The notes below the pieces were generated by a model, which saw only the letters and a list, made by a program, of their open reading frames with translations, had not been told where the DNA came from and did not search any database. Below, piece after piece: positions 1-64,000 of a stretch of DNA of 64,000 nucleotides. The stretch spans positions 8,432,001-8,496,000 of the forward strand of contig NC_090404.1 in assembly GCF_036365525.1 (NCBI RefSeq), in the 5' to 3' direction. Numbering within the stretch: the first letter of the stretch is position 1; each line of letters begins with the position of its first letter. The DNA comes from Heterodontus francisci. Its lineage: Eukaryota. The position numbers were made by a program, and so were the translations under genes.

Positions 1-953
1 AATCCATTGGAGGTTTCCTTGCCCAAGTTTGATCTGACGAAATGAGACCTCGTGGGGTCCGGAGTCAATGTTGAGTACTCGCAGGGCAACTCCCTCCTCA
101 CTGCATACCACTGTGCCACCACCTCTGGCAGGACATATCCGGGGATGGTGATGGCAGTGTCTGGGACATTTTCTATAAGGTATGATTCCATGAGTATCAC
201 TACGTCAGGCTGTTGCTTGACGATTCTGTGGGACATCTCTCCCAATTTTGGCACAGACCCCCAGATGTTAGTAAGGAGGACTTTACAGGGTCCACACGGC
301 TGGGTTTGCCATTATCTTTTCCCGATGGTCCGTCCGGTTTCGTTCCTTTTCGTAGACGTTTTAGCAGGTTGATGAAACTGAGTGGCTTGATATTCCATTT
401 CAGAGGATATTTCAGAGTCAACCACTTTGCTGTGGGCCTGGAGTCACATGTGGGCCAGACCAGGTAAGGACGGCACATTAGTGAACCTGATGGGTTTTTT
501 CAACAATCGGCAATGGTTTCATGGTCACCACCAGACTAACTTTTTAATTCCAGATTGATTTATTCAATTCAAGATTTATTAGTTGAATTCAAATTCCCCA
601 TCTGCCGTGGTTGGATTCCAACTAATATCCCTCGAGCGTTAGCCTGGGGCTCTGGGTTACTAGTCTAGTGACATTACTAGGAAGTCACCGCCCCCCACCA
701 CCCTTCCACCCCCACCACAACCCCTCCCCCAATCCCCCCTCCCTCCGCCTTCCACCCCTAGCCTTATTGAAGCAAAACGGCTGGTTTGAAAAAATCAGTT
801 AATTTAGTTTCCATCAAAATGACCGCTTGATCTGAATTGAGAAAAGACAAAGTTTGCCGCAGGAGAGAATAATTGGTTGAAAAGGCCCGTTCTGTCAGAC
901 TGCACTGCAAAACTTTACCTCATGGGGTAAAATTCGAAAATAATTGAGAATAT

Positions 954-1177
954 ATTAATGAACTTCCTGTCGCCCTGCTCTCTATCACTGTGTGTCTGTA
1001 ATCCTCACCATGTTCAGGTTTTTGTACAGCTCTCTCCCTGCTCTGTATCACTGTGCTGTAATCCCCACCATGTTCAGTTTCTTGTACAGCTCTCTCCCTG
1101 CTCTGTATCACTGTGGTCTGTAATCCCCACCATGTTCAGGTTTTTGTACAGCTCTCTCCGAGATCTGTATCACTGTG
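954..1177 (-). repeat. Tandem array of 23-bp-spacer recombination signal sequences (3 complete RSS + 1 heptamer-only copy), ~60-63 bp period
   Basis: CACAGTG heptamers (minus strand) at 1171-1177, 1109-1115, 1049-1055 and 986-992. Exact 23-bp spacers lead to nonamers ACAAAAACC (1139-1147), ACAAGAAAC (1077-1085) and ACAAAAACC (1017-1025). The last copy has no nonamer. Confidence 0.93.
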
Positions 1178-1483
1178 CCCCACGCCGACTCAATTCACAG
1201 TAATACACAGCGGAGTCGCTCAGTTGCAGTTTGGAGATTTTTAACCGGCTGATTTTTTCGGTAGGATCGATTGATGCAGAAATTCGTCCCCCGGCTGCGT
1301 TTTCATTATTCTGCTCTCCTGAAGTGTGTATCTGAAGCAGGTATTTCGGAGCCTGCCCTGGGGATTGACGGTACCAGTGCACTGTGTACTGACAGAACCC
1401 TGAATATTCGTAGCTTAAAGTAACAGTGTCACCGGCAGCAGCGGTTTGCAGAGGCGGACTCCGGGACACCAGGGAACTGGAAT
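1178..1483 (-). CDS. Supporting TCR Vdelta exon of the NAR-TCR cassette (leaderless; Cys23 replaced by Tyr, so function is doubtful)
   Basis: Acceptor ctgcag|AT at 1483; DSSSLVSRSPP...TLSYEYSGFCQYTVHWYRQ...DSAVYYCELSRRG. Non-canonical CDR1 Cys is typical of supporting Vdelta. Splices in frame with the phase-1 donor of the NAR-TCR J. Followed by a perfect 23-RSS. Confidence 0.88.
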
Positions 1484-2321
1484 CTGCAGTATGAAAATGC
1501 ATATTATTAATTGTTTAGCCGGTATTTAGGCGGAGAAACTTGTCAATCGCAGGAATAGTTATTGTTTTCGCTGTAATTTGCGTCATTTGAAGCCTGTTCG
1601 GAATTTATTCACCGTTATTGAGATATGAACCAGTGCGGAGATGATTTGTATTTTATGTTACACAGCAAATTGTTCTGATCTGGAATGCACTGTCAGAATG
1701 GGTGGTAGAAGCAGGTTAATATTAACATTCAAACGGTAATTGGATAAATGTTGGACCAGGAAAATGCACGGGTCACGGAGGAAAAGCAAGGGGGAGTGGG
1801 AACAATTGGACAGCACCTACAAAGACGATGGGCCGAATGGCGTCCCTCCATGTTGTATGATTCAATGATTCTATTCAATTTCTGTTTTTATTTTTCTTGG
1901 TGAAAAACAAACTGGAGGAAACATTTTAATATCAGTGAGAGAATCACTTTCCAAAAACTGTCTGTCCAAGAGTAACCCAGCTGTGTTATGTCAGTACGCA
2001 CAGTAAGATCCAACAGAGAGTAATGAAATTCATCAGCACAGATTGAGCGAAACTGACAGTGATCATCAAAGGTCATTCGTTTACAACAGTTCAACACTTC
2101 ATTTGAGCTCGTGTTTGCCTTTCACTCTATTTGTCTACTTTCTTCCATCAATGGGGCCCATTTGTCTCCATTGCCCTCTAATTTGAATAAAAAAATGAAG
2201 TTAGTTTCATTTAATTTCTACATTTACTTTGTGCTGTTTGCGGTTTTTGCCTTCATGGGAACTTGTCCCGAAGTCTCTCCGTTGTCAGTTGGGTTCAGTC
2301 TGTGCTGTTTCCTCAGTGGTG

Positions 2322-2607
2322 GATTAGATTAGATTGGAGATACAGCACTGAAACAGGCCCTTCGGCCCACCGAGTCTGTGCCGAACATCAACCACCCATT
2401 TATACTAATCCTACACTAATCCCCTATTCCTGCCAAACATCCCCACCTGTCCCTATATTTCCCTACCACCTACCTATACTAGTGACAATTTATAATGGCC
2501 AATTTACCTATCAACCTGCAAGTCTTTTGGCTTGTGGGAGGAAACCGGAGCACCCGGAGAAAACCCACGCAAACTGCGGTGCTAACCACTGCGCCACTGT
2601 GCCGCCC
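2322..2607 (-). mobile_element. tRNA-derived shark SINE (HE1-like)
   Basis: tRNA-like head GGGCGGCACAGTGGCGCAGTGGTTAGC on the minus strand and a CR1-like tail with (tctaa)n. Other copies at ~8630, 22509, 45005, 46430 and 59765. Confidence 0.8.
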
Positions 2608-3359
2608 ACTAAATTTATATTCCAACAACTGCCATGGTGGGATTTGAACCCGTGTACCCACGATAGTAACCTGGGTTTCTGATCCAGTGACATTACCACT
2701 ACACCACAACGCCTGCTGTTTTACTACTACTTCCGGATCACTGACAATTTCAATTTCAATTCCTTCAGCCCTGATTCACTTTTCACTCCTGTCTTCTCCA
2801 AGCGGAGTTTTCTCTGAATTTTATATTGTACTGAATCTGCAGAGCAGGAATAGACCATTCGGCCGAACTGTTCTGTACCAGTGTTTGTACTCCACACAAG
2901 CCTCCCCACGTCCGGACTCTATTTAACCATTTCCACCCTGAACCCTCTGTCCCTCTATTCAATTTTTCCTCCTTTTTTTTTCAAGTCGTCCCATAAATGC
3001 ATCAATCCGATCTCCTCCAACCACTCCATGTGGCAGCGAGATCCACATTCTGCCCTGTCTCTGGGTAAATGTATTCTGCTTAATTAATTTATTCCGTCAG
3101 TGACATCAGATATGAATCTCTCCTTGTTCTGGATTCACCCACAAAAAATAGTTTCTCCATATCCAGCAGTCCATAATTTAAAAACGTCCATGAAGTCTCA
3201 TTATTTTTCTCTGTTTTCCAGAGGAAAGAACCCCATCCTGTACAAATTTTCCAGATGGTTTTTGATATTTTTTTCAAAATTTCTCAGTTTTTCAGGAGGA
3301 ATATACGTTCCTCTAAGATACAAAAACCCAACAGGAAAGATGAATTAACCATAACTAAC

Positions 3360-5370
3360 AAAACAAGTTAAAGATTACATTAGATCAAAGGAGGTGGTTT
3401 ATAGGATTGCCAGAAAATTGTTAAACCCGAGGATTGGGAGCAATTTAGAATCCAGCAAAAGCTGAGCAAGAAACTGAGAAAGAAAGGGAAAAGAGAATGT
3501 GAATGCAAGCTAGTGAGAAACATAAGTGCAGACCGTAAAAGCCTCTCTTGGTATGTGAAAAGGAAAGGATCAGTAAGGACAAAACTGGGCCCATTACAAG
3601 CGGAGACAGGAGAATTTATAATGGAGAATAGGGAAATAGCAGAGAAACTAAACAATTACTTTCGGTCTGTATTTACGGAGGAAGATACTGAAAATCCTCC
3701 AGAAACACCAGGGAAGCAAAGGACTTGAGAAAATGAGGAACTTAAATGCCGTAGTATTAATAAAGAGGTAGCACTCGAACAATAAACTGGATTGAAGGTT
3801 GAGAAATTCCCTGGACCAGATGAGCTACATCCCAGAGTGTTGAAGGAGGAGACGACAGAGATTGTGGATGCATTGGTGATTATCTTTCAAAATTCTATAG
3901 ATTCTGGAAAAGTTCCCGCAGACTGGAAAGTAGCAAATGTAAACCCACTGTTTAAGAAAGGAGGGAGAGTGAAAACGGGGAACTATAGACCTGTTAGTTT
4001 GACGTCAGTAGTAGGAAAAATGTTAGAATCTCTTATGAAGGATGTGATAACTTGATATTTAGAAAATAACGTTATGATTGGATCGAGTCAACATGGATTT
4101 ATGAAAGGGAAATCATGTTTGACAAACCGGTTGGAGTTTTTTTTAGGAGTTTACTTGTAGCATAGATAAATGAGAACCAGTGGATGTGTGTATTTTGATT
4201 TTTAAAAAGCTTTTGATAAGGTTCAACACAGGAGATTATTAAGCAAAATTAGAATATGGGATTGGGGGTAATACGCAGGAATGGATTGAAAATTGGTTAA
4301 CAGAGACAAAACAAAGGATAAGAATAAATGGGTCATTCTCAGGATGACAGGCTGTGACTGGAAGGGTACCGTAAGGATCCGGGCTGGGCCGCAGCTGTTC
4401 ACAATGTATGTAAATGATTCGGATCTGGAGACCACATATAATGTTTCCACATTTGTTGATGACACAAAAATAAGTGGGAATGTAAGTTGTGAGGATGATG
4501 CAAGGAGGCGTCAAGAGATCTTCGATGAATGGGCAGGAACTTGGCCAACGGAATATAATGTGAATCAGTGTGAAGTTATCCACTTTGGTAAAAAAAAACA
4601 CAGAAAGACAGAGTATTTCTTAAATGGTTAGAAGTTGGGAAGTGTGTTGTCCAAAGGGACCTGGGTGTCCTTGTTCATGAGACACTTAAAGCTAGCATAC
4701 AGGTGCAGCAAGCAATTAGGAAGGCACGTGGTATGTTGGCCTTCATCGCAAGGGGTTTTGAGTACAGGCGTAAAGGCGTCTTGCTACAATTGTACATTTG
4801 AGATCGTACCTTGGGTATTGTGTACAGTTTTAGTCTCATCTAAGAAAGGATAGACATTCCGTATAGGGAATGCAACGGAGGTTCGCCAGACTAAACCCTG
4901 GGATGGCGGGATTATCCTATGAGGAGTGATTGAGAAAAGTGGGCATGTATTCTCTAGAGTTTCGAGGAATGAGAGGTGATCTCACTGAAAATTACAAAAT
5001 TCTTACAGAGCATAACAGGATGGATGGAGATAGGATGTTTCCCCTGGCTCGTGTGTCTAGAACTAGGGGACTTAGTCTCAGAATAAGGGGTAGGCCATTT
5101 AAGACTGAGATGAGGAGGAATTTCTTCACAAGGAGGGTAGTGTATCTTTGGAATTCTCTATCCCATAGAGCTGTGGAAGGTCAATCATTGAGCATGATCA
5201 AGACATAAATCGATTGATTTCCGGATACTAATCACATCATTGGATATGGGGATAGCACGGGAAAGTGGCGTTGAGGTAAATGATCAGCTATGATGTAGTG
5301 GAATGGCAGTGCAGGCTCGATGGGCTGAATGGCCTTCTCCTGTTCCATATTCCTATGTTCCTGTATTCCT
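3360..5370 (+). mobile_element. Decayed CR1-type LINE (RT fragments)
   Basis: ORF fragments [32 protein letters not shown] and RNFFTRRVV, broken by stops and frameshifts. Confidence 0.88.
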
Positions 5371-6961
5371 ATGAATGTAAGTAACCGAAGCTGATAATAT
5401 AGGAACATCAGTGATAGGAGCAGGAGTAGACTATTCCACCTTTCAAGTCTGCTCCGCCATTCAATAAGATCAAGGTTGATCATCTACTCCATCTTCTCGC
5501 ACTATCCCCAGGGCTTTTAATTCCTTTAGTATCCACAAATCTATCGAAAACTGCTTGGAATATACTGAACCACTGGGCATCCACAGCTCCCTAAGGTATA
5601 GAATTCCACAGAGTCATAACAAAGGTTTGACCGAAGAAAATTCTCTTCTTCTCAGTTCTAAATGACCAACCCCTTATTTTTGACTCTAACCCCAAGCTGT
5701 AGATTGAGGAAACACCGCCCCAACACCTACCCTGTCAAGGCCCTTAGGAAATTTTATGTTTAACGAGGTCATCTCTTATTCTTCGAAACACTACGGAATG
5801 TGTGCATAGTCTTGTCAGACTTTCCTCATCGGACTATCCTCTTATCCCAGGAATCAGTCTGGTGGACCTTTGTTTCACTCCCTCCAAAGCAAATAGATCC
5901 TTCCTTAAATAAGGTGATTAAAACTGTACACCGCAGTACCCTGGAGAACACCGGAGTTAACACTGCCCTTCCCTCCATAAACTTCACCCTTCACCCTGGT
6001 GTCGGATTGTACTTCGAACGGCTCAGAGTTCGTTTAATATTTCTCTCCATTTTGGTGAATTATTTTTTGCTGGTTCTCAATAGATTGTCCTCCAGTCTGT
6101 AGTTATTCCCTGGAGTGTTTCTGATCTCCTTTCTAAGAACATTAGCACCTCATCCTCAATCCCTCAGTGTTCAGTATTGTTCCAATTAACAGTTAGCAGG
6201 GATACAGTTAAATTACTCCAATCCAATCGCTCAAACATCAATATTCAATATAGAGAAGTATCTGGAACTGCAAACATTCGCATTCAGTCTGAGGGCGGAA
6301 AAGGAGGAAAATGATTGGATGAAGGCAATTGACGTAAACTTCATCCACAAAAAAACAAATTTCAGTCACTGAATCCCAATAATAAAATGCCATCTGGATC
6401 TACAACAGGATCTCTTGTACCTGAAGCCTGTTTTGTCATGTTGCCGTTTAACTGCTGCTGCAGATATCGGGCCGGCTGCTGTCGTGTAGTGTTCACTCTC
6501 CCTCTATTCACATTGCCCGGCTGGGACTACAACCTCCTCCCCGGGAGAGAGTTCTGTGACCCCGCTCATGTGCTCACAGGGACAGTCACATGGAACACCG
6601 AGAGCGGGGTCGGAGTATCGACAAACTGAGTTCATTTAGGAGTGAGGGAAAGAGAGTAAATCCGGAACGTTGATGGGATGCTCGGACATGCCCGTTAAAC
6701 CAGTGCTGATCCAGATGGAGTCACACCTACCCGGGCCAGACTGCCTGCTCTGTGGGGGTCTCAGATCTACTCACTCCAGAATCACACCCGGACCCGACTC
6801 CGGGTTCATATTCTGTTCCCCAATTTAAAACTGCAATGGAAAAGCTCTATTGGAAACCTCTGTGTTTTAGTTTGAAGGGGATTGAAGTGTTACTGTAAAC
6901 AATGATAAAGTGACGATGAACATTTTACAGATATGGCCTGTATGAGTTTGGAGTCAGTTAC

Positions 6962-7025
6962 CGGCTGTGACAGTCACCACCGTCCCGGATCCATACGCAG
7001 AATCACCCTTCAACTCATTATATAC
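6962..7025 (-). other. NAR-TCR J segment with 23-RSS
   Basis: Encodes ...NELKGDSAYGSGTVVTVTA (IgNAR-like YGxGTVVTV) with a G|GTAAC donor at 6961. Heptamer CACAGTG 7026-7032, 23-bp spacer, nonamer ACAAGAAGT 7056-7064. Confidence 0.93.
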
Positions 7026-7430
7026 CACAGTGACACCGCTACCAGTCACCCTGGTACAAGAAGTACCGACACCTCAATCTACCAGCCGCACATCACCAGA
7101 TAGTTGGCGATGCTCAATTATTCCAGGGGTTTTAAATCATTTAACAATATTCCCTTGTTTCACAATCCATATCTGTTCAAACTGCTCTTTTTGAGACTCT
7201 GAGCTCTTAGTGAAATGGCCCAGGAACAGGGGCCGGATTTGGGCGCTTGATATAAAAGGAGAATAATGTCAATGAATAATGTCAAAGAAAGCGAACTGAA
7301 AGGAGGAAATTACAGTGAAATTAAACCAGATTACATCGATAATAATATCAATCCTACAATTCAGGATCTGGACCTGGGGTATTTATATTTTGATTTTACA
7401 GAGGTATTTGCTCAGATCTCAAACACTGTG

Positions 7431-7446
7431 AATATCCCAGTAAATT
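7431..7446 (-). other. NAR-TCR D segment (AATTTACTGGGATATT) flanked by two 12-RSS
   Basis: GGTATTTGC (7403-7411), 12 bp, CACTGTG (7424-7430) on one side. CACAATG (7447-7453), 12 bp, ACAAAATCC (7466-7474) on the other. Confidence 0.93.
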
Positions 7447-7836
7447 CACAATGTTTCAAGTCAGCACAAAATCCCCCGGTACCGGGTGTGATGTGGGGAC
7501 ATTAGATAACAGCGGAGACTGCGGTTCCCGGTTCCAGCTGACAGATCAGGATCCCATCTGGTGTTAGGAATTTGGAACTGGGACCAGACATTCCCAATTT
7601 CCATTCACTGACACAAATCCCGGGAAAGACATCACCATCCGCATACACTCGGTATTTATAAAACTCAAGATGTTCACGGAAACAATCCAATAACATTATA
7701 AACGAGACTGTGGAGCAGATGGTGCGAGGCCGAACTGCAGGGTTGAACGGCAGATTAACTCCGTTTTTTGGTTTGTTTCTGTGAAAATCTGCAGTGAGAG
7801 CTTTTGTACCGCGGGAAGACGAGACCCATCACTGTG

Positions 7837-8302
7837 TTGTACCTGTACTCAGCTTGACAGTAATAGGTGGCGGTGTCTTCAACTTTCACATCCCGAATTT
7901 CCAGAGAAAATGTCTTTTCTGCCTTATTCAACGACACAACAAATCGGCCTCCGTCAGAGATCCGCTCCCGCTTTGTCCCGGTTTGGGTTTGTCTGAAGAA
8001 ATGTCCACTTCGGAATTCATAATCCCAGAACCCACCTTCATAGTAAACACAGTTGATGGTGAGAGACTGACACTCCTTCCTGGTCACCGCTGCCGGGGTC
8101 TGTGTCACTGACTGACTGAAAGAGCCTGGAAATTAAACAGAGAGAGTTTAATGAACCACACAACGAGGCTAAAACCCCAGACAGTGTCTATAATTCGGAT
8201 GGACTCGGGCAGCTTTATATTAAATCCACACAATGTCGGTTTGTTTGATCGGTACTCACGGGGTAAACAGACACACAGGGTGAAAACAAGGAGGATTCCC
8301 AT
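7837..8302 (-). CDS. NAR-TCR V gene (leader 8302-8260, V exon 8125-7837), apparently functional
   Basis: Leader MGILLVFTLCVCLP with GTGAGT donor. V exon SQSVTQTPAAVTRKECQSLTINCVY...ERISDGGRFVVSLNKAEKTFSLEIRDVKVEDTATYYC is IgNAR-like, lacks CDR2 and has an extra FR1 Cys. RSS: CACAGTG 7830-7836, 22-bp spacer, ACAAAAGCT 7799-7807. Confidence 0.93.
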
Positions 8303-11186
8303 CGTTCTGCTGCCTGGAGCTGATAGTTTCTATGACGGGGAGCTGGAGACTGCAGCCCTGGACTGCTCTGGGAGACTGCACCTCAGAGCTGGACTGAAAT
8401 ACTTGCGGGGGATCGAGTTGATTTGCAGAGGGCAGTGTCCCGGAGATCATTGATGGGCCGCACGTTTCCCTGGTCTCTGGCTGTGTGTGTTGTGTGAATA
8501 AGAGACAGGTTTAAAGAGGGAACGTGCAGTTTTCTGTCGCTTCATTGAGTCTGTGAGCCTGATGTGAAATCCCCTCCCACATTAGTCTGATGTACAGGGG
8601 GTGGGGCTGGGGGAGTTTTTTTAAAATTTAGAGATACAGCACTGAAACAGGCCCTTCGGCCCTTCGGCCCACCGAGTCTGTGCCGACCATCAACCACCCA
8701 TTTATACTAATCCTATACTGATTCCATATTCCTACGCCATCCCCATCTGTCCCTATCTGTCAGTAGAAGCTGCCGCCCTCCTTTCCCCCACAGTAATGAG
8801 CTGGGAGGTCGCTCCATGTGTTTTGATTGGGTGGTGTTTGTTGAGGGTGGAATGTGGGCCCAGGACACCGGGAGAATCCCCCCTCCCCGCTCTTGTTCCA
8901 ATAGTGCCGGGGATTCTTTAACATCTCCCTGAATGGGCTGTTGGGGCCTCGGTTAAACGTCTGATCTGAAGGACGGAGCCTCAGCCCCGGCAGCTTCCCT
9001 CAGTCCAGTAACTGGGGGTCAGGTTACAATATGAGACAGTCCAGTGACATTGTCAATATCCAGGCAGATATACACAATCTACACAAAGAATAAACTCTCC
9101 CTTTCATTTGAACACATGCCTCCTGAAGCCTCCATTCAGTGGTTTGTATTTAAAATGATGTTTGAATTCCAGGTCTGTAATGTTCAGAGTTTCCAGTTGC
9201 AGTGACAGAGAATGAAGAGATACTCAGAAGGACAATGGACATCGGGGGAACTATGTGCTTGGGACTTGTTTTAAAGATCACAGTCACTACCTTGTGCATT
9301 CCATTTATTTTGTATAAACTGTCTCCGCCCCACTCTGATCAAATAAATCTTGTGAACAGGCCGCGGTGAAAGGTTCCTGGAAACTGACGGGGAGACAGGG
9401 AAAGGACTGCTCAGTACAAAAGTGGAGTTGTGGAGCACAGCCCGGCTCACACATGGCCAATGGTTTCATGGATCTCGCAGCGCCTCCAGATGAGGCTGCC
9501 GCAGGGTCCTAATGTCCCCCTGAATACTAAACACTCATCTGCTTCATCAAAACATCATTAAAGACCACACACAAACTGTCTGCTTGATACGTAATTTTTG
9601 CACATCAAGTATTTATCCAATTGCCTTTTACTTTTGAATGTTATTATTGAATCTACTTCCACTGCTCTGTCAAATATAATAACTCTTAGCATAAAATTGT
9701 TTTATTTATAGAGCGGCTTTAACATAACGAAGCATCCCATCTACAGGTAGGGACAGAAATCTTGTTGAAATATGATTCTTGCAGAGGCCAATGTTGCGGA
9801 GTTCTTAAGGCACCGGCTGCACTAGCACTAACAGAGGAAGGAATATTAGTAATGTTAATAACACTCATGTTACTGCACAGCCCAATTTAAAGAGTCCACG
9901 AATCCTTGAAAATAATCTGAAGGAGAAATGATGAATGATTGAAGTTATTTCAATCCCCACTTCATGGAGGTTTTCATGAACTTGGTGAGGATGCAGAGGA
10001 GATTTAATAGACTGTGTACAGCTATGGGGGACTTGTGGAGAGGCTCGAGAAACCGCAGTTATTCTCTATATGTGACATAAGATTAAGGAGATTTAATTGT
10101 GAGGTTCAAAATTATATTGGGTTTTGATATAATAGATCGTGTGTAAGGAAGTTTGATATCCCAAGGACACAGATTTCAGGGAATTGCCACAAAAGACATG
10201 GGAGAGGAGATTTTTTTTAAAAGGCGATTTTCATGATTTGGAATGTACAGCCTGAAAGGGTGGAGGAGTCAGATTCAATCGTAATTTTCGGAAAACTGTA
10301 TATGTGCTTGAACGAGAAAAATGCAGGGCTGTGTGAGAGCATGGCGAGCACGTAAACCCTCTAGCAAGATTGCTAATTATGCAGCATTATTTGCTCAAGC
10401 GTTCCCTGGAGATGCTCATTCTACCCCTTACTACTACTCAAGGCCCCAGAGTCTGTCGTTCACTTATCCTGATAGAGCTGCCTCGTCTCAGAGTCCTGGC
10501 AGCATGGGAAGGAGTGGAGTTGGTAACATTAGTATGTATGGCTTAAATGGACCAACACCAACACCTCTGCCTTTATTACCTGGACAAACATACCATACTA
10601 CAGGAATGGCAGATGCAATCAGGCAACGGTTAGGATCACGATTTGCATGGGCTTTATCTGCTGCTCAATGCCCATCGTTATCTACCTCAAAGGGGCTTTC
10701 AAACTCCATCTCCCGCAATATGTCAAGCCTAAGGCGATAGCTCTTTCAAAGAGCGGGCGCAAATACGATGGGCCAAATGGTATCATTCGTGACTGTGTGA
10801 TCCAATGTTTCTTTTCGCTTCATTTCTCCCGCAAGTCAGTTGTTCCCAGTCACCTAAACAGTGATCAGGAGCAGCCTGGCAACAGAATTCTGCCATCCAA
10901 CTATCTCCCTTTCCGCTCCATCAACACTCTCACCGCGCAATCTCTGCGGTTCCACAGAATCTTGAGTTAACTCAAACTGGAGTTGGTGGCAGCAACGCCC
11001 ACAGCTTTAGTTTGCTGCTCGCTCTCTCTCTCTTTCTCTCTGATCTGCCTTGCCTGCCCCGTTTTGGAGATTGCTGTCGCTGGTCCTTGTTTGGTATTAG
11101 ATCGGCAGTGCAGTGTGGCGAGGATCTGTCTTCCTGCTCCGACAGAATATTTCCCAGACTGCAGAGTTACAGACTCCAGGACCACC

Positions 11187-11681
11187 ATGTGGAACCGTCT
11201 CTCGCTGCTTCTCATTATTATATCACTTCTCAGTAAGTATTTGCTTCCCAGTAAAAATCCATTCTCCACAGAGCTGTTAATATGGGTGAAATGATAGTGA
11301 TGATGGTGTTGATGGTTAGATTGATCGATATGGTATTGATGCTCATTGTGACTGTTACTATTCTTTGTATGTTAGAATGGAGCCACAATGTAACAGCCGG
11401 TTCTTGAAATGATGGTTGAAGGGGAAGGTAATATCACACTAATGTGTACCATGAAAACAAGCATTTCTAACGCTTTCTGTGCTCCCGTACAGTCAGCACC
11501 CCGGGCATCCACCACAGTACGTGTTTTATCTCTATGGAGTGATAGTACACCTGAACCCCTCTTCACTGACCGATCCTCTTCTACCTTTAGCAAAACTGCC
11601 AAGATTACCCAGCTAAAGATCCACAACGTCCTGATCTCTGGGACCGCTGTGTATTTCTGTGCCATCATGTGCCATGAGCCC
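11187..11681 (+). pseudogene. TCR Valpha/delta pseudogene (paralog of 20749 V)
   Basis: Leader MWNRLSLLLIIISLL 11187-11232; exon from 11376 has frameshifts and ends ...GTAVYFCA. Degenerate heptamer and no nonamer. Confidence 0.88.
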
Positions 11682-11737
11682 CACCCCGCTGCAGAGATGT
11701 CGCTGAGACCGGACTCACTGAGAGTTGCAGTTAGAGC

Positions 11738-11752
11738 TCACCAGAGGGCGCC
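11738..11752 (+). promoter_or_regulatory. CTCF-like motif downstream of V pseudogene
   Basis: TCACCAGAGGGCGCC matches the CTCF core consensus. Confidence 0.6.
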
Positions 11753-12155
11753 CTCACACCAATAAACAGAAGCAATAATTCAGCCTCCACTCTGAGATTC
11801 TCGGGAACCTTCTTAAAATTGCAATGAAGCACAGCAATCAACAGCCACAGCTGATGTCCACTTGTGCAGTTATATTAGACAGTGGTTACAACGCATATTT
11901 ATAAGAAAAATGAACTTTATATTTGATCACTGATGCCTTGGCTCCCTTTTTGTTTTTCTATGCCCTCCTCCTGTCCACTTGTTCCTCATTATCGCGTGGC
12001 TCCACTGTTTACCTAAAAGTGAATACATTTCCTTTTTCCGGTCTTCAGTTTAAAGGTTTAAAACCTTTGTTTCTGCTCAGAATTATAAATTCAGAACTGT
12101 TCTAATCGAGCAGGAGCTGTCAGATCAGGCCAATGGCTCAACACAGAATTCCTCG

Positions 12156-15145
12156 TAATAAAAACAAGAAATGCTGGAACCACTCAGCAGGTCTGGCAGC
12201 ACCTGTGGAAAGAGAAGCAGAGTTAACGTTTCGGGTCAGTGACCCTTCATCGGAACTGACAAATATTAGAAAAGTCACAGGTTATAAGCAAGTGAGGTGG
12301 GGGTGGGGCAAGAGATAACAAAGGAGGTCTAGATTGGACCAGGCCACATAGCTGACCAAAAGGTCACGGAGCAAAGGCAAGCAATGTGTTAATGATGTGT
12401 TGAAAGACAAAGCATTAGTACAGATTAGGTATGAATACACTGAATATTGAACAGCAGCAAGTGCAAACCTGAAAAAAAACAGTGGGTAAGCAAACTGAAC
12501 AAACTAAGATGAAATGAACAAAATGCAAAAAAAAAGATTGTAAAAAATGTAAAAAAGAATGTAAAAAAAAAGGAAGAAAAAAATAACTAAAAGTGAAAGT
12601 AAAATGGGGGGCTGTCATGCTCTGAAATTATTGAACTCAATGTTCAGTCCGGCAGGCTGTAGTGTGCCTAATCGGTAGATGAGATGCTGTTCCTCGAGCT
12701 TGCGTTGATGTTCAGTGGAACACTGCAGCAATCCCAGGACAGAGATGTGAGCATGAGAGCTGGGGGGAGTGTTGAAATGGCAAGCAACTGGAAGCTCAGG
12801 GTCCTGCTTGCGGACTGAGTGGAGATGTTCCGCAAAGCGGTCACCCAGTCTGCGCTTGGTCTCCCCACTGTGAGCAGCGAATACAGTATACTACATTGAA
12901 AGAAGTACAAGTAAATCACTGCTTCACCTGAAAGGAGTGTTTGGGGCCTGGGATAGTGAGGAGAGAGGAGGTAAATGGGCAGGTATTACACCTCCTGCGA
13001 TTGCAGGGGAAGGTGCCATGGGACGGGGACGAAGTGGTGGGTGTAATGGAGGAGTGGACCAGGGTGTCGCGGAGGGAATGATCCCTTCGGAATGCTGACA
13101 GGGGAAGGGAGGGGAAGATGTGACTGGTAGTGGCATCACGCTGGAGGTGGCGGAAATGGCGGAGGATGATCCTTTGGATATGGAGGCTGGTGGGGTGAAA
13201 AGTGAGGACAAGGGGAACCCAGTCACCGTTCTGGGAGGTAGGGGAAGGGGTGAGGGTAGAGGTGCGGGGAATGGGCCGGATACAGTTGAGGGCCCTGTCA
13301 ACTACAGTGGGGGGAAATCCTCGGTTGAGGAAAAAGGAGCTCATATCAGAAGCACCGTCATGGAAGGTAGCATGATCAGAGCAGATGCGTCGGAGATGGA
13401 GAAACTGGGAGATTGGAATGGAGTCCTTACAGAAGGTAGGGTGTGAAGAAGTGTAGTCGAGGTAGCTGTGGGAGTCAGTGTGCTTGTAATGGATATTAGT
13501 AGACAACCTATCCCCAGAAATGGAGACAGAGAAGTCGAGGAAGGGAAGGGAAATGTCAGAGATGGACCATGTAAAGGTGAGAGAAGGGTGGAAATTGGAA
13601 GCAAAGTTGATAAAGTTTTCTGGTTCGGGGCGGGAGCAGGAAACGGCACCGATACAGTCATCGATGTACCGGAAAAAGAGTTGGGGGAGGGGGCCTGAGT
13701 AGGACTGGAACAAAGAATGCTCGACATATCCCACAAAACGACAGGCATAACTAGGACCCATGCGGGTACCCATAGCAACACCTTTTACTTGAAGGAAGTG
13801 CGTGGAGTTGAAGGGGAAGTTGTTCAATGTAAGAACAAGTTCAGCCAGGCGGAGAAGGGTGGTGGTGGATAGGGACTGGTTGGGCCTCTGTTCCAGGAAG
13901 AAGCAGAGAGCCCTCAAACCATCCTGGCGGGGGATTGAGGTGTAGAGCGATTGGACGTCCAGAGTGAAGAGGAGGCAGTTGGGACCAGGAAACTGGAAAT
14001 TGTCAAAATGACGTAGGGCGTCAGAAGAGTCACGGATGTAGGTGGGAAGAGACTGGACCCACGGAGAAAGGATAGAGTATAGATAGGAAGAAATAAGTTC
14101 AGTGGGCAGGAGCAGGCTGACACAATGGGTCTGCCGGGACAGTCCCGTTTGTGGATTTTGGGAAGGAGGTAGAAGCGGGCTGTCCGGGATTGTGGGACTA
14201 TGAGGTTGGAAGCTGTAGAGGGAAGATCTCCAGAGGAGATGAGGTCAGTGACAGTCCTTTGGACGGTGGCTTGATGTTCGGTGGTGGGGTCATGGTCCAG
14301 AGGGAGGTAGGAAGAAGTGTCCGTGAGTTGGCGTTGAGCTTCTGCAAGTTGGAGGTCGGTACGCCATACGACAACAGCACCACCCTTGTCTGCATGTTTG
14401 ATGACCATGTCGGGGTTAGACCTGAGAGAACGGAGTGCCTCAAGTTCAGAGGGGGACAGGTTAGAGTGAGTGAGGGGGGCAGAGAAATTGAGACGACCAA
14501 TGTCTCGCCGGCAGTTTTCAATGAAGAGATCAAGAGCGGGTAAGGGGCCAGGGGGAGGGGTCCAGATAGAGGGAGAATGCTGGAGGCGGGTGAGTGGGTC
14601 TGCTGGTCGGGGGGAGGACTCCTGGTCAAAGAAGTGAGCCCGGAGGCGGAAGCGACGGAAGAAGAGCTCAACGTCATGCCGAGCGCGTAATTCATTGAGG
14701 TGGGGGCGGAAGGGGATAAAACTGAGACCTTTGCTGAGAACAGAACGCTCAGCATCAGAGAGGGGACGGTCAGAGGGTATAGTGAATACACGGCAAGGGG
14801 TCAGATCAGAAGGGGTGGGGTCAGAGGGAAGTGAAGTGGAGGGAGGATCTGGAGGGGCATTGGTCCCCATCAGCTGCTGGAGCTAGCGTTCCTTAACACC
14901 TGAAAGGACGAAAAGCAGTTTTTTGTTAATGCGTCGGGTGAGACGAAAGTTGAAATGAAACTGCGGAGCAGAACAGCTTTGAGAGAAGGTGAGGCGGTGC
15001 TGCTGGAGAGAGAGGTCCAGTGTGTGCATGTGGCGGCGCATAGCACTGAGTGTGGATCTCAGGATGCGGCGAGAGTAGCAGTCCGAGGAACGTTGTATTT
15101 CTCGGAGATACCTGTGATCCTGGGTAGTTTCAAAGCATGATGGGT
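12156..15145 (-). mobile_element. Penelope-like retroelement (RT + GIY-YIG), frameshifted, with 8-bp TSD
   Basis: ORFs with ADKGGAVVVW, GVAMGTRMGPSYA, FRYIDD and CNRRRCNTCP, followed by a degraded VVYCIRC...GETKRRL. ATTCCTCG at 12148-12155 and 15146-15153. The paralogous empty site is at ~24900-24960. Confidence 0.9.
12221..12257 (-). ncRNA. Minimal hammerhead-ribozyme-like motif at the Penelope end
   Basis: Minus strand AGUU-CCGAUGA-A-GGGUC-ACU-GACCC-GAAAC-GUU-AACU (U4C variant here). Related copies at ~22094-22126 and ~39918-39954 have the canonical CUGANGA. Confidence 0.6.
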
Positions 15146-15191
15146 ATTCCTCGCAGCCTGTTCACTGCCATCTGACCACTTCCCAGTACAG

Positions 15192-15206
15192 CCACCAGAG
15201 GGCGGC
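15192..15206 (+). promoter_or_regulatory. CTCF-like motif
   Basis: CCACCAGAGGGCGGC; paralogous copies at 22428-22442 (+) and 24868-24882 (-). Confidence 0.6.
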
Positions 15207-16019
15207 AGATAGCAATACTCCTTTCATGGATCAAACGCCGGGCAGCGAGGAGATTTCTGTTTCACCAAAAGCTGAGTAAAACTTGGAATATATAGAAGAT
15301 TAATAGTTGAAATCAATTTACTTCAATGGATTGGGAAGATAGATTGAATAATAATCCTCACAAAGAAGCATCTACATATCGAACGATTGGTTTCTGATAC
15401 TAACCAGTGAGCAAGACAAGTGAGTGGAAGTTGTGGAAGATGGTGAAAGAATATTAAAATGTGAATGACAAACACACTCCGATATTTCATTTCTGAAGCC
15501 GCTCGCTGTCCCGTTAGTTGAGATAGATGATAAAGGTTTATTTCTGTTCGGTTGTTTTGTTCAGTAACAGCAGATATCATTGTTCGAATAGGAAGGATCT
15601 TTTAATCACTCCGGCAAAATACAGAATCATTGTTAGTTCACTAGTTAACTAATCGGTGATGAAAATCTCACTGCAGTCACGGTTACCAGTGTGCTGATGG
15701 TGAAGTTACTGGAATTTGAGAGGAAGTGTTGACGCCAGAAAAAAAACCCCAAATCTATGAGCAATCTCATGTTTCCGGTCGCAATAACCAGACAAGGGTT
15801 TGAGTCCCCGCCCCACATCTGTCGTCGCAGAACCATTTCCCCTCTTAGGACCGTGACTGTAGCCCAATCCGAGGTGTTTCCATTCACTGACAACCAGCTC
15901 ACCATCTACCGGTCTCACAGCACCACTGGGGGACACAATAAAGTGAGGTGACAAAATCCTGAGACATGACAGCAGATTATTGAGGACGGGGATTAGAACA
16001 GGTGTCTTCAAAATGCATC

Positions 16020-16187
16020 ACCTGGCAACTGGAACCAGTGTTTAGAGCAGGATCACGGCTCGGTTCCTTGCAGCAGAGAAGTGCAGTTCTCTGACTGTTA
16101 GCACCACTCGGCTGACAGGCACCTCCACCTATTTCTGTGTAATGGAAACAAAGTGTAGCAAAGATGAGCATGGACCGTACAAAAACC
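16020..16187 (+). pseudogene. 3' half of a TCR V pseudogene with a crippled 23-RSS
   Basis: ...RITARFLAAEKCSSLTVSTTRLTGTSTYFCVME, then CAAAGTG 16149-16155, 23 bp, ACAAAAACC 16179-16187. Confidence 0.8.
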
Positions 16188-16289
16188 TGCCGTGGGCTGG
16201 TCCTGACCGCGTATAGCCTGTGCTGTTGACAGAGCTCCAGTAATTTTGTAACACTCTCATTATTTCCGCCGAACTCGACACCAAACACC

Positions 16290-16650
16290 ACGCGTTCCCT
16301 GAATTCCTTACGGATAATAATGACCATGCTGCTCGGTGAGTCTGTGTTTAAATGGTAACTCTCTGTCTCATGCGTCACATTCAATCCCAGACATTCTGTG
16401 TTTTGTTACAGGAGCGAGTGGCGCACACTCAGTGTCCCAGGATCCGTCTGAGTTCGCTGTTCAGGAAGAACATTCCGTAATAGTCAACTATCGGAACTCC
16501 ACATCTGACAGCTTTCTCTCCCTCCGTCGGTGCATCAACATTCCGGGAAAGCTCCGAGATATTTACCTAGGCGATCAAACTCAGGTCAGAAAGATAAGTC
16601 TCAAGGATTCCCAGACTGGTTCTCTGTTGGTTTGGACAGGGATACAGACA
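16290..16650 (+). pseudogene. 3'-truncated TCR V pseudogene
   Basis: Leader with an ACG start (16290-16335, G|GTGAGT). Exon from 16412 GASGAHSVSQDPSEFAVQEEHSVIVNY..., frameshift, ...GKAPRY...FPDWFSV, with no FR3 end or RSS. Confidence 0.75.
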
Positions 16651-16804
16651 GCAACACAACTGTTTAAATTGAAACCTGACAGTGGTAGTTCTCAGTGGAC
16701 ATGGCATCAAAGTAACCCTTTCCGATAAAGCCCCAAAGAACACTTAACGGAGCTGTAAACTGGCTGAGGGTTTTCTGCAGGGTCTTGGCTTTTATCTGAC
16801 GATG

Positions 16805-17306
16805 GACCTCACTGCACAGTAATAGAGTGCCCCGTCCTCCACACTCAGGTCACTTATATTGAGATAACCGTACTTCTTAGACTTGTCAGCAGCCGCCAGA
16901 TATTGTTCGGAGATTTTGTTTTTCTTAAGTGCTACTAGTTTGCTAATAATCCACCTTGGAAGCTGTGTCGGTTTTGCCGTTACCGTTGCATGTTTTTTAT
17001 AACCTGGGCTGAATATTAGCAATCTACCTGCACCAAACGCCCTTCTGACAAGGCTATTCTCACCGGAGAGTGAGTTACCGGATCTGCACATAGTTCATCT
17101 TTAAAGGTAGAGGAATAAAGAAAAGCAGGTTAAACAGGGTTGATTTAAACTTGCGTCGATCTGTGTGAGTGCGCATAAGATCTCATCTACCCAACTAAGT
17201 GGATTAAATCCGAGTGCAAACCATTTGCATGAATCTGATAATTTACCTTGCATAATCTAATCCAGTACTTACCGTGCAACACAGCCGCCAGTATTATTAG
17301 AAACAT
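16805..17306 (-). pseudogene. TCR V pseudogene
   Basis: Leader MFLIILAAVLH 17306-17273. Exon 17098-16805 DELCADPVTHSP...DC* with stops and a frameshift, ending ...DLSVEDGALYYCAVR. Degenerate heptamer CATCGTC. Confidence 0.85.
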
Positions 17307-17885
17307 TTCTAATTGAATCGCACGCTGTGATTGGAATGGAATGAGCCAAAGATTGAGAAGGGGAGGGAGGTAACCTGGGGCCTGTTCAGCTCATAGTTCC
17401 ACCCACACACTACAGGGGGCGGTACAATTGTGACCTCACTCAGCCTGCGATGCCAATTGGCCTTGGTGCTGGCATCACATGACTTCGGAATTACCATGTT
17501 TGGGTTTAGCGCCCTCTGCTGGCGGATTCTGTTCAATCTGGTTCAGAATGTGGCCATTGAGTGAATTTACGGTTTACTGATTTTCATACAAAATGTCTCC
17601 TCGAAATCTATATTGCAGCTCATTAGAGGCAAACTTTATTTTTTTGCTTAAGCTTATGCCAGAAAATGATGTCAAAGCTTTATAAATCACTGTTCAGACA
17701 TCAGCTGGAGTTCTTTGTCCAATTCTGGGCACCACGAATTAGAAAGAACGTCAAGACATTGGAGAAAGTGCAGAACGGTATCAGAGATGACTGACTGTTA
17801 TGTGAACAGACTGAAGAGACAGGGATTGTCCACCTTATCTGAAAGAAGCTTCAAGAGAGACTTAATTGAGATGCTCAAAATTCTA

Positions 17886-20054
17886 GAATTAGAATTAGAA
17901 TTAGAACATTACAGCACAGTACAGGCCCTTCGGCCCTCGATGTTGTGCCGACCTGTGAAACCATCTGACCTACACTATTCCAGTTTCATCCATATGTCTA
18001 TCCAATGACCACTTAAATGCCCTTAAAGTTGGCGAGTCTACTACTGTTGCAGGCAGGGCGTTCCACGCCCCTACTACTCTCTGAGTAAAGAAACTACCTC
18101 TAACATCTGTCCTATATCTATCACCCCTCAACTTAAAGCTATGTCCCCTCGTGTTTGCCATCACCATCCGAGGAAAAAGACTCTCACTATACACCCTATC
18201 TAACCCTCTGATTATCTTATATGTCTCTATTAAGTCACCTCCCCTCCTCCTTCTCTCCAACAAAAACAACCTCAAGTCCCTCAGCCTTTCCGCGTAAGAC
18301 CTTCCCTCCATACCAGGCAACATCCTAGGAAATCTCCTCTGCACCCTTTCCAAAGCTTCCACATCCTTCCTATAATGCGGTGACCAGAACTGCATGCAAT
18401 ACTCCAGGTGCAGCCTCACCAGAGTTTTGTACAGCTGCAGCATGACCTCGTTGCTCCGAAACATCGATCCCCCTACTAATAAAAGCTAACACACCATATG
18501 CCTGCTTAACAGCCCTATTTACCAGGGTAGCAACTTTCAGGGATTTATGTACCTGGACACCAAGATCTCTCTGTTCATCTACACTACCAAGAATCTTCCC
18601 ATTAGCCCAGTACTCTGCATTCCTGTTACTCCTTCCAAAGTGAATCACCTCACACTTTTCCGCATTAAGCTCCATTTGTCATCTCTCAGCCCAGCTCTGC
18701 AGCCTATCTATGTCCCCCTGTACCCTACAACATCCTTCGACACTATCCACAACTCCACCGACCTTAGTGTCATCCGCAAATTTACTAACCCACCCTTCTA
18801 CACCCTCTTCCAGGTCATTTATAAAAATGACAAACAGCAGTGGCCCCAAAACAGATCCTTGCGGTACACCACTAGAAACTATTCTCCAGGATGAACATTT
18901 GCCATCAACCACCACCCTCTGTTTTCTTTCAGCTAGCCAATTTCTGATCCAAAGCACTAATTCACCTTCAACCCCATACTTCCGAATTTTCTGCAATAGC
19001 CTATCGTGGGGAACCTCATCAAACGCCTTACTGAAATCCATATACACCACATCCACTGCTTTACCCTCATCCACTTGTTTGGTCACCTTCTCAAAAAACT
19101 CAATAAGGTTTGTGAGGCACGACCTACCCTTCACAAAACCGTGCTGACTATCGCTAATGAACTTATTCTTTTCAAGATGATTATAAATCCTGTCTCTTAT
19201 AACCTTTTCCAACATTTTACCCACAACCGAAGTAAGGTTCACAGGTTTATAATTACCAGGACTGTCTCTACTCCCCTTCTTGAACAAGGGGACAACATTT
19301 GCTATCCTCCAGTCTTCCGGCACTATTCCTGTCGACAATGACGACATAAAGATCAAGGACAAAGGCTCTTCAATCTCCTCCGTGGCTTCCCAGAGAATCC
19401 TAGGATAAATCCCATCTGGCCCAGGGGACTTATCTATTTTCACACTTTGCAAAATTGCTAATACCTCCTCCTTGTGAACCTCAATCCCATCTAGCCTAGT
19501 AATATGAATCTCAGTATTCTCCTCAACAACATTTTCTTTTTCTACTGTAAATACTGACGAAAAATATTCATTTAACGCTTCCCCTACCTCCTCTGATTCC
19601 ACACACAACTTCCCACTACTATCCTTGATTGGCCCTAATCTAACTCTAGACATTCTTTTATTCCTGATATACCTATAGAAAGCCTGAGGGTTTTCCTTGA
19701 TGCTATCCGCCAATGACTTCGCGTGTCCTCTCTTTGCTCTTTTTAGCTCTCCCTTTAGATCCTTCCTGGCGAGCTTGTAACTCTCAAGAGCCCTAACTGA
19801 GCCTTCACATCTCATCCGAACATAAGCCTTCTTCTTCCTCTTGACAAGCGCTTCAACTTCTTCAGTAAACCACGGCTCCCTCGCTCGACAACTTCCTCCC
19901 TGCCTGACAGGTACATACTTATCAAGGACACGCAGTAGCTGCTCCTTGAATAAGCTCCACATTTCGATTGTGCCCATCCCCTGCAGTTTCCTTCCCCATC
20001 CTACGCATCCTAAATCTTGCCTAATCGCATCATAATTTGCTTTCCCCCAGCTAT
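17886..20054 (-). mobile_element. 5'-truncated CR1 LINE nested in an older CR1 fragment
   Basis: 432-aa RT ORF ([25 protein letters not shown]); (ttagaa)n tail; AATTCTA TSD at 17879-17885 and 20055-20061. Confidence 0.92.
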
Positions 20055-20748
20055 AATTCTAAGTGGTTTTTATGAAGTAGATCACTCGTAACCGTTTCCA
20101 TGAGCAGAAAATTCGATAACCCAAGCACCCCGATTTAAGAGAAATGATAAAAAGACAAGCCAAGATGAGATTTATTTATTAAACAGCAATTTGTTAAAAT
20201 CTGGAATGCACTGCCTAAAAGGGCGGCGGAGGAAGATTCAACCGTAACTTTCAAAAGGGGATTGTGTATAATCTGAAAAGGAAAGTAGAGCCGGGCTTTG
20301 TGGAAAACGCGAGAAGTGAAAAATGAATTGGAGAACTCCTTCAAACGGGCATATGTACGATAGGCTGAATGGCCTCATTCCGTGCTCTCAGGTTCTATCA
20401 TTCTAGTCCCCTCATGTCCATCACACTCTGTTGCCAACCAAACGAGCAGTGCGCATGTGCAGGATAGCCTGAGACCTCTGGAGATTCAACCCTTCGCTAT
20501 TTCCTCCCATCAGTTCCGAGTGCAGCTGAGTGTCGCCGCACACTTCGCTCAATTTTGAGTCTGCGGGATCTCCGCCCACAGCTTCCGTTTGTTGCTCTCG
20601 TTCTGACCCGAATGTCTAATTGGACAGATTGCTACCGCGGGTCCATTCTTGTCATTGGTTGTATCAGCAGTGCAGTGGGACCGGGATCTGTATTTCTCCT
20701 TCGACAGAGAATTTCCTGCACTGCAGAGTTACAGATTCAGGAAGTATC

Positions 20749-21252
20749 ATGTGGAACCGTCTATCACCGCTTCTCATCATTATATCACTTCTCAGTAAGT
20801 ATTTCCTTCTCAGTAAAAGTCCGCTCTCCCCCTGACTGCTGTAATCCAGATGTTATTGTTGGTAAAATAATAGTGATGGTGGTGTTGAGGGTTATGTTGA
20901 TCAATATGAGGCAAATTCTGATTGCTGATATTACTATTTTTCTGTTAGAATGGAGCCACCAAGACACAGTGGAACAGTCGGTTGCTGAAAGAACGGTTGA
21001 AAAGGGATCGAAAGTCACACTAACTTGCACCTTGAAAACAAGCGATTCGAACTCTTATGTGTACTGGTACAGTCAGCGCCCCGGGCAGCCTCCACACAAC
21101 ATACTTCGTCTTATTGGAGGGAATCTATACAGGAACACCGGCATCACTGTTCGGTTCTCGGCTACGTTTAATAAAACTGCCAAGATTACCGAGATAACGG
21201 TCGGCAACACCCTGATCTCCGACAGCGCCGTGTATTTCTGTGCCATGAGCCC
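20749..21252 (+). CDS. TCR Valpha/delta gene (leader 20749-20794, V exon 20949-21252), apparently functional
   Basis: MWNRLSPLLIIISLL|KWSHQDTVEQ...TLTC...YWYSQRPGQPP...DSAVYFCAMSP. RSS: CACACTG 21253-21259, 24-bp spacer, ACAAAAACC 21284-21292. Confidence 0.9.
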
Positions 21253-21316
21253 CACACTGCTGCAGATATATAGCAGATCCCGTACAAAAACCCACACTTA
21301 GAGTTCCAGTTAGCGC

Positions 21317-21331
21317 TCACCAGAGGGCGCG
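21317..21331 (+). promoter_or_regulatory. CTCF-like motif ~25 bp downstream of the V RSS
   Basis: TCACCAGAGGGCGCG. Confidence 0.6.
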
Positions 21332-21992
21332 CTTGCACCCGGAAACTGGAAATAATAATTCAGCCTTCACAATGAGAGTCACAGAGAGATTCTTAAAACT
21401 GCGACAGAGCACAAACCTCAACAACAGGCGAGGTTCACTTACGCAGTTATCTTAGTCTGTGACTACAACTTGCATTTATCATTTAAAAAATGAGCTTTAA
21501 AAATCGAAGTCAGCTATCTTTACTCACCTTTTGTCTTTCGATGCTCTTTCCCTGCCTACTTGTTCCTGTCACACCCTGTCTCTACACTTGACCCAGTATT
21601 GTACACATTTCCTTCTTACAGTCTTTAGTTTCCAAATATAAATCTTTGCTAAATCTCGGTACGTTAATTCAGAACCATTCCACCGCAGATGCCCATAGAT
21701 TCAGTGGTGGTTTAAACCGACTTCACGAATGATTCACTTATTATTGACTAACATAATAGTCTTGACAATCCTGTCCCGAACCTGCCTTCCTGCAATATGT
21801 AATGGATGGGAAAGTGCCGCAGCTCTCACAGAAAGGCAGAGTTGTAGAATTTTCGAAAGAGACATTATTATTTAATTCCATTCCTTACAAGTGGATACTC
21901 CACGTGACAACACTGCCTGCGGCAGCCCAGCCCACAGCTTCCCTTTGTTGCTGTCTTTCTGACCCGCCGTCCGTACCCTGTGTTCTTGGAGA

Positions 21993-22205
21993 CACTGAAA
22001 GCAAAATACTGCAGATGCTGCAAGTCTGAAATAAAAACAAATAATGCTGGAAATACTCAGCAGACCTGGCAGCATCTGTGGAGAGAGAAGCAGAGTTAAT
22101 GTTTCAGGTCAGTGACCCTTCATCAGACCTGAAACGTTAACTCTGCTTCTCTCTCCACAGATGCTGCCAGACCTGCTAAGTATTTACAGCATTTCTTTGT
22201 CTTTA
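21993..22205. mobile_element. Hairpin non-autonomous Penelope-derived element
   Basis: Long inverted repeat matching the 12160-12260 Penelope end; TSD TTCTTGGAGA at 21983-21992 and 22206-22215. Confidence 0.8.
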
Positions 22206-22508
22206 TTCTTGGAGAGATTCCTGCTGTTGTTCCCTATCTGTCCCTTCTCATCACCGTCTCCACTGTTCCCGAATAATCCTTTAAATTTTCCCTTTCCAGT
22301 CTTCAGTTTAACAACATAAAATCTTTATTTTGTTCAGCATATTACTTGAGAACTGCTGCAACCCAGCTTCCTATGAATATGATAAATGAATAAACACATA
22401 ATTTCTCGCAGCCTGTCCACCGAACATCCACCAGAGGGCAGCAGATCACCGTGTTTGGCTGTTTCCATTCACTGACATCCAGCTCACCACCAACAGTCTC
22501 AGAGTGGT

Positions 22509-22868
22509 CGGGCGGCACAGTGGCGCAGTGGTTAGCACCACAGCCTCACTGCTCCAGCGATCCGGGTTTAATTCTGGGTACTGCATGTGTGGAGTTTGCA
22601 AGTTCTCCCTGTGTTTGCATGGGTTTCCTCCGGGTGCACCAGTTTCCTCCCACATGCCAAAGACTTGCACGTTGATAGGTTAATTGGCCATGATAAATTG
22701 CCCCGAGTATAGGTCGGTGGTAGGGAAATATAGGGACAGTTGGGGATGTGGTAGGGGTATGGGATTAGTGTAGGATTAGTATAAATGGGTGGTTGATGGT
22801 CGGCACAGACTCGGTGGGCTGAAGGGCCTGTTTCAGTGCTGTATCTCGAAACTAAACTAAACTAAATA
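22509..22868 (+). mobile_element. Full-length tRNA-derived SINE (HE1-like)
   Basis: tRNA-like head, CR1-like tail and (actaa)n end. Confidence 0.85.
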
Positions 22869-22964
22869 AGAACCATTGGGGACACAAAGAAGTGAAGTGA
22901 GAGCACCTGAGACTTGACAGCAGATTAACGAGGGTGGGGATTAGAACAGGTGTCTTCAAATATG

Positions 22965-23143
22965 ATTCTGTGTTGGATTTCTCAGTCCGATTGGATTCTG
23001 CAGTTTGTTTTCTCGGCCGCTCCTGGAAACAGTTGGGTGACAGTTTGATCCGAGGTGAATTTGGTTTCCTCTCGGTGTGTGTTTGAGCGCCTGACAGCGC
23101 GCTGCACATTGTGGCTGCATCTGCCCGCGATTCTACACAAACC
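22965..23143 (+). pseudogene. Decayed V remnant that retains a good 23-RSS
   Basis: Relic ...WISQSDWILQFVF...FGFLSVCV*APDSAL, then CACATTG 23105-23111, 23 bp, ACACAAACC 23135-23143. Confidence 0.65.
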
Positions 23144-23217
23144 CAACATACAGGAGCTCCTACCCACAGTCCAAGGACAGTTTTTGTACAGGGGTGAGAC
23201 TGCTTTCCATCACTGTG

Positions 23218-23686
23218 AGTCCCTGAGAGCGCAGTAATACACGGCAGAGTCAGTCAGCTGCAGCTCCGAGATTGTTAAACTGATGAATTTATTCCAGGTT
23301 TGGAGCTTAGCAACGAAACGGATTTTAGCAAAATCTGCTTTATCTTCACCACCGCTCGAGAATTTCCTCAGGATAAACTCGGGCTGTGTATCTGGGTGTT
23401 GTCGATACCAGTATAAATAATAGTCGCTCCATGTAGTATCATAGGTGCAGCTTAAAGTCACCGCGTCTCCTTCTGTCTTAACATTTGAGGACGGCGGCTG
23501 AGTGACAGAATTTCCATGACTCCGATCTGAAAAACAAGTTTAAACAGGAAAAGACCAGACTGACGACTGTTTAAACTTCAGATTTAAAGCATGTTTGTGA
23601 AATAAGAGAAAATATTAAAATGTGTTTAGTCCACAATTACCTGTCAGAAATGCCTCCCACACAACCCAGATGATGAGTAGCCGCAT
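23218..23686 (-). CDS. TCR Valpha/delta gene (leader 23686-23641, V exon 23526-23218), apparently functional
   Basis: MRLLIIWVVWEAFLT|DRSHGNSVTQPP...TLSCTYDTTWSDYYLYWYRQ...DSAVYYCALRD. RSS: CACAGTG 23211-23217, 23 bp, ACAAAAACT 23179-23187. Confidence 0.94.
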
Positions 23687-25079
23687 TGTCACTGTCCGCT
23701 CTGTAAAAGGGGAGTTGGATATTTGAAGACGCCCGTTCTTATCCCCACACTCAATAATCTGCTGTCGTGTCTCAGGATTCTCTTACCTCACTTCCTTGTG
23801 TCCCCAGTGGTGCTGTGAGAGCGGTAGGTGGGGAGCTGGTTGTCAGTGAATGGAAACACCCCGAGCTGGGCTCCAGTCACTGTCCTTATATGGGGAATGG
23901 TTCCGCTGTTAGAGCCGTGGGGCGGGGACTGAACCCCTTGTCTGGATATTGCACTGGAAACATGGGATTGTTAATGGGGTTGGTTTATTCTGGCGTCAAT
24001 TTTTCCTCCCAAATTTAAGTATATTCACCATCAGCACACTGGTAACCGTGACTCCAGTGAGATTTCCCTCACCGATCAGTTAACTAGTGAACTAACAATG
24101 ATTCTGTATTTTGCAGGAGTGATTTATAGATCTGTCATACTAGAACGATGATATCTGCTGTTACTGAACAAACAACGGAACAGACAGAAAAATAATAAAT
24201 TCGCGCTGTTATTGGGACAGTGTTTCCAGCACTGTGGTTTACATTTAATATGATGTTCTCATGCTTTCTGTTGAATTCTAACACTCTTTTTGTTTTTAAT
24301 TGTTAATAATATCGTCCATAATCTTCAAATTTTGGATTTGTGATAACCGAGAATTGAGGGAGCGGCGCATTGGTGCTTTTTAGCAATTTGCCATTCATCG
24401 GCTGAAAGTGGGGGAGGGGTTCAAAGCCTCCAGGGTGAGCTGGAGGGCGAGTTTTCATTAACAAGAACCCAAACACCAACAGGACATGAAAAATTGTCCT
24501 TATAACATTCACACTGAATAGACAATGGAGTTGAGAAGTAAAACAAACAAAGTACAGGCGGTTTTGTTTTGTCTTTCCCGCCTTTAACAACGATCTCCAC
24601 TAATAGTACAGCGAGCGACTTCAGAAATCAGATCTCAGGGTGTCTGTCATTGATATTTTAATATTCGTTTCTCCATCTTCCACCTACTTGTCCTGCCCCC
24701 TGGTTAGTATCAATCGGATACAAATGCGGATGCATCTCTGTGAGGATTATTGTCCCATGTAGCTTCCCAACTCATTGAGTAAAATTGATTTCATCTATTA
24801 AACGTCTTGGAGAAACAGAAATCACCTCGCTGCCCGGGGTCTGATCCAAAAGAGATCATTGCTACCTGCCGCCCTCTGGTGGCTATGCTGAGAAGTGGTC
24901 AGATGGCAGTGAACAGGGTGTGACAAATTCTGTGTTGGGCCATTGGCCTGATCTGACAGCCTCCTGTTTCTCGCGGTTCTGACGTTACATGCCGAACAGA
25001 AACAAAGGTTTTTAACTTTAAAACTGAAGACTGGAAGAAGGAAATGTATTCAATTATGCATAAAGAATGGTGACACGTG

Positions 25080-27660
25080 ATAATAGAACATAGAACATAG
25101 AACATTACAGCGCAGTACAGGCCCTTCAGCCCTCGATGTTGCGCCGACCTGTGAAACCATCTGACCTACACTATTCCATTTTCATCCATATGTCTATCCA
25201 ATGACCACTTAAATGCCCTTAAAGTTGGCGAGTCTACTACTGTTGCAGGCAGGGCGTTCCACGCCCCTACTACTCTCTGTGTAAAGAAACTACCTCTGAC
25301 ATCTGTCCTATATCTATCACCCCTCAACTTAAAGCTATGTCCCCTCGTGTTTGCCATCACCATCCGAGGAAAAAGGCTCTCACTATCCACCCTGTCCAAC
25401 CCTCTGATTATCTTATATGTCTCTATTAAGTCACCTCCCCTCCTCCTTCTCTCCAACGAAAACAACCTCAAGTCCCTCAGCCTTTCCTCGTAAGACCTTC
25501 CCTCCATACCAGGCAACATCCTAGGAAATCTCCTCTGCACCTTTTCCAAAGCTTCCACATCCTTCCTATAATGCGGTGAGCAGAACTGCACGCAATACTC
25601 CAGGTGCGGCCGCACCAGAGTTCTGTACAGCTGCAGCATGACCTCGTGGCTCCGAAACTCGATCCCCCTACTAATAAAAGCTAACACACCATATGCCTTC
25701 TTAACGGCTCTATTAAACTGGGTGGCAACTTTCAGGGATTTATGTACCTGGACACCAAGATCTCTCTGCTCATCTACCCTACCAAGAATCTTCCCATTAG
25801 CCCAGTATTCTGCAATCCTGTTACTCCTTCCGAAGTGAATCACCTCACACTTTTCCGCATTAAACTCCATTTGCCATCTCGCAGCCCAGCTCTGCAGCCT
25901 ATCTATGTCCCTCTGTAACCTACAACATCCTTCGGCACTATCCACAACTCCACCGACCTTCGTGTCATCCGCAAATTTACTAACCCACCCTTCTACACCC
26001 TCATCCAGGTCATTTATAAAAATGACAAACAGCAGTGGCCCCAAAACAGATCCTTGCGGTACACCACTAGAAACTATTCTCCAGGATGAACATTTACCAT
26101 CAACCACCACCCTCTGTCTTCTTTCAGCTAGCCAATTTCTGATCCAAAACACTAATTCACCTTCAATCCCATACTTCTGTATTTTCTGCAATAGCCTATC
26201 GTGGGGAATTTTAGCAAACGCCTTACTGAAATCCATATAGACCACATCCACGGCTTTACCCTCATCCACCTGTTTGGTCACCTTGTCAAAAAACGCAATA
26301 AGGTTTGTTAGGCACGACCTACCCTTCACAAAACCGTGCTGACTATCTCTAATGAACTTATTCTTTTCAAGATGATTATAAATCCTATCTCTTATAACCT
26401 TTTCCAACATTTTACCCACAACCGAAGTAAGGCTCACAGGTCTATAATTACCAGGGCTGTCTCGACTCCCCTTCTTGAACAAGGGGACAACATTTGCTAT
26501 CCTCCAGTGTTCTGGCACTATTCCTGTCGACAATGACGACATAAAAATCAAGGACAAAGGCTCTGCAATCTCCTCCCTGGCTTCCCAGAGAATCCTAGGA
26601 TAAATCCCATCTGGCCCAGGGGACTTATCTATTTTCACACTTTCCAAAATTGCTAACACCTCCTCCTTGTGAACCTCAATCCCATTTAGCCTAGTCGTCT
26701 GTATCTCAGTATTCTCCTCGACAACATTTTCTTTCTCCACTGTAAATACTGACGAAAAATATTCATTTAACACTTCCCCTATCTCCTCCGATTCCACACA
26801 CAACTTCCCACTACTATCCTTGATTGGCCCTAACCTATCTCTAGTCATTCTTTTATTCCTGATATACCTATAGAAAGCCTTCGGGTTTTCTTTGATCCTA
26901 TCCGCCAATGACTTCTCGTGTCCTCTCCTTGCTCTTCTTATCTCTCCCTTTAGATCCTTCCTGGCTAGCTTGTAACTCTCAAGCGCCCTAACTGAGCCTT
27001 CACATCTCATCCTAACATAAGCCTTCTTCTTCCTCTTGACAAGCTCTTCAACTTCTTTAGTAAACCACGGCTCCCTCGCTCGACAACTTCCTCCCTGCCT
27101 GACAGGTACATACTTATCAAGGACATGCAGTAGCTGCTCCTTGAATAAGCTCGACATTTCGATTGTGCCCATCCCCTGCAGTTTCCTTCCCCATCCTACG
27201 CATCCTAAATCTTGCCTAATCGCATCATAATTTCCTTTCCCCCAGCTATAATTCTTGCCCTGCGGTATATGCCTGTCCCTGCCCATCGCTAAGGTAACCC
27301 TAACCGAATTGTGATCACTATCACCAAAGTGCTCACCAACTTCTAAATCTAACACCTGGCCGGGTTCATTACCCAGTACCAAATCCAATGTGGCATCGCC
27401 CCTGGTTGGCCTGTCTACATACTGTGTCAGAAAACCCTCCTGCACACACTGGACAAAAACAGACCCATCTAAAGTACTCGAACTATAGTATTTCCAGTCA
27501 ATATTTGGAAAGTTAAAGTCCCCCATAACCACGACCGTGTTACTCTCGCTCCTGTCAAGAATCATCTTTGCTATCCTTTCCTCTACATCTCTGGAACTAT
27601 TTGGAGGTCTATAGAAAACTCCCAACAGGGTGACCTCTCCTCTCCTGTTTCTAACGTCGG
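25080..27660 (-). mobile_element. Young CR1 LINE (5'-truncated ORF2, 819 aa open)
   Basis: Endonuclease tail (VMGDFN, SDHN) plus a complete RT; (tagaaca)n tail. Confidence 0.95.
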
Positions 27661-27975
27661 CAGGAGGAGCAAGTAGGCAGGGAAATGGTAGAGAAAAACA
27701 AAAATGGAGTCAAGGCTTCACACATTGAATATAAAGTTCATTTTTCATATAAATGTGCGTTGTAATCACAAAGTATTATAACTATATAAGGGGACATTGG
27801 CCGTTGCTGTTAAATGTTGTGTTTTATTGCAATTTGCAGAATGTTACTGCGACTCTCACAGAGGAGGCTGAATTCTTGCTTCTGTTTAGCGGCGTGAGGG
27901 TGCCCTGTGGTGAGCTCTAACTGGATCTCTCAGTGTGGGTTTTTGCCCGAAATCCGATTATCCTCTACACCGGTG

Positions 27976-28539
27976 TCAGGCTCATGGCACAGAAATACAC
28001 GGCGTTGTTAGAGATCAAGGCGTTGTGGATCGTTAGCTGCGTAATCTTGACAGTTTTACTCAAGGTAAAAGAGAATTGGTCAGTGAAGCCGGGGTTCCGG
28101 TTTGTTATCCCTCCATAGAGATCACACACGTGTTGTGGAGGCTGCCCGGGGTGCTGACTGTGCCAGAATAGAAGTGCTGGTTTTCAAGGTACAGGCTAGT
28201 GTGACATTGCTTTCCTCTTCAATCATCACTTCAGAAACCGGCTGTTTCATTGTGTCTTGGTGGCTCCATTCGAAAATACAAAATATGGTAACAATCACAA
28301 TGAGCATCAACATCATATGGATCAATATAACCATCAAAATCACCATCACTATCATTTTACCTGAAATAACAACTCTGCTACAGTGGACAAAGAGTTGGTG
28401 GTGGGGGGTGGGGGGGGGGGGGGTGGGGGGGGGTGGTGGTGGTGGGGAATTGGTGGGGAGGGAATGGGTTTTTACTGGGAAGGAAATACTTACTGAGATG
28501 TGCTGTAATAATGAGAAGTGGTGTGAGACGGTTCCACAT
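27976..28539 (-). pseudogene. TCR V pseudogene (inverted paralog of the 20749/11187 family)
   Basis: Leader 28539-28494; acceptor mutated to CG (28271-28272); frameshift after KTSTS; degenerate heptamer CACCGGT; CTCF-like site at 27899-27913. Confidence 0.88.
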
Positions 28540-29669
28540 GATGGTCCCGGAGTCTGTAACTCTGCAACCAGAGAAATGCTCTGCTGGAGCAGAAATACAG
28601 ATCCCGGCCCCACTTCACTGCCGATCTAACTAATACCAAACAAGGAACAGCGGCAGCAATCTCTCCACTAAAACAGAGCCGGAAATGCAGGTCAGAGAGG
28701 GAACAGCAAGCTGAAGCTGTGGGCCGGGTTGCTGCAAACTCAAGTTTGAGTTCACTCAACATTCTGTGCAAATGCTGAAATTGCGCGGTGATGCTCACAT
28801 GAACTCGGTGTTGATGGAGTGGAAAGAGAGATGGTTGGTGTCAGAATTCTGCTGCCTGGCTGCTCCTGCTCACTGTTCAAGTGACTGGGAACAAATAACT
28901 TGCGAGAGAAATGAAGGGACTCGAAGTATATGATCATACAGCACTGAATGATGCCGTCTCTTTGAAAAAGCCATCACTTTAATCTTACTCTCCACGTTCT
29001 TTCGACACAGCCCTGCATTTTCCCCGTTCAGGTACATACACAGTTCTGTTTTGAAAATTACTATTGAATCTGCTTCCTCCTCTTTTTCAGGCTGTGCATT
29101 CCAAATATTGACAATCGCACTGTTAAAAAAACAAATCTCCTCTCCCTTGTCTTTTTGTCAGTTCCCTTAAATCTGGGCCAATGGAATATCAAACTTCCAG
29201 CTGTTGGGAACAATAATGCGCGATATACTCTATCAAAACCCCATGGAATTTTCAACCTCACTATTAAATTTTCCTTAATCTTTGATATACCGGCAATAAT
29301 TGCAGCTTTCAATTTTTTCTATTTTAAACCTCTCCAAAGTCCCACATTCTTCTACAATCCTAGTACATCCCTCTACACCCTCTTCCAAGTCTTGTCATCC
29401 TTTCTACATAGAATTGGACTCAATACACTAGCTGCTGCGTAATCAGTTTATCATAAGTTTTTGCCACAACTGTCTTCTGAAACAACATCAAAACTAATGA
29501 CAGGGTCTATTTATCTCCAATTTATATTTCTGGAATACAACATCTGACTTTTGTGTTTTCATATATAACAATCAGAAATGTTCATCTTAGGGCCAGCTGG
29601 GTAGATGGGAGGTTATACACACCCAAATTCAGACCGATCCTGTTTAACTTCCTGTTCTTTGTTCCTCTA

Positions 29670-29790
29670 TGGACTATGTGCCGATCCAGCAACTCAGTGT
29701 CTGGTGATATTAACCTTTGCAGAAGGGAGTCTGGTGCAGTTTGGTTGCAAATATACAGCTCCTGATATTGACTACATGCAATTGTAACTG
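29670..29790 (+). pseudogene. 5' V fragment (paralog of 16805-17098)
   Basis: GLCADPATQCLVILTFAEGSLVQFGCKYTAPDIDYMQL*. Confidence 0.65.
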
Positions 29791-30922
29791 CGGAAGGTCC
29801 CAAAGAGTTTAATGTGGCCGATTTGTGCACAGAAACATAGACAATCAGGAAAAGGGGTTCGATTCCTGTTCATGTATTTTGGTTGATCTTGGTTGAAGGG
29901 AGGAATGTTGAGGAGGACACAGTGTGGGACACTGGGAGCTTTAATGTCGACCTAAACAGACAAGGGTGGGGGAGAGATTATTGGCCCCTGTTGTCGCCTG
30001 AAAGATAGATCCTTTTCAGCACTGCACAGATTGGAAACCTGGTTAATATGCCCAGGATCTGAAGTTGAGGTGGAATCCACAGTCTCCTGATTCTGAAATA
30101 GGAGTCAAATCACTTTATTCAAGCTGCTGTTGAATGGCTTAATGCATTCAGGTGACATTTTATATCGACAGTTTTATCACGACTTTGGTTAATACCGTTG
30201 CTGTTAAACATTCATAGGCTAATACCACAAATATCAACCTCAAGAGGACAATGATGAAACGCTTGATTCATACAATTGAAATTCATAGAGACAAAGAATA
30301 TGGCTGCATGGAAGGAGGCCATTCAATCCGTCGTCTTGGCTCTTTCTAAGAGATAGTTCAAATCTCCTGGTCTTTCTTCAAATCCCTGCCAATCTTCTCT
30401 TTATAGTATATATCAAATTATCTTTTGAAAGTTTTGATTGAATCTGTTTCTACCACCCTTTCAGGTAATTTATTCCAACTCATATAAATTCACTGCATAA
30501 ACAATCTCCTCCCACTCCCACTCCTTCACCAGTTATCTTCAACCAATCCTCTCGTTACCGACACTCCTGACAATGGAAACAGTATCTCACTACAAACACT
30601 ACCAAAACACTTCTTAATTGTGAACACGGCTATTAAATCTGCTTATAAACCCCCCTGCTCTAAGGAGAACAACAAAACCTTCTCTAATCTCAATCGCCAT
30701 TCACTGACACCAATCCCGGAAAAGATATCACTGGACGCACACACTCAGCATTTATAAACATTTAAGGGAACAATCCAATTTAATTACCAGCAACTGTGGG
30801 GTAGACGGTGCGAGGCGGAACTGTGATGTTTAACGGGAGATTAACTCCGCGTTGTCATTTGTTTCTGTGATAATCTGCAGTGAGAGTTTTTGTACGGCGG
30901 GAAGCCGAGGTCCATCACTGTG

Positions 30923-31401
30923 TGTTGTACCTGTACTCAGCTTCACAGTAATAGGTGGCGCTGTCTTCAACTTTCACATCCTGAATTTCCAGCGGAAATG
31001 TCTTTTCTGCCCGATTCATCGACACATGAAATGGGCCTCCGCTGGAGAGCCGCTCCCGTTCTGTCCCGGTCTGGGTTTTTCTGAAGAAACGTCCATCTTG
31101 GAAAGGATAATCTCAGTTAGCACCATCGTAAACACAGGTGATGGTGAGAGACTGACACTCCTTCCTGGTCACCGCTGCCGGGGTCTGTGTCACTGACTGA
31201 CTGAAAGAGCCTGGAAATTAAACAGAGAGAGTTGAATAGGCCATCAGAGCCGAACCACACAACGAGGCTAAAGCCCCAGACAGTGCCTGCAATTCGGATG
31301 GACTCAGGCAGCTTTATATTAAATCCACACAATGTCGGTGTGTTTGATCGGTACTCACGGTATAAACAGACACACAGGGTGAAAACAAGGAGGATTCCCA
31401 T
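30923..31401 (-). pseudogene. Second NAR-TCR V, pseudogene, orphaned from D/J
   Basis: Leader 31401-31359 and exon 31210-30923 closely match the 7837-8302 gene. In-frame TGA at 31113-31115 (Trp in the paralog). Intact RSS: 30916-30922, 22 bp, ACAAAAACT 30885-30893. Confidence 0.92.
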
Positions 31402-31829
31402 CGTTCTGCTGCCTGGAGCTGATGGTTTATATGACGGGGAGCTGGAGACTGCAGCCCTGGACTGCACTGGGAGACTTGACCTCAGAGCTGGACTGAAATA
31501 GAGTTGATTTGCAGAGGGCAGTGTCCCGGAGATCATTGATGGGCCGCACGGGTCCCGGGTCTCTGACTAATTGTTGTGTAAATAAACGACAGGTTTAAAG
31601 AGGGAACCTGCAGTTTTCTGTCGCTTCATTGGGTCTGTGAGGCCGATGTGAAACCCCCTCCCACATTATTCTGATGTACAGGGCGGGGGGGGGGGGGGGA
31701 CTGGGGAAGTTGTTCTGTCAGTAGAGGCTGCCGCCCTCCTTTCCCCCACAGTAATGAGCTGGGAGGTCGCTCCATGTGCTTTTATTGGGTGGTGTTTGTT
31801 GAGGGTGCAATATGGTCCCAGGACACACA

Positions 31830-33070
31830 GATTAGAATCCTAGAATCATAGACACGTTATGGCACAGAAGGAGGCCAATCAGCCCACCGTGTTTGAGACG
31901 GCAGATATAAATAGCCGTCCAATCTAATCCCACCTTCCAGCACCTGGCCTCTCGCCTTTCAGGTGACAGCATTTCAGGTGCATGGTCCGTTACCTTTTAA
32001 AAGAGTTGAGGGTTTCTGCCTCCACCACCGATCTGGGCAGTGAATTCGAGACACCCAGCACCCACCGGGTGAAAACGTTTTTCTTCATGTCCCCTCTAAT
32101 CCTTCTACCAATCACATTAAATCTGTGCCGCGTCATAATTGACCGCTTTGCTAGGAAAAATAGGTCCTTCCTGTTTTCTTCATCTAGGCACCTTTTAGTT
32201 TTGTACACTTCAATTAAGTCACCGCTCAGCCTCCTCTGTTCCAAGGAAAACCCAGCTGGTCAAATCTTTCCACATAGCTGCAACTTTCAAGCCCTGGCAA
32301 CATTCTTGTAAATCTCCTCTGTACTCTCTCCAGAGTAATTATGTCCTCCTATAATGCGGTGACCAGAACAGTACGCAATACTCCAGTTCTGGCCTAAAGA
32401 GCATTTTATACAGTCCAACATTACATTCCTGCTTTTATATTCTATACCTTGGCCAATAAAGGACGCATTCCATATGCCTTCTTCACCACTCTATTTACCT
32501 GTCCTGCCAACTTCAGGGACCTGTGGACATGCACTCTCGTTTATTGTGTATTCCCTTGCTTTATTTTCCTTCCCAGATGCATTACCTCACACTTCTGCAG
32601 ATTGAATTCCATTTGCCACTTTTCCGCCCACTCAACCAAACCATTGATATCATTCTGGAGTCGACAGCTATTCTAGACCATCAACTACACAGCCAATTTT
32701 TGTGTCATCTGCAAAACTCCCAATCATGCCTTCCACATTTAAGTCCAAATCATTAATATATATCACAAGCAGCAAGGGACCCAACACTGAGCCCTGTAGA
32801 ACGCCACTGGAAATCGCTTTCCATTCACAAAAACATCCGTCGACCACTACACTTTGTTTCTTGTCACCGAGCCAATTTTGAATCCAACTTGCCACTTCCC
32901 CTGCATCCCATAGGCTTTCGATTTTCTGACCAGTCTGCCATGTGGGTCCTTGCCAAATGCCTCACTAAAATCTATGTGGACCACATCCACTGCACTACCC
33001 TCATCAATCCTTCTTGTTGCTTCCACAAAAAATTCAATCCTGTTAGGAAGACATGACTTTCCCTGAACAT
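31830..33070 (-). mobile_element. Decayed CR1 LINE 3' part
   Basis: [15 protein letters not shown] and KNVFTRWV fragments. Confidence 0.85.
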
Positions 33071-33349
33071 AACCGTAAGTCTGCACTGTCATCAAGGAAT
33101 ATTATTTCTAATATATTAATATTGCTCAGACTACTGCACAGTCCAATTTTAAGAGATGACAGATCCTTGGACATAATCGAAAGGAGAATAATGATTGAAA
33201 TTATTTCAATCCCAACTTCAAAGAGGATTTCAAGGCCTCGGAGATGTCGCAGAGGGGAATTAATAGAACTGCACCAGGGATTTTGGGCTTCAGTTCTGCG
33301 GAGAAGTTAGAGAAGTTAAGTTCTGCTTAAAGCAGAGAGATTTAAAGAG

Positions 33350-36300
33350 TGGTTAAAAAAAACTAATAAAGAGAGAAAAGATTGATTATGAGAGTAAATT
33401 GGCAAGAACTATAAAAACAAACAGTAAGAGCTTCTATGGGTATATTAAAAGGAAGAGAGTAGCTAAAGTGAGTGTGGAATCCTCAGAGGATGAGACTTGG
33501 GAATTAATAACAGGGAATAGGGAAATGACAGACAATTTAAACCAATATTTTGCATAAGTCTTCACGGTGGAGGACACTATAAACATCCCAACAATAATAG
33601 ATGAACAAGGTGTAAGTGGGAGGGAGGAACTTGGAACAATCTCTATCATGAGGGAAAAGGTGATGGACAAACTGATGGAACTAAAAGCAGACAAGTCGCC
33701 TGGACCTGATGGCCTGCATCCAAGGGTTTTAAAAGAAGTGGCTGCAGAGATCGTGGAGGCATTGGTCATAATATACCAAAACTCACTGGATTCCAGTAGT
33801 GTACCCAGCGGATTGGAAAACCACTAATGTGACACCACTACTCAAGAAAGGAGAGAGACAGAAAGCAGGGTACTATAGTCTAGTTAGCTTAACATCTGTC
33901 ATTGGGAAAATGCGAGAGTCCATTATTAAGGAAGAAATAGCAGGACATTTAGAAACATATAATGCAATCAAACTGAGTCAACATGTTTTATGAAAGGGAA
34001 ATCATGTTTGACAAATTTGTTAGAGTTCTTTGAGGATATAACAAACAGAGTGGATAAAGGTGAACCAGTAGATGGTGAGTATTTGGATTTTCAGATTTTG
34101 ATGAGGTACCACATAAAAGGTGATTACAAAAAATAGGAGCTCCGGGTTTTGGGGGTAATGTGTTGGCATGGATTGAGGATTGGCTAACATACAGAAGGCA
34201 GAGAGTCGGGATCAATGGGCCTTTTCAGGTTGGAAAGCTGTAACTAGTGGGGTGCCACAAGGATCGGTCCTAGGGCATCAACTATTTACTATCTATATTA
34301 ATGACTTGGAGTAAGGGACAGAGTGTAGAGTATCCAAATTTGCTGATGATACAAATATAAGTGGGAAGGCAAGTTGTGATGAGGACACAAAGAATCTACA
34401 AAGGGATATAGATAGGTTAAGTGAGTGGGCAAAAACTTGGCAGATGGAGTTCAATGTGGGAAAGTGTGGGGTCATCCACTTTGGTAGGAAGAATAAAAAG
34501 GCAGATTATTATTTAGATGGAGAAAGACTACAAAAAAAGTGCTGTACAGAGGGGTCTGCGTGTTCTTGTGCACGAAACACAAAGGTTAGCATGCAGGTGC
34601 AGAAGGTAATCAGGAAGGCAAATGGGATTTTGGCTTTTATTGCTAGGGGGTTAGAGGTTAAAAGCAGGGAAGTCTTATTACATATGTACAGGGTGTTGTT
34701 GAAGCCACACCTGGAGGATTGCGCACAGTTTTGGTCCCCGTATTTAAAGAAGGATATACTAGCATTGGAGGCAGTTCAGAAAAGATTCACTGGGCTGATT
34801 CCTGGGATGAAGTGGTTGTCTTATCAAGAACGGCTAAAAAGGTTAGACCTCTATTCATTGGAATTTAGAAGAGTGAGAGGTGATCTTATTGAAACATGTA
34901 AGGAGCAAGAGGGTAACTAGAGAAAGGATTGGCCCACTCAAGGACAAAGGAGGAAAGTTATGCGTGGAGTCAGAGAAAATGGGTGAGATTCTAAACGAGT
35001 ACTTTGCATCGGTATTCACCGAGGAGAGGGACATGACAGATGTTGAGGTTAGGGACAGATGTTTGATTACTCTAGGTCAAGTCGGCATAAGGAGGGAGGA
35101 AGTGTTGGGTATTCTAAAAGGCATTAAGGTGGACAAGTCCCCAGGTCCGGATGGGATCTATCCCAGGTTACTGTGGGAAGCGAGAGAGGAAATTGTTGGG
35201 GCCTTAACAGATATCTTTGCAACATCCTTAAACACGGGTGAGGTCCCGGAGGACTGGAGAATTGCTAATGTTGTCCCCTTGCTTAAGAAGGGTAGCAGGG
35301 AAAATCCAGGTAATTACAGACCGGTGAGCCTGACGTCAGTGGTAGGGAAGCTGCTGGAGAAGATACTGAGGGATAGGATCGATTCCCATCTGGAAGAAAA
35401 TGGGCTTATCAGTGATAGGCAACATGGTTTTGTGCAGGGAAGGTCATGTCTTACCAACTTAATAGAATTCTTTGAGGAAGTGACAAAGTTGATTGATGAG
35501 GGAAGGGCTGTAGATGTCATATACATGGACTTCAGTAAGGCGTTTGATAAGGTTCCCCATGGTAGGCTGATGGAGAAAGTGAAGGTGCATGGGGTCCAAG
35601 GTGTAATAGCTAGATGGATAAAGAACTGGCTGGGCAACAGGAGACAGAGAGTAGCAGTGGAAGGGAGTTTCTCAAAATGGAGACGTGTGACCAGTGGTGT
35701 TCCACAGGGATCCGTGCTGGGACCACTGTTGTTTGTGATATACATAAATGATTTGGAGGAAAGTATAGGTGGTCTGATTAGCAAGTTTGCAGACGTCACT
35801 AAGATTGGTGGAGTAGCAGATAGTGAAGGGTCTGTCAGAGAATACAGCAGAATATAGATAGACTGCAGAAATGGGCAGAGAAATGGCAGATGGAGTTCAA
35901 TCAGGGCAAATGCGAGGTGATGCATTTTGGAAGATCCAATTCAAGAGTGAACTATGCAGTAAATGGAAAAGTCCTAGGGAACATTGATGTACAGAGAGAA
36001 TTGGGTGTTCAGGTCCATTGTTCCCTGAAGGTGGCAACGCAGGTCAATAGAGTGGTCAAGAAGGCATACGGCATGCTTTCCTTCATCGGACGGGGTATTG
36101 AGTACAAGAGTTGGCAGGTCATGTTACAGTTGTATAGGACTTTGGTTCAGCCACATTTGGAATACTGCGTGCAGTTCTGGTCGCCACATTACCAAAAGGA
36201 TGTGGATGCTTTGGAGAGGGTGCAGAGGAGGTTCACCAGGATGTTGCCTGGTATGGAGGGCGCTAGATATGAAGAGAGGTTGAGTAGATTAGGATTATTT

Positions 36301-37110
36301 TCATTAGAAAGACGGAGGTTGAGGGGGGACCTGATTGAGGTGTACAAAATCATGAGAGGTATAGACAGGGTGGATAGCAAGAAGCTTTTTCCCAGAGTGG
36401 GGGATTCAATTACAAGGGGACACGAGTTCAAAGTGAAAGGGGAAAAGTTTAGGGGGGATATGCGTGGAAAGTTCTTTACACAGAGGGTGGTGGGTGCATG
36501 GAACGCATTACCAGCGGAGGTGGTAGACGCAGGCACGATAGCGTCTTTTAAGATGTATCTAGACAGATACATGAATGGGCAGGAAGTAAAGAGATACAGA
36601 CCCTTAGAAAATAGGCGACAGGTTTAGATAGAGGGTTTGGATCGGCGTAGGCTTGGGGTGCCGAAGGGCCTGTTCCTGTGCTGTAATTTTCTTTGTTCTT
36701 TGTTCTCTTTATGTAAGATTCTAAGGGGGCTCGACAGGGTAGATTTTGAGAATATGTTTCCACTCGTGGGGGAATCTCGAACTAGTGGACATAGTTACAC
36801 AATAAGGGGTCAAGCATTTAAAACTGCGATGCGAATGAATTTCTTCTCTCAATGGGGTGGTGAATTTCTGGAATTCTCTACCTCAAAGAGTTGTGGAAGC
36901 GAGGTCACTAATTGTATTTTAGGAGGAGGTAGATAAGGAGGTAAGGAGGAGGAGTTTTGAAGTCTCGGGGAGTCGAGGGTTATGCGGAGCAGGCCCGAAA
37001 GAGGAGTTGAGGCCTGATAGAGATCAGCCATGATCTTATTGAATGGTGGGACAGGCTCGAGGGGCAAATAGCCTACTCCTGCTCCTACTTCGTGTGTTCT
37101 TGTGCTCTTG
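33350..37110 (+). mobile_element. CR1 LINE interrupted by a younger nested CR1 (34903-36710)
   Basis: Two sets of RT motifs. ATGTAAG TSD at 34896-34902 and 36711-36717 splits the host at ...DLIETC|KILRGLDRV. Confidence 0.9.
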
Positions 37111-38429
37111 TTAGTACACGTCATGGTTTATGAAGAGTTTTAATAGTGTTGATTGTGAGATACTATTTCCACTGTTAGAAATGTGGGCAACCAGATGACA
37201 CAGAATTAAGATAATTGGTAAAGGAAGAAGGAAAGAGATGAGGAGTTTTTTATGCAGCGAGTTATTGTGAGTTGGAATGAAGTACCCAAAAGGGCGGTGG
37301 AAACAGATTTCAAAATTGAATTGGATTATTACTTGAAAAGGAAAAATTTTCAGAGCTTTGGAGAAAGACCCGGAGTGTGGAACTGATTCTTTCAAGGAGC
37401 CACCACGATGGGCATTCTGTGTTGACAGATTCCAAGATTCAATGAATTGCAATTGTATCAATCAACAGTTTTAAAATTGTACTCCTGAAGTTGATATCTG
37501 TGATGTTAGTGTATGAAAGCTTAACAGCAACGGTATTAACCATTGTGATAATACTGTAGATATAAAATGTCACCTTAGTTGATTAAACATTTTAATAGCA
37601 ATTTGACCAAAGCAACTAGATTCTGACTTCAGATCAGTAGAATCTGGGTTTAAGCTCCGCTTCAGAACCTGAGCATATTAACGAGGCATCAATTGATGCA
37701 GTGCTGAAAAGACACTATCTTTCCAGGGTCAATCTGACCCAATAATGTCTCCCCATCTATCTACACGGATCGAGCGGGGGAGTAGGACTGACTGAATAGC
37801 TCTGTGGAGAGCCAGCATGGATTTAATGGGCTGAATGGCCTCCTTCTGTGCTGTAAATGACTCTTTTATTCTATGACTCTCTGTCTGTTGAGGAGAAGAT
37901 TGAAACTCCCATGGTTCCACACTGTGTCCTGGTCAACATTTTTTCTTTAACCGAGATCAACACAAATACATTCACAGAAATTGAGCCACTTTGCTCTATT
38001 TTTGATATTTCTGCGCACAAATCAGCCACGTTCATCTGAAACTATTTGCACTTTAAATACTTTGGGATATCCCACAGAAGGATGGTACATCAATGCAAGT
38101 AGTATTACTGTACTTCGTCTTACCTTTATCTGTTTCCCTCTATTGGTGTCTCTTTGTATCACTATATTCCGTCTCACCTTTAACTATCTACCTCTGTTGG
38201 TGTTTCTTTGTGTCGCTGCGCTGAGTCTCATTTTTATCTATCTCTCTCTGTGTTTGTCTCCGTGTTATCACTATACTCAGTCTCATCTTTATCTATCTCC
38301 CTCTGTTGGTGTCTCTCTGTATTACACATTTTATTCAGTTTCACCTTCATCTCTGTTCCTCAGTTAACAGTTCTCATAAAGTGTACAGACAGACACAGAA
38401 TCAATGGAGCAAGGACTCACTCAGTTCCA

Positions 38430-39010
38430 CAGCTCCATTGATCAAATCTTTAACCATTGAGAGCAGACAGGCACTGAGCTGATGCACTGTGGGTGAGTGG
38501 GGGTGGGACTCACTCATCCTTCTGCACAGGAATGTTGCTCAGGTATTCAATCAGAGATAGGATAGGCCCACTGAGGAAATTCTCACTCACTTCCGCATGC
38601 AAAAGTATCAGATCAATAATCATTGAGACCAGGCAGGCACTGAGTTGATCCACTGCCCCGAGCCTCACTCATCTGCACAGGAACACTGATCAAATCCTTA
38701 AAGATTGAGAGCAGACATGCACTGAGCTGATGCACAGAGACGGCAGCATTCAACCACCTGCACAGATACATTGCTCGTATCATTAACCAGCAAGTATAGA
38801 GAGACAGTGAGCAGATCTACTGTGGGGGACCTCAGTCATCTGCACAGTTACATTGTTAAGATTTTTAACCATTGAATACAGATAGCATCTATGTTGATGC
38901 AGAGGGGGCTTTAATCACCTGCATAGTTACGTTGCTTTGACGTTAAACATGGAGTGCTTCCAAGGATAAGACCTTTCTACCGTTGGGGCCTCACTCACCT
39001 CTACTAGTCT
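38430..39010. repeat. Diverged ~70-80 bp minisatellite
   Basis: Recurring gagcagacaggcactgagctgat...cactcatctgcacag...attgctc units. Confidence 0.7.
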
Positions 39011-39544
39011 TTTGCTCATATCCACCTTTCATTTTACCATTTCATGGTTTGAACTCGCTGTTTAATTTTCTGCTCCTTGTCTAGAGCTTTTTTAACCTCT
39101 TTTTATCCCCATATTTCTGTTTTTTCCCCCTATTGCTCGGTTTCCCCATTCCCAGAAATCCATTCACAACCCCCAAGTACTGCTATTAGTATAAACATAT
39201 GGGAACAATAATTTCAAAGAGATGTTGAAAAAACAGACTAGTAACAGAAAAAAAAGCAAAGAATGGGTTAAAATAAAACAAGTATTTGTATGAAATAGGA
39301 CAATGCAAGTGACTGAATGAAAAGAAGATCTAATAAATGTCCCTGTGCAGATGAGTACGAGTTTCCTCGGTGGATCGGCTCAGTGCGTGTCTATGCTCAA
39401 TTGTCAAAAGATGCTCCCCACATCGCAGCTTTAGACTCAGTTCCCAGCGGCAGAGGTGTACAAAGGCCCAGGAAGGAACTATTCAGGAGACTGGCACAGG
39501 GCAGAACTCACCGCCCGGCCCATCACCACCAGCACCGCTACCAC

Positions 39545-40504
39545 GGTCGTGTCTACTTCATGAATAACTGAGACAGACCCAAGGGTGACCCATGGGTGAA
39601 AAGATACTTCTTATGGTGCGAATGGAGTTCACACTTCTTACAACTCCGCGTAGACTCCTCCACAACCTGAGGGCGGGGTCTGTGGTGCAGAAAACTGTGA
39701 CATGATAGCTGAGAAACTATGGTCTGGGCACAGCGGAATTTGAGTGACAAGCCTCTGCTAGATTCGGGAAAGCAGAGTCACTGACCTGCAGTCAGGTTGA
39801 TAAATGTCACTAATATAACAAAAGCAAAATACTGCAGGTGCTGGAAATCTGAAATAAAAACAAGAAATAGTGGAAATACTCAGCACGTCTGGCAGCACCT
39901 GTGGAGAGAGAAGCAGAGTTAACATTTCAGGTCAGAGACCCTTCTTCAGAACTGACTGAAACATTAACTTTGCTTCTCTCTCCACAGATGCTGCCAGACC
40001 TGCTGAGTATTTCCAGCATTCCTTGTATGATAAATGTCTCTGTATCTTTAAACTCCCCGACTCACTGCACAGGTACTGAAAATGAACTCTGGGACTGTGG
40101 ATTATAAAGAGAGGCATGGTCTGGTGAAGTAATAACTGAGATAGGGAGTAATTTATTATAAAGAGAAAGGATCTAGTGTAGAATAAACAGAAGATTGGTC
40201 TTGTGTAATATATAACAGAGACATGGTCTAGTGTAACATAAACAGAGGCAGAGCCTACTGTAGTAATTAGTGAGACAGGTCCTCATGTGATATAAACAGA
40301 GACCTACTCTAGTGCAGTTTAACTGAGGCAAGGTATACAGTAATTTAAACAGAGACATGGTCTAGTTCAGGAATAATTGGCGCACGGCCTATTGTAGAGT
40401 AAGCAGAGGTCGTGTCTACTTCATGAATAACTGAGACAGACCCAAGGGTGACCCATGGGTGAAAAGATACTTCTTATGGTGCGAATGGAGTTCACACTTC
40501 TTAC
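39545..40504 (+). repeat. 97-bp exact direct repeat (39545-39641 and 40408-40504)
   Basis: GGTCGTGTCTACTTCATGAAT...TTCACACTTCTTAC occurs twice. Confidence 0.85.
39809..40027. mobile_element. Hairpin Penelope-derived element
   Basis: Same family as 21993; TSD TGATAAATGTC at 39798-39808 and 40028-40038. Confidence 0.8.
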
Positions 40505-42235
40505 CAGATCATCTTTAACCTGATTGCGGCGGCATTGACAGAATGGGTGTTTGAAATTGTAGAACCGCCCAGAATCTGTACATTTATGGACGGACCATAG
40601 AGTGGGATGGAAGACAGACTGGAATATCTGCTCCCCTAAGGACAGATTAACTCACAAAATTATTCCGAGTGGGTTCCAGGAACAAGATGAGATTTGAAAC
40701 CACGGAGTTTCTGATCGTCAAATCCCAGCCCTGCCAGTGAGTGAAGCTATCTCCAGGAATCTTAGCTCAGCGGTTAATGGGCGACTGTGTGTGACCTGCA
40801 TAATACTGGCAGAGATCAGCTTTTCCAGACAGATGCTGCAGTGTGATTACTGCGGGTTTGCTGGATTTGCACGTTCTGCCTCCAAGTCGCACACCATCCT
40901 GACTTGGAACTATATCGCTGTCCGTTCACCGTCGCTGCATCCAAATTCTGGAACTGGATGGACTGCAAGAAGGTGGTTCAAGAAGGCAGATCACCACCAC
41001 CATCTCAACGGCAATTAGCGATGGGCAACAAATGCTGGCCTTGCTCGAGTCGCTCACATCTCATGAATGAATAAAACAAATGGCCATACCTCAGTTATTA
41101 CTGCACTGGACCATATATCAGTATATATCACGCTTGATCCATTTGACCGAAGGGTCGATAACGAGAAGCTACAGATTAAAGATAATTAGCAAACGAAATC
41201 GGGGGAGGGGATTTGGGATTTTTTTTCACAGTGACTTGTTCTGAGCGAGAATGCACTGCCTGAAAGGGTGGTGGGAGCAGATTCAATAACAACTTTCAAA
41301 AAGCAATGGATACTGTCATTTTTAATAATGAAAGAGTCCAGGTCTATAGGAAAAGAACGCCGAAGTGGGAATTATTGGATCGCTCTTGCTCGCTGCGAGC
41401 ACAGACACGATTGGCTGAATGACCTCCTGCTGTGCTGTATCATTCCCTAATGCTATAAATCATACCCAATCCTAACATTGGCATAAGCTGTCGTTCCTTT
41501 ATTTAGTCTAGGTTTAAATCCTAGACCTACTACCTGTAGGAGCACCTTCACCCCAACTGCAGCAGTTCAAGGAGAAGGCCCAGCACAACCTTCTCAATTG
41601 CAGCTAGATGTGGGAAGTAAATGCTGGCCTTGTCATTGTCGTCCATATCTCGAGAATAGATACAAAAACTAAGAAAAAAACTTAAAACACCACTACCTGA
41701 ATTCTTTCTTGGTTTCTATCGTTCATTCTTTCCTTCGCTATTTCTTTCTCTTTAACTCTTCCATTTCATGCTCTCTCTCCATTTCAGTCCTTCGATCCTC
41801 TCTTCAACTTTCGTCCCTTCACTCTTTTCCTCTTCTTTTGCAATATGAAAAACGTTCAATTGTTATATTCCATCTCCCGAATAATTTCCTTATTGAGCAA
41901 GAGGGCTGAGGTAGGAAGGAAGGGGCAAATTGCCAAACATGAACACAGCCCAGAGCAGTTTCCTTCCCTTATCTTGCCCTCTGCTGCTTTTTCTACTGAG
42001 TAACAGTCTGAATGATGCGGTAAGATGATGTAGGAGGAAGTAACGAGACTACATCCGACCAGTCAGCACTCCTGTTAAAATACTATTACCCAATTAACGC
42101 ATTCGGTATTCTTCATTAGATACTTCCTCCTCTTCTGTTTGACCTTTCTGTCGAACAGTTTCTCACTTCACTTCATATGACAGATTGCAACAGTAAATAT
42201 ATCTGCTATTCCAAGGGGTTGTTGCTAAACATACA

Positions 42236-42687
42236 ATGGAGCCGATGTTGTACCGTCTTCTCCTTATGTTGTGGCTAGTGTTGGGTAGGTATGGCCATGC
42301 TTTTTATCTGTTTGCAGTATTGTGATGTTAATAGACTTTTCTACTCAGTATTGAATTCAACCTTCAGTTATCTTTTATTTCAGGGGTGATTCAGGCAGAT
42401 TCGGTGTCACAACCTCAGTCTGCACTGTATATCACTGAAGGAGACACTATGAAAATAGACTGTAGCTACATAACAAGCTTGGGTAACCCCGATCTATACT
42501 GGTACCGACAGCACATGAACCTGGCTCCGCAATTTATTTTGTATCGGGACAGTAACAGGAGAAGGGATGCAGATTTTGCCAAGGGAAAATTCGAAGCCGG
42601 CCAGACGAACGCAGAAAAGAAGTTTCCTTTAACGATCACTGGAGCAGAAATCCAGGACACCGCTGTGTATTTCTGTGCACTGAGCAG
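42236..42687 (+). CDS. TCR Valpha/delta gene (leader 42236-42284, V exon 42384-42687), apparently functional
   Basis: MEPMLYRLLLMLWLVL|GVIQADSVSQP...IDCSY...LYWYRQH...DTAVYFCALS. Perfect RSS: CACAGTG 42688-42694, 23 bp, ACAAAAACC 42718-42726. Confidence 0.95.
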
Positions 42688-44509
42688 CACAGTGCCTTAA
42701 AACTCATCTGTCCCTGTACAAAAACCTCAGTGAAATAGAACTGCCACAGGCAGTATCTGCAGTTCAGGGGAACCCGCCGCTGTCAGTAAGTGTCAGTGGT
42801 AACTCTGTCACTTCTCTCGTCCAATTTGTCTAAATTATAACATTGTGGGTTCAAATCCACTCCAGAGGCTGGAGTGCATATTGCAGTCCAACACTTCTGT
42901 TGTCCGTATTGATCGAGTGCAACAGTGTCGCAAGTGCCATCTTTCAGATGCGCTATTAAATGGAGGTTCCATCTGAACGAACCCACCGCAATATTGTGTA
43001 AAAGAGCAGGAAAGCTCTCCTCCACATTTATCGCTTAATCGACATCACTAAAACAGATTATTGCATTGGCCTTTATGGGATCTTTTTGTGCTCATATTGG
43101 CTGCCGTCTTTCCTGCATTCCAGTAGTGACTGCGCCTTAAAATTGTTTCACTGGGACGTGTGGGACAGGCTGAACGGACCCGAGCGTCCTTTGCTATATG
43201 TGCTCGTTAGTATATTCAATATTACAACTTGTGGGCCTGTCTCTTCACATCATTTTGAGTTTCTCACTCAAGACTCGCTCAGATGACGTCAATTACCTGA
43301 CTGACCTCAGGACCGGCCATTGGGCACTGCGTCTTTCTAGGAAGCAAATGGGGGGCTCTTTGCACCAATCAGCGAACAGTACTTGAGCACAGTCTCTTAA
43401 AAAAAAGCTTTTCAAATAGCGTACAGCATAGAACTGGATTCAGAGCAGCTCGTCTTCCATTTTAAGATTATTTGACTCATTAATCTGCTCAGCCTCACTC
43501 CTCTACCTTCTCTTTACCCACATCCGACAAAACAGGGCTTTTGATGACCTAGGTTTTTTTTGAGCGAAGTAAAGCGAAAACCGCAGGATGTCAGTTACGT
43601 TGATTAAATAAAAATCCACGATGTGAGTTTTCCGAGATCCTCTTGCGGGTTTTAACCCTGATCAACGGTTTCCATCAATTGCTTATGAAGTCAAGGCAGC
43701 ATTAACCTCCATATTATTAGCTTTCTGTCACCTTTTTGTGTTCGGTGTGTGTAAGAGTGGGATAACAGGAAAAAGAGAAAGGATAGCAATCCTGGAAATA
43801 TTTCAAAAAAGCTTAGTCACCCCGCAGCGTACTTAAACCCAATCTTGCTGATATTTTCAGTGGATCATCAGGAACTGTTACCCGTCATATTGGTTCTAAA
43901 AGTCCCCCCATTGTGGAATGAGCGCTTCATAGACATTTTCACATCATTGACACACGCCATGTCAGAACCGGAATCAATGACGTAAATAGAGGTGGACAAA
44001 TACTCTGATTCATAAATTCTACAAAACACAAATAAGGAGACAAATCAGGAATCTAACGGAATGCGGCAGGCAAAGGTATCACGTTACTTTGGAATTCGTT
44101 TCAATTTTATTTTCCAAGCTACCTGATGCCACTTCTTAAACGTTACTGAAGTCGAAATATTTCAGTGAAAAGGAAGTGACGCCCAAACGCGAACAGAAAT
44201 CCTTGCCGTTAAAGACCACAATCAAACTCAGTTTGTAAATGCCCCGGCGCAGGAAAGAGCAAGAGATTTCGGCAGAAAAATAACTGCGGGAAATTCAAAA
44301 CTTTCTTTCCGAGAAAGAGAAAACAAAATATGTGTCTGTGTGTTTTGGCCGATTTTGTGTTTCTGAATGTCCGTCTATACAGTTCTGGAAATGGAACCGA
44401 GGAAGTCGGATTAATTGCAAAACCAAGTTGTTTTGGTAGATTAATAAAGCGAATATTTAATGTTTCCGTTCTATTTCTATCTCTCTTTGTCTCTTCTCTA
44501 TTTCCATCT

Positions 44510-44940
44510 CACTCTGCAAGAAAATCTCCATCGACACTGCCCCATGAAACACTCCGAGACCACGTAAAATATGGATTAGATACAGAGTAAAGCTCACTCT
44601 ACAACGTCCGATCAAACACTCCCAGGGCAGTAGAGCATGGGTGAAATACAGAAGAAAACTCACTCTACACTGTCTGATCAAAGATTCCCACAGCTGATAC
44701 ATTTCGGTTAGGTACAGAGTAAAGCTTCTTTTACACTTTCCCATCAATCACTTCCAGGGTGAGTGCAGCATGTGTTGGATACAGATTGAAATTTCTTCCT
44801 ATACTGTCCTATCAAACATCTCCAGATCAAATACAGCATGGCTTAGATAAAAAAGTAAAGATCCCTCTATATTGTCCCGTCAAATATTACCAAAGAAGGT
44901 ACTGTTTGGGTCAGATGCAGGTTAAAGCTCACTCTATCTC
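44510..44940 (-). repeat. Diverged ~64-bp minisatellite (reverse complement of the 50600-51320 unit)
   Basis: gatacagagtaaagct...catcaaacactcccagg units. Confidence 0.7.
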
Positions 44941-45004
44941 AGAATCACAGAATTATTACAGTACAGAACGCCCATTCGGCCCATCATGTCCACACCAGCT
45001 CTCT

Positions 45005-45320
45005 GTTTAGTTTAGTTTAGAGATACAGCACTGAAACAGGCCCTTCGGCCCACCGAGTCTGTGCCGACCATCAACCACCCATTTATACTAATCCTACACT
45101 AATCCCATATTCCTATCACATCCCCACCTGTCCCTATATATTTCCCTACCACCTACTTATACTAGGGGCAATTTATAATGGCCAATTAACCTATCAACCT
45201 GCAAGTCTTTGGCATGTGGGAGGAAACCGGAGCACCCGGAGGAAACCCACGCAGACACAGGGAGAACTTGCAAACTCCGCACAGGCAGTACCCAGAATCG
45301 AACCCGGGTCCCTGGAGCTC
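45005..45320 (-). mobile_element. tRNA-derived SINE (HE1-like)
   Basis: Near-identical to the 22509 copy in reverse; a partial + copy lies at 46430-46640. Confidence 0.85.
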
Positions 45321-47999
45321 TGGAAGAGCAATTCACTCAGTTCCATTCCCTCGCCTTCTCCCCATAACCCTGCACGTTCTTCCTTTTCATACAACTGTCA
45401 ATTCCCTTTTGAAAGTTTCAGTTGAACCTGCCTCCACCACACTCTCAGGCAGTGCATTCCACACCTCAACCACTCGCTGTTGAAAATTTGCTTCCTCGTG
45501 TCACTTTTACTTCTCTTACCAATTGCCTTCAATCTGAGCCCTCTCGTTCTCGATCCTTTCACGAGTGGGAACAGTTTGTCTCTATCTATTCTGTTCAGGC
45601 TCCTCATGATTTTGCATACCTCTATCAAATCTATAATATTCCATCAAATATTCTCAGAGTAGATTCTATTTGGGTCAGATACAAAATAAAGCTCGCTCTA
45701 CATTGTGCCAATGTTCCCAAAGCAGCTGCAGCATGGATTATATACATAAGGACGTGTTACAACGAGCACTTACATGTCAACTGCTGCAGCTGTTAAATAA
45801 AACTCAGAGCTTCCTTTAATCTACCCCACAAAATACTCCAATGTCAGGAACATCATCGCGGCTGCACGGAATAGATCTGTTATCCTGTTCCATTAAATAC
45901 TCCAATATCAGGGAGAATACGATTACATACAACCTAAAGGTACTCTTTCCTATTCAGCAATGCCTTATTGCAGCTCCAGAATGTTTTTGAACCAATAACA
46001 GCATATTGTCAATTGATAAAAGTTTGAACCGTGAGAGTCCAAGTATTGACCTGCCGAACATTCAGGTAGTGGTTCAGTGGATAAAATAATGGTCATAAAT
46101 GGAAACCGAAATGAGTAAACGTGGTAACGTCTCGACTGAAGCCAGGGGGAATGTCATCCTTAAAGCTGCTTCATTTTTATATGAGCCAAAATGGTTCACG
46201 AATATTCTTAATTTATATCAGGTTTATTGCTAGAATCTTTAAAAGGAAGAGGGAATGCAGAGGTGTTTTGGACTTCCAATTCTCATTATGTCACTTGAAG
46301 AGTGTTTCCAGTCAAAGTCTATTTCCAAATCCTCGGATACCACGGTCAGATGATATCTAAGTGCGATGTGCGTGCAATCATTTACAAGTACCTCACACAA
46401 TATTAGCTCTCTGGGCCGTGCTTATCTAGCCAAAAGACTTGCAGGTTCATAGGTAAATTGGCCATTATAAATTGTCACTAGTATAGGTAGGTGGTAGGGA
46501 AATATAGGGACAGGTGGGGATGTTTGGTAGGAATATGGGATTAGTGTAGGATTAGTATAAATGGGTGGTTGATGTTCGGCACAGACTCGATGGGCCGAAG
46601 GGCCTGTTTCAGTGCTGTATCTCTAATCTAATCTAATCTAAAATATACATTACAAACAATTTTAACTTAAGTGCCTCACACGCATAGTCATGAGCACTTT
46701 GAAGGCGAGTGTCTTGACCAAGCGCAGTCTGATGAAGTACAGGGACAAACCCATTTCACTGAAACCTGCCCCACGTGAAATAGAACAGTGAGAACCAGAA
46801 AGCAAACTTTACCAAATTTCGCATTTACTACGTATCAACGCAAAGCGTTATTTCAAAAGACTTAGCAGAATAGCCTACATTTCAATGCATGTGCCTCTGT
46901 TTCTGTATGTCTTTGTGAGTGTGTTTCTGCTACCTGTGTATGTGTCAGTGTGATGTGGGTGCCGGTTATTTCTGCGTGTGCATCTCTGTGTGTCTGTGAG
47001 GATATGTGCATCATTTATGTGTGTCTGTTTGTGTTTGCATGTGTGTGTTTTCTGCCTAAATGCATTTGTTCTCTTATATATATATGGAATATATTATAAA
47101 TCCATATATTCTGCTTGAGTTTACAGATAGATAATTCGCAAAACATGTTCCAATATGTTCTTGGCGAGAGTCGGCGAAGAGGAAATGAGGCTGTTTAAAC
47201 TCTTTAGTATCCTCAGATTATTACAACCCAGAAGGCACAATAAATAAAAACAGATCGCTGAAAGAAAGAGATTTCATTTGTAAACAGTGGCACTACGACG
47301 CAGGTGCAGATATTTTCTGGGTTATTTATTTGTGGCGACATTTTCAAAAGTTTCTAAAATTACGTGTTTATTTGGTTTAGAAGCAAATTCCTCCCACTAT
47401 CGCTAACATACAACAATCAGAGTAATCGCCTCTCAGTCTCTATGAAAGAACATTATGAAGAAGTTAATGGATGTTTCACCCTGCTGAATATTTCATCTGT
47501 AATTTTAACTGTGCTACTTTAGAAAGCATCTTTCACAGTCTCATGATGTCCCAAAGCGCATTACATCCATACGGAAAATGTAATCCATTAGAAATTGCAC
47601 TGTAGGGTAACACAGCAGACAATAATGTGCATAACAGGATCCAGCAAACAGCAATGGGATATTTAACAGATATTCTGATTGTAAGTAGGGTTCAGGGCTC
47701 AATATTGGCCCACGACGCCAGGGAGAATTTCCAAGTTCTTTCAAAGAATGCCATTGGATATTTTGTGTCCATCTGGAAGGGCAGACAAGGCCTCGGTTTA
47801 ACCTCTCGACAGGAAAATGAACCCATGACAGTGCAGTTTTTCCTGAAATCTCAGCCTAGATTTTATGCTGAAACCTTTGGATTTGGGTTGGGATAACGTT
47901 CTTTTTGGAATATAGTGCAAAAGGAAATTCTACAACTGCAGCATGTAGCGAGCACACAGATTCTCCAGTTTGTAGCTCAACAGGTTAAAGAGCTGTTTT

Positions 48000-48151
48000 T
48001 ACCCGTGAGGCGAAATGTTCACTCCGAAAATTTATGAATCTTATATCGAAATCAACACCTGAACGCAGTCACAGTTTGTCGCATCGTCTCAGTTTGTGAA
48101 TCGAAGGCTCTGTTCCCAGGATCTTCTTTGGACAGTTCCACATCTCACTTC
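48000..48151 (-). pseudogene. Decayed TCR alpha/delta-type connecting-peptide/TM exon
   Basis: tttag|GA AGT: SEMWNCPKKILGTEPSIHKL, frameshift, TMRQTVTAFR...TFRL. Spacing matches KVNMMSLTVLGLR, and the T of TFRL lies 14 codons after the R, as in TCR alpha/delta TMs. Confidence 0.5.
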
Positions 48152-49057
48152 CTAAACGGAAATGCATAGAACATTCCTGTGATTCAAACTCCCTTAGAAA
48201 TCAATGAAAACATCAACATTCACAAGGGCTGCTGCGTCACCTGGATGTTGTACAATGTTTTTGTCTCTGGTTCCGGGATCCAGTTGATAATCTAGGTTGA
48301 CACATAGGTGCAGAATGATGCCAGGAGTTATCTCGTCCCTGCTGTTACCTTGTGGTAAGATTAAACTAGCCTCTTCAGGTCGAGGGTAAGAGATATCTCG
48401 AGGTGTCGGGAATTGCCCTGCTTTGCTGACCAACATTGACACCTCACTCAATGCAATGAAGACATGTTGACGGATTATGCAAGTAACTCACTATTTGTGG
48501 ATCCTGATGTGTGAAATACTGACTGCAAAAATTGGCTTCAAAACAACAGTGACTTCATTTGAAAAGTTAACACGCTGTGTAAACATTTCATCATTCCCTT
48601 TATAGCCCTTTGGTTGTTAGGTCAGATACTAAAATGATTAGCGCCTTTCATGCCGACCCAAAGTGCTTCATAAACATTTTTGTACAGTCACCAATGATCA
48701 GATCATCTGCGTTGTAATGATTTGGAGAAAGGTATTCCCCAGGGCACTCGGGAGAACTCCCAGGAGTTCTTTGGACTAGTGGTGGCATCATTTCTGTGTA
48801 ACTGAGAGAACAGCTGGAGCGTCGGTTTAATGTCTCGTCCGACACGGCCGACAACGGAGCACTCTTTCAATGATGTACTGAGATCTTCAGCCTGGGTTAT
48901 GTGCTCAAATCACTGGAGTGGGCCTCGAATTTACAAACATCTGGCCGACAGGCAACCAAGCCACTCACTGAGCCAGGATGGTACCTGCTCGCTGTTTTTA
49001 GAACACTTCGATGGATCATGGGATCAATAAATTGTTGAAACGCAGCTTTTCCATAAA

Positions 49058-49349
49058 CTGTTTGCAGGACTATCTCGTCTGGCACCGTGGCGTGTTCAAC
49101 TTTGCAATCGATCACACCCCCATGTCTCCATCGATATATCGGTAGAAAAACAGCCGGTGTGTATCTCCCATGTACGGCGGGTTGAATTCAACTTCCTGAC
49201 TGCGGTGGACGAAGTCTTCATGGATATGTTAATTTCTGGTGGATAGAAATCCGTCACCAATCAAACTGCGGCTGCGTCTCCTCCCACACTCAGAGCTCCA
49301 TTCTGAAGGCGGAAGAGGTGCGTTTTTTGCCTGGAAAGTTTGGTGAGCT
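49058..49349 (-). pseudogene. Decayed TCR Cdelta-like constant exon
   Basis: cacag| phase-1 acceptor; ...GGDAAAV*LVTDFYPPEINISM...TGCFST, frameshift, VIDCKVEH...VLQT. First Cys is now TGA (49261-49263). No C-strand Trp, as in TCR Calpha/Cdelta. Confidence 0.72.
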
Positions 49350-50599
49350 CTGTGATTTGAATGAAATAATGTCAATATCTAGGACAATATTAAAATAGAA
49401 TGAAATGATCCTTCTAATTCTAATGCTCAACAAAATCGCTCCTTCATTTCCTCATCCCATTTCAGTGTCGCAGTTGATGTGAATGAATTGTTCTCGTTCA
49501 GTTTTACTCTGATCATTCTGGAATTTATTTTCAATAAGGAACAGAATATGTTTAGTAATGAATTTGCAGGCATTGCGTGAATTTCGAGAGTAAAATATTA
49601 AAGAGGTCTTATGTTACGAAGTCGTGGAGGTTCTGTTACTGCGCAGAAGCTGCCTGGGTGTTTCTTTAATTAATAAAAATGTCTTTTACAGTTACGATTG
49701 AGGAAATTGGCTAAGCTCAAGAGCCCTGCTTTCGGAGACACGCGATGTTACAGCCCATCGGTAGTTAATGATATCTAACCCCGACTAGACCTTGAACTAT
49801 TTAAAGTAGTCCAGTCCTAAACCCATCATGTGAAATACACCCTGAGAATAGCCGTTTAAATTCCATAGGCGTGCTCAGAAACATGCAGTGTTTACAAGGG
49901 TGTGGGTCGAGAACAGGACAAATTTTGAATTAATGAAGTGTCATTTTATTTACAGAAATTCATATATCTTTCTGAAAATTTCCATCTCCTATGACTTTAA
50001 TATTATAAAGTTCCATGTTCATTTAATTAAAAGGTAATATTTCACAAGGTACCAGGCAGAAAAAGATTAACAATTAGCATGAACTAATTTTACCATAATG
50101 TAGTAAATATTAGCAGGAGATTAACTTGGAATATAATACCAGCATTAATTTATGAAACAAAATGAGCTCCCACAATGGCGTTACGTTCTGCCCAGCATTC
50201 CCAGTGTGGAGGGAGATTTATCTTAAATGAGCTGTGACTGTTTTATTCCGTAAAGTTCAAACAACATAAATTTGTATCTAACAAATCAGATGCAAGAGCT
50301 CGAGCCAGGTATCTAAAAATAAACCATGTTATTGCTCCAAAGAAACAACTGATCGAGTTTACTCTTCTTTCTAAATAAAATCTCTCTAATTCTTATTGAA
50401 TTGATAATGAATAAATATTTTGAGCAGCCGATCATTATTGAATGCAATTGGCTTAATCTTGAGAGTGCTTTCCGAATAAACAATTTCAGGAAGTGACCAT
50501 AACGCTCCAGACAGCAACGCCTGTTCAGATCTGAACGTCAGCTGGAAGATATTTTGACGATTCAATTAGACGGTGTGAAGATTTGCTCTCTATCTCACC

Positions 50600-51320
50600 A
50601 GTGCTGTACCTTCCCGGCAGATGTTGAAACTGAAAGTGCAGAGGCAGTCTTACTCCATATCTAACCCGAGTTGGCATGTGTTTGACGGTAAAGTGGAAAG
50701 GAAGCTTTAATTTGTATCTGATCTGTGCTGCACCTGTCCTGGGAGTGTTTGATGGGACCGTGGAGAGGGAGCTTTACTCTGTTTTTGACACGTTTTTGTT
50801 TTTCATTTTTAGGAGGGAGAGGGGATCACGTCGGGCGCTGTGCAATGAATTCAGAACTGAATCACAGTGTCGAGGGAGCTTTACTCGATATCTAACCCTT
50901 GAAAGTGAGGGACTGCTTGAACGCCAGGTTATTCACTACCTCCATGTCGCATTTATTGGTGGCCTATAACAGGTAGTGGCAATGAGAATAGAGGGGTGCT
51001 TTACTCCGTATCTAACCCCATGATTTTTCTTTTTTTCCTAACCCCGTGCTGTACCTGTCCTGGGAGTGTTTGATGGGGGACAGCGTAGAAGGAGCTTTAC
51101 CCTGTATCGAACCCCGTGCTGTACCTGTTCTGGGAGTGTTTGATGGGGACAGTGTCGAGGGAGCTTTACTCTGAATCTAACCCCGTGCTGTACCTGTCCT
51201 GGGAGTGTTTGATGGGACAGTGTGGAGGGAGCTTTACTCTGTATCTACCCCATGCTGTATTTGCCCTGGGAGTGTGTGATGGGACAGTTTAGAGGCAGAT
51301 TTATTCTGTATCTAGCCATT
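50600..51320 (+). repeat. ~64-bp minisatellite
   Basis: ccccgtgctgtacctgtcctgggagtgtttgatgggacagtgtrgagggagctttactctgtatctaa units. Confidence 0.85.
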
Positions 51321-53814
51321 TTTTTTCATTTTTCTTTTTTTCTTTATCAGCCAGGGTTCCTGCTCCTGATCTCTATCTTACCCTTGCTAAATCTGATCTG
51401 AGAGTGATTGGCCAGGCAGCGTTCAAGGAGCATTTATCTGCATCTAAACAATAAACTGCGAGTGCTCGAGCCAGTTGTATAAGAATAAATCTCTCCAAAG
51501 CCCAGATCTAACAACGCAAACTCATTTATATTAAAGTTCTTTCTAATAAAGTGTGTGCGCGGGTTGTAATGATTTATTAATTTTCAAACGTTTCGAGTAA
51601 CAGATAATTATGGAATGAGAGTGACCTGATCTTTAGCTTAATTTCAGACTAAATAGTTTCAGGGAGTTATTGATTTAGTGACGGGTTTGACCAACTCCAG
51701 AAAGCAGCGTCAGTTCTGATCTGGTTGGAGGCTGCAGATACTTCGAAAATCCAAATAATGTCGAACTCGCGCTCCAAATAGCTTATGTTTGAAACCGTTA
51801 TTTTGTTCAATTATTTCTTTTAAAAAAGGAAGCAGGTAGGTACCAAGTCGGGTGAGATGCAGTTATTGCACTGGGTCACAAGGCTTATCGTCGCTGAATT
51901 GCACTTCAGCGAAAACATTAAAGAGATACCATCAGACTACAATGAGTCATTATTTACAAAAAGCTTCAAGCTTCTGCAACAGTATCCAATTGACTCATTT
52001 ACGTCAAGTTCCTTTCCTATTTCATTTATATCAAGTCACAAAAATAGAGCTGATTAGGAGGCTCAATATTATGAAGTGTTTCCTTCTATTAAGTCGGGAA
52101 GAACTAATTCTGTTGCATCGTATGGGATCATAAAATCTTACAGCATGGAAGGAAGGCATTCGACCCCTCGTTCCTGTCCGTGTTTCGAAATAGCGGTCCA
52201 ATTTAGTCCCACACCTCAACATTTTGCTCATCATCCTGCAAATTAACCTTCATTGTGAAAAAGTCCTCATTTCCACTCAAGTCATTTGGCCAATGATTTT
52301 AACCCTTTAACCTTTGGTTACCGACGGAGGAATCAGTTTCTCCCGAATTGCTCAATCAAACCCTGTCATAATTTTAATTGGTCTCCCAATAATCTTCACT
52401 GCTCTAAGGAAAACAATCCCAGCTTCTCCGATATCTCTACGTATCTGACCCCTCTCATCCCTGGTTGTGATCCGGCTAAACATTCATTGTCCCTTCTTCA
52501 AGGCCTTTCCAACCTTCCAAAAGTGCGGTTTCCAAAAATCCACTCAACAATAGTTCATCTGAAACCTGTACAGTGATTTCTAAAGGTTCCGCATGACTTC
52601 CTTGCTTTTTGTATTCACTGACTGAATTTACAAAGCCTAGTATCCCAGATAACTGCATTATCGACTTATCCTGCCACCTTCCAAGATTTCCCAATATGCA
52701 GCGCCAGGTCCCTCTGCTTTTATAACGACTTCAAAATTGTACTATTTAGATTCTACTGCCTCTCCATGTTGAAGCTCCTGAAGTGCAGCGCTTCACATTG
52801 ATAGAATCATAGACTAATACAGACAGAATGAGGTGATTCGTCCAATTATTCCGGTTAACTTGCACTTGCCATGTGTTTGCCCATTTCATCAGTCTGTTTA
52901 TGTCCTCCTTGTGGGAAACGGATTATTAACTGACTGGGAGGGAGGAGGAAACTCATGAGAGACCCGTTCAGTACAATAGGATACAGCACAAATCATAATG
53001 CATTTAAGAGCATGTCTCTTCCTCCAATTCTGAGAAGGAAAGAGATAGACTCGAGACATTCCCGATTCGTCTAAAGGTGGAATCTTAGAAACTAGGATAA
53101 CGAAAGTTCCCTATTGACTTCTGTGCACTAAATCATTCAGTGCATATTTTCAAGTTTATATATTGCAAATGTCCTTTATTTATGGGGACAAAGAAGATTT
53201 AGATTCCAACGCTGGAATTTTAAAGAGTTTATAAAGGAATTTGGGAAGCATAATTTCCCCGATTGGTGAGTTGGTAAGGAGACGGCACTGATTGAAAATC
53301 TGTACCAAAGGAATGAGGGAGTGGGAAATCTGTTTTCCTACACAGTGGGTTGTTAGCACTTGGAATGTCCTATCAGAGAATAAAAAACAATCAGCAATCA
53401 GAATCCATAATAGCGCGAGAAAATGGAACATTTGAAAAGAAGATTTGAAATTGAAAGTAGAACGAGATTGGTGGAGAAATCTTTCACAGGCTTGATGAGC
53501 CAATTTGCCCTCTTCTGTGCTATAAATTTGTATTATTGTATAATTCTGGATCATGCTTTGTAAATATGATTGGATTTGTTTTAAGCATAAGACAACTGGT
53601 AGATCTAGCGGATGTAGTTATGTGACTAGGAGAACTAAACCCGCTGCAATTCAGATAAGTGTATCACCTGAAAATAACAACTTGCAATTTCATAGCCACT
53701 TTGCCGTAGTAAACACTCAGAAGAACATTCCCTGCAGTCAATTTTCAAGTTGTTTGGTTAGATATACGCTAGGGTTACAGAATCTAAATTATGAAATTGG
53801 TCATCCTTTCCCAA

Positions 53815-54185
53815 CGACACCGTCTCCACCGGCCCCCACCCCACCTCCACCACCCACCCACAGCACCCCCCACCCCTCCCCCCCACCCCACCCCAGTCAA
53901 CCCGCACACTCTGCGGCCAGCTCGCCTGTGAAGAACTCAACACCAACAGCTCCGGAGCCTACGGCTGTTTGGCGATGGACTACACCCCCGAAATCACCAC
54001 CATTTCCTGGAAGAAAAATAAAGAACCGATCAGTACTAGATTCAAGACTTACCCGTCAGTGCCGACCAAGAAGGGAACCTACACCCGGAGCTGCCAGTTA
54101 ACCATCACCGAGTCAGAGGTGGGAAGCAGCAAAATCTACTGCGAGGTTCGACGCGGAGAGTCGCTCTGGATCAATAAACTGCCAG
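53815..54185 (+). pseudogene. IGHM: IgM heavy chain Cmu1 exon, disabled
   Basis: (A)TPSPP[C-rich ~75-bp frameshifting insert]TLCG..CEE...YGCLAMDY...SWKK...[39 protein letters not shown]. Acceptor reads AA instead of AG (53813-53814); donor G|GTTAGT is intact. Confidence 0.88.
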
Positions 54186-54917
54186 GTTAGTGTCGTATAC
54201 AAGGGGTAAAGTGAAAAACAGATCAGTTATATTCAACCTGTACAGAACTTTGCTTCGGTCAGCCTGAGAGTACTACACATAATCCTGGTCTCCATTTCAC
54301 ACTTAGTGCGCTGTGTTTAGTTTTGGTTTTCATACTGCAAGAATGATACAGAAGCACTGGAGAAGGTACAAAAAGATTTACAAGGGCAATACCAGAACTG
54401 AACGATTATAAATGTCAAAAAGTAATTAAAAGGCTGTTGCTCTATTCTTCAGGAAAGAGAAGGTTGCGGGTTGACCAAATACTGGTTTTTAACATTATGA
54501 ATGCGTTTAATAGGTTATGTGGAGAGAAAATATTTCTGCAAGAGAGGAAGCCCAACTCTAGGGGTTATAAGCATAATAAATTCACGAATAAATGCAATGA
54601 AGAATGCAGGAGAAGTTTCTTCAGCCAGCGTGTTTAGAATGTGGAACTTGCGACCACATAGAGCGGTTGAGACAAATGACATAGATGCCCTTTAAGAGGA
54701 ATCGAGATGAGTATATGAGGGAGAAAGGAAAGGATATTGATAGCGGGAGACAAAGCATAGTGGGAAGAGTTCATGTGGAGCAATAACTTCGACATTGATC
54801 TATTGGATCAAATTATTTGTTTCTATGTTTTAAATTCTATGTAATAATATTTGAAACAACGGTTGACAGTTATTTTGGATTGCAACAAAAATACATATAT
54901 ATTGTATTTTCTTGAAG

Positions 54918-55229
54918 ATCGTGTGTTACATCATCCAATTGTTATCCTCACCCAGAGTTCCAGTGAAGAAATCACAAGCAGCAGATTTGCAACTGTCTTG
55001 TGTTCAATCATCGATTTCCATCCAGAGTCAATAACCGTGAGTTGGTTGAAGGATGGACAACCCATGGATTCGGGCTTCATCACCTTTCCCGCCTGTGAAG
55101 CGAACGCGAACTTCTCGACGACCAGTCGGCTGACAGTCCCCGCTGGGGAATGGTTCACCAACACGGTCTATACCTGCCAGGTCTATCATCAAGTGGTCAC
55201 CCAAAGCCGAAACATCACCGGATCTCCGG
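54918..55229 (+). CDS. IGHM: IgM Cmu2 exon, open reading frame with intact splice sites
   Basis: [54 protein letters not shown]...YTCQVYHQ...NITGSP; gaag| acceptor and G|GTAAGA donor; 312 nt. Confidence 0.92.
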
Positions 55230-55914
55230 GTAAGAGACACAAACCGAGGAAGCTCCGGATAATTCTGAGTAAAGTCAGGACTTTGATTGAAATTAGTGTA
55301 AAGCACAGAATTATTTCGAACTTTTAATCGTGTAGCTTGTGTTTCGTTCCAAAGTAAAGGAGAAGAAAGACTTTCCTTTTTTCAGCGCGTCTAGACTCCT
55401 CTCAGAGATTCCATCCACAAGGAAGAAGGTGAGCGGTGAGATTGAAGCAATAAGTCAGAGGTTGTGGCTATTTCCTGTGTTTGTGAAAGGGACAATTCGT
55501 CCTATTAAATTATGTAATGGATTACTCTGATTCCACTAACGGAACCCTCTGGAACCATAGGTAATGCATTTAAGGGGAAGCTAGATAAGTAGATGAGGTA
55601 GAAAGGAATAGAAGGAGATGAAGCAAGGTGGGATGAAATTCGTGTGCAGCATAAACATCAGCACAGATTAGTTGGGCCGAATGCCCTGTTCCTGTGCTGT
55701 AAACTCCATGTAATGTTCCATTCTAATCCTTTAAGTCCTCAGTGAAAAGGATTGCATCCGCCTCTGCTCCGGGCTGGAAAACAGGACGGGTCCCAGAGGC
55801 GTAAAGGAAAACCTTTAAAATCCAGCGCAAAGCCCATTCCTCTCACATCGAACCAGTGCTCTCATTGCACATGGTTATTGGTAGGCTGTGAAAATCTGAA
55901 CAATAGTAACATTT

Positions 55915-56960
55915 CACACACAAACGCAAAAACACATATAAAACACTTGCATATATATGGAGACACAAACACATAAACACATACATTAACAAAAACACAC
56001 ATATATAAACACATTAAGAAGCACAAACACGCACAACATTAACTGATTTACACACAAACGCACGCATTAGTCCGCTCACACAGGCACACAAGTAACCACG
56101 GGTGTGAACGCATACATAAATACAGTGAAAAACATCCACTAAAACAGTCATACAGACATAAGCACAACACACATCAATCCACTGACCCTCATACTCACAC
56201 ACACACACACACACACACACGCACCCCGACAAACACGCACCCTGACACATATAAATGCAACACACTAATATCCTCAAATACACACATGGACACGCAGACA
56301 CGTTCGTAAACACAAACATGAACGGAAACAGACACACTGAAAAACGGACACATGAACACATCCACACAAACGTAAACACACAGTGACATATATCAACAAA
56401 CTCACTCTCTCTCACACACACACAAACAGAATGTTAAATATCTCCATTAACACGATCATATACACTCATTAACACTATCAACACTCATTCTCATGTTACC
56501 TCATAAACAAATGGCCACACAAAGACAAATATCAACGAACGACACAACAGGCATGGACGCCCAAACGCACTCATAAACAAACACACTCACACACACATGG
56601 ACCCACACATACACAAACATACACGTTAACACACACATAAAAGGACACGCAAGCACACACATAAACAAACACACGGACAGACACACATACAAACACATTA
56701 ACATCTTGGCATTTCTTCGTGAATGAAGATTTTAGGAAGGTTTCGCTCGCAGTTGCACGCCCGCTGGTGGCAAGTCAGGCCTAGCGTCGACCGCAACACA
56801 TAAACACTCAAGCACACACGTTAACACACACACCGAAAAAGGACTCATAGAGACACATTAACACACTCAAGGTCACACAAACACACACATTATCACACTC
56901 GCGCACATAAATGGATTCACAAACACAGAAAAATGCAAAACAGATAGAAATGCACACACT
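55915..56960. repeat. CA-rich low-complexity / decayed microsatellite tract
   Basis: (CA)n-like sequence over ~1 kb. Confidence 0.9.
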
Positions 56961-57585
56961 AAAACACGTATACTAAATGTCACATGATACACCTATGTGA
57001 ATTCAAATGTACTTTATGATTGAGTGAAGTCTCCAATAATTGCCCTGAATAAGTAATCCGTGACACGATAATATTTCACTGGTCTTTATGTGGGTCCTAA
57101 AACACACTGAAAGAATGTCCTCAGTTTAATACTGATGCAAGTTAAAGCTGTTCATAGGATTTCCACCACAGGATTTGAACTCACAGCCGACTCTCAATCA
57201 GAATCCTTGACGGTCTCCAACTAAGTTGCTATCGAAACATAACGCATGCGTGATCTATATACAATCAGGTATCTCACCTTCATATTCACGAACGTTAGAT
57301 TGTCCGAGATTAACCCAAAATAAATTGGCGTCTGACAATGAAGGAAAAAAGAAATAAAGATTTTCCAGCACGAAATGTATGAGAATCTTAAAGGAAGAAC
57401 GGTTGTGGTATCAGGAACAGGAACATTGCTGAGAGTCATTCATTTAAAGTCAGATATACGTTGAAGATTAAATTACAGAACAAAATGGTATCTCAGAGTA
57501 ATGATAAGAAAACAGAATATAATAATTATATGACATCCTGGATTAATAAACGACCTGAATATATTTCCCCCTCGACATCCTGTAG

Positions 57586-57713
57586 ATTCCTCCGGCCACA
57601 TCTGGATTGAAGACTATGAAGAAGAAAGCGGCAACATCAGGGCAGCCACGTCCACATACATCATCCTGTTCCTCCTGAGCATTTTCTACAGTGTTACCCT
57701 CACCCTGGTGAAG
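57586..57713 (+). CDS. IGHM: IgM transmembrane exon TM1, intact
   Basis: tgtag|AT: DSSGHIWIEDYEEESGNIRAATSTYIILFLLSIFYSVTLTLVK|GTGAGA; acidic spacer and the conserved YS motif. Confidence 0.92.
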
Positions 57714-58245
57714 GTGAGAAGATTCAATCCACCCGCAGTCACAAGAGCCTGGGGTCCATCTGACACATTCACACTGGGGAGCAGTGAGCCCGGCAATCAT
57801 TCAAAGAGCACGAGGCCTATCTGATAAAGCAGGGAGGAAGGATCTTGTGAATGAAACCCAGAGTCTGGTTTCTACTGGACTGATAGACTCTCTCTTTCCC
57901 ATTTTGTTTATAGAAGACGGAACGATGAACGGAAAGACTGTATTTGAGGGAGAGGGGTTGAGGGATAACACATTATATGCATGGACATTTGGAAGGTTCA
58001 GCTCACTAACATTGCCAGAAACAGTTTGTGTGCAAGCCGGACAAAGTTAAATTCTGATGGATAACAATTTATGTTTGTATGGGGGGGGGGTCTTGGTGTC
58101 CTTTTTGAACGAGCAAAGCGCATGTAGTTGATTATTTCATTCTGATGGTGTTCATTTAACCCCAGTTCAGCCATGTTGGACTACAGTAGAAGTGTATCCC
58201 TCCCCACCCCCCACCCCCCCTCTCTCTCTTTCCTTCTCCCTTTAG

Positions 58246-58311
58246 GTGCTGCACAGATCCTCCTGCTCTCTTCCAACCGCCCTGCTCTCGGGCAAGAATG
58301 AGTTCCTTTGA
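58246..58311 (+). CDS. Candidate TM2 exon with an extended tail (VLHRSSCSLPTALLSGKNEFL*)
   Basis: Strong polypyrimidine tract then tttag|GTG, ~530 bp after the TM1 donor. Confidence 0.45.
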   Translation: MLHRSSCSLPTALLSGKNEFL

Positions 58312-58539
58312 AGGATCCCGAGTCCAAATGGACTACAGAGACTGAAGACACAAATAGTCTGCACTAGAGTAATCACTTCCAACCCTTCGCCATTCTCAGC
58401 AGCACTAATTAAGACTGACTCTGTCTTCTGTTTCCTTGACAGCATTTCTCTATGTTCTGAGACATTTTCTCCGATACGATCAGAACGTCACCCCAGGCAT
58501 CCTCTCTCCCACTGCATTCCCTCCTCAAATACTGAAGCG

Positions 58540-59540
58540 GCCATGTAGAAATGCAGCAAGACCTGGACAATATGCAGGCTTGTGCTGATAAGTGGCAAGT
58601 AACATTCGCACGCCACACAAGTGCCAGGCAACGACCATCTCCAACAAGAGAGAATCTAACCATCTCCCCTTGAAAATACGTAACGGTATCACGATCATTG
58701 TATCCCCCACGATCAACATCCTAGGGGCTACCATTGACTAGAAACTGAACTGGAGTAGCCATATAAATACCGTGGCTACAAGAGCAGGTCAGAGGCTAGG
58801 ATTCCTGAGGCGAGTAACTCACCTCCTGACTCCCCAAAGTCTGTCCACCATCTACAAGGCACAAGTCAGGAGTGTGATGGAATACTCTACACTTGCCTGG
58901 ATGGGTGCAGCTCCAACAACACGTATATCTGACTAAGATATCATCCCTCCTTACTGCAGTAATTGACTCCTTGATCAATAGTGCAATGCCACCTCCTCTT
59001 CTACACCTACAGTGCTGTTAGGAAGGGAGTTCCAGGATTTTGACCCAGCGACAGCGAAGGAACGGCGATATAGTTCCAAGTCAGGATGGTGTGTGACTTG
59101 GAGGGGAACTTGCAGGTGGTGGTGTTCCCATGTATTTGCTGCCCTTGTCCTTCTAGTTGGCAGATGTCGCGGGTTTTGAAGGTGCTGTCTAAGGTGACTT
59201 GGTGCATTGCTGTGGTGCATCTTGTAGATGGTACACAGTGCTGCCACTGTGCGTCAGTGGTGGAGGGACTGAATGTTTGTGGATGGGGTGCCAATCAAGC
59301 GGGCTGTTTTGTCCTGGATGGTTTGGAAATCTGTCAATCTCTGCTTTAAACATACTCAATGACTGAGCTTCCACAGCCCTCCGGGGTAGAGAATTGCAAA
59401 GATTCACAACCCTCTGTGTAATGACATTTCTCCTCATCTCTGCCCCAAGTGATTTCCCCCTTATTTTGAAATTGTGTCCCCTGGTTCTAGACTCCTCAAC
59501 CAGGTGAAATATCTTACCTGCATCTACCCTGTCTATCTAT
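58540..59540. mobile_element. Mixed LINE fragments in both orientations
   Basis: RT C-terminal relics (DKWQVTF, TIYKAQVRSVMEYS, TQRVVNL). Confidence 0.65.
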
Positions 59541-59549
59541 AACGATACC

Positions 59550-62470
59550 CCAGGGTCCTACAAGACAAGGGGCGGCACTGGACCTAATCTTCGGGAATGA
59601 AGCCGGACAAGTGGTGGAAGTCTCAGTGGGGGGGGGGGGGGGGCATTTCGGGGATAGTGACCATAACTCTGTAAGATTTAAGGTAGTTATGGAAAAGGAC
59701 ATAGAGGGACCGGAAATAAAGGTACTGAGTTGGGGGAAGGCAGATTTCAATATGAGTCATCGAGAGAGATGCAGCACTGAAACAGGCCCTTTGGCCGACC
59801 GAGTCTGTGCTGACCATCAACCACCCATTTATACTAATCCTACATTAATCCTATATTCCCTACCACATATCACCTTCCCTCAATTCTCCTACCACCTACC
59901 TACACTAGGGGCAATTTACAATGGCCAATTTAGCTATCAACCTGCAAGTCTTTGGCTGTGGGCGGAAACAAGAGCACCCGACGGAAACCCACGCAGTCAC
60001 AGGGAGAATTTGAAAACTCCACACAGGCAGTACCCAGAACCGAACGTGGGTCGCTAAAGCAGTGATGCTAGCCACTGCGCCACTGTGCCAAAATGATTCA
60101 ACAAGATCTGGTCAAAGTGGACTGGGATCAGCTACTTAGAGGAAAGTCGCAATCAGATCAGTGGGAGTCATTCAAAAATGAAATAGTGAGAGTTCAGGGC
60201 CATCATGCTCGTGTAAACGTGAAAGGTAGGACTAACAAGCCCAGGGAACCTGGATGTCAAGCGATAGAGAGGATTGGATAACGAATAAAAAAGGAGACTT
60301 ATGGCAGATTCACAGGGCTGAAAACAATGGAGGCCCTAGAGGAGTATAGAAAGTGCAGGCGGTACTTTAATAAGTAATTAGGAGAGCGAAGGGGGGCATG
60401 AAAAACACTGCAGGCAAGATAAAGGAAAATCCCAAGGCCTTTCATAAGTATATCAAGGGCAAGAGGATCAGCAGGGAATGACGAGGGCCCATTAGGGACC
60501 AAAGTGGCAATCTCTGTGTGGAGCTGGAGGACGTAGGTGAGGTTTTAAATTATTACTTTTCATCTGTGTGCACTATGGAGAAGGATGATATAGCTGTAGA
60601 GATCAAGGAGGGGGATTGTGATAGACTTGAATAAATTAGCATTGAAAGAGAGGAGGTATAGCGGTTTTAGCGGTCTTAAAAGTGGATAAATCCCCAACGC
60701 CCAGATGAGATGTATCCCAAACAAAAACAAGAACTGCTGGAATCACTCAGCAGGTCTGGCAGCATCTGTGGAAAGAGAAGCAGAGTTTACGTTTCGGGTC
60801 ACTGACCCGAAACGTTAACTCTGCTTCTCTTTCCACAGATGCTGCCAGACCTGCTGAGTGATTCCAGCATTTCTTGTTTTTGTTTCAGATTTCCAGCATC
60901 CGCAGTATTTTGCTTTTATTTGAGATGTATCCCAGGCTGTTGTGTGAGGCAAAGAAGGAGATTGCAGGGGCTCTGACACAAATTTTCAAATCCTCTCTGG
61001 CCACAGGAGAAGTGCCAGAGGACTGGAGGACAGCGAATGTGGTACCATTATTCAAGAAAGGTAGCAGGGATAACCAGGTAATTACAGGCCGGTTCGTCTA
61101 ACATCAGTGGTAGGGAAACTAATGGAAAAAATTCTGAGGGACAGGATTAATATCCACTTGGAGAGGCAGGGATTAATCAAGGATGGTCAGCGTGGCTTTG
61201 TCAAGGGGAGATCATGTCCAACAAATTTGATCGAATCTTTCGAGGAGGTGACTAGGTGTGTAGATGAGGGTAAAGCTATTGAAGTAGTCTACGTGGACTT
61301 TAGTAAGGCTTTTGATAAGAGCCCGCATGGTAGATTGGTCAGGAAGGTAACAGCCCATGGGATCCAGGCCAATTTGGCAAATTGGATCCAAAATGGGCTT
61401 TGTGGCAGGAGGCAGAGGGCGATTGTCCTGGGTTATTCTTGCGAGTGGAAGCCTGCGACCAGTGGTATACGCAGGGATCGGTGCTGGGACCCTTGCTCTT
61501 TTGTAGTGTACATTAATGATTTAGAAGCGAATATAGGAGGTATGATCAATGTGTTCGCAGATGACACGGAAATTTTTGGTGTTGTAAATAGTGAGGAGGA
61601 AAGCCTTAGATTACAGTATGATGTAGATGGGCTGGGAAAATGAGCAGAGCAGTGGCAAATGGAATTTAATCCTGAGAAGTGTGAGGTGATGCATTTTGAG
61701 AGGACTAACAAGGCAAGGGAATATACAATGGATGGTGGGGCCACTGGAAGTACAGAAGGTCAACGGGACCTTGGTGTACTTGTCCATAGATCACTGAAGG
61801 GAGAACCACAGGTAGATAAGATGGTTAGGAAGGCATATGGGATACTTGCCTTTATTAGCCGGGGCATAGAATATAAGCACAGGGAAGTTATGACGGAGCT
61901 ATATAAAACGCTAGTTCGGTCACAGTTGAAGTACTGTGTATATTTCTGGGCACCGCACTAGAGGATGGATATGATTGCACTGGAGAGGGTGCAGAGGAGA
62001 TTCACCAGGATGTTGCCTGGGCTGGAGCATTTCAGCTACGAAGGGAGACTGGATAGGCGAGGGTTGTGTTCCTTAGAGCAGAGAAGGCTGAGGGGGTACC
62101 TGATTGACATATACAAAATTATAAGGGGCATTGATAGGGTAGACAGGAAGAAACTGTGCCCCTTAACGGAGGTGTCAATAACCTGGAGGCATAGATTTAA
62201 TGGAAGGGATAGGAGGCTTAAGAGGGGATTTGAGGAAATAAAATTCACCCAGAGGGTGGTTGGAATCTGGAACGCACTGCCTGCCTGAAGAGTTTTTAGA
62301 GGCAGGAACCCTCACAACATTTAAGAAGTAATTAGATGAACACTTGAAACGCCATAACATAGAAGGCTACGGGCCAAATGCAGGAAAACGGGATTAGAAT
62401 AGAAAAATGCTTGATGGCCGGCATGAACACGATGGGCGGAAGGGCCTGTTACTGTGCTGTATAACTCAAT
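59550..62470 (+). mobile_element. Decayed CR1 LINE with a nested SINE (59765-60089, -) and a hairpin Penelope-derived element (60720-60920)
   Basis: GDSDHNSV and RT motifs; hairpin TSD TGAGATGTATCCCA at 60706-60719 and 60921-60934. Confidence 0.88.
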
Positions 62471-62509
62471 GACTTTCCCTGCTCCATGCCCTCTGATACC
62501 ATCTCTCAC

Positions 62510-64000
62510 AATTCGGTTAGGTTTACCTTAGCGATGGGTAGGGACAGGTATATACCGCAGGGCAAAAATTATAGCTGGGGGAAAGGAAATTATGATGCGA
62601 TTAGGCAAGATTTAGGATGGGGAAGGAAACTGCAGGGGATGGGAACAATCGAAATGTGGAGCTTATTCAAGGAGCAGCTACTGCATGTCCTTGATAAGTA
62701 TATACCTGTCAGGCAGGGAGGAAGTTGCCGAGCGAGGGAGCCGTGGTTTACTAAAGAAGTTGAAGCGCTTGTCAAGAGGAAGAAGAAGGCTTATGTTAGG
62801 ATGAGACGTGAAGGCTCAGTTAGGACGCTTGAGAATTACAAGCTAGCCAGGCAGGATCTAAAGGGAGAGCTCAGAAGAGCAAGGAGAGGACACGAGAAGT
62901 CATTGGCGGATCGGATCAGGGAAAACCCTAAGGCTTTCTATAGGTATATCAGGAATAAAAGAATGACTAGAGTTAGATTAGGGCCAATCAAGGATAGTAG
63001 TGGGAAGTTGTGCGTGGAATCAGAGGAGATAGGGGAAGCATTAAATGAATATTTTGCGTCAGTATTTACAGTAGAGAAAGAAAATGTTGTCGAGGAGAAT
63101 ACTGAGATACAGACTACTAGGCTAGATGGGATTGAGGTTCACAAGGAGGAGGTGTTAGCAATTTTGGAAAGTGTGAAAATAGATAAGTCCCCTGGGCCAG
63201 ATGGGATTTATCCTAGGATTCTCTGGGAAGCTAGGGAAGAGATTGCAGAGCCTTTGTCCTTGATCTTTATGTCGTCATTGTCGACAGGAATAGTGCCGGA
63301 AGACTGGAGGATAGCAAATGTTGTCCCCTTGTTCAAGAAGGGGAGTAGAGACAGCCCTGGCAATTATAGACCTGTGAGCCTTACTTCGGTTGTTGGTAAA
63401 ATGTTGGAAAAGGATATAAGAGACAGGATTTATAATCATCTTGAAAAGAATAAGTTCATCAGCGATAGTCAGCACGGTTTTGTGACGGGTAGGTCGTGCC
63501 TCACAAACCTTAATGAGTTTTTCGCGAAGGTGACCAAACAGGTGGATGAGGGTAAAGCAGTGGATGTGGTGTATATGGATTTCAGTAAGGTGTTTGATAA
63601 GCTTCCCCACGGTAGGCTATTGCAGAAAATATGGAAGTATGGGGTGGAAGGTGATTTAGAGCTTTGGATCAGAAATTGGCTAGCTGAAAGAAGACAGAGG
63701 GTGGTGGTTGATGGCAAATGTTCATCCTGGAGTTTAGTTACTAGTGGTGTACCGCAAGGATCTGTTTTGGGGCCACTGCTGTTTGTCATTTTTATAAATG
63801 ACCTGGAAGAGGGTGTAGAAGGATGGGTTAGTAAATTTGCGGATGACACGAAGGTCGGTGGAGTTGTGGATAGTGCCGAAGGATGTTGTAGGGTACAGAG
63901 GGACATAGATAGGCTGCAGAGCTGGGCTGAGAGATGGCAAATGGAGTTTAATGCGGAAAAGTGTGAGGTGATTCACTTTGGAAGGAGTAACAGGAATGCA
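62510..64000 (+). mobile_element. Young CR1 LINE (same subfamily as 17886 and 25080), runs off the window
   Basis: Near-identical to the reverse complement of 25850-27310. Confidence 0.92.

What the first reader, a model, noticed from the sequence alone, without database searches (positions are those of the whole stretch)
48000..57713. Back-to-back TCR-C and Ig-mu constant genes: possible fossil of IgH/TCRdelta locus mixing
The Cdelta-like gene (-) and the Cmu gene (+) diverge from a shared ~4.5-kb interval (49350-53815) in which neither has a recognisable J. NAR-TCR cassettes, themselves Ig-like V on TCRdelta, lie in the same window. Inference: this may mark the insertion point of an IgH cluster into TCRdelta, the type of event proposed for NAR-TCR, VHdelta and TCRmu origins.
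Basis: inference. Interest (0 to 1): 0.7.

Follow-up and report, generated by a model that had tools for sequence, protein, structure and literature searches.

The report
Orphan TCR-delta relative abutting shark IgM
A broken, old relative of the shark T-cell-receptor delta constant gene lies back-to-back with a broken IgM gene; the join is likely a deletion scar, not an insertion site, but the gene's sawshark counterpart is predicted to be intact with its own variable domain, so it may be an unrecognised invariant T-cell-receptor-like chain.

Summary
The layout is real. A TCR-type constant gene (minus strand; C1 49349-49046, hinge 48151-48069, TM 46765-46667) abuts a V-D-J-less, CH3/CH4-deleted IgM constant gene (plus strand), with no J between them. 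Short-read contigs bridge the join, which occurs in three 98-99% identical copies.

It is not an IgH insertion point in TCRdelta. The canonical Calpha and two Cdelta genes lie about 5 Mb away. IgM clusters and TCR V segments interleave over 10 Mb here, as already published for other sharks. The join has no RSS or target-site duplication. The only paralogous site also carries IgM 3' flank, so there is no empty site, and the join is likely a deletion scar. Both genes are broken.

The new point is the TCR-type gene. It is delta-lineage but only 28-29% identical to Cdelta, and 61% identical to a sawshark RefSeq protein labelled 'Ig lambda-like'. That protein has leader, V-J, C1, hinge Cys, TCR-type TM (Arg/Lys) and a cytoplasmic tail. 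Its V has no horn shark counterpart above about 35%. Whether that V-J is one germline exon could not be tested here.

The parts
46667..46765 (-). TM exon of the orphan delta-lineage TCR constant gene (here 'C-X'); frame open, Arg and Lys at i/i+5, no stop before the donor position
   Evidence: 75% over 32 aa to sawshark P0156 TM; splice sites and comparison with Calpha/Cdelta TM exons
48069..48151 (-). Hinge (connecting-peptide) exon of C-X, Cys kept, 1-bp deletion, dead donor
   Evidence: Aligned to the 11.12-Mb copy, which matches P0156 243-271 at 48%
49046..49349 (-). C1-set exon of C-X; stop codon at first Cys, frameshifts, dead donor
   Evidence: 272/302 nt identical to the open-frame copy at C34:11.118 Mb; Pfam C1-set on that copy
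49350..49417 (-). Last 68 bp of the C-X intron upstream of C1
   Evidence: Homology to the 11.118-Mb copy ends at 49417
49418..49423 (.). Junction between C-X intron and IgM intron; a 6-bp tandem repeat, no RSS, no TSD
   Evidence: bridged by contigs
49424..53814 (+). IgM J-CH1 intron, starting about 1.8-2.5 kb 3' of where JH lies in other clusters; contains a dispersed tandem repeat at about 50600-51340
   Evidence: Homology starts at 49424 in 5 of 7 IgM clusters tested, 64-73% identity; JH positions
53815..54185 (+). IgM CH1, acceptor lost, C-rich insertion near the 5' end
54918..55229 (+). IgM CH2, open frame
55394..55428 (+). 3' remnant of IgM CH3; rest of CH3 and CH4 deleted
57586..57713 (+). 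IgM TM exon
57714..64000 (+). IgM 3' flank interrupted by repeats; IgM-derived DNA continues past the window (second TM copy about +65050) to at least about +65609
42398..42726 (+). TCR alpha/delta V with perfect 23-RSS, part of the same duplicated block
1177..8130 (-). NAR-TCR cassette (NAR V, D 7431-7446, J ending at 7025, supporting V with 23-RSS at 1177); context only

Best explanation
This is a broken IgM constant gene joined back-to-back, likely by deletion, to a broken copy of an old delta-lineage TCR constant gene (C-X) that is not the locus's Cdelta, and the joined block was likely copied twice more by recent tandem duplication. Shown: the exon anatomy and lesions; the breakpoint at 49417/49424; three 98-99% copies; a fourth, older copy at C34:11.10-11.13 Mb that keeps 1.56 kb more DNA next to C-X and only the IgM 3' flank. 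Inferred: C-X and an IgM cluster were neighbours in the IgM/TCR-V interleaved array. Separate deletions then removed the 5' halves of both genes in this lineage and the whole Cmu in the 11.12-Mb lineage. Neither gene can likely make a chain now. Predicted for the living form (sawshark P0156): a two-domain V-J/C1 chain with hinge Cys and TM Arg/Lys that would pair by disulfide with a beta- or gamma-type chain and assemble with CD3 as a low-diversity receptor, plus a tail of about 25 residues.
For: Breakpoint. Colinearity of window 41151-75437 with C34:11,098,973-11,133,970. IgM 3' flank pieces at 11,120,059-11,120,657 in the same orientation; two of these pieces hit only 4 IgM flank loci and the 3 triplicate copies among 120 loci plus the window. 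The 350 bp next to the older copy's breakpoint are unique in the genome search and do not match IgM introns. No RSS or TSD. Triplication at 99.1% and 98.4% over 11.5 kb. C1 dN/dS between window and older copy is 0.96 (7 syn, 21 nonsyn, 98 codons). Canonical Calpha, Cdelta1 and Cdelta2 with their J arrays at 3.18-3.46 Mb. C-X is 60.8% identical to sawshark and 28-29% to Cdelta. C-X groups with shark and mustelid Cdelta at 98/91 once 4 long rows are dropped. 55 of 150 scored CH2 hits (71% or more) and 141 of 150 V hits interleave on C34 3.5-13.9 Mb.
Against: The original contact between C-X and IgM is erased in both lineages, so how they first became neighbours (deletion, inversion or insertion) is not observed. 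With all 28 rows the free tree left C-X unplaced beside an MHC-like domain; the delta-constrained tree had higher likelihood, and C-X+Calpha was not formally rejected (p-AU 0.058). The dN/dS count is small: an off-frame control gave 0.39. The sawshark evidence is two predicted isoforms from one species. The shark TM Asn of Calpha/Cdelta is replaced in C-X.
Confidence: 0.68

Rival explanations
1. An IgM cluster or C fragment was inserted, or inverted, into the V-J/C intron of C-X, between it and the co-oriented NAR-TCR cassette, and killed it; later deletions erased the original ends.
For: In both the window-type and the 11.12-Mb unit, IgM DNA lies on the opposite strand between C-X and an upstream NAR-TCR cassette. 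An inversion between two co-oriented genes with breaks in both J-C introns would give this back-to-back pattern (inference).
Against: No empty site, TSD or RSS. No reciprocal product: no C-X-type V-J was found in the genome. NAR V exons are dense here (10 in 324 kb, 9 on the minus strand), so co-orientation says little.
Confidence: 0.2
2. C-X is just an old, dead duplicate of Cdelta that once served a self-contained NAR-TCR or V-D-J cluster, and the sawshark V-J is a gene-model splice of an ordinary V and J.
For: Delta-lineage placement. The horn shark locus already has a duplicated D-J-Cdelta unit. Unchecked notes e1-9844171 and e1-8851147 read it this way.
Against: No D or J upstream of any of the 4 copies; the one 12-RSS-like match lies in IgM flank and has no J behind it. 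The sawshark V has at most 31% identity to 59 horn shark V domains, while sturgeon Valpha and mustelid Vdelta controls reach 49% and 44%. It groups with a genomically single-exon V-J gene on C46 (90/88, long branch). The TM exon reads through into a tail, unlike Calpha and both Cdelta genes.
Confidence: 0.3
3. The juxtaposition is a misassembly of a repetitive region.
For: The region is a 98-99% identical triplication, so copy number could be wrong.
Against: Short-read contigs bridge the join in X1 and X2. The three copies differ by their own indels and substitutions.
Confidence: 0.02

Closest known systems
Elasmobranch antigen-receptor complex (AgRC), Flajnik et al. 2025, PMC12227049 (parts 1-2 of 8 of the text, passages, and all of table S1 read)
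   Same: IgM clusters, including 'IgM (missing V)', 'IgM pseudo?' and 'IgM C only' models, interleaved with TCR alpha/delta V and NAR-TCR segments.
   Different: Table S1 names no extra TCR-type constant gene or V-J/C1/TCR-TM gene among the IgM clusters, and horn shark is not mentioned.
Shark TCRdelta constant gene (Cdelta1 and Cdelta2 of this genome)
   Same: C1, hinge with Cys, TM exon with Arg/Lys and a donor at the equivalent place; same clade in the trimmed tree.
   Different: 28-29% C1 identity against 55% between the two Cdelta genes; no D/J array; about 5 Mb away; TM exon lacks the stop.
Marsupial TCRmu (germline-joined V on a Cdelta-derived C), PMC3457774 (passages)
   Same: Delta-derived C outside the D-J-Cdelta unit, with a possibly pre-assembled V.
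   Different: TCRmu V genes are VH clan III related. The sawshark V does not group with VH, and no upstream rearranging cassette is shown for the sawshark gene.
Non-rearranging V-J/C1 genes: UrIg, UrIg2 (PMC12227049) and PRARP (named in PMC10751288, passage; the PRARP paper itself was not held)
   Same: Single V-J unit with split-leader-like start followed by C1, annotated automatically as Ig light chain-like.
   Different: UrIg and UrIg2 have 3 to 11 Ig-type C domains. C-X has one C1 and a charged TCR-type TM. PRARP could not be compared directly.
Pre-TCR alpha (PTCRA), PMC9614664 and PMC12529555 (passages)
   Same: Invariant TCR-alpha-like surrogate with hinge, TM and cytoplasmic tail; a possible functional analogue.
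   Different: PTCRA is reported for amniotes only and has no V domain (recalled). No PF15028 hit at E<=1.

Membership tests
Canonical TCRdelta constant gene | C1 domain of the delta lineage | tested here: met
   98/91 clade with 3 Cdelta rows after dropping 4 long rows; unresolved in the full 28-row tree, constrained tree better
Canonical TCRdelta constant gene | Hinge Cys and TM Arg/Lys at i/i+5 (motif recalled; checked against this genome's Calpha/Cdelta) | tested here: met
Canonical TCRdelta constant gene | Upstream D and 12-RSS J segments | tested here: not met
   None in 324 kb and 140 kb around the 4 copies; present at 3.31-3.34 and 3.44-3.46 Mb
Canonical TCRdelta constant gene | Stop codon in the TM exon (no tail) | tested here: not met
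   Calpha, Cdelta1 and Cdelta2 stop there; C-X copies and P0156 read through
Functional IgM cluster | CH1, CH2 and TM of IgM type | tested here: met
   81-96% DNA identity to 7 other clusters
Functional IgM cluster | V-D-D-J upstream and CH3-CH4 | tested here: not met
Insertion (RAG- or transposon-type) event | RSS-like ends or target-site duplication | tested here: not met
   No shared repeat of 5 bp or more between the two block ends tested; best RSS has 4 mismatches and lies over 1.5 kb from the join
Insertion (RAG- or transposon-type) event | Empty site in a paralogue or relative | tested here: not met
   The only paralogue keeps IgM 3' flank; other shark genomes were not searchable
TCRmu-like (germline-joined V on delta-type C) | V and J in one germline exon | not testable with these tools
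   Only the sawshark protein model is available
TCRmu-like (germline-joined V on delta-type C) | V related to Ig VH | tested here: not met
   Does not join the VH clade
PTCRA | Pfam PF15028 match | tested here: not met
   accession taken
UrIg/UrIg2 | Three or more C1 domains after the V-J | tested here: not met
   One V-set and one C1-set in P0156
PRARP / VJC1 genes | Sequence orthology and synteny | not tested
   Papers not held; no named sequence available

The most novel reading that the evidence does not exclude
Sharks have an additional, non-rearranging TCR chain of the delta lineage (leader, single-exon V-J, C1, hinge Cys, charged TM, cytoplasmic tail) encoded inside the IgH/TCR complex. 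It is intact in sawshark, dead in horn shark, and its V is allied to non-rearranging V-J genes. It would be a TCR-side counterpart of UrIg2, or a shark parallel to pre-TCR alpha or marsupial TCRmu.
Probability: 0.35. Interest if true: 0.8.

Novelty: new variant of a known kind. Interest (0 to 1): 0.52.

Why it matters
The IgM/TCR mixing itself is published, and this join is debris. The orphan gene matters more. An unsplit V-J exon on a TCR-type constant region inside the antigen-receptor complex would bear on which gene RAG first split and on whether sharks have an invariant or surrogate TCR chain. One look at the sawshark genome and thymus RNA would test it.

Tried and rejected
Homologue search with the C1 domain among longer proteins found nothing; the HMMER library search found the sawshark protein. 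A search with P0156 returned only its own cluster, 1 of 3114 candidates, so no third species was found; the index is word-limited. Genome searches for the sawshark V-J gave only 26-35% hits, and tblastn of 120 loci found no leader or tail. A 12-RSS-like match upstream of C-X was first read as a J signal and then rejected: no J follows and it lies in IgM flank. My first reading of the 11.12-Mb unit as an empty site was rejected. The dN/dS used the wrong frame; one search corrects it. Single-sequence AlphaFold of P0156 was uninformative (pLDDT 41.5), so no fold search was run. No RNA holder was listed for the stretch, and RNA-guess runs X5 and X6 were laid without a usable answer; this is no evidence on expression. 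RAD runs X9-X11 did not cover the join. No complex prediction was sent. Literature: 8 searches listed no description of this gene, but Ohta 2019, Ott 2021, Deiss 2019 and Fu 2019 were not held, and the supplementary PDF of PMC12227049 was not read; any of these may bear on novelty.
Full report
Setting. The window is G000:C34:8,432,001-8,496,000 of a 6.0-Gb genome. Two proteins from a contig of the same length are labelled Heterodontus francisci, so I call it horn shark. On C34, 55 of 150 scored hits to the window's CH2 are IgM-like (71% identity or more) and lie between 3.60 and 13.80 Mb. 141 of 150 hits to a window TCR V lie between 3.51 and 13.89 Mb on both strands; they were not typed one by one. 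IgM and TCR V genes are therefore interleaved over 10 Mb. PMC12227049 reports this linkage in four other elasmobranchs (text parts 1-2), and its table S1 lists V-less, C-only and pseudo IgM models among TCR V and NAR-TCR entries.

Observation. The minus-strand gene has a C1 exon (49349-49046), a hinge exon (48151-48069) and a TM exon (46765-46667). The C1 has a stop at its first Cys and frameshifts, the hinge has a 1-bp deletion, and both donors are dead. The plus-strand gene is IgM: CH1 with a lost acceptor and a C-rich insert, an open CH2, a 35-bp CH3 remnant, no CH4, and a TM exon. No J motif or good RSS lies between them. A NAR-TCR cassette is present at 1177-8130. Contigs from two short-read runs of one sample bridge the join. 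Runs from other samples did not cover it.

Copies. The TCR-type gene occurs four times: three copies in a tandem triplication at 8.48, 8.56 and 8.65 Mb (99.1% and 98.4% identical to the window over 11.5 kb) and an older copy at 11.12 Mb (C1 exon 90%, introns 82-84%). The older copy has an open C1 frame but a dead donor, a stop in the hinge and a 15-bp TM deletion that removes the Lys. dN/dS between the two types is 0.96 on 98 codons; the count is small, and one off-frame control gave 0.39.

The join. Homology to the older copy stops at 49417. Homology to the IgM J-C intron starts at 49424 in 5 of 7 clusters tested (49442 and 49794 in the other two), about 1.8-2.5 kb 3' of JH. IgM-derived DNA runs to at least +65609, past the window end. 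The older unit is colinear with window 41151-75437 and at first looked like an empty site. It is not: it carries IgM post-TM flank at 11,120,059-11,120,657 in the same orientation, and two of these pieces hit only IgM flanks and the triplicate copies among all fetched DNA. It also keeps 1.56 kb beyond the window's breakpoint, the first 350 bp unique in the genome search. The simplest reading (inference) is a common ancestor with C-X next to an IgM gene, and two different deletions. There is no TSD or RSS at the join. How C-X and IgM first became neighbours cannot be seen; insertion or inversion remains a rival.

What the TCR-type gene is. The canonical genes lie about 5 Mb away: Calpha at 3.184 Mb with a J array, Cdelta1 at 3.304 Mb with a J array, and an inverted D-J-Cdelta2 at 3.460 Mb. 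C-X is 28-29% identical to either Cdelta, which are 55% identical to each other. Among the best 150 of 158 HMMER hits in 1.84 billion representatives, one stands out at 61% identity; nearly all others are 23-35%. [quoted passage not shown] Isoform P0156 reads leader, V, J-like FGxG strand, C1, hinge Cys, a TM 75% identical to the window's, and a tail. In the 28-row C1 tree, C-X and sawshark pair at 98/95 but their place is open. Holding them with Cdelta improves the likelihood. With four long rows removed they join shark and mustelid Cdelta at 98/91, and grouping with Calpha is disfavoured but not rejected (p-AU 0.058). So 'Cdelta-like' is fair, but it is an old paralogue and not the locus's Cdelta. 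Its TM exon has the donor at the equivalent place to Calpha/Cdelta but lacks their stop, which fits the sawshark tail.

The sawshark V. It has no horn shark counterpart: the best genome hits are 26-35%, and the best of 59 V domains in fetched DNA is 31%, against 49% and 44% for sturgeon and mustelid controls. It groups at 90/88, on a long branch, with a C46 gene whose V and J are contiguous in the genome. This suggests, but does not show, a non-rearranging V-J exon; a gene model could also splice a V to a J. No D or J lies upstream of any horn shark copy.

Mechanism. In horn shark both genes are likely inert, and their opposite orientation gives no chimeric transcript. For the intact form I predict, from TCR architecture (established knowledge, recalled), disulfide pairing with a beta- or gamma-type chain through the hinge Cys and CD3 assembly through the TM Arg/Lys, giving a low-diversity receptor. 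This was not tested, and the TM Asn found in Calpha/Cdelta is replaced.

Comparison and verdict. The events modelled for VHdelta and TCRmu move V genes into TCR loci or move whole V-D-J-Cdelta units out (PMC3457774, passages). This site joins two decapitated C regions, so it is not a fossil of that event. The gene fails membership tests for canonical Cdelta, PTCRA and UrIg/UrIg2. It resembles TCRmu's joined-V arrangement only if the V-J proves to be one exon. Eight literature searches listed no description of it, but four key papers were not held. Earlier scan notes on the third copy called the IgM ordinary and the TCR gene a dead extra Cdelta; they are unchecked, and the lines shown do not mention the sawshark orthologue. 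Interest 0.52: ordinary join, unusual gene.

Noticed in passing
G000:C34:3,443,000-3,462,000 (L062-L064): A second, inverted D-J-Cdelta unit with 5 J segments; its C1 is 55% identical to Cdelta1.
   Followed up: partly
L100:5085-5880 (G000:C46:14.778 Mb): A gene with V and J contiguous in one exon, a C1 exon about 100 bp later and a possible TM; 6 similar hits at 14.78-15.11 Mb. It may be a PRARP-like family (name from a paper passage; not tested).
   Followed up: partly
window 1055-1177 and G000:C34:8,499,038-8,499,416: Tandem 60-63-bp repeats each carrying a 23-RSS behind NAR-TCR supporting V segments, up to 6 in a row.
   Followed up: no
window 57586-57713 and about +65050 beyond the window end: The IgM TM exon is duplicated; the cluster at C34:6.043 Mb shares this and is 86% identical over the 3' part, while its J-C intron is only about 67% identical.
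   Followed up: partly
G000:C34:8,684,883-8,711,179: A TCR V is amplified in 2.56-kb tandem units.
   Followed up: no
window 30922-31200 (-): A second NAR V with 22-RSS; no D or J signal was found behind it.
   Followed up: partly
L076 (G000:C34:13,881,746-13,884,992): An IgM JH lies within 1 kb of TCR V exons, with no VH signal found nearby.
   Followed up: no

What the first reader, a model, noticed from the sequence alone, without database searches (positions are those of the whole stretch)
48000..49349. Hidden, decayed TCR constant gene (Cdelta-like C exon + CP/TM exon) among the V genes
Not evident from the ORF track. The minus strand has a phase-1 C1-set exon (AAAV[C>stop]LVTDFYPPEINISM...CKVEH) lacking the Trp that Ig C domains keep. 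About 0.9 kb downstream is a phase-1 exon with a connecting-peptide Cys and TCR alpha/delta TM spacing (KLxTMRQTVTAFR...TFRL). An extra C gene upstream of same-strand V genes is unexpected in a translocon and suggests a relic second TCR constant lineage or mini-cluster.
Basis: partly seen in the sequence, partly recalled or inferred. Interest (0 to 1): 0.8.

Follow-up and report, generated by a model that had tools for sequence, protein, structure and literature searches.

The report
Dead extra shark TCR constant gene
Among the T-cell-receptor V genes of this shark lies a broken three-exon copy of a delta-type T-cell-receptor constant gene whose only close relative found is an unbroken, mislabelled gene of a sawshark, so it may be the fossil of an undescribed extra receptor chain.

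Summary
The C exon is real. Minus strand 49349-49046 aligns in order with the C domain of one sawshark protein (P0011), at 53% and 66% identity and summed E 1e-22. It has TGA in place of the first Cys, one frameshift and a CT where the donor GT should be.

It keeps the Cys and has one frameshift. It is not the transmembrane part.

It has no stop, is 75% identical to the sawshark TM, and keeps the Arg and Lys with four residues between.

P0011 is V + J-like + one C1-set domain + Cys peptide + TM. Its TM matches only TCR delta and alpha chains among solved structures, with delta best.

The gene is dead. I found no J, D, RSS or V of its own and no transcript contigs.

A 5.8-billion-protein search with P0011's C-TM part returned only P0011's own cluster. 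That argues against a copy of the ordinary delta gene, but I could make no tree.

An unchecked earlier scan note (s1-872205) reports a similar dead delta-type gene about 63 kb beyond this window.

The parts
49046..49349 (-). Exon 1: the C1-set constant domain, phase-1 acceptor, decayed
   Evidence: tblastn of P0011: aa 138-194 on 49353-49183 (53% id) and aa 202-242 on 49169-49047 (66% id), summed E 1e-22. Pfam C1-set E 0.0066 on one piece, below the cut-off. AG at 49351-49350.
49261..49263 (-). TGA stop codon at the position of the first domain Cys
   Evidence: it aligns with the Cys of ...AAAVCLVTDFYP... in P0011.
49170..49182 (-). Frameshift: 13 nt where the homologue has 7 codons (aa 195-201)
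   Evidence: The two tblastn segments lie in frames -2 and -3 with this gap between them.
49044..49045 (-). Exon-1 donor position reads CT instead of GT
   Evidence: The position is set by the end of the alignment (...YGK) and by the phase-1 join to exon 2 (G|GA). This is my inference.
48630..48990 (-). Interspersed repeat (SINE-like) inside intron 1; limits approximate
   Evidence: Read from the sequence. Its family name is recalled only and not tested. Contigs of runs X1-X3 pile up on 48856-48949 but not on the exons, as expected of a dispersed repeat.
48059..48151 (-). Exon 2: connecting peptide with the interchain Cys, one frameshift near 48100
   Evidence: AG at 48153-48152 and GT at 48058-48057. 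Frame 1 GSEMWNCPKKI matches P0011 GTEGRNCSEKV; frame 3 FDSQTETMRQT matches IDSRTGMMRHT. Length is 93 nt where phases 1 and 2 need 1 mod 3. The score is weak by itself: 2 of 940 windows reach it.
46668..46766 (-). [quoted passage not shown]
   Evidence: tblastn of P0011 aa 271-302: 75% id, E 4e-8, no stop. Its only PDB hit is a TCR alpha TM peptide, E 0.83. The AG at 46767-46766 is 2 nt off the frame expected from the homologue; an in-frame AG lies at 46760-46759.

Best explanation
This is a pseudogene: the three-exon remnant of a TCR constant gene of the alpha/delta class, delta type. Exon 1 encodes the C domain, exon 2 the Cys-bearing connecting peptide, and exon 3 the TM. It lies on the minus strand inside the V-gene region of the shark TCR alpha/delta - IgH complex.

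In its working state, judged from the unbroken sawshark relative P0011, a V-J exon would be spliced to exon 1. The chain would pair through the connecting-peptide Cys. It would dock to CD3 through the Arg and Lys of its TM helix. The pairing and docking steps are inferred from what is established for TCR alpha and delta chains; they were not tested here.

Here the gene cannot make that chain. It has a stop at the first Cys, frameshifts in exons 1 and 2, a lost donor, a shifted acceptor, and no J, D or V of its own. It does nothing now except mark an old duplication or rearrangement of the locus.

The confidence of 0.85 is for this pseudogene reading. A further step is inferred at about 0.55. 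This gene and P0011 would belong to a delta-like lineage separate from the ordinary TRDC, kept in the sawshark and dead in this shark. An earlier scan note (s1-872816) names this genome as horn shark.
For: Homology:
- The only specific relative of the 49-aa piece among 1.84 billion representatives is P0003 (E 1.4e-8, 63% id). The other 7 of 8 listed hits are repeats or generic multi-domain Ig proteins.
- P0003 and P0011 are sawshark 'immunoglobulin lambda-1 light chain-like' isoforms.
- Three collinear matches lie on one strand: exon 1 at E 1e-22, TM exon at E 4e-8.
- Generic C1-rich proteins P0007 and P0008 reach at most 25 bits at the same exon, and P0010 none.

TCR class:
- P0011's CP+TM part gives 22 PDB hits: 10 named TCR delta, 8 TCR alpha, 2 further TCR chains and 2 unrelated. 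The six best are delta.
- Whole P0011 aligns to human delta chains right through the TM.
- Pfam finds C1-set at 47.6 bits and no DUF1968.
- The trdc signature CLXXXFXP is present.

Death: the lesions are listed.

No partners: no J-like motif in the window; no RSS between 43 and 64 kb.

No expression seen: no contig of 3 runs covers any exon.

Separate lineage: P0011's C-TM part finds only its own cluster among 316 candidates from 5.8 billion proteins.
Against: - The whole case rests on one homologue, which is a predicted gene model. It could be a chimeric model.
- The C domain alone is not delta-specific against solved structures. The window's pieces hit lambda CL and IgG/IgM C domains best.
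- P0011's C-TM part scores high on multi-domain Ig chains and on UrIg2, whose matched stretch is its C1 (E 1.8e-13).
- The same exon-1 motif also fits the published trac signature (CLXTD then F).
- The exon-2 match is weak on score alone.
- The runs laid are only guessed to be RNA and are contigs, so silence is not shown.
- 'Separate lineage' rests on absence of hits in searches with word and length filters, not on a tree.
Confidence: 0.85

Rival explanations
1. It is simply an old duplicate of the ordinary TRDC gene of this shark, and the sawshark protein P0011 is that species' ordinary TCR delta chain. On this view there is no separate lineage.
For: The delta-type TM and the trdc signature fit an ordinary TRDC equally well. 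TCR constant genes are often left out of protein annotation. So the blanks may only mean that ordinary shark delta chains are missing from those libraries or were filtered out.
Against: PMC12227049 (section 6, read in full) states that Ig/TCR C domains are generally more than 80% similar between elasmobranchs. Yet no protein of 180-572 aa other than P0011's own cluster passed E 0.001. No shark TCR chain came up for the 49-aa piece without any word or length filter. Horn shark proteins are in that collection (P0001). P0011's V is only 22-24% identical to the alpha/delta-type V genes of this window.
Confidence: 0.35
2. It is a remnant of an antibody constant exon, such as the last IgM domain or a light-chain C, belonging with the IgM relic 4.6 kb away.
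For: The best PDB matches of the window's own pieces are lambda CL (all 5 hits) and IgG CH3 / IgM C-mu-4 (the 60 rows shown of 213 hits, none named TCR). An IgM relic lies at about 53969-55327.
Against: The IgM relic is on the other strand and is only 26-28% identical to P0011's C domain. The exon is followed on its own strand by a Cys connecting-peptide exon and a TCR-type TM exon, in the order of P0011. Antibody-like multi-C proteins score at most 25 bits here against 55-61 bits for P0011. Met replaces the Trp that Ig domains keep.
Confidence: 0.04
3. The remnant is still used: for example, its intact TM exon or its exons as a whole are spliced into transcripts of neighbouring V genes.
For: The TM exon has an open frame of 33 codons, and an in-frame AG lies at 46760-46759.
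Against: No contig of three runs covers any of the three exons, and no joint was seen. Exon 1 has a stop, a frameshift and no GT donor. An open frame of 33 codons has about a 1 in 5 chance in random sequence (my own arithmetic).
Confidence: 0.04

Closest known systems
Sawshark (Pristiophorus japonicus) predicted protein 'immunoglobulin lambda-1 light chain-like' isoforms X1/X2 (P0011/P0003)
   Same: The C domain, connecting peptide and TM match collinearly at 53-75% identity. Both have Met in place of the C-strand Trp, the CLVTDFYP motif, the connecting-peptide Cys, and Arg and Lys with four residues between in the TM.
   Different: The sawshark gene is unbroken and has a leader, a V and a J-like stretch. 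The window copy has none of these and carries at least five disabling lesions. The sawshark entry is a gene model only, and its DNA was not seen.
Ordinary TCR delta constant gene (TRDC)
   Same: One C1-set exon entered in phase 1. The trdc exon-1 signature CLXXXFXP is present (PMC10322711). There are separate connecting-peptide and TM exons. The TM is most like human TRDC among solved structures.
   Different: [quoted passage not shown] It is dead. No close match to any shark TCR chain was found in the libraries searched.
Extra delta-derived constant genes of other vertebrates: TCR mu of marsupials and monotremes, TCR delta 2 of birds
   Same: These are additional TCR constant genes related to delta that lie apart from the ordinary D-J-C unit (abstracts in the listing: PMC2275272, PMC3457774, PMC5278385).
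   Different: Those genes work and have their own V, D and J segments in clusters.
UrIg2, the non-rearranging V-C gene of the same shark gene complex (PMC12227049; PDB 9dmx)
   Same: Same chromosomal neighbourhood by that paper. UrIg2 is among the better PDB matches of P0011's C-TM part, and the matched stretch lies in its C1 (E 1.8e-13). It too is automatically annotated as a light chain (section 7).
   Different: UrIg2 has nine or more C domains and keeps the Trp 'pin'. It was not among the 60 rows shown for whole P0011. P0011 has one C domain and a TCR-type TM.
Dead extra delta-type constant gene about 63 kb beyond this window (earlier scan note s1-872205)
   Same: Same genome and same region. 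It is described there as a broken, silent delta-type constant gene near NAR-TCR cassettes that differs from the normal delta gene.
   Different: I could not read that DNA, so whether the two are copies of one unit is untested.

Membership tests
TCR delta constant gene (TRDC type) | Exon 1 is a single C1-set Ig domain entered in phase 1 from J | tested here: met
   AG at 49351-49350 leaves two bases before the first full codon. C1-set: 17.2 bits on one piece of the window, below the cut-off of 21; 47.6 bits in the intact homologue.
TCR delta constant gene (TRDC type) | Published exon-1 peptide signature CLXXXFXP (PMC10322711, Methods) | tested here: met
   The window reads [stop]LVTDFYP with TGA at the Cys. 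P0011 reads CLVTDFYP. The same string also fits the trac signature CLXTD+F, so it places the gene in the alpha/delta class but does not separate the two.
TCR delta constant gene (TRDC type) | C domain of the ordinary C1-set kind, not the aberrant TCR-alpha kind (Pfam DUF1968) | tested here: met
   P0011 has a C1-set hit and no DUF1968 hit at E up to 1.
TCR delta constant gene (TRDC type) | Connecting peptide with an interchain Cys on its own exon | tested here: met
   48151-48059 reads ...NCPKK... against P0011 ...NCSEK..., with AG and GT at its ends. The score alone is weak: 2 of 940 windows reach it.
TCR delta constant gene (TRDC type) | TM with Arg and Lys, four residues between them, as in alpha and delta chains | tested here: met
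   The window's TM exon keeps both residues. P0011's CP+TM hits only TCR delta and alpha chains (20 of 22 hits), with delta best. That this spacing defines the alpha/delta class is established knowledge, recalled.
TCR delta constant gene (TRDC type) | Canonical position 5'-trdc-(traj)n-trac-3' with D-delta and J-delta upstream | tested here: not met
   No J-like motif in the 64-kb window. No RSS between 43 and 64 kb. V genes lie downstream on the same strand.
TCR delta constant gene (TRDC type) | Groups with TRDC of other species in a tree of C domains | not testable with these tools
   No shark TCR alpha, beta, gamma or delta constant sequence could be fetched.
Working gene (as against pseudogene) | Open frame and usable splice sites through all exons | tested here: not met
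   TGA at 49263-49261. Frameshifts at 49182-49170 and near 48100. CT at the exon-1 donor. Exon-3 acceptor out of frame.
Ig heavy or light chain constant exon | Conserved Trp in strand C and an Ig-type continuation (further CH exons, secretory tail or Ig TM) | tested here: not met
   Met stands at the Trp position in both the window and P0011. The exons that follow are a Cys peptide and a TCR-type TM.
UrIg / UrIg2 | VJ exon followed by three or more C1 domains, Trp pin kept | tested here: not met
   P0011 has one C domain followed by a TM. The window has one C exon. The UrIg features are taken from PMC12227049.

The most novel reading that the evidence does not exclude
Elasmobranchs had, and the sawshark may still have, a fifth TCR-type constant lineage. 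It would be a delta-like chain with one Trp-less C domain and a CD3-docking TM, distinct from the ordinary TRDC. In the horn shark, copies of it once sat next to NAR-TCR and V cassettes as local constant genes, which would be a cluster-like stage of the TCR delta locus. They have since died, leaving fossils about 78 kb apart (this one and the one in note s1-872205). The sawshark gene, now labelled a lambda light chain, would then be an undescribed antigen-receptor chain. It would compare with TCR mu of marsupials or TCR delta 2 of birds, but in the oldest jawed vertebrates.
Probability: 0.35. Interest if true: 0.8.

Novelty: new member of a known kind. Interest (0 to 1): 0.55.

Why it matters
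How the TCR delta locus, NAR-TCR and the antibody heavy-chain clusters came to be mixed in sharks is an active question (PMC12227049).

A dead delta-type constant gene inside the V region, next to an IgM relic, is direct evidence. It shows that this region once held more than one constant gene and has been reshuffled.

If the lineage is separate from TRDC and still works in the sawshark, there is a further receptor chain to be characterised in cartilaginous fish. It is currently hidden behind a 'lambda light chain-like' label, and the question can be tested with existing genomes and RNA data.

If it is only an old TRDC duplicate, it is an ordinary pseudogene of local interest.

Tried and rejected
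Searches and computations that led nowhere:
- Pfam on the five raw pieces gave only one sub-threshold C1-set hit.
- PDB searches with the window's pieces gave generic Ig hits or nothing.
- The word-indexed protein search with the exon's 3' half found no candidate.
- I tried to reach full V-J-C chains through a long ORF over the V at 20555-21298. It returned only a V-V gene model from Heterodontus francisci and a V fragment.
- No tail (fourth) exon was found. The best score was 28 against a 99th percentile of 31 in the window.
- There is no J-like FGxG with a heptamer upstream of exon 1. The only 3 FGxG strings lie in a G/W-rich stretch at 53843-53890.
- Rfam found nothing in 44-54 kb.
- AlphaFold2 on P0011 without an alignment gave mean pLDDT 41.5, with only the TM helix confident. 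I therefore made no fold search.
- The ESM Atlas look-alikes were single-C1-set receptor constant regions (TCR gamma C, pre-T-alpha, TCR alpha C). They point to no particular chain and are a lead only.
- Runs X1-X3 gave no contig on any exon. This is not proof of silence.

Ideas rejected:
- I considered that the exon is the last domain of the neighbouring IgM relic. I rejected this because of the strand, the 26-28% identity and the exons that follow.
- I considered UrIg2 and rejected it because of its domain number and its Trp.
- I considered pre-T-alpha, but P0011 has a V domain.

Literature:
- I found no paper on an extra delta-type constant gene in sharks in searches.
- PMC1458790 and PMC7039070 are not held.
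- The supplements of PMC12227049 are closed. Its table S1 lists gene coordinates and may bear on whether extra TCR C genes were already mapped.

Full report
WHAT IS THERE

On the minus strand, an AG at 49351-49350 is followed by a reading frame that runs in phase 1. It reads ...KTHLFRLQNGALSVGGDAAAV, then TGA (49263-49261), then LVTDFYPPEINISMKTSS.... From 49169 onward a different frame reads GRYTPAVFLPIYRWRHGGVIDCKVEHATVPDEIVLQTVYGK.

On its own this is only a weak Ig-like signal:
- 1 of 5 pieces hits Pfam C1-set, at 17.2 bits, below the cut-off of 21.
- Against solved structures, one piece finds 5 lambda light chains (best E 0.098).
- Another piece finds 213 chains. The 60 shown are IgG, IgM or IgA constant regions plus one unnamed precursor, and none is named TCR.
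- Two further pieces find nothing.

THE DECISIVE HOMOLOGUE

I ran phmmer with the 49-residue piece against 1.84 billion cluster representatives, with no word or length filter. It gave 8 proteins at E up to 0.001. I read all eight:
- Seven are internal repeats, a bacterial-looking repeat protein, or generic multi-domain Ig proteins at 24-51% identity.
- One, P0003, is a specific match (E 1.4e-8, 63% identity).

P0003 and its sister P0011 are 'immunoglobulin lambda-1 light chain-like' isoforms X2 and X1 of the sawshark Pristiophorus japonicus.

P0011 has 327 residues. It consists of a leader, a V domain, a J-like FGDGVRVIVES, one C1-set domain, a peptide with a Cys (EGRNCSEKV...), a hydrophobic segment with Arg and Lys separated by four residues, and a short tail.

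tblastn of P0011 on the window gives three collinear minus-strand matches:
- aa 138-194 on 49353-49183 (53% identity);
- aa 202-242 on 49169-49047 (66% identity), with a summed E of 1e-22 for these two;
- aa 271-302 on 46766-46671 (75% identity, E 4e-8, no stop).

Generic C1-rich proteins score at most 25 bits on the same exon, so the match is specific to this lineage. The Met where Ig domains have Trp is shared by the window and the sawshark, so it is a trait of the family.

THE SECOND AND THIRD EXONS

In the frame that continues exon 1 in phase 1 it reads GSEMWNCPKKI..., against P0011 GTEGRNCSEKV.... After about 48100 the match continues in another frame: FDSQTETMRQT against IDSRTGMMRHT.

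The exon's length of 93 nt does not fit the phases at its two ends, which need 1 mod 3. That means one frameshift.

By score alone this match is weak. Of 940 windows of the same size taken over both strands, 7 reach the best single-frame score and 2 reach the two-frame sum. What carries it is its place between exons 1 and 3, its strand, its order, the conserved Cys and the splice sites.

This exon holds no TM. It reads GFSEMGLSLYFIRLRLVKTLAFKVLMTMRVRH.

I made no joined or spliced model. Each exon and each in-frame piece was searched apart.

WHICH KIND OF CONSTANT GENE

- P0011's connecting-peptide and TM part finds 22 solved chains at E up to 10. Ten are named TCR delta, eight TCR alpha, two are further TCR chains and two are unrelated. 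The six best are delta (E 0.0085-0.023), and none is named beta or gamma.
- The window's TM exon alone finds one chain, a TCR alpha TM peptide (E 0.83).
- Whole P0011 aligns with human delta chains through the TM, with a score close to that of lambda light chains.
- Its C domain is Pfam C1-set, not the DUF1968 domain of TCR alpha.
- A Nature 2023 paper (PMC10322711; I saw passages only, including the Methods passage) uses CLXXXFXP as the signature of trdc exon 1 and CLXTD+F for trac. The string here, CLVTDFYP in P0011 and [stop]LVTDFYP in the window, fits both.

Taken together, an ordinary C1-set domain with an alpha/delta-type TM is the delta pattern.

Against solved structures the C domain by itself is not delta-specific. 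P0011's C-TM part scores well on Ig chains and on nurse shark UrIg2, whose matched stretch is its C1 (E 1.8e-13).

IT IS DEAD AND ALONE

Lesions:
- TGA at the first Cys;
- a frameshift in exon 1 (13 nt in place of 7 codons);
- CT at the exon-1 donor;
- a frameshift in exon 2;
- an exon-3 acceptor 2 nt out of frame, with an in-frame AG 7 nt further on.

No tail exon was found.

A scan of the whole window found no J-like motif. It found no RSS between 43 and 64 kb other than that of the V at 42.7 kb. A looser FGxG scan of 49350-53900 gave three strings in a low-complexity stretch, with no heptamer. Nothing like P0011's V lies upstream.

Three runs of one sample are only guessed to be RNA and are kept as contigs. 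They put contigs only on repeats and none on any exon. This does not prove silence.

SURROUNDINGS

V exons lie on both sides and on both strands.

[quoted passage not shown] I read its abstract, sections 6 and 7 in full, and further passages.

Earlier scan notes are AI notes that I did not check. One names the genome as horn shark (s1-872816). Another reports a dead extra delta-type constant gene about 63 kb beyond this window (s1-872205).

ORDINARY TRDC COPY OR SEPARATE LINEAGE?

With P0011's C-TM part as query, the 5.8-billion-protein collection gave 316 candidates. Only P0011's own cluster passed E 0.001. Horn shark proteins are in that collection. PMC12227049 says Ig/TCR C domains are generally more than 80% similar between elasmobranchs. 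The filter-free search also brought up no shark TCR chain.

This favours a lineage apart from the ordinary TRDC, at my estimate of 0.55. It rests on blanks, however.

VERDICT

This is a real pseudogene of a TCR constant gene of the delta type, with confidence 0.85. The mini-cluster idea is unsupported here.

Searches found no paper that describes such a gene in sharks.

Noticed in passing
window 44522-44795 and 50701-51302: Copies of a tandem repeat of about 68 nt lie on both sides of the dead constant gene in inverted orientation (arms 64-109 nt, 73-80% complementary). A tandem array of the same unit lies at 50596-51445. Recombination between such arms could have inverted the segment that holds the gene, which might explain why it lies head to head with the IgM relic. 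Not tested.
   Followed up: no
P0003 versus P0011 (sawshark proteins): The two isoforms are identical up to residue 270. The last 26 residues of P0011 and residues 269-294 of P0003 can be encoded by the same DNA read one base apart. So isoform X2 looks like a transcript that skips the TM exon and changes frame, which would be a possible secreted or non-anchored form.
   Followed up: partly
window 53969-54190 (+) and 54851-55327 (+): IgM-like CH1 and CH2 open frames on the opposite strand, 4.6 kb from exon 1 of the dead TCR constant gene. The two remnants diverge head to head. This was already the subject of note s1-874192.
   Followed up: partly
window 20555-21301 (+): A 248-codon open frame runs through a V exon (…YFCAMS…). 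Its nearest protein, at 77% identity, is a Heterodontus francisci gene model that fuses two V domains and has no C domain. This looks like an annotation artefact.
   Followed up: partly
window 46433-46636 and 45007-45210: A 204-nt inverted repeat pair, 89% complementary, starts right behind the TM exon. Contigs of all three runs pile up at 46600-46646, so this is a high-copy dispersed repeat.
   Followed up: no
window 12916-14870, 18679-19977, 25166-27625, 34880-36627, 61107-61643: Long open frames that look like reverse transcriptases of LINE-type retroelements are scattered between the V genes. This is judged from the translations only, with no family search.
   Followed up: no
window 56014-56931: A long run of CA-rich simple repeats lies behind the IgM CH2 exon and gives spurious Cys/Val-rich open frames.
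   Followed up: no
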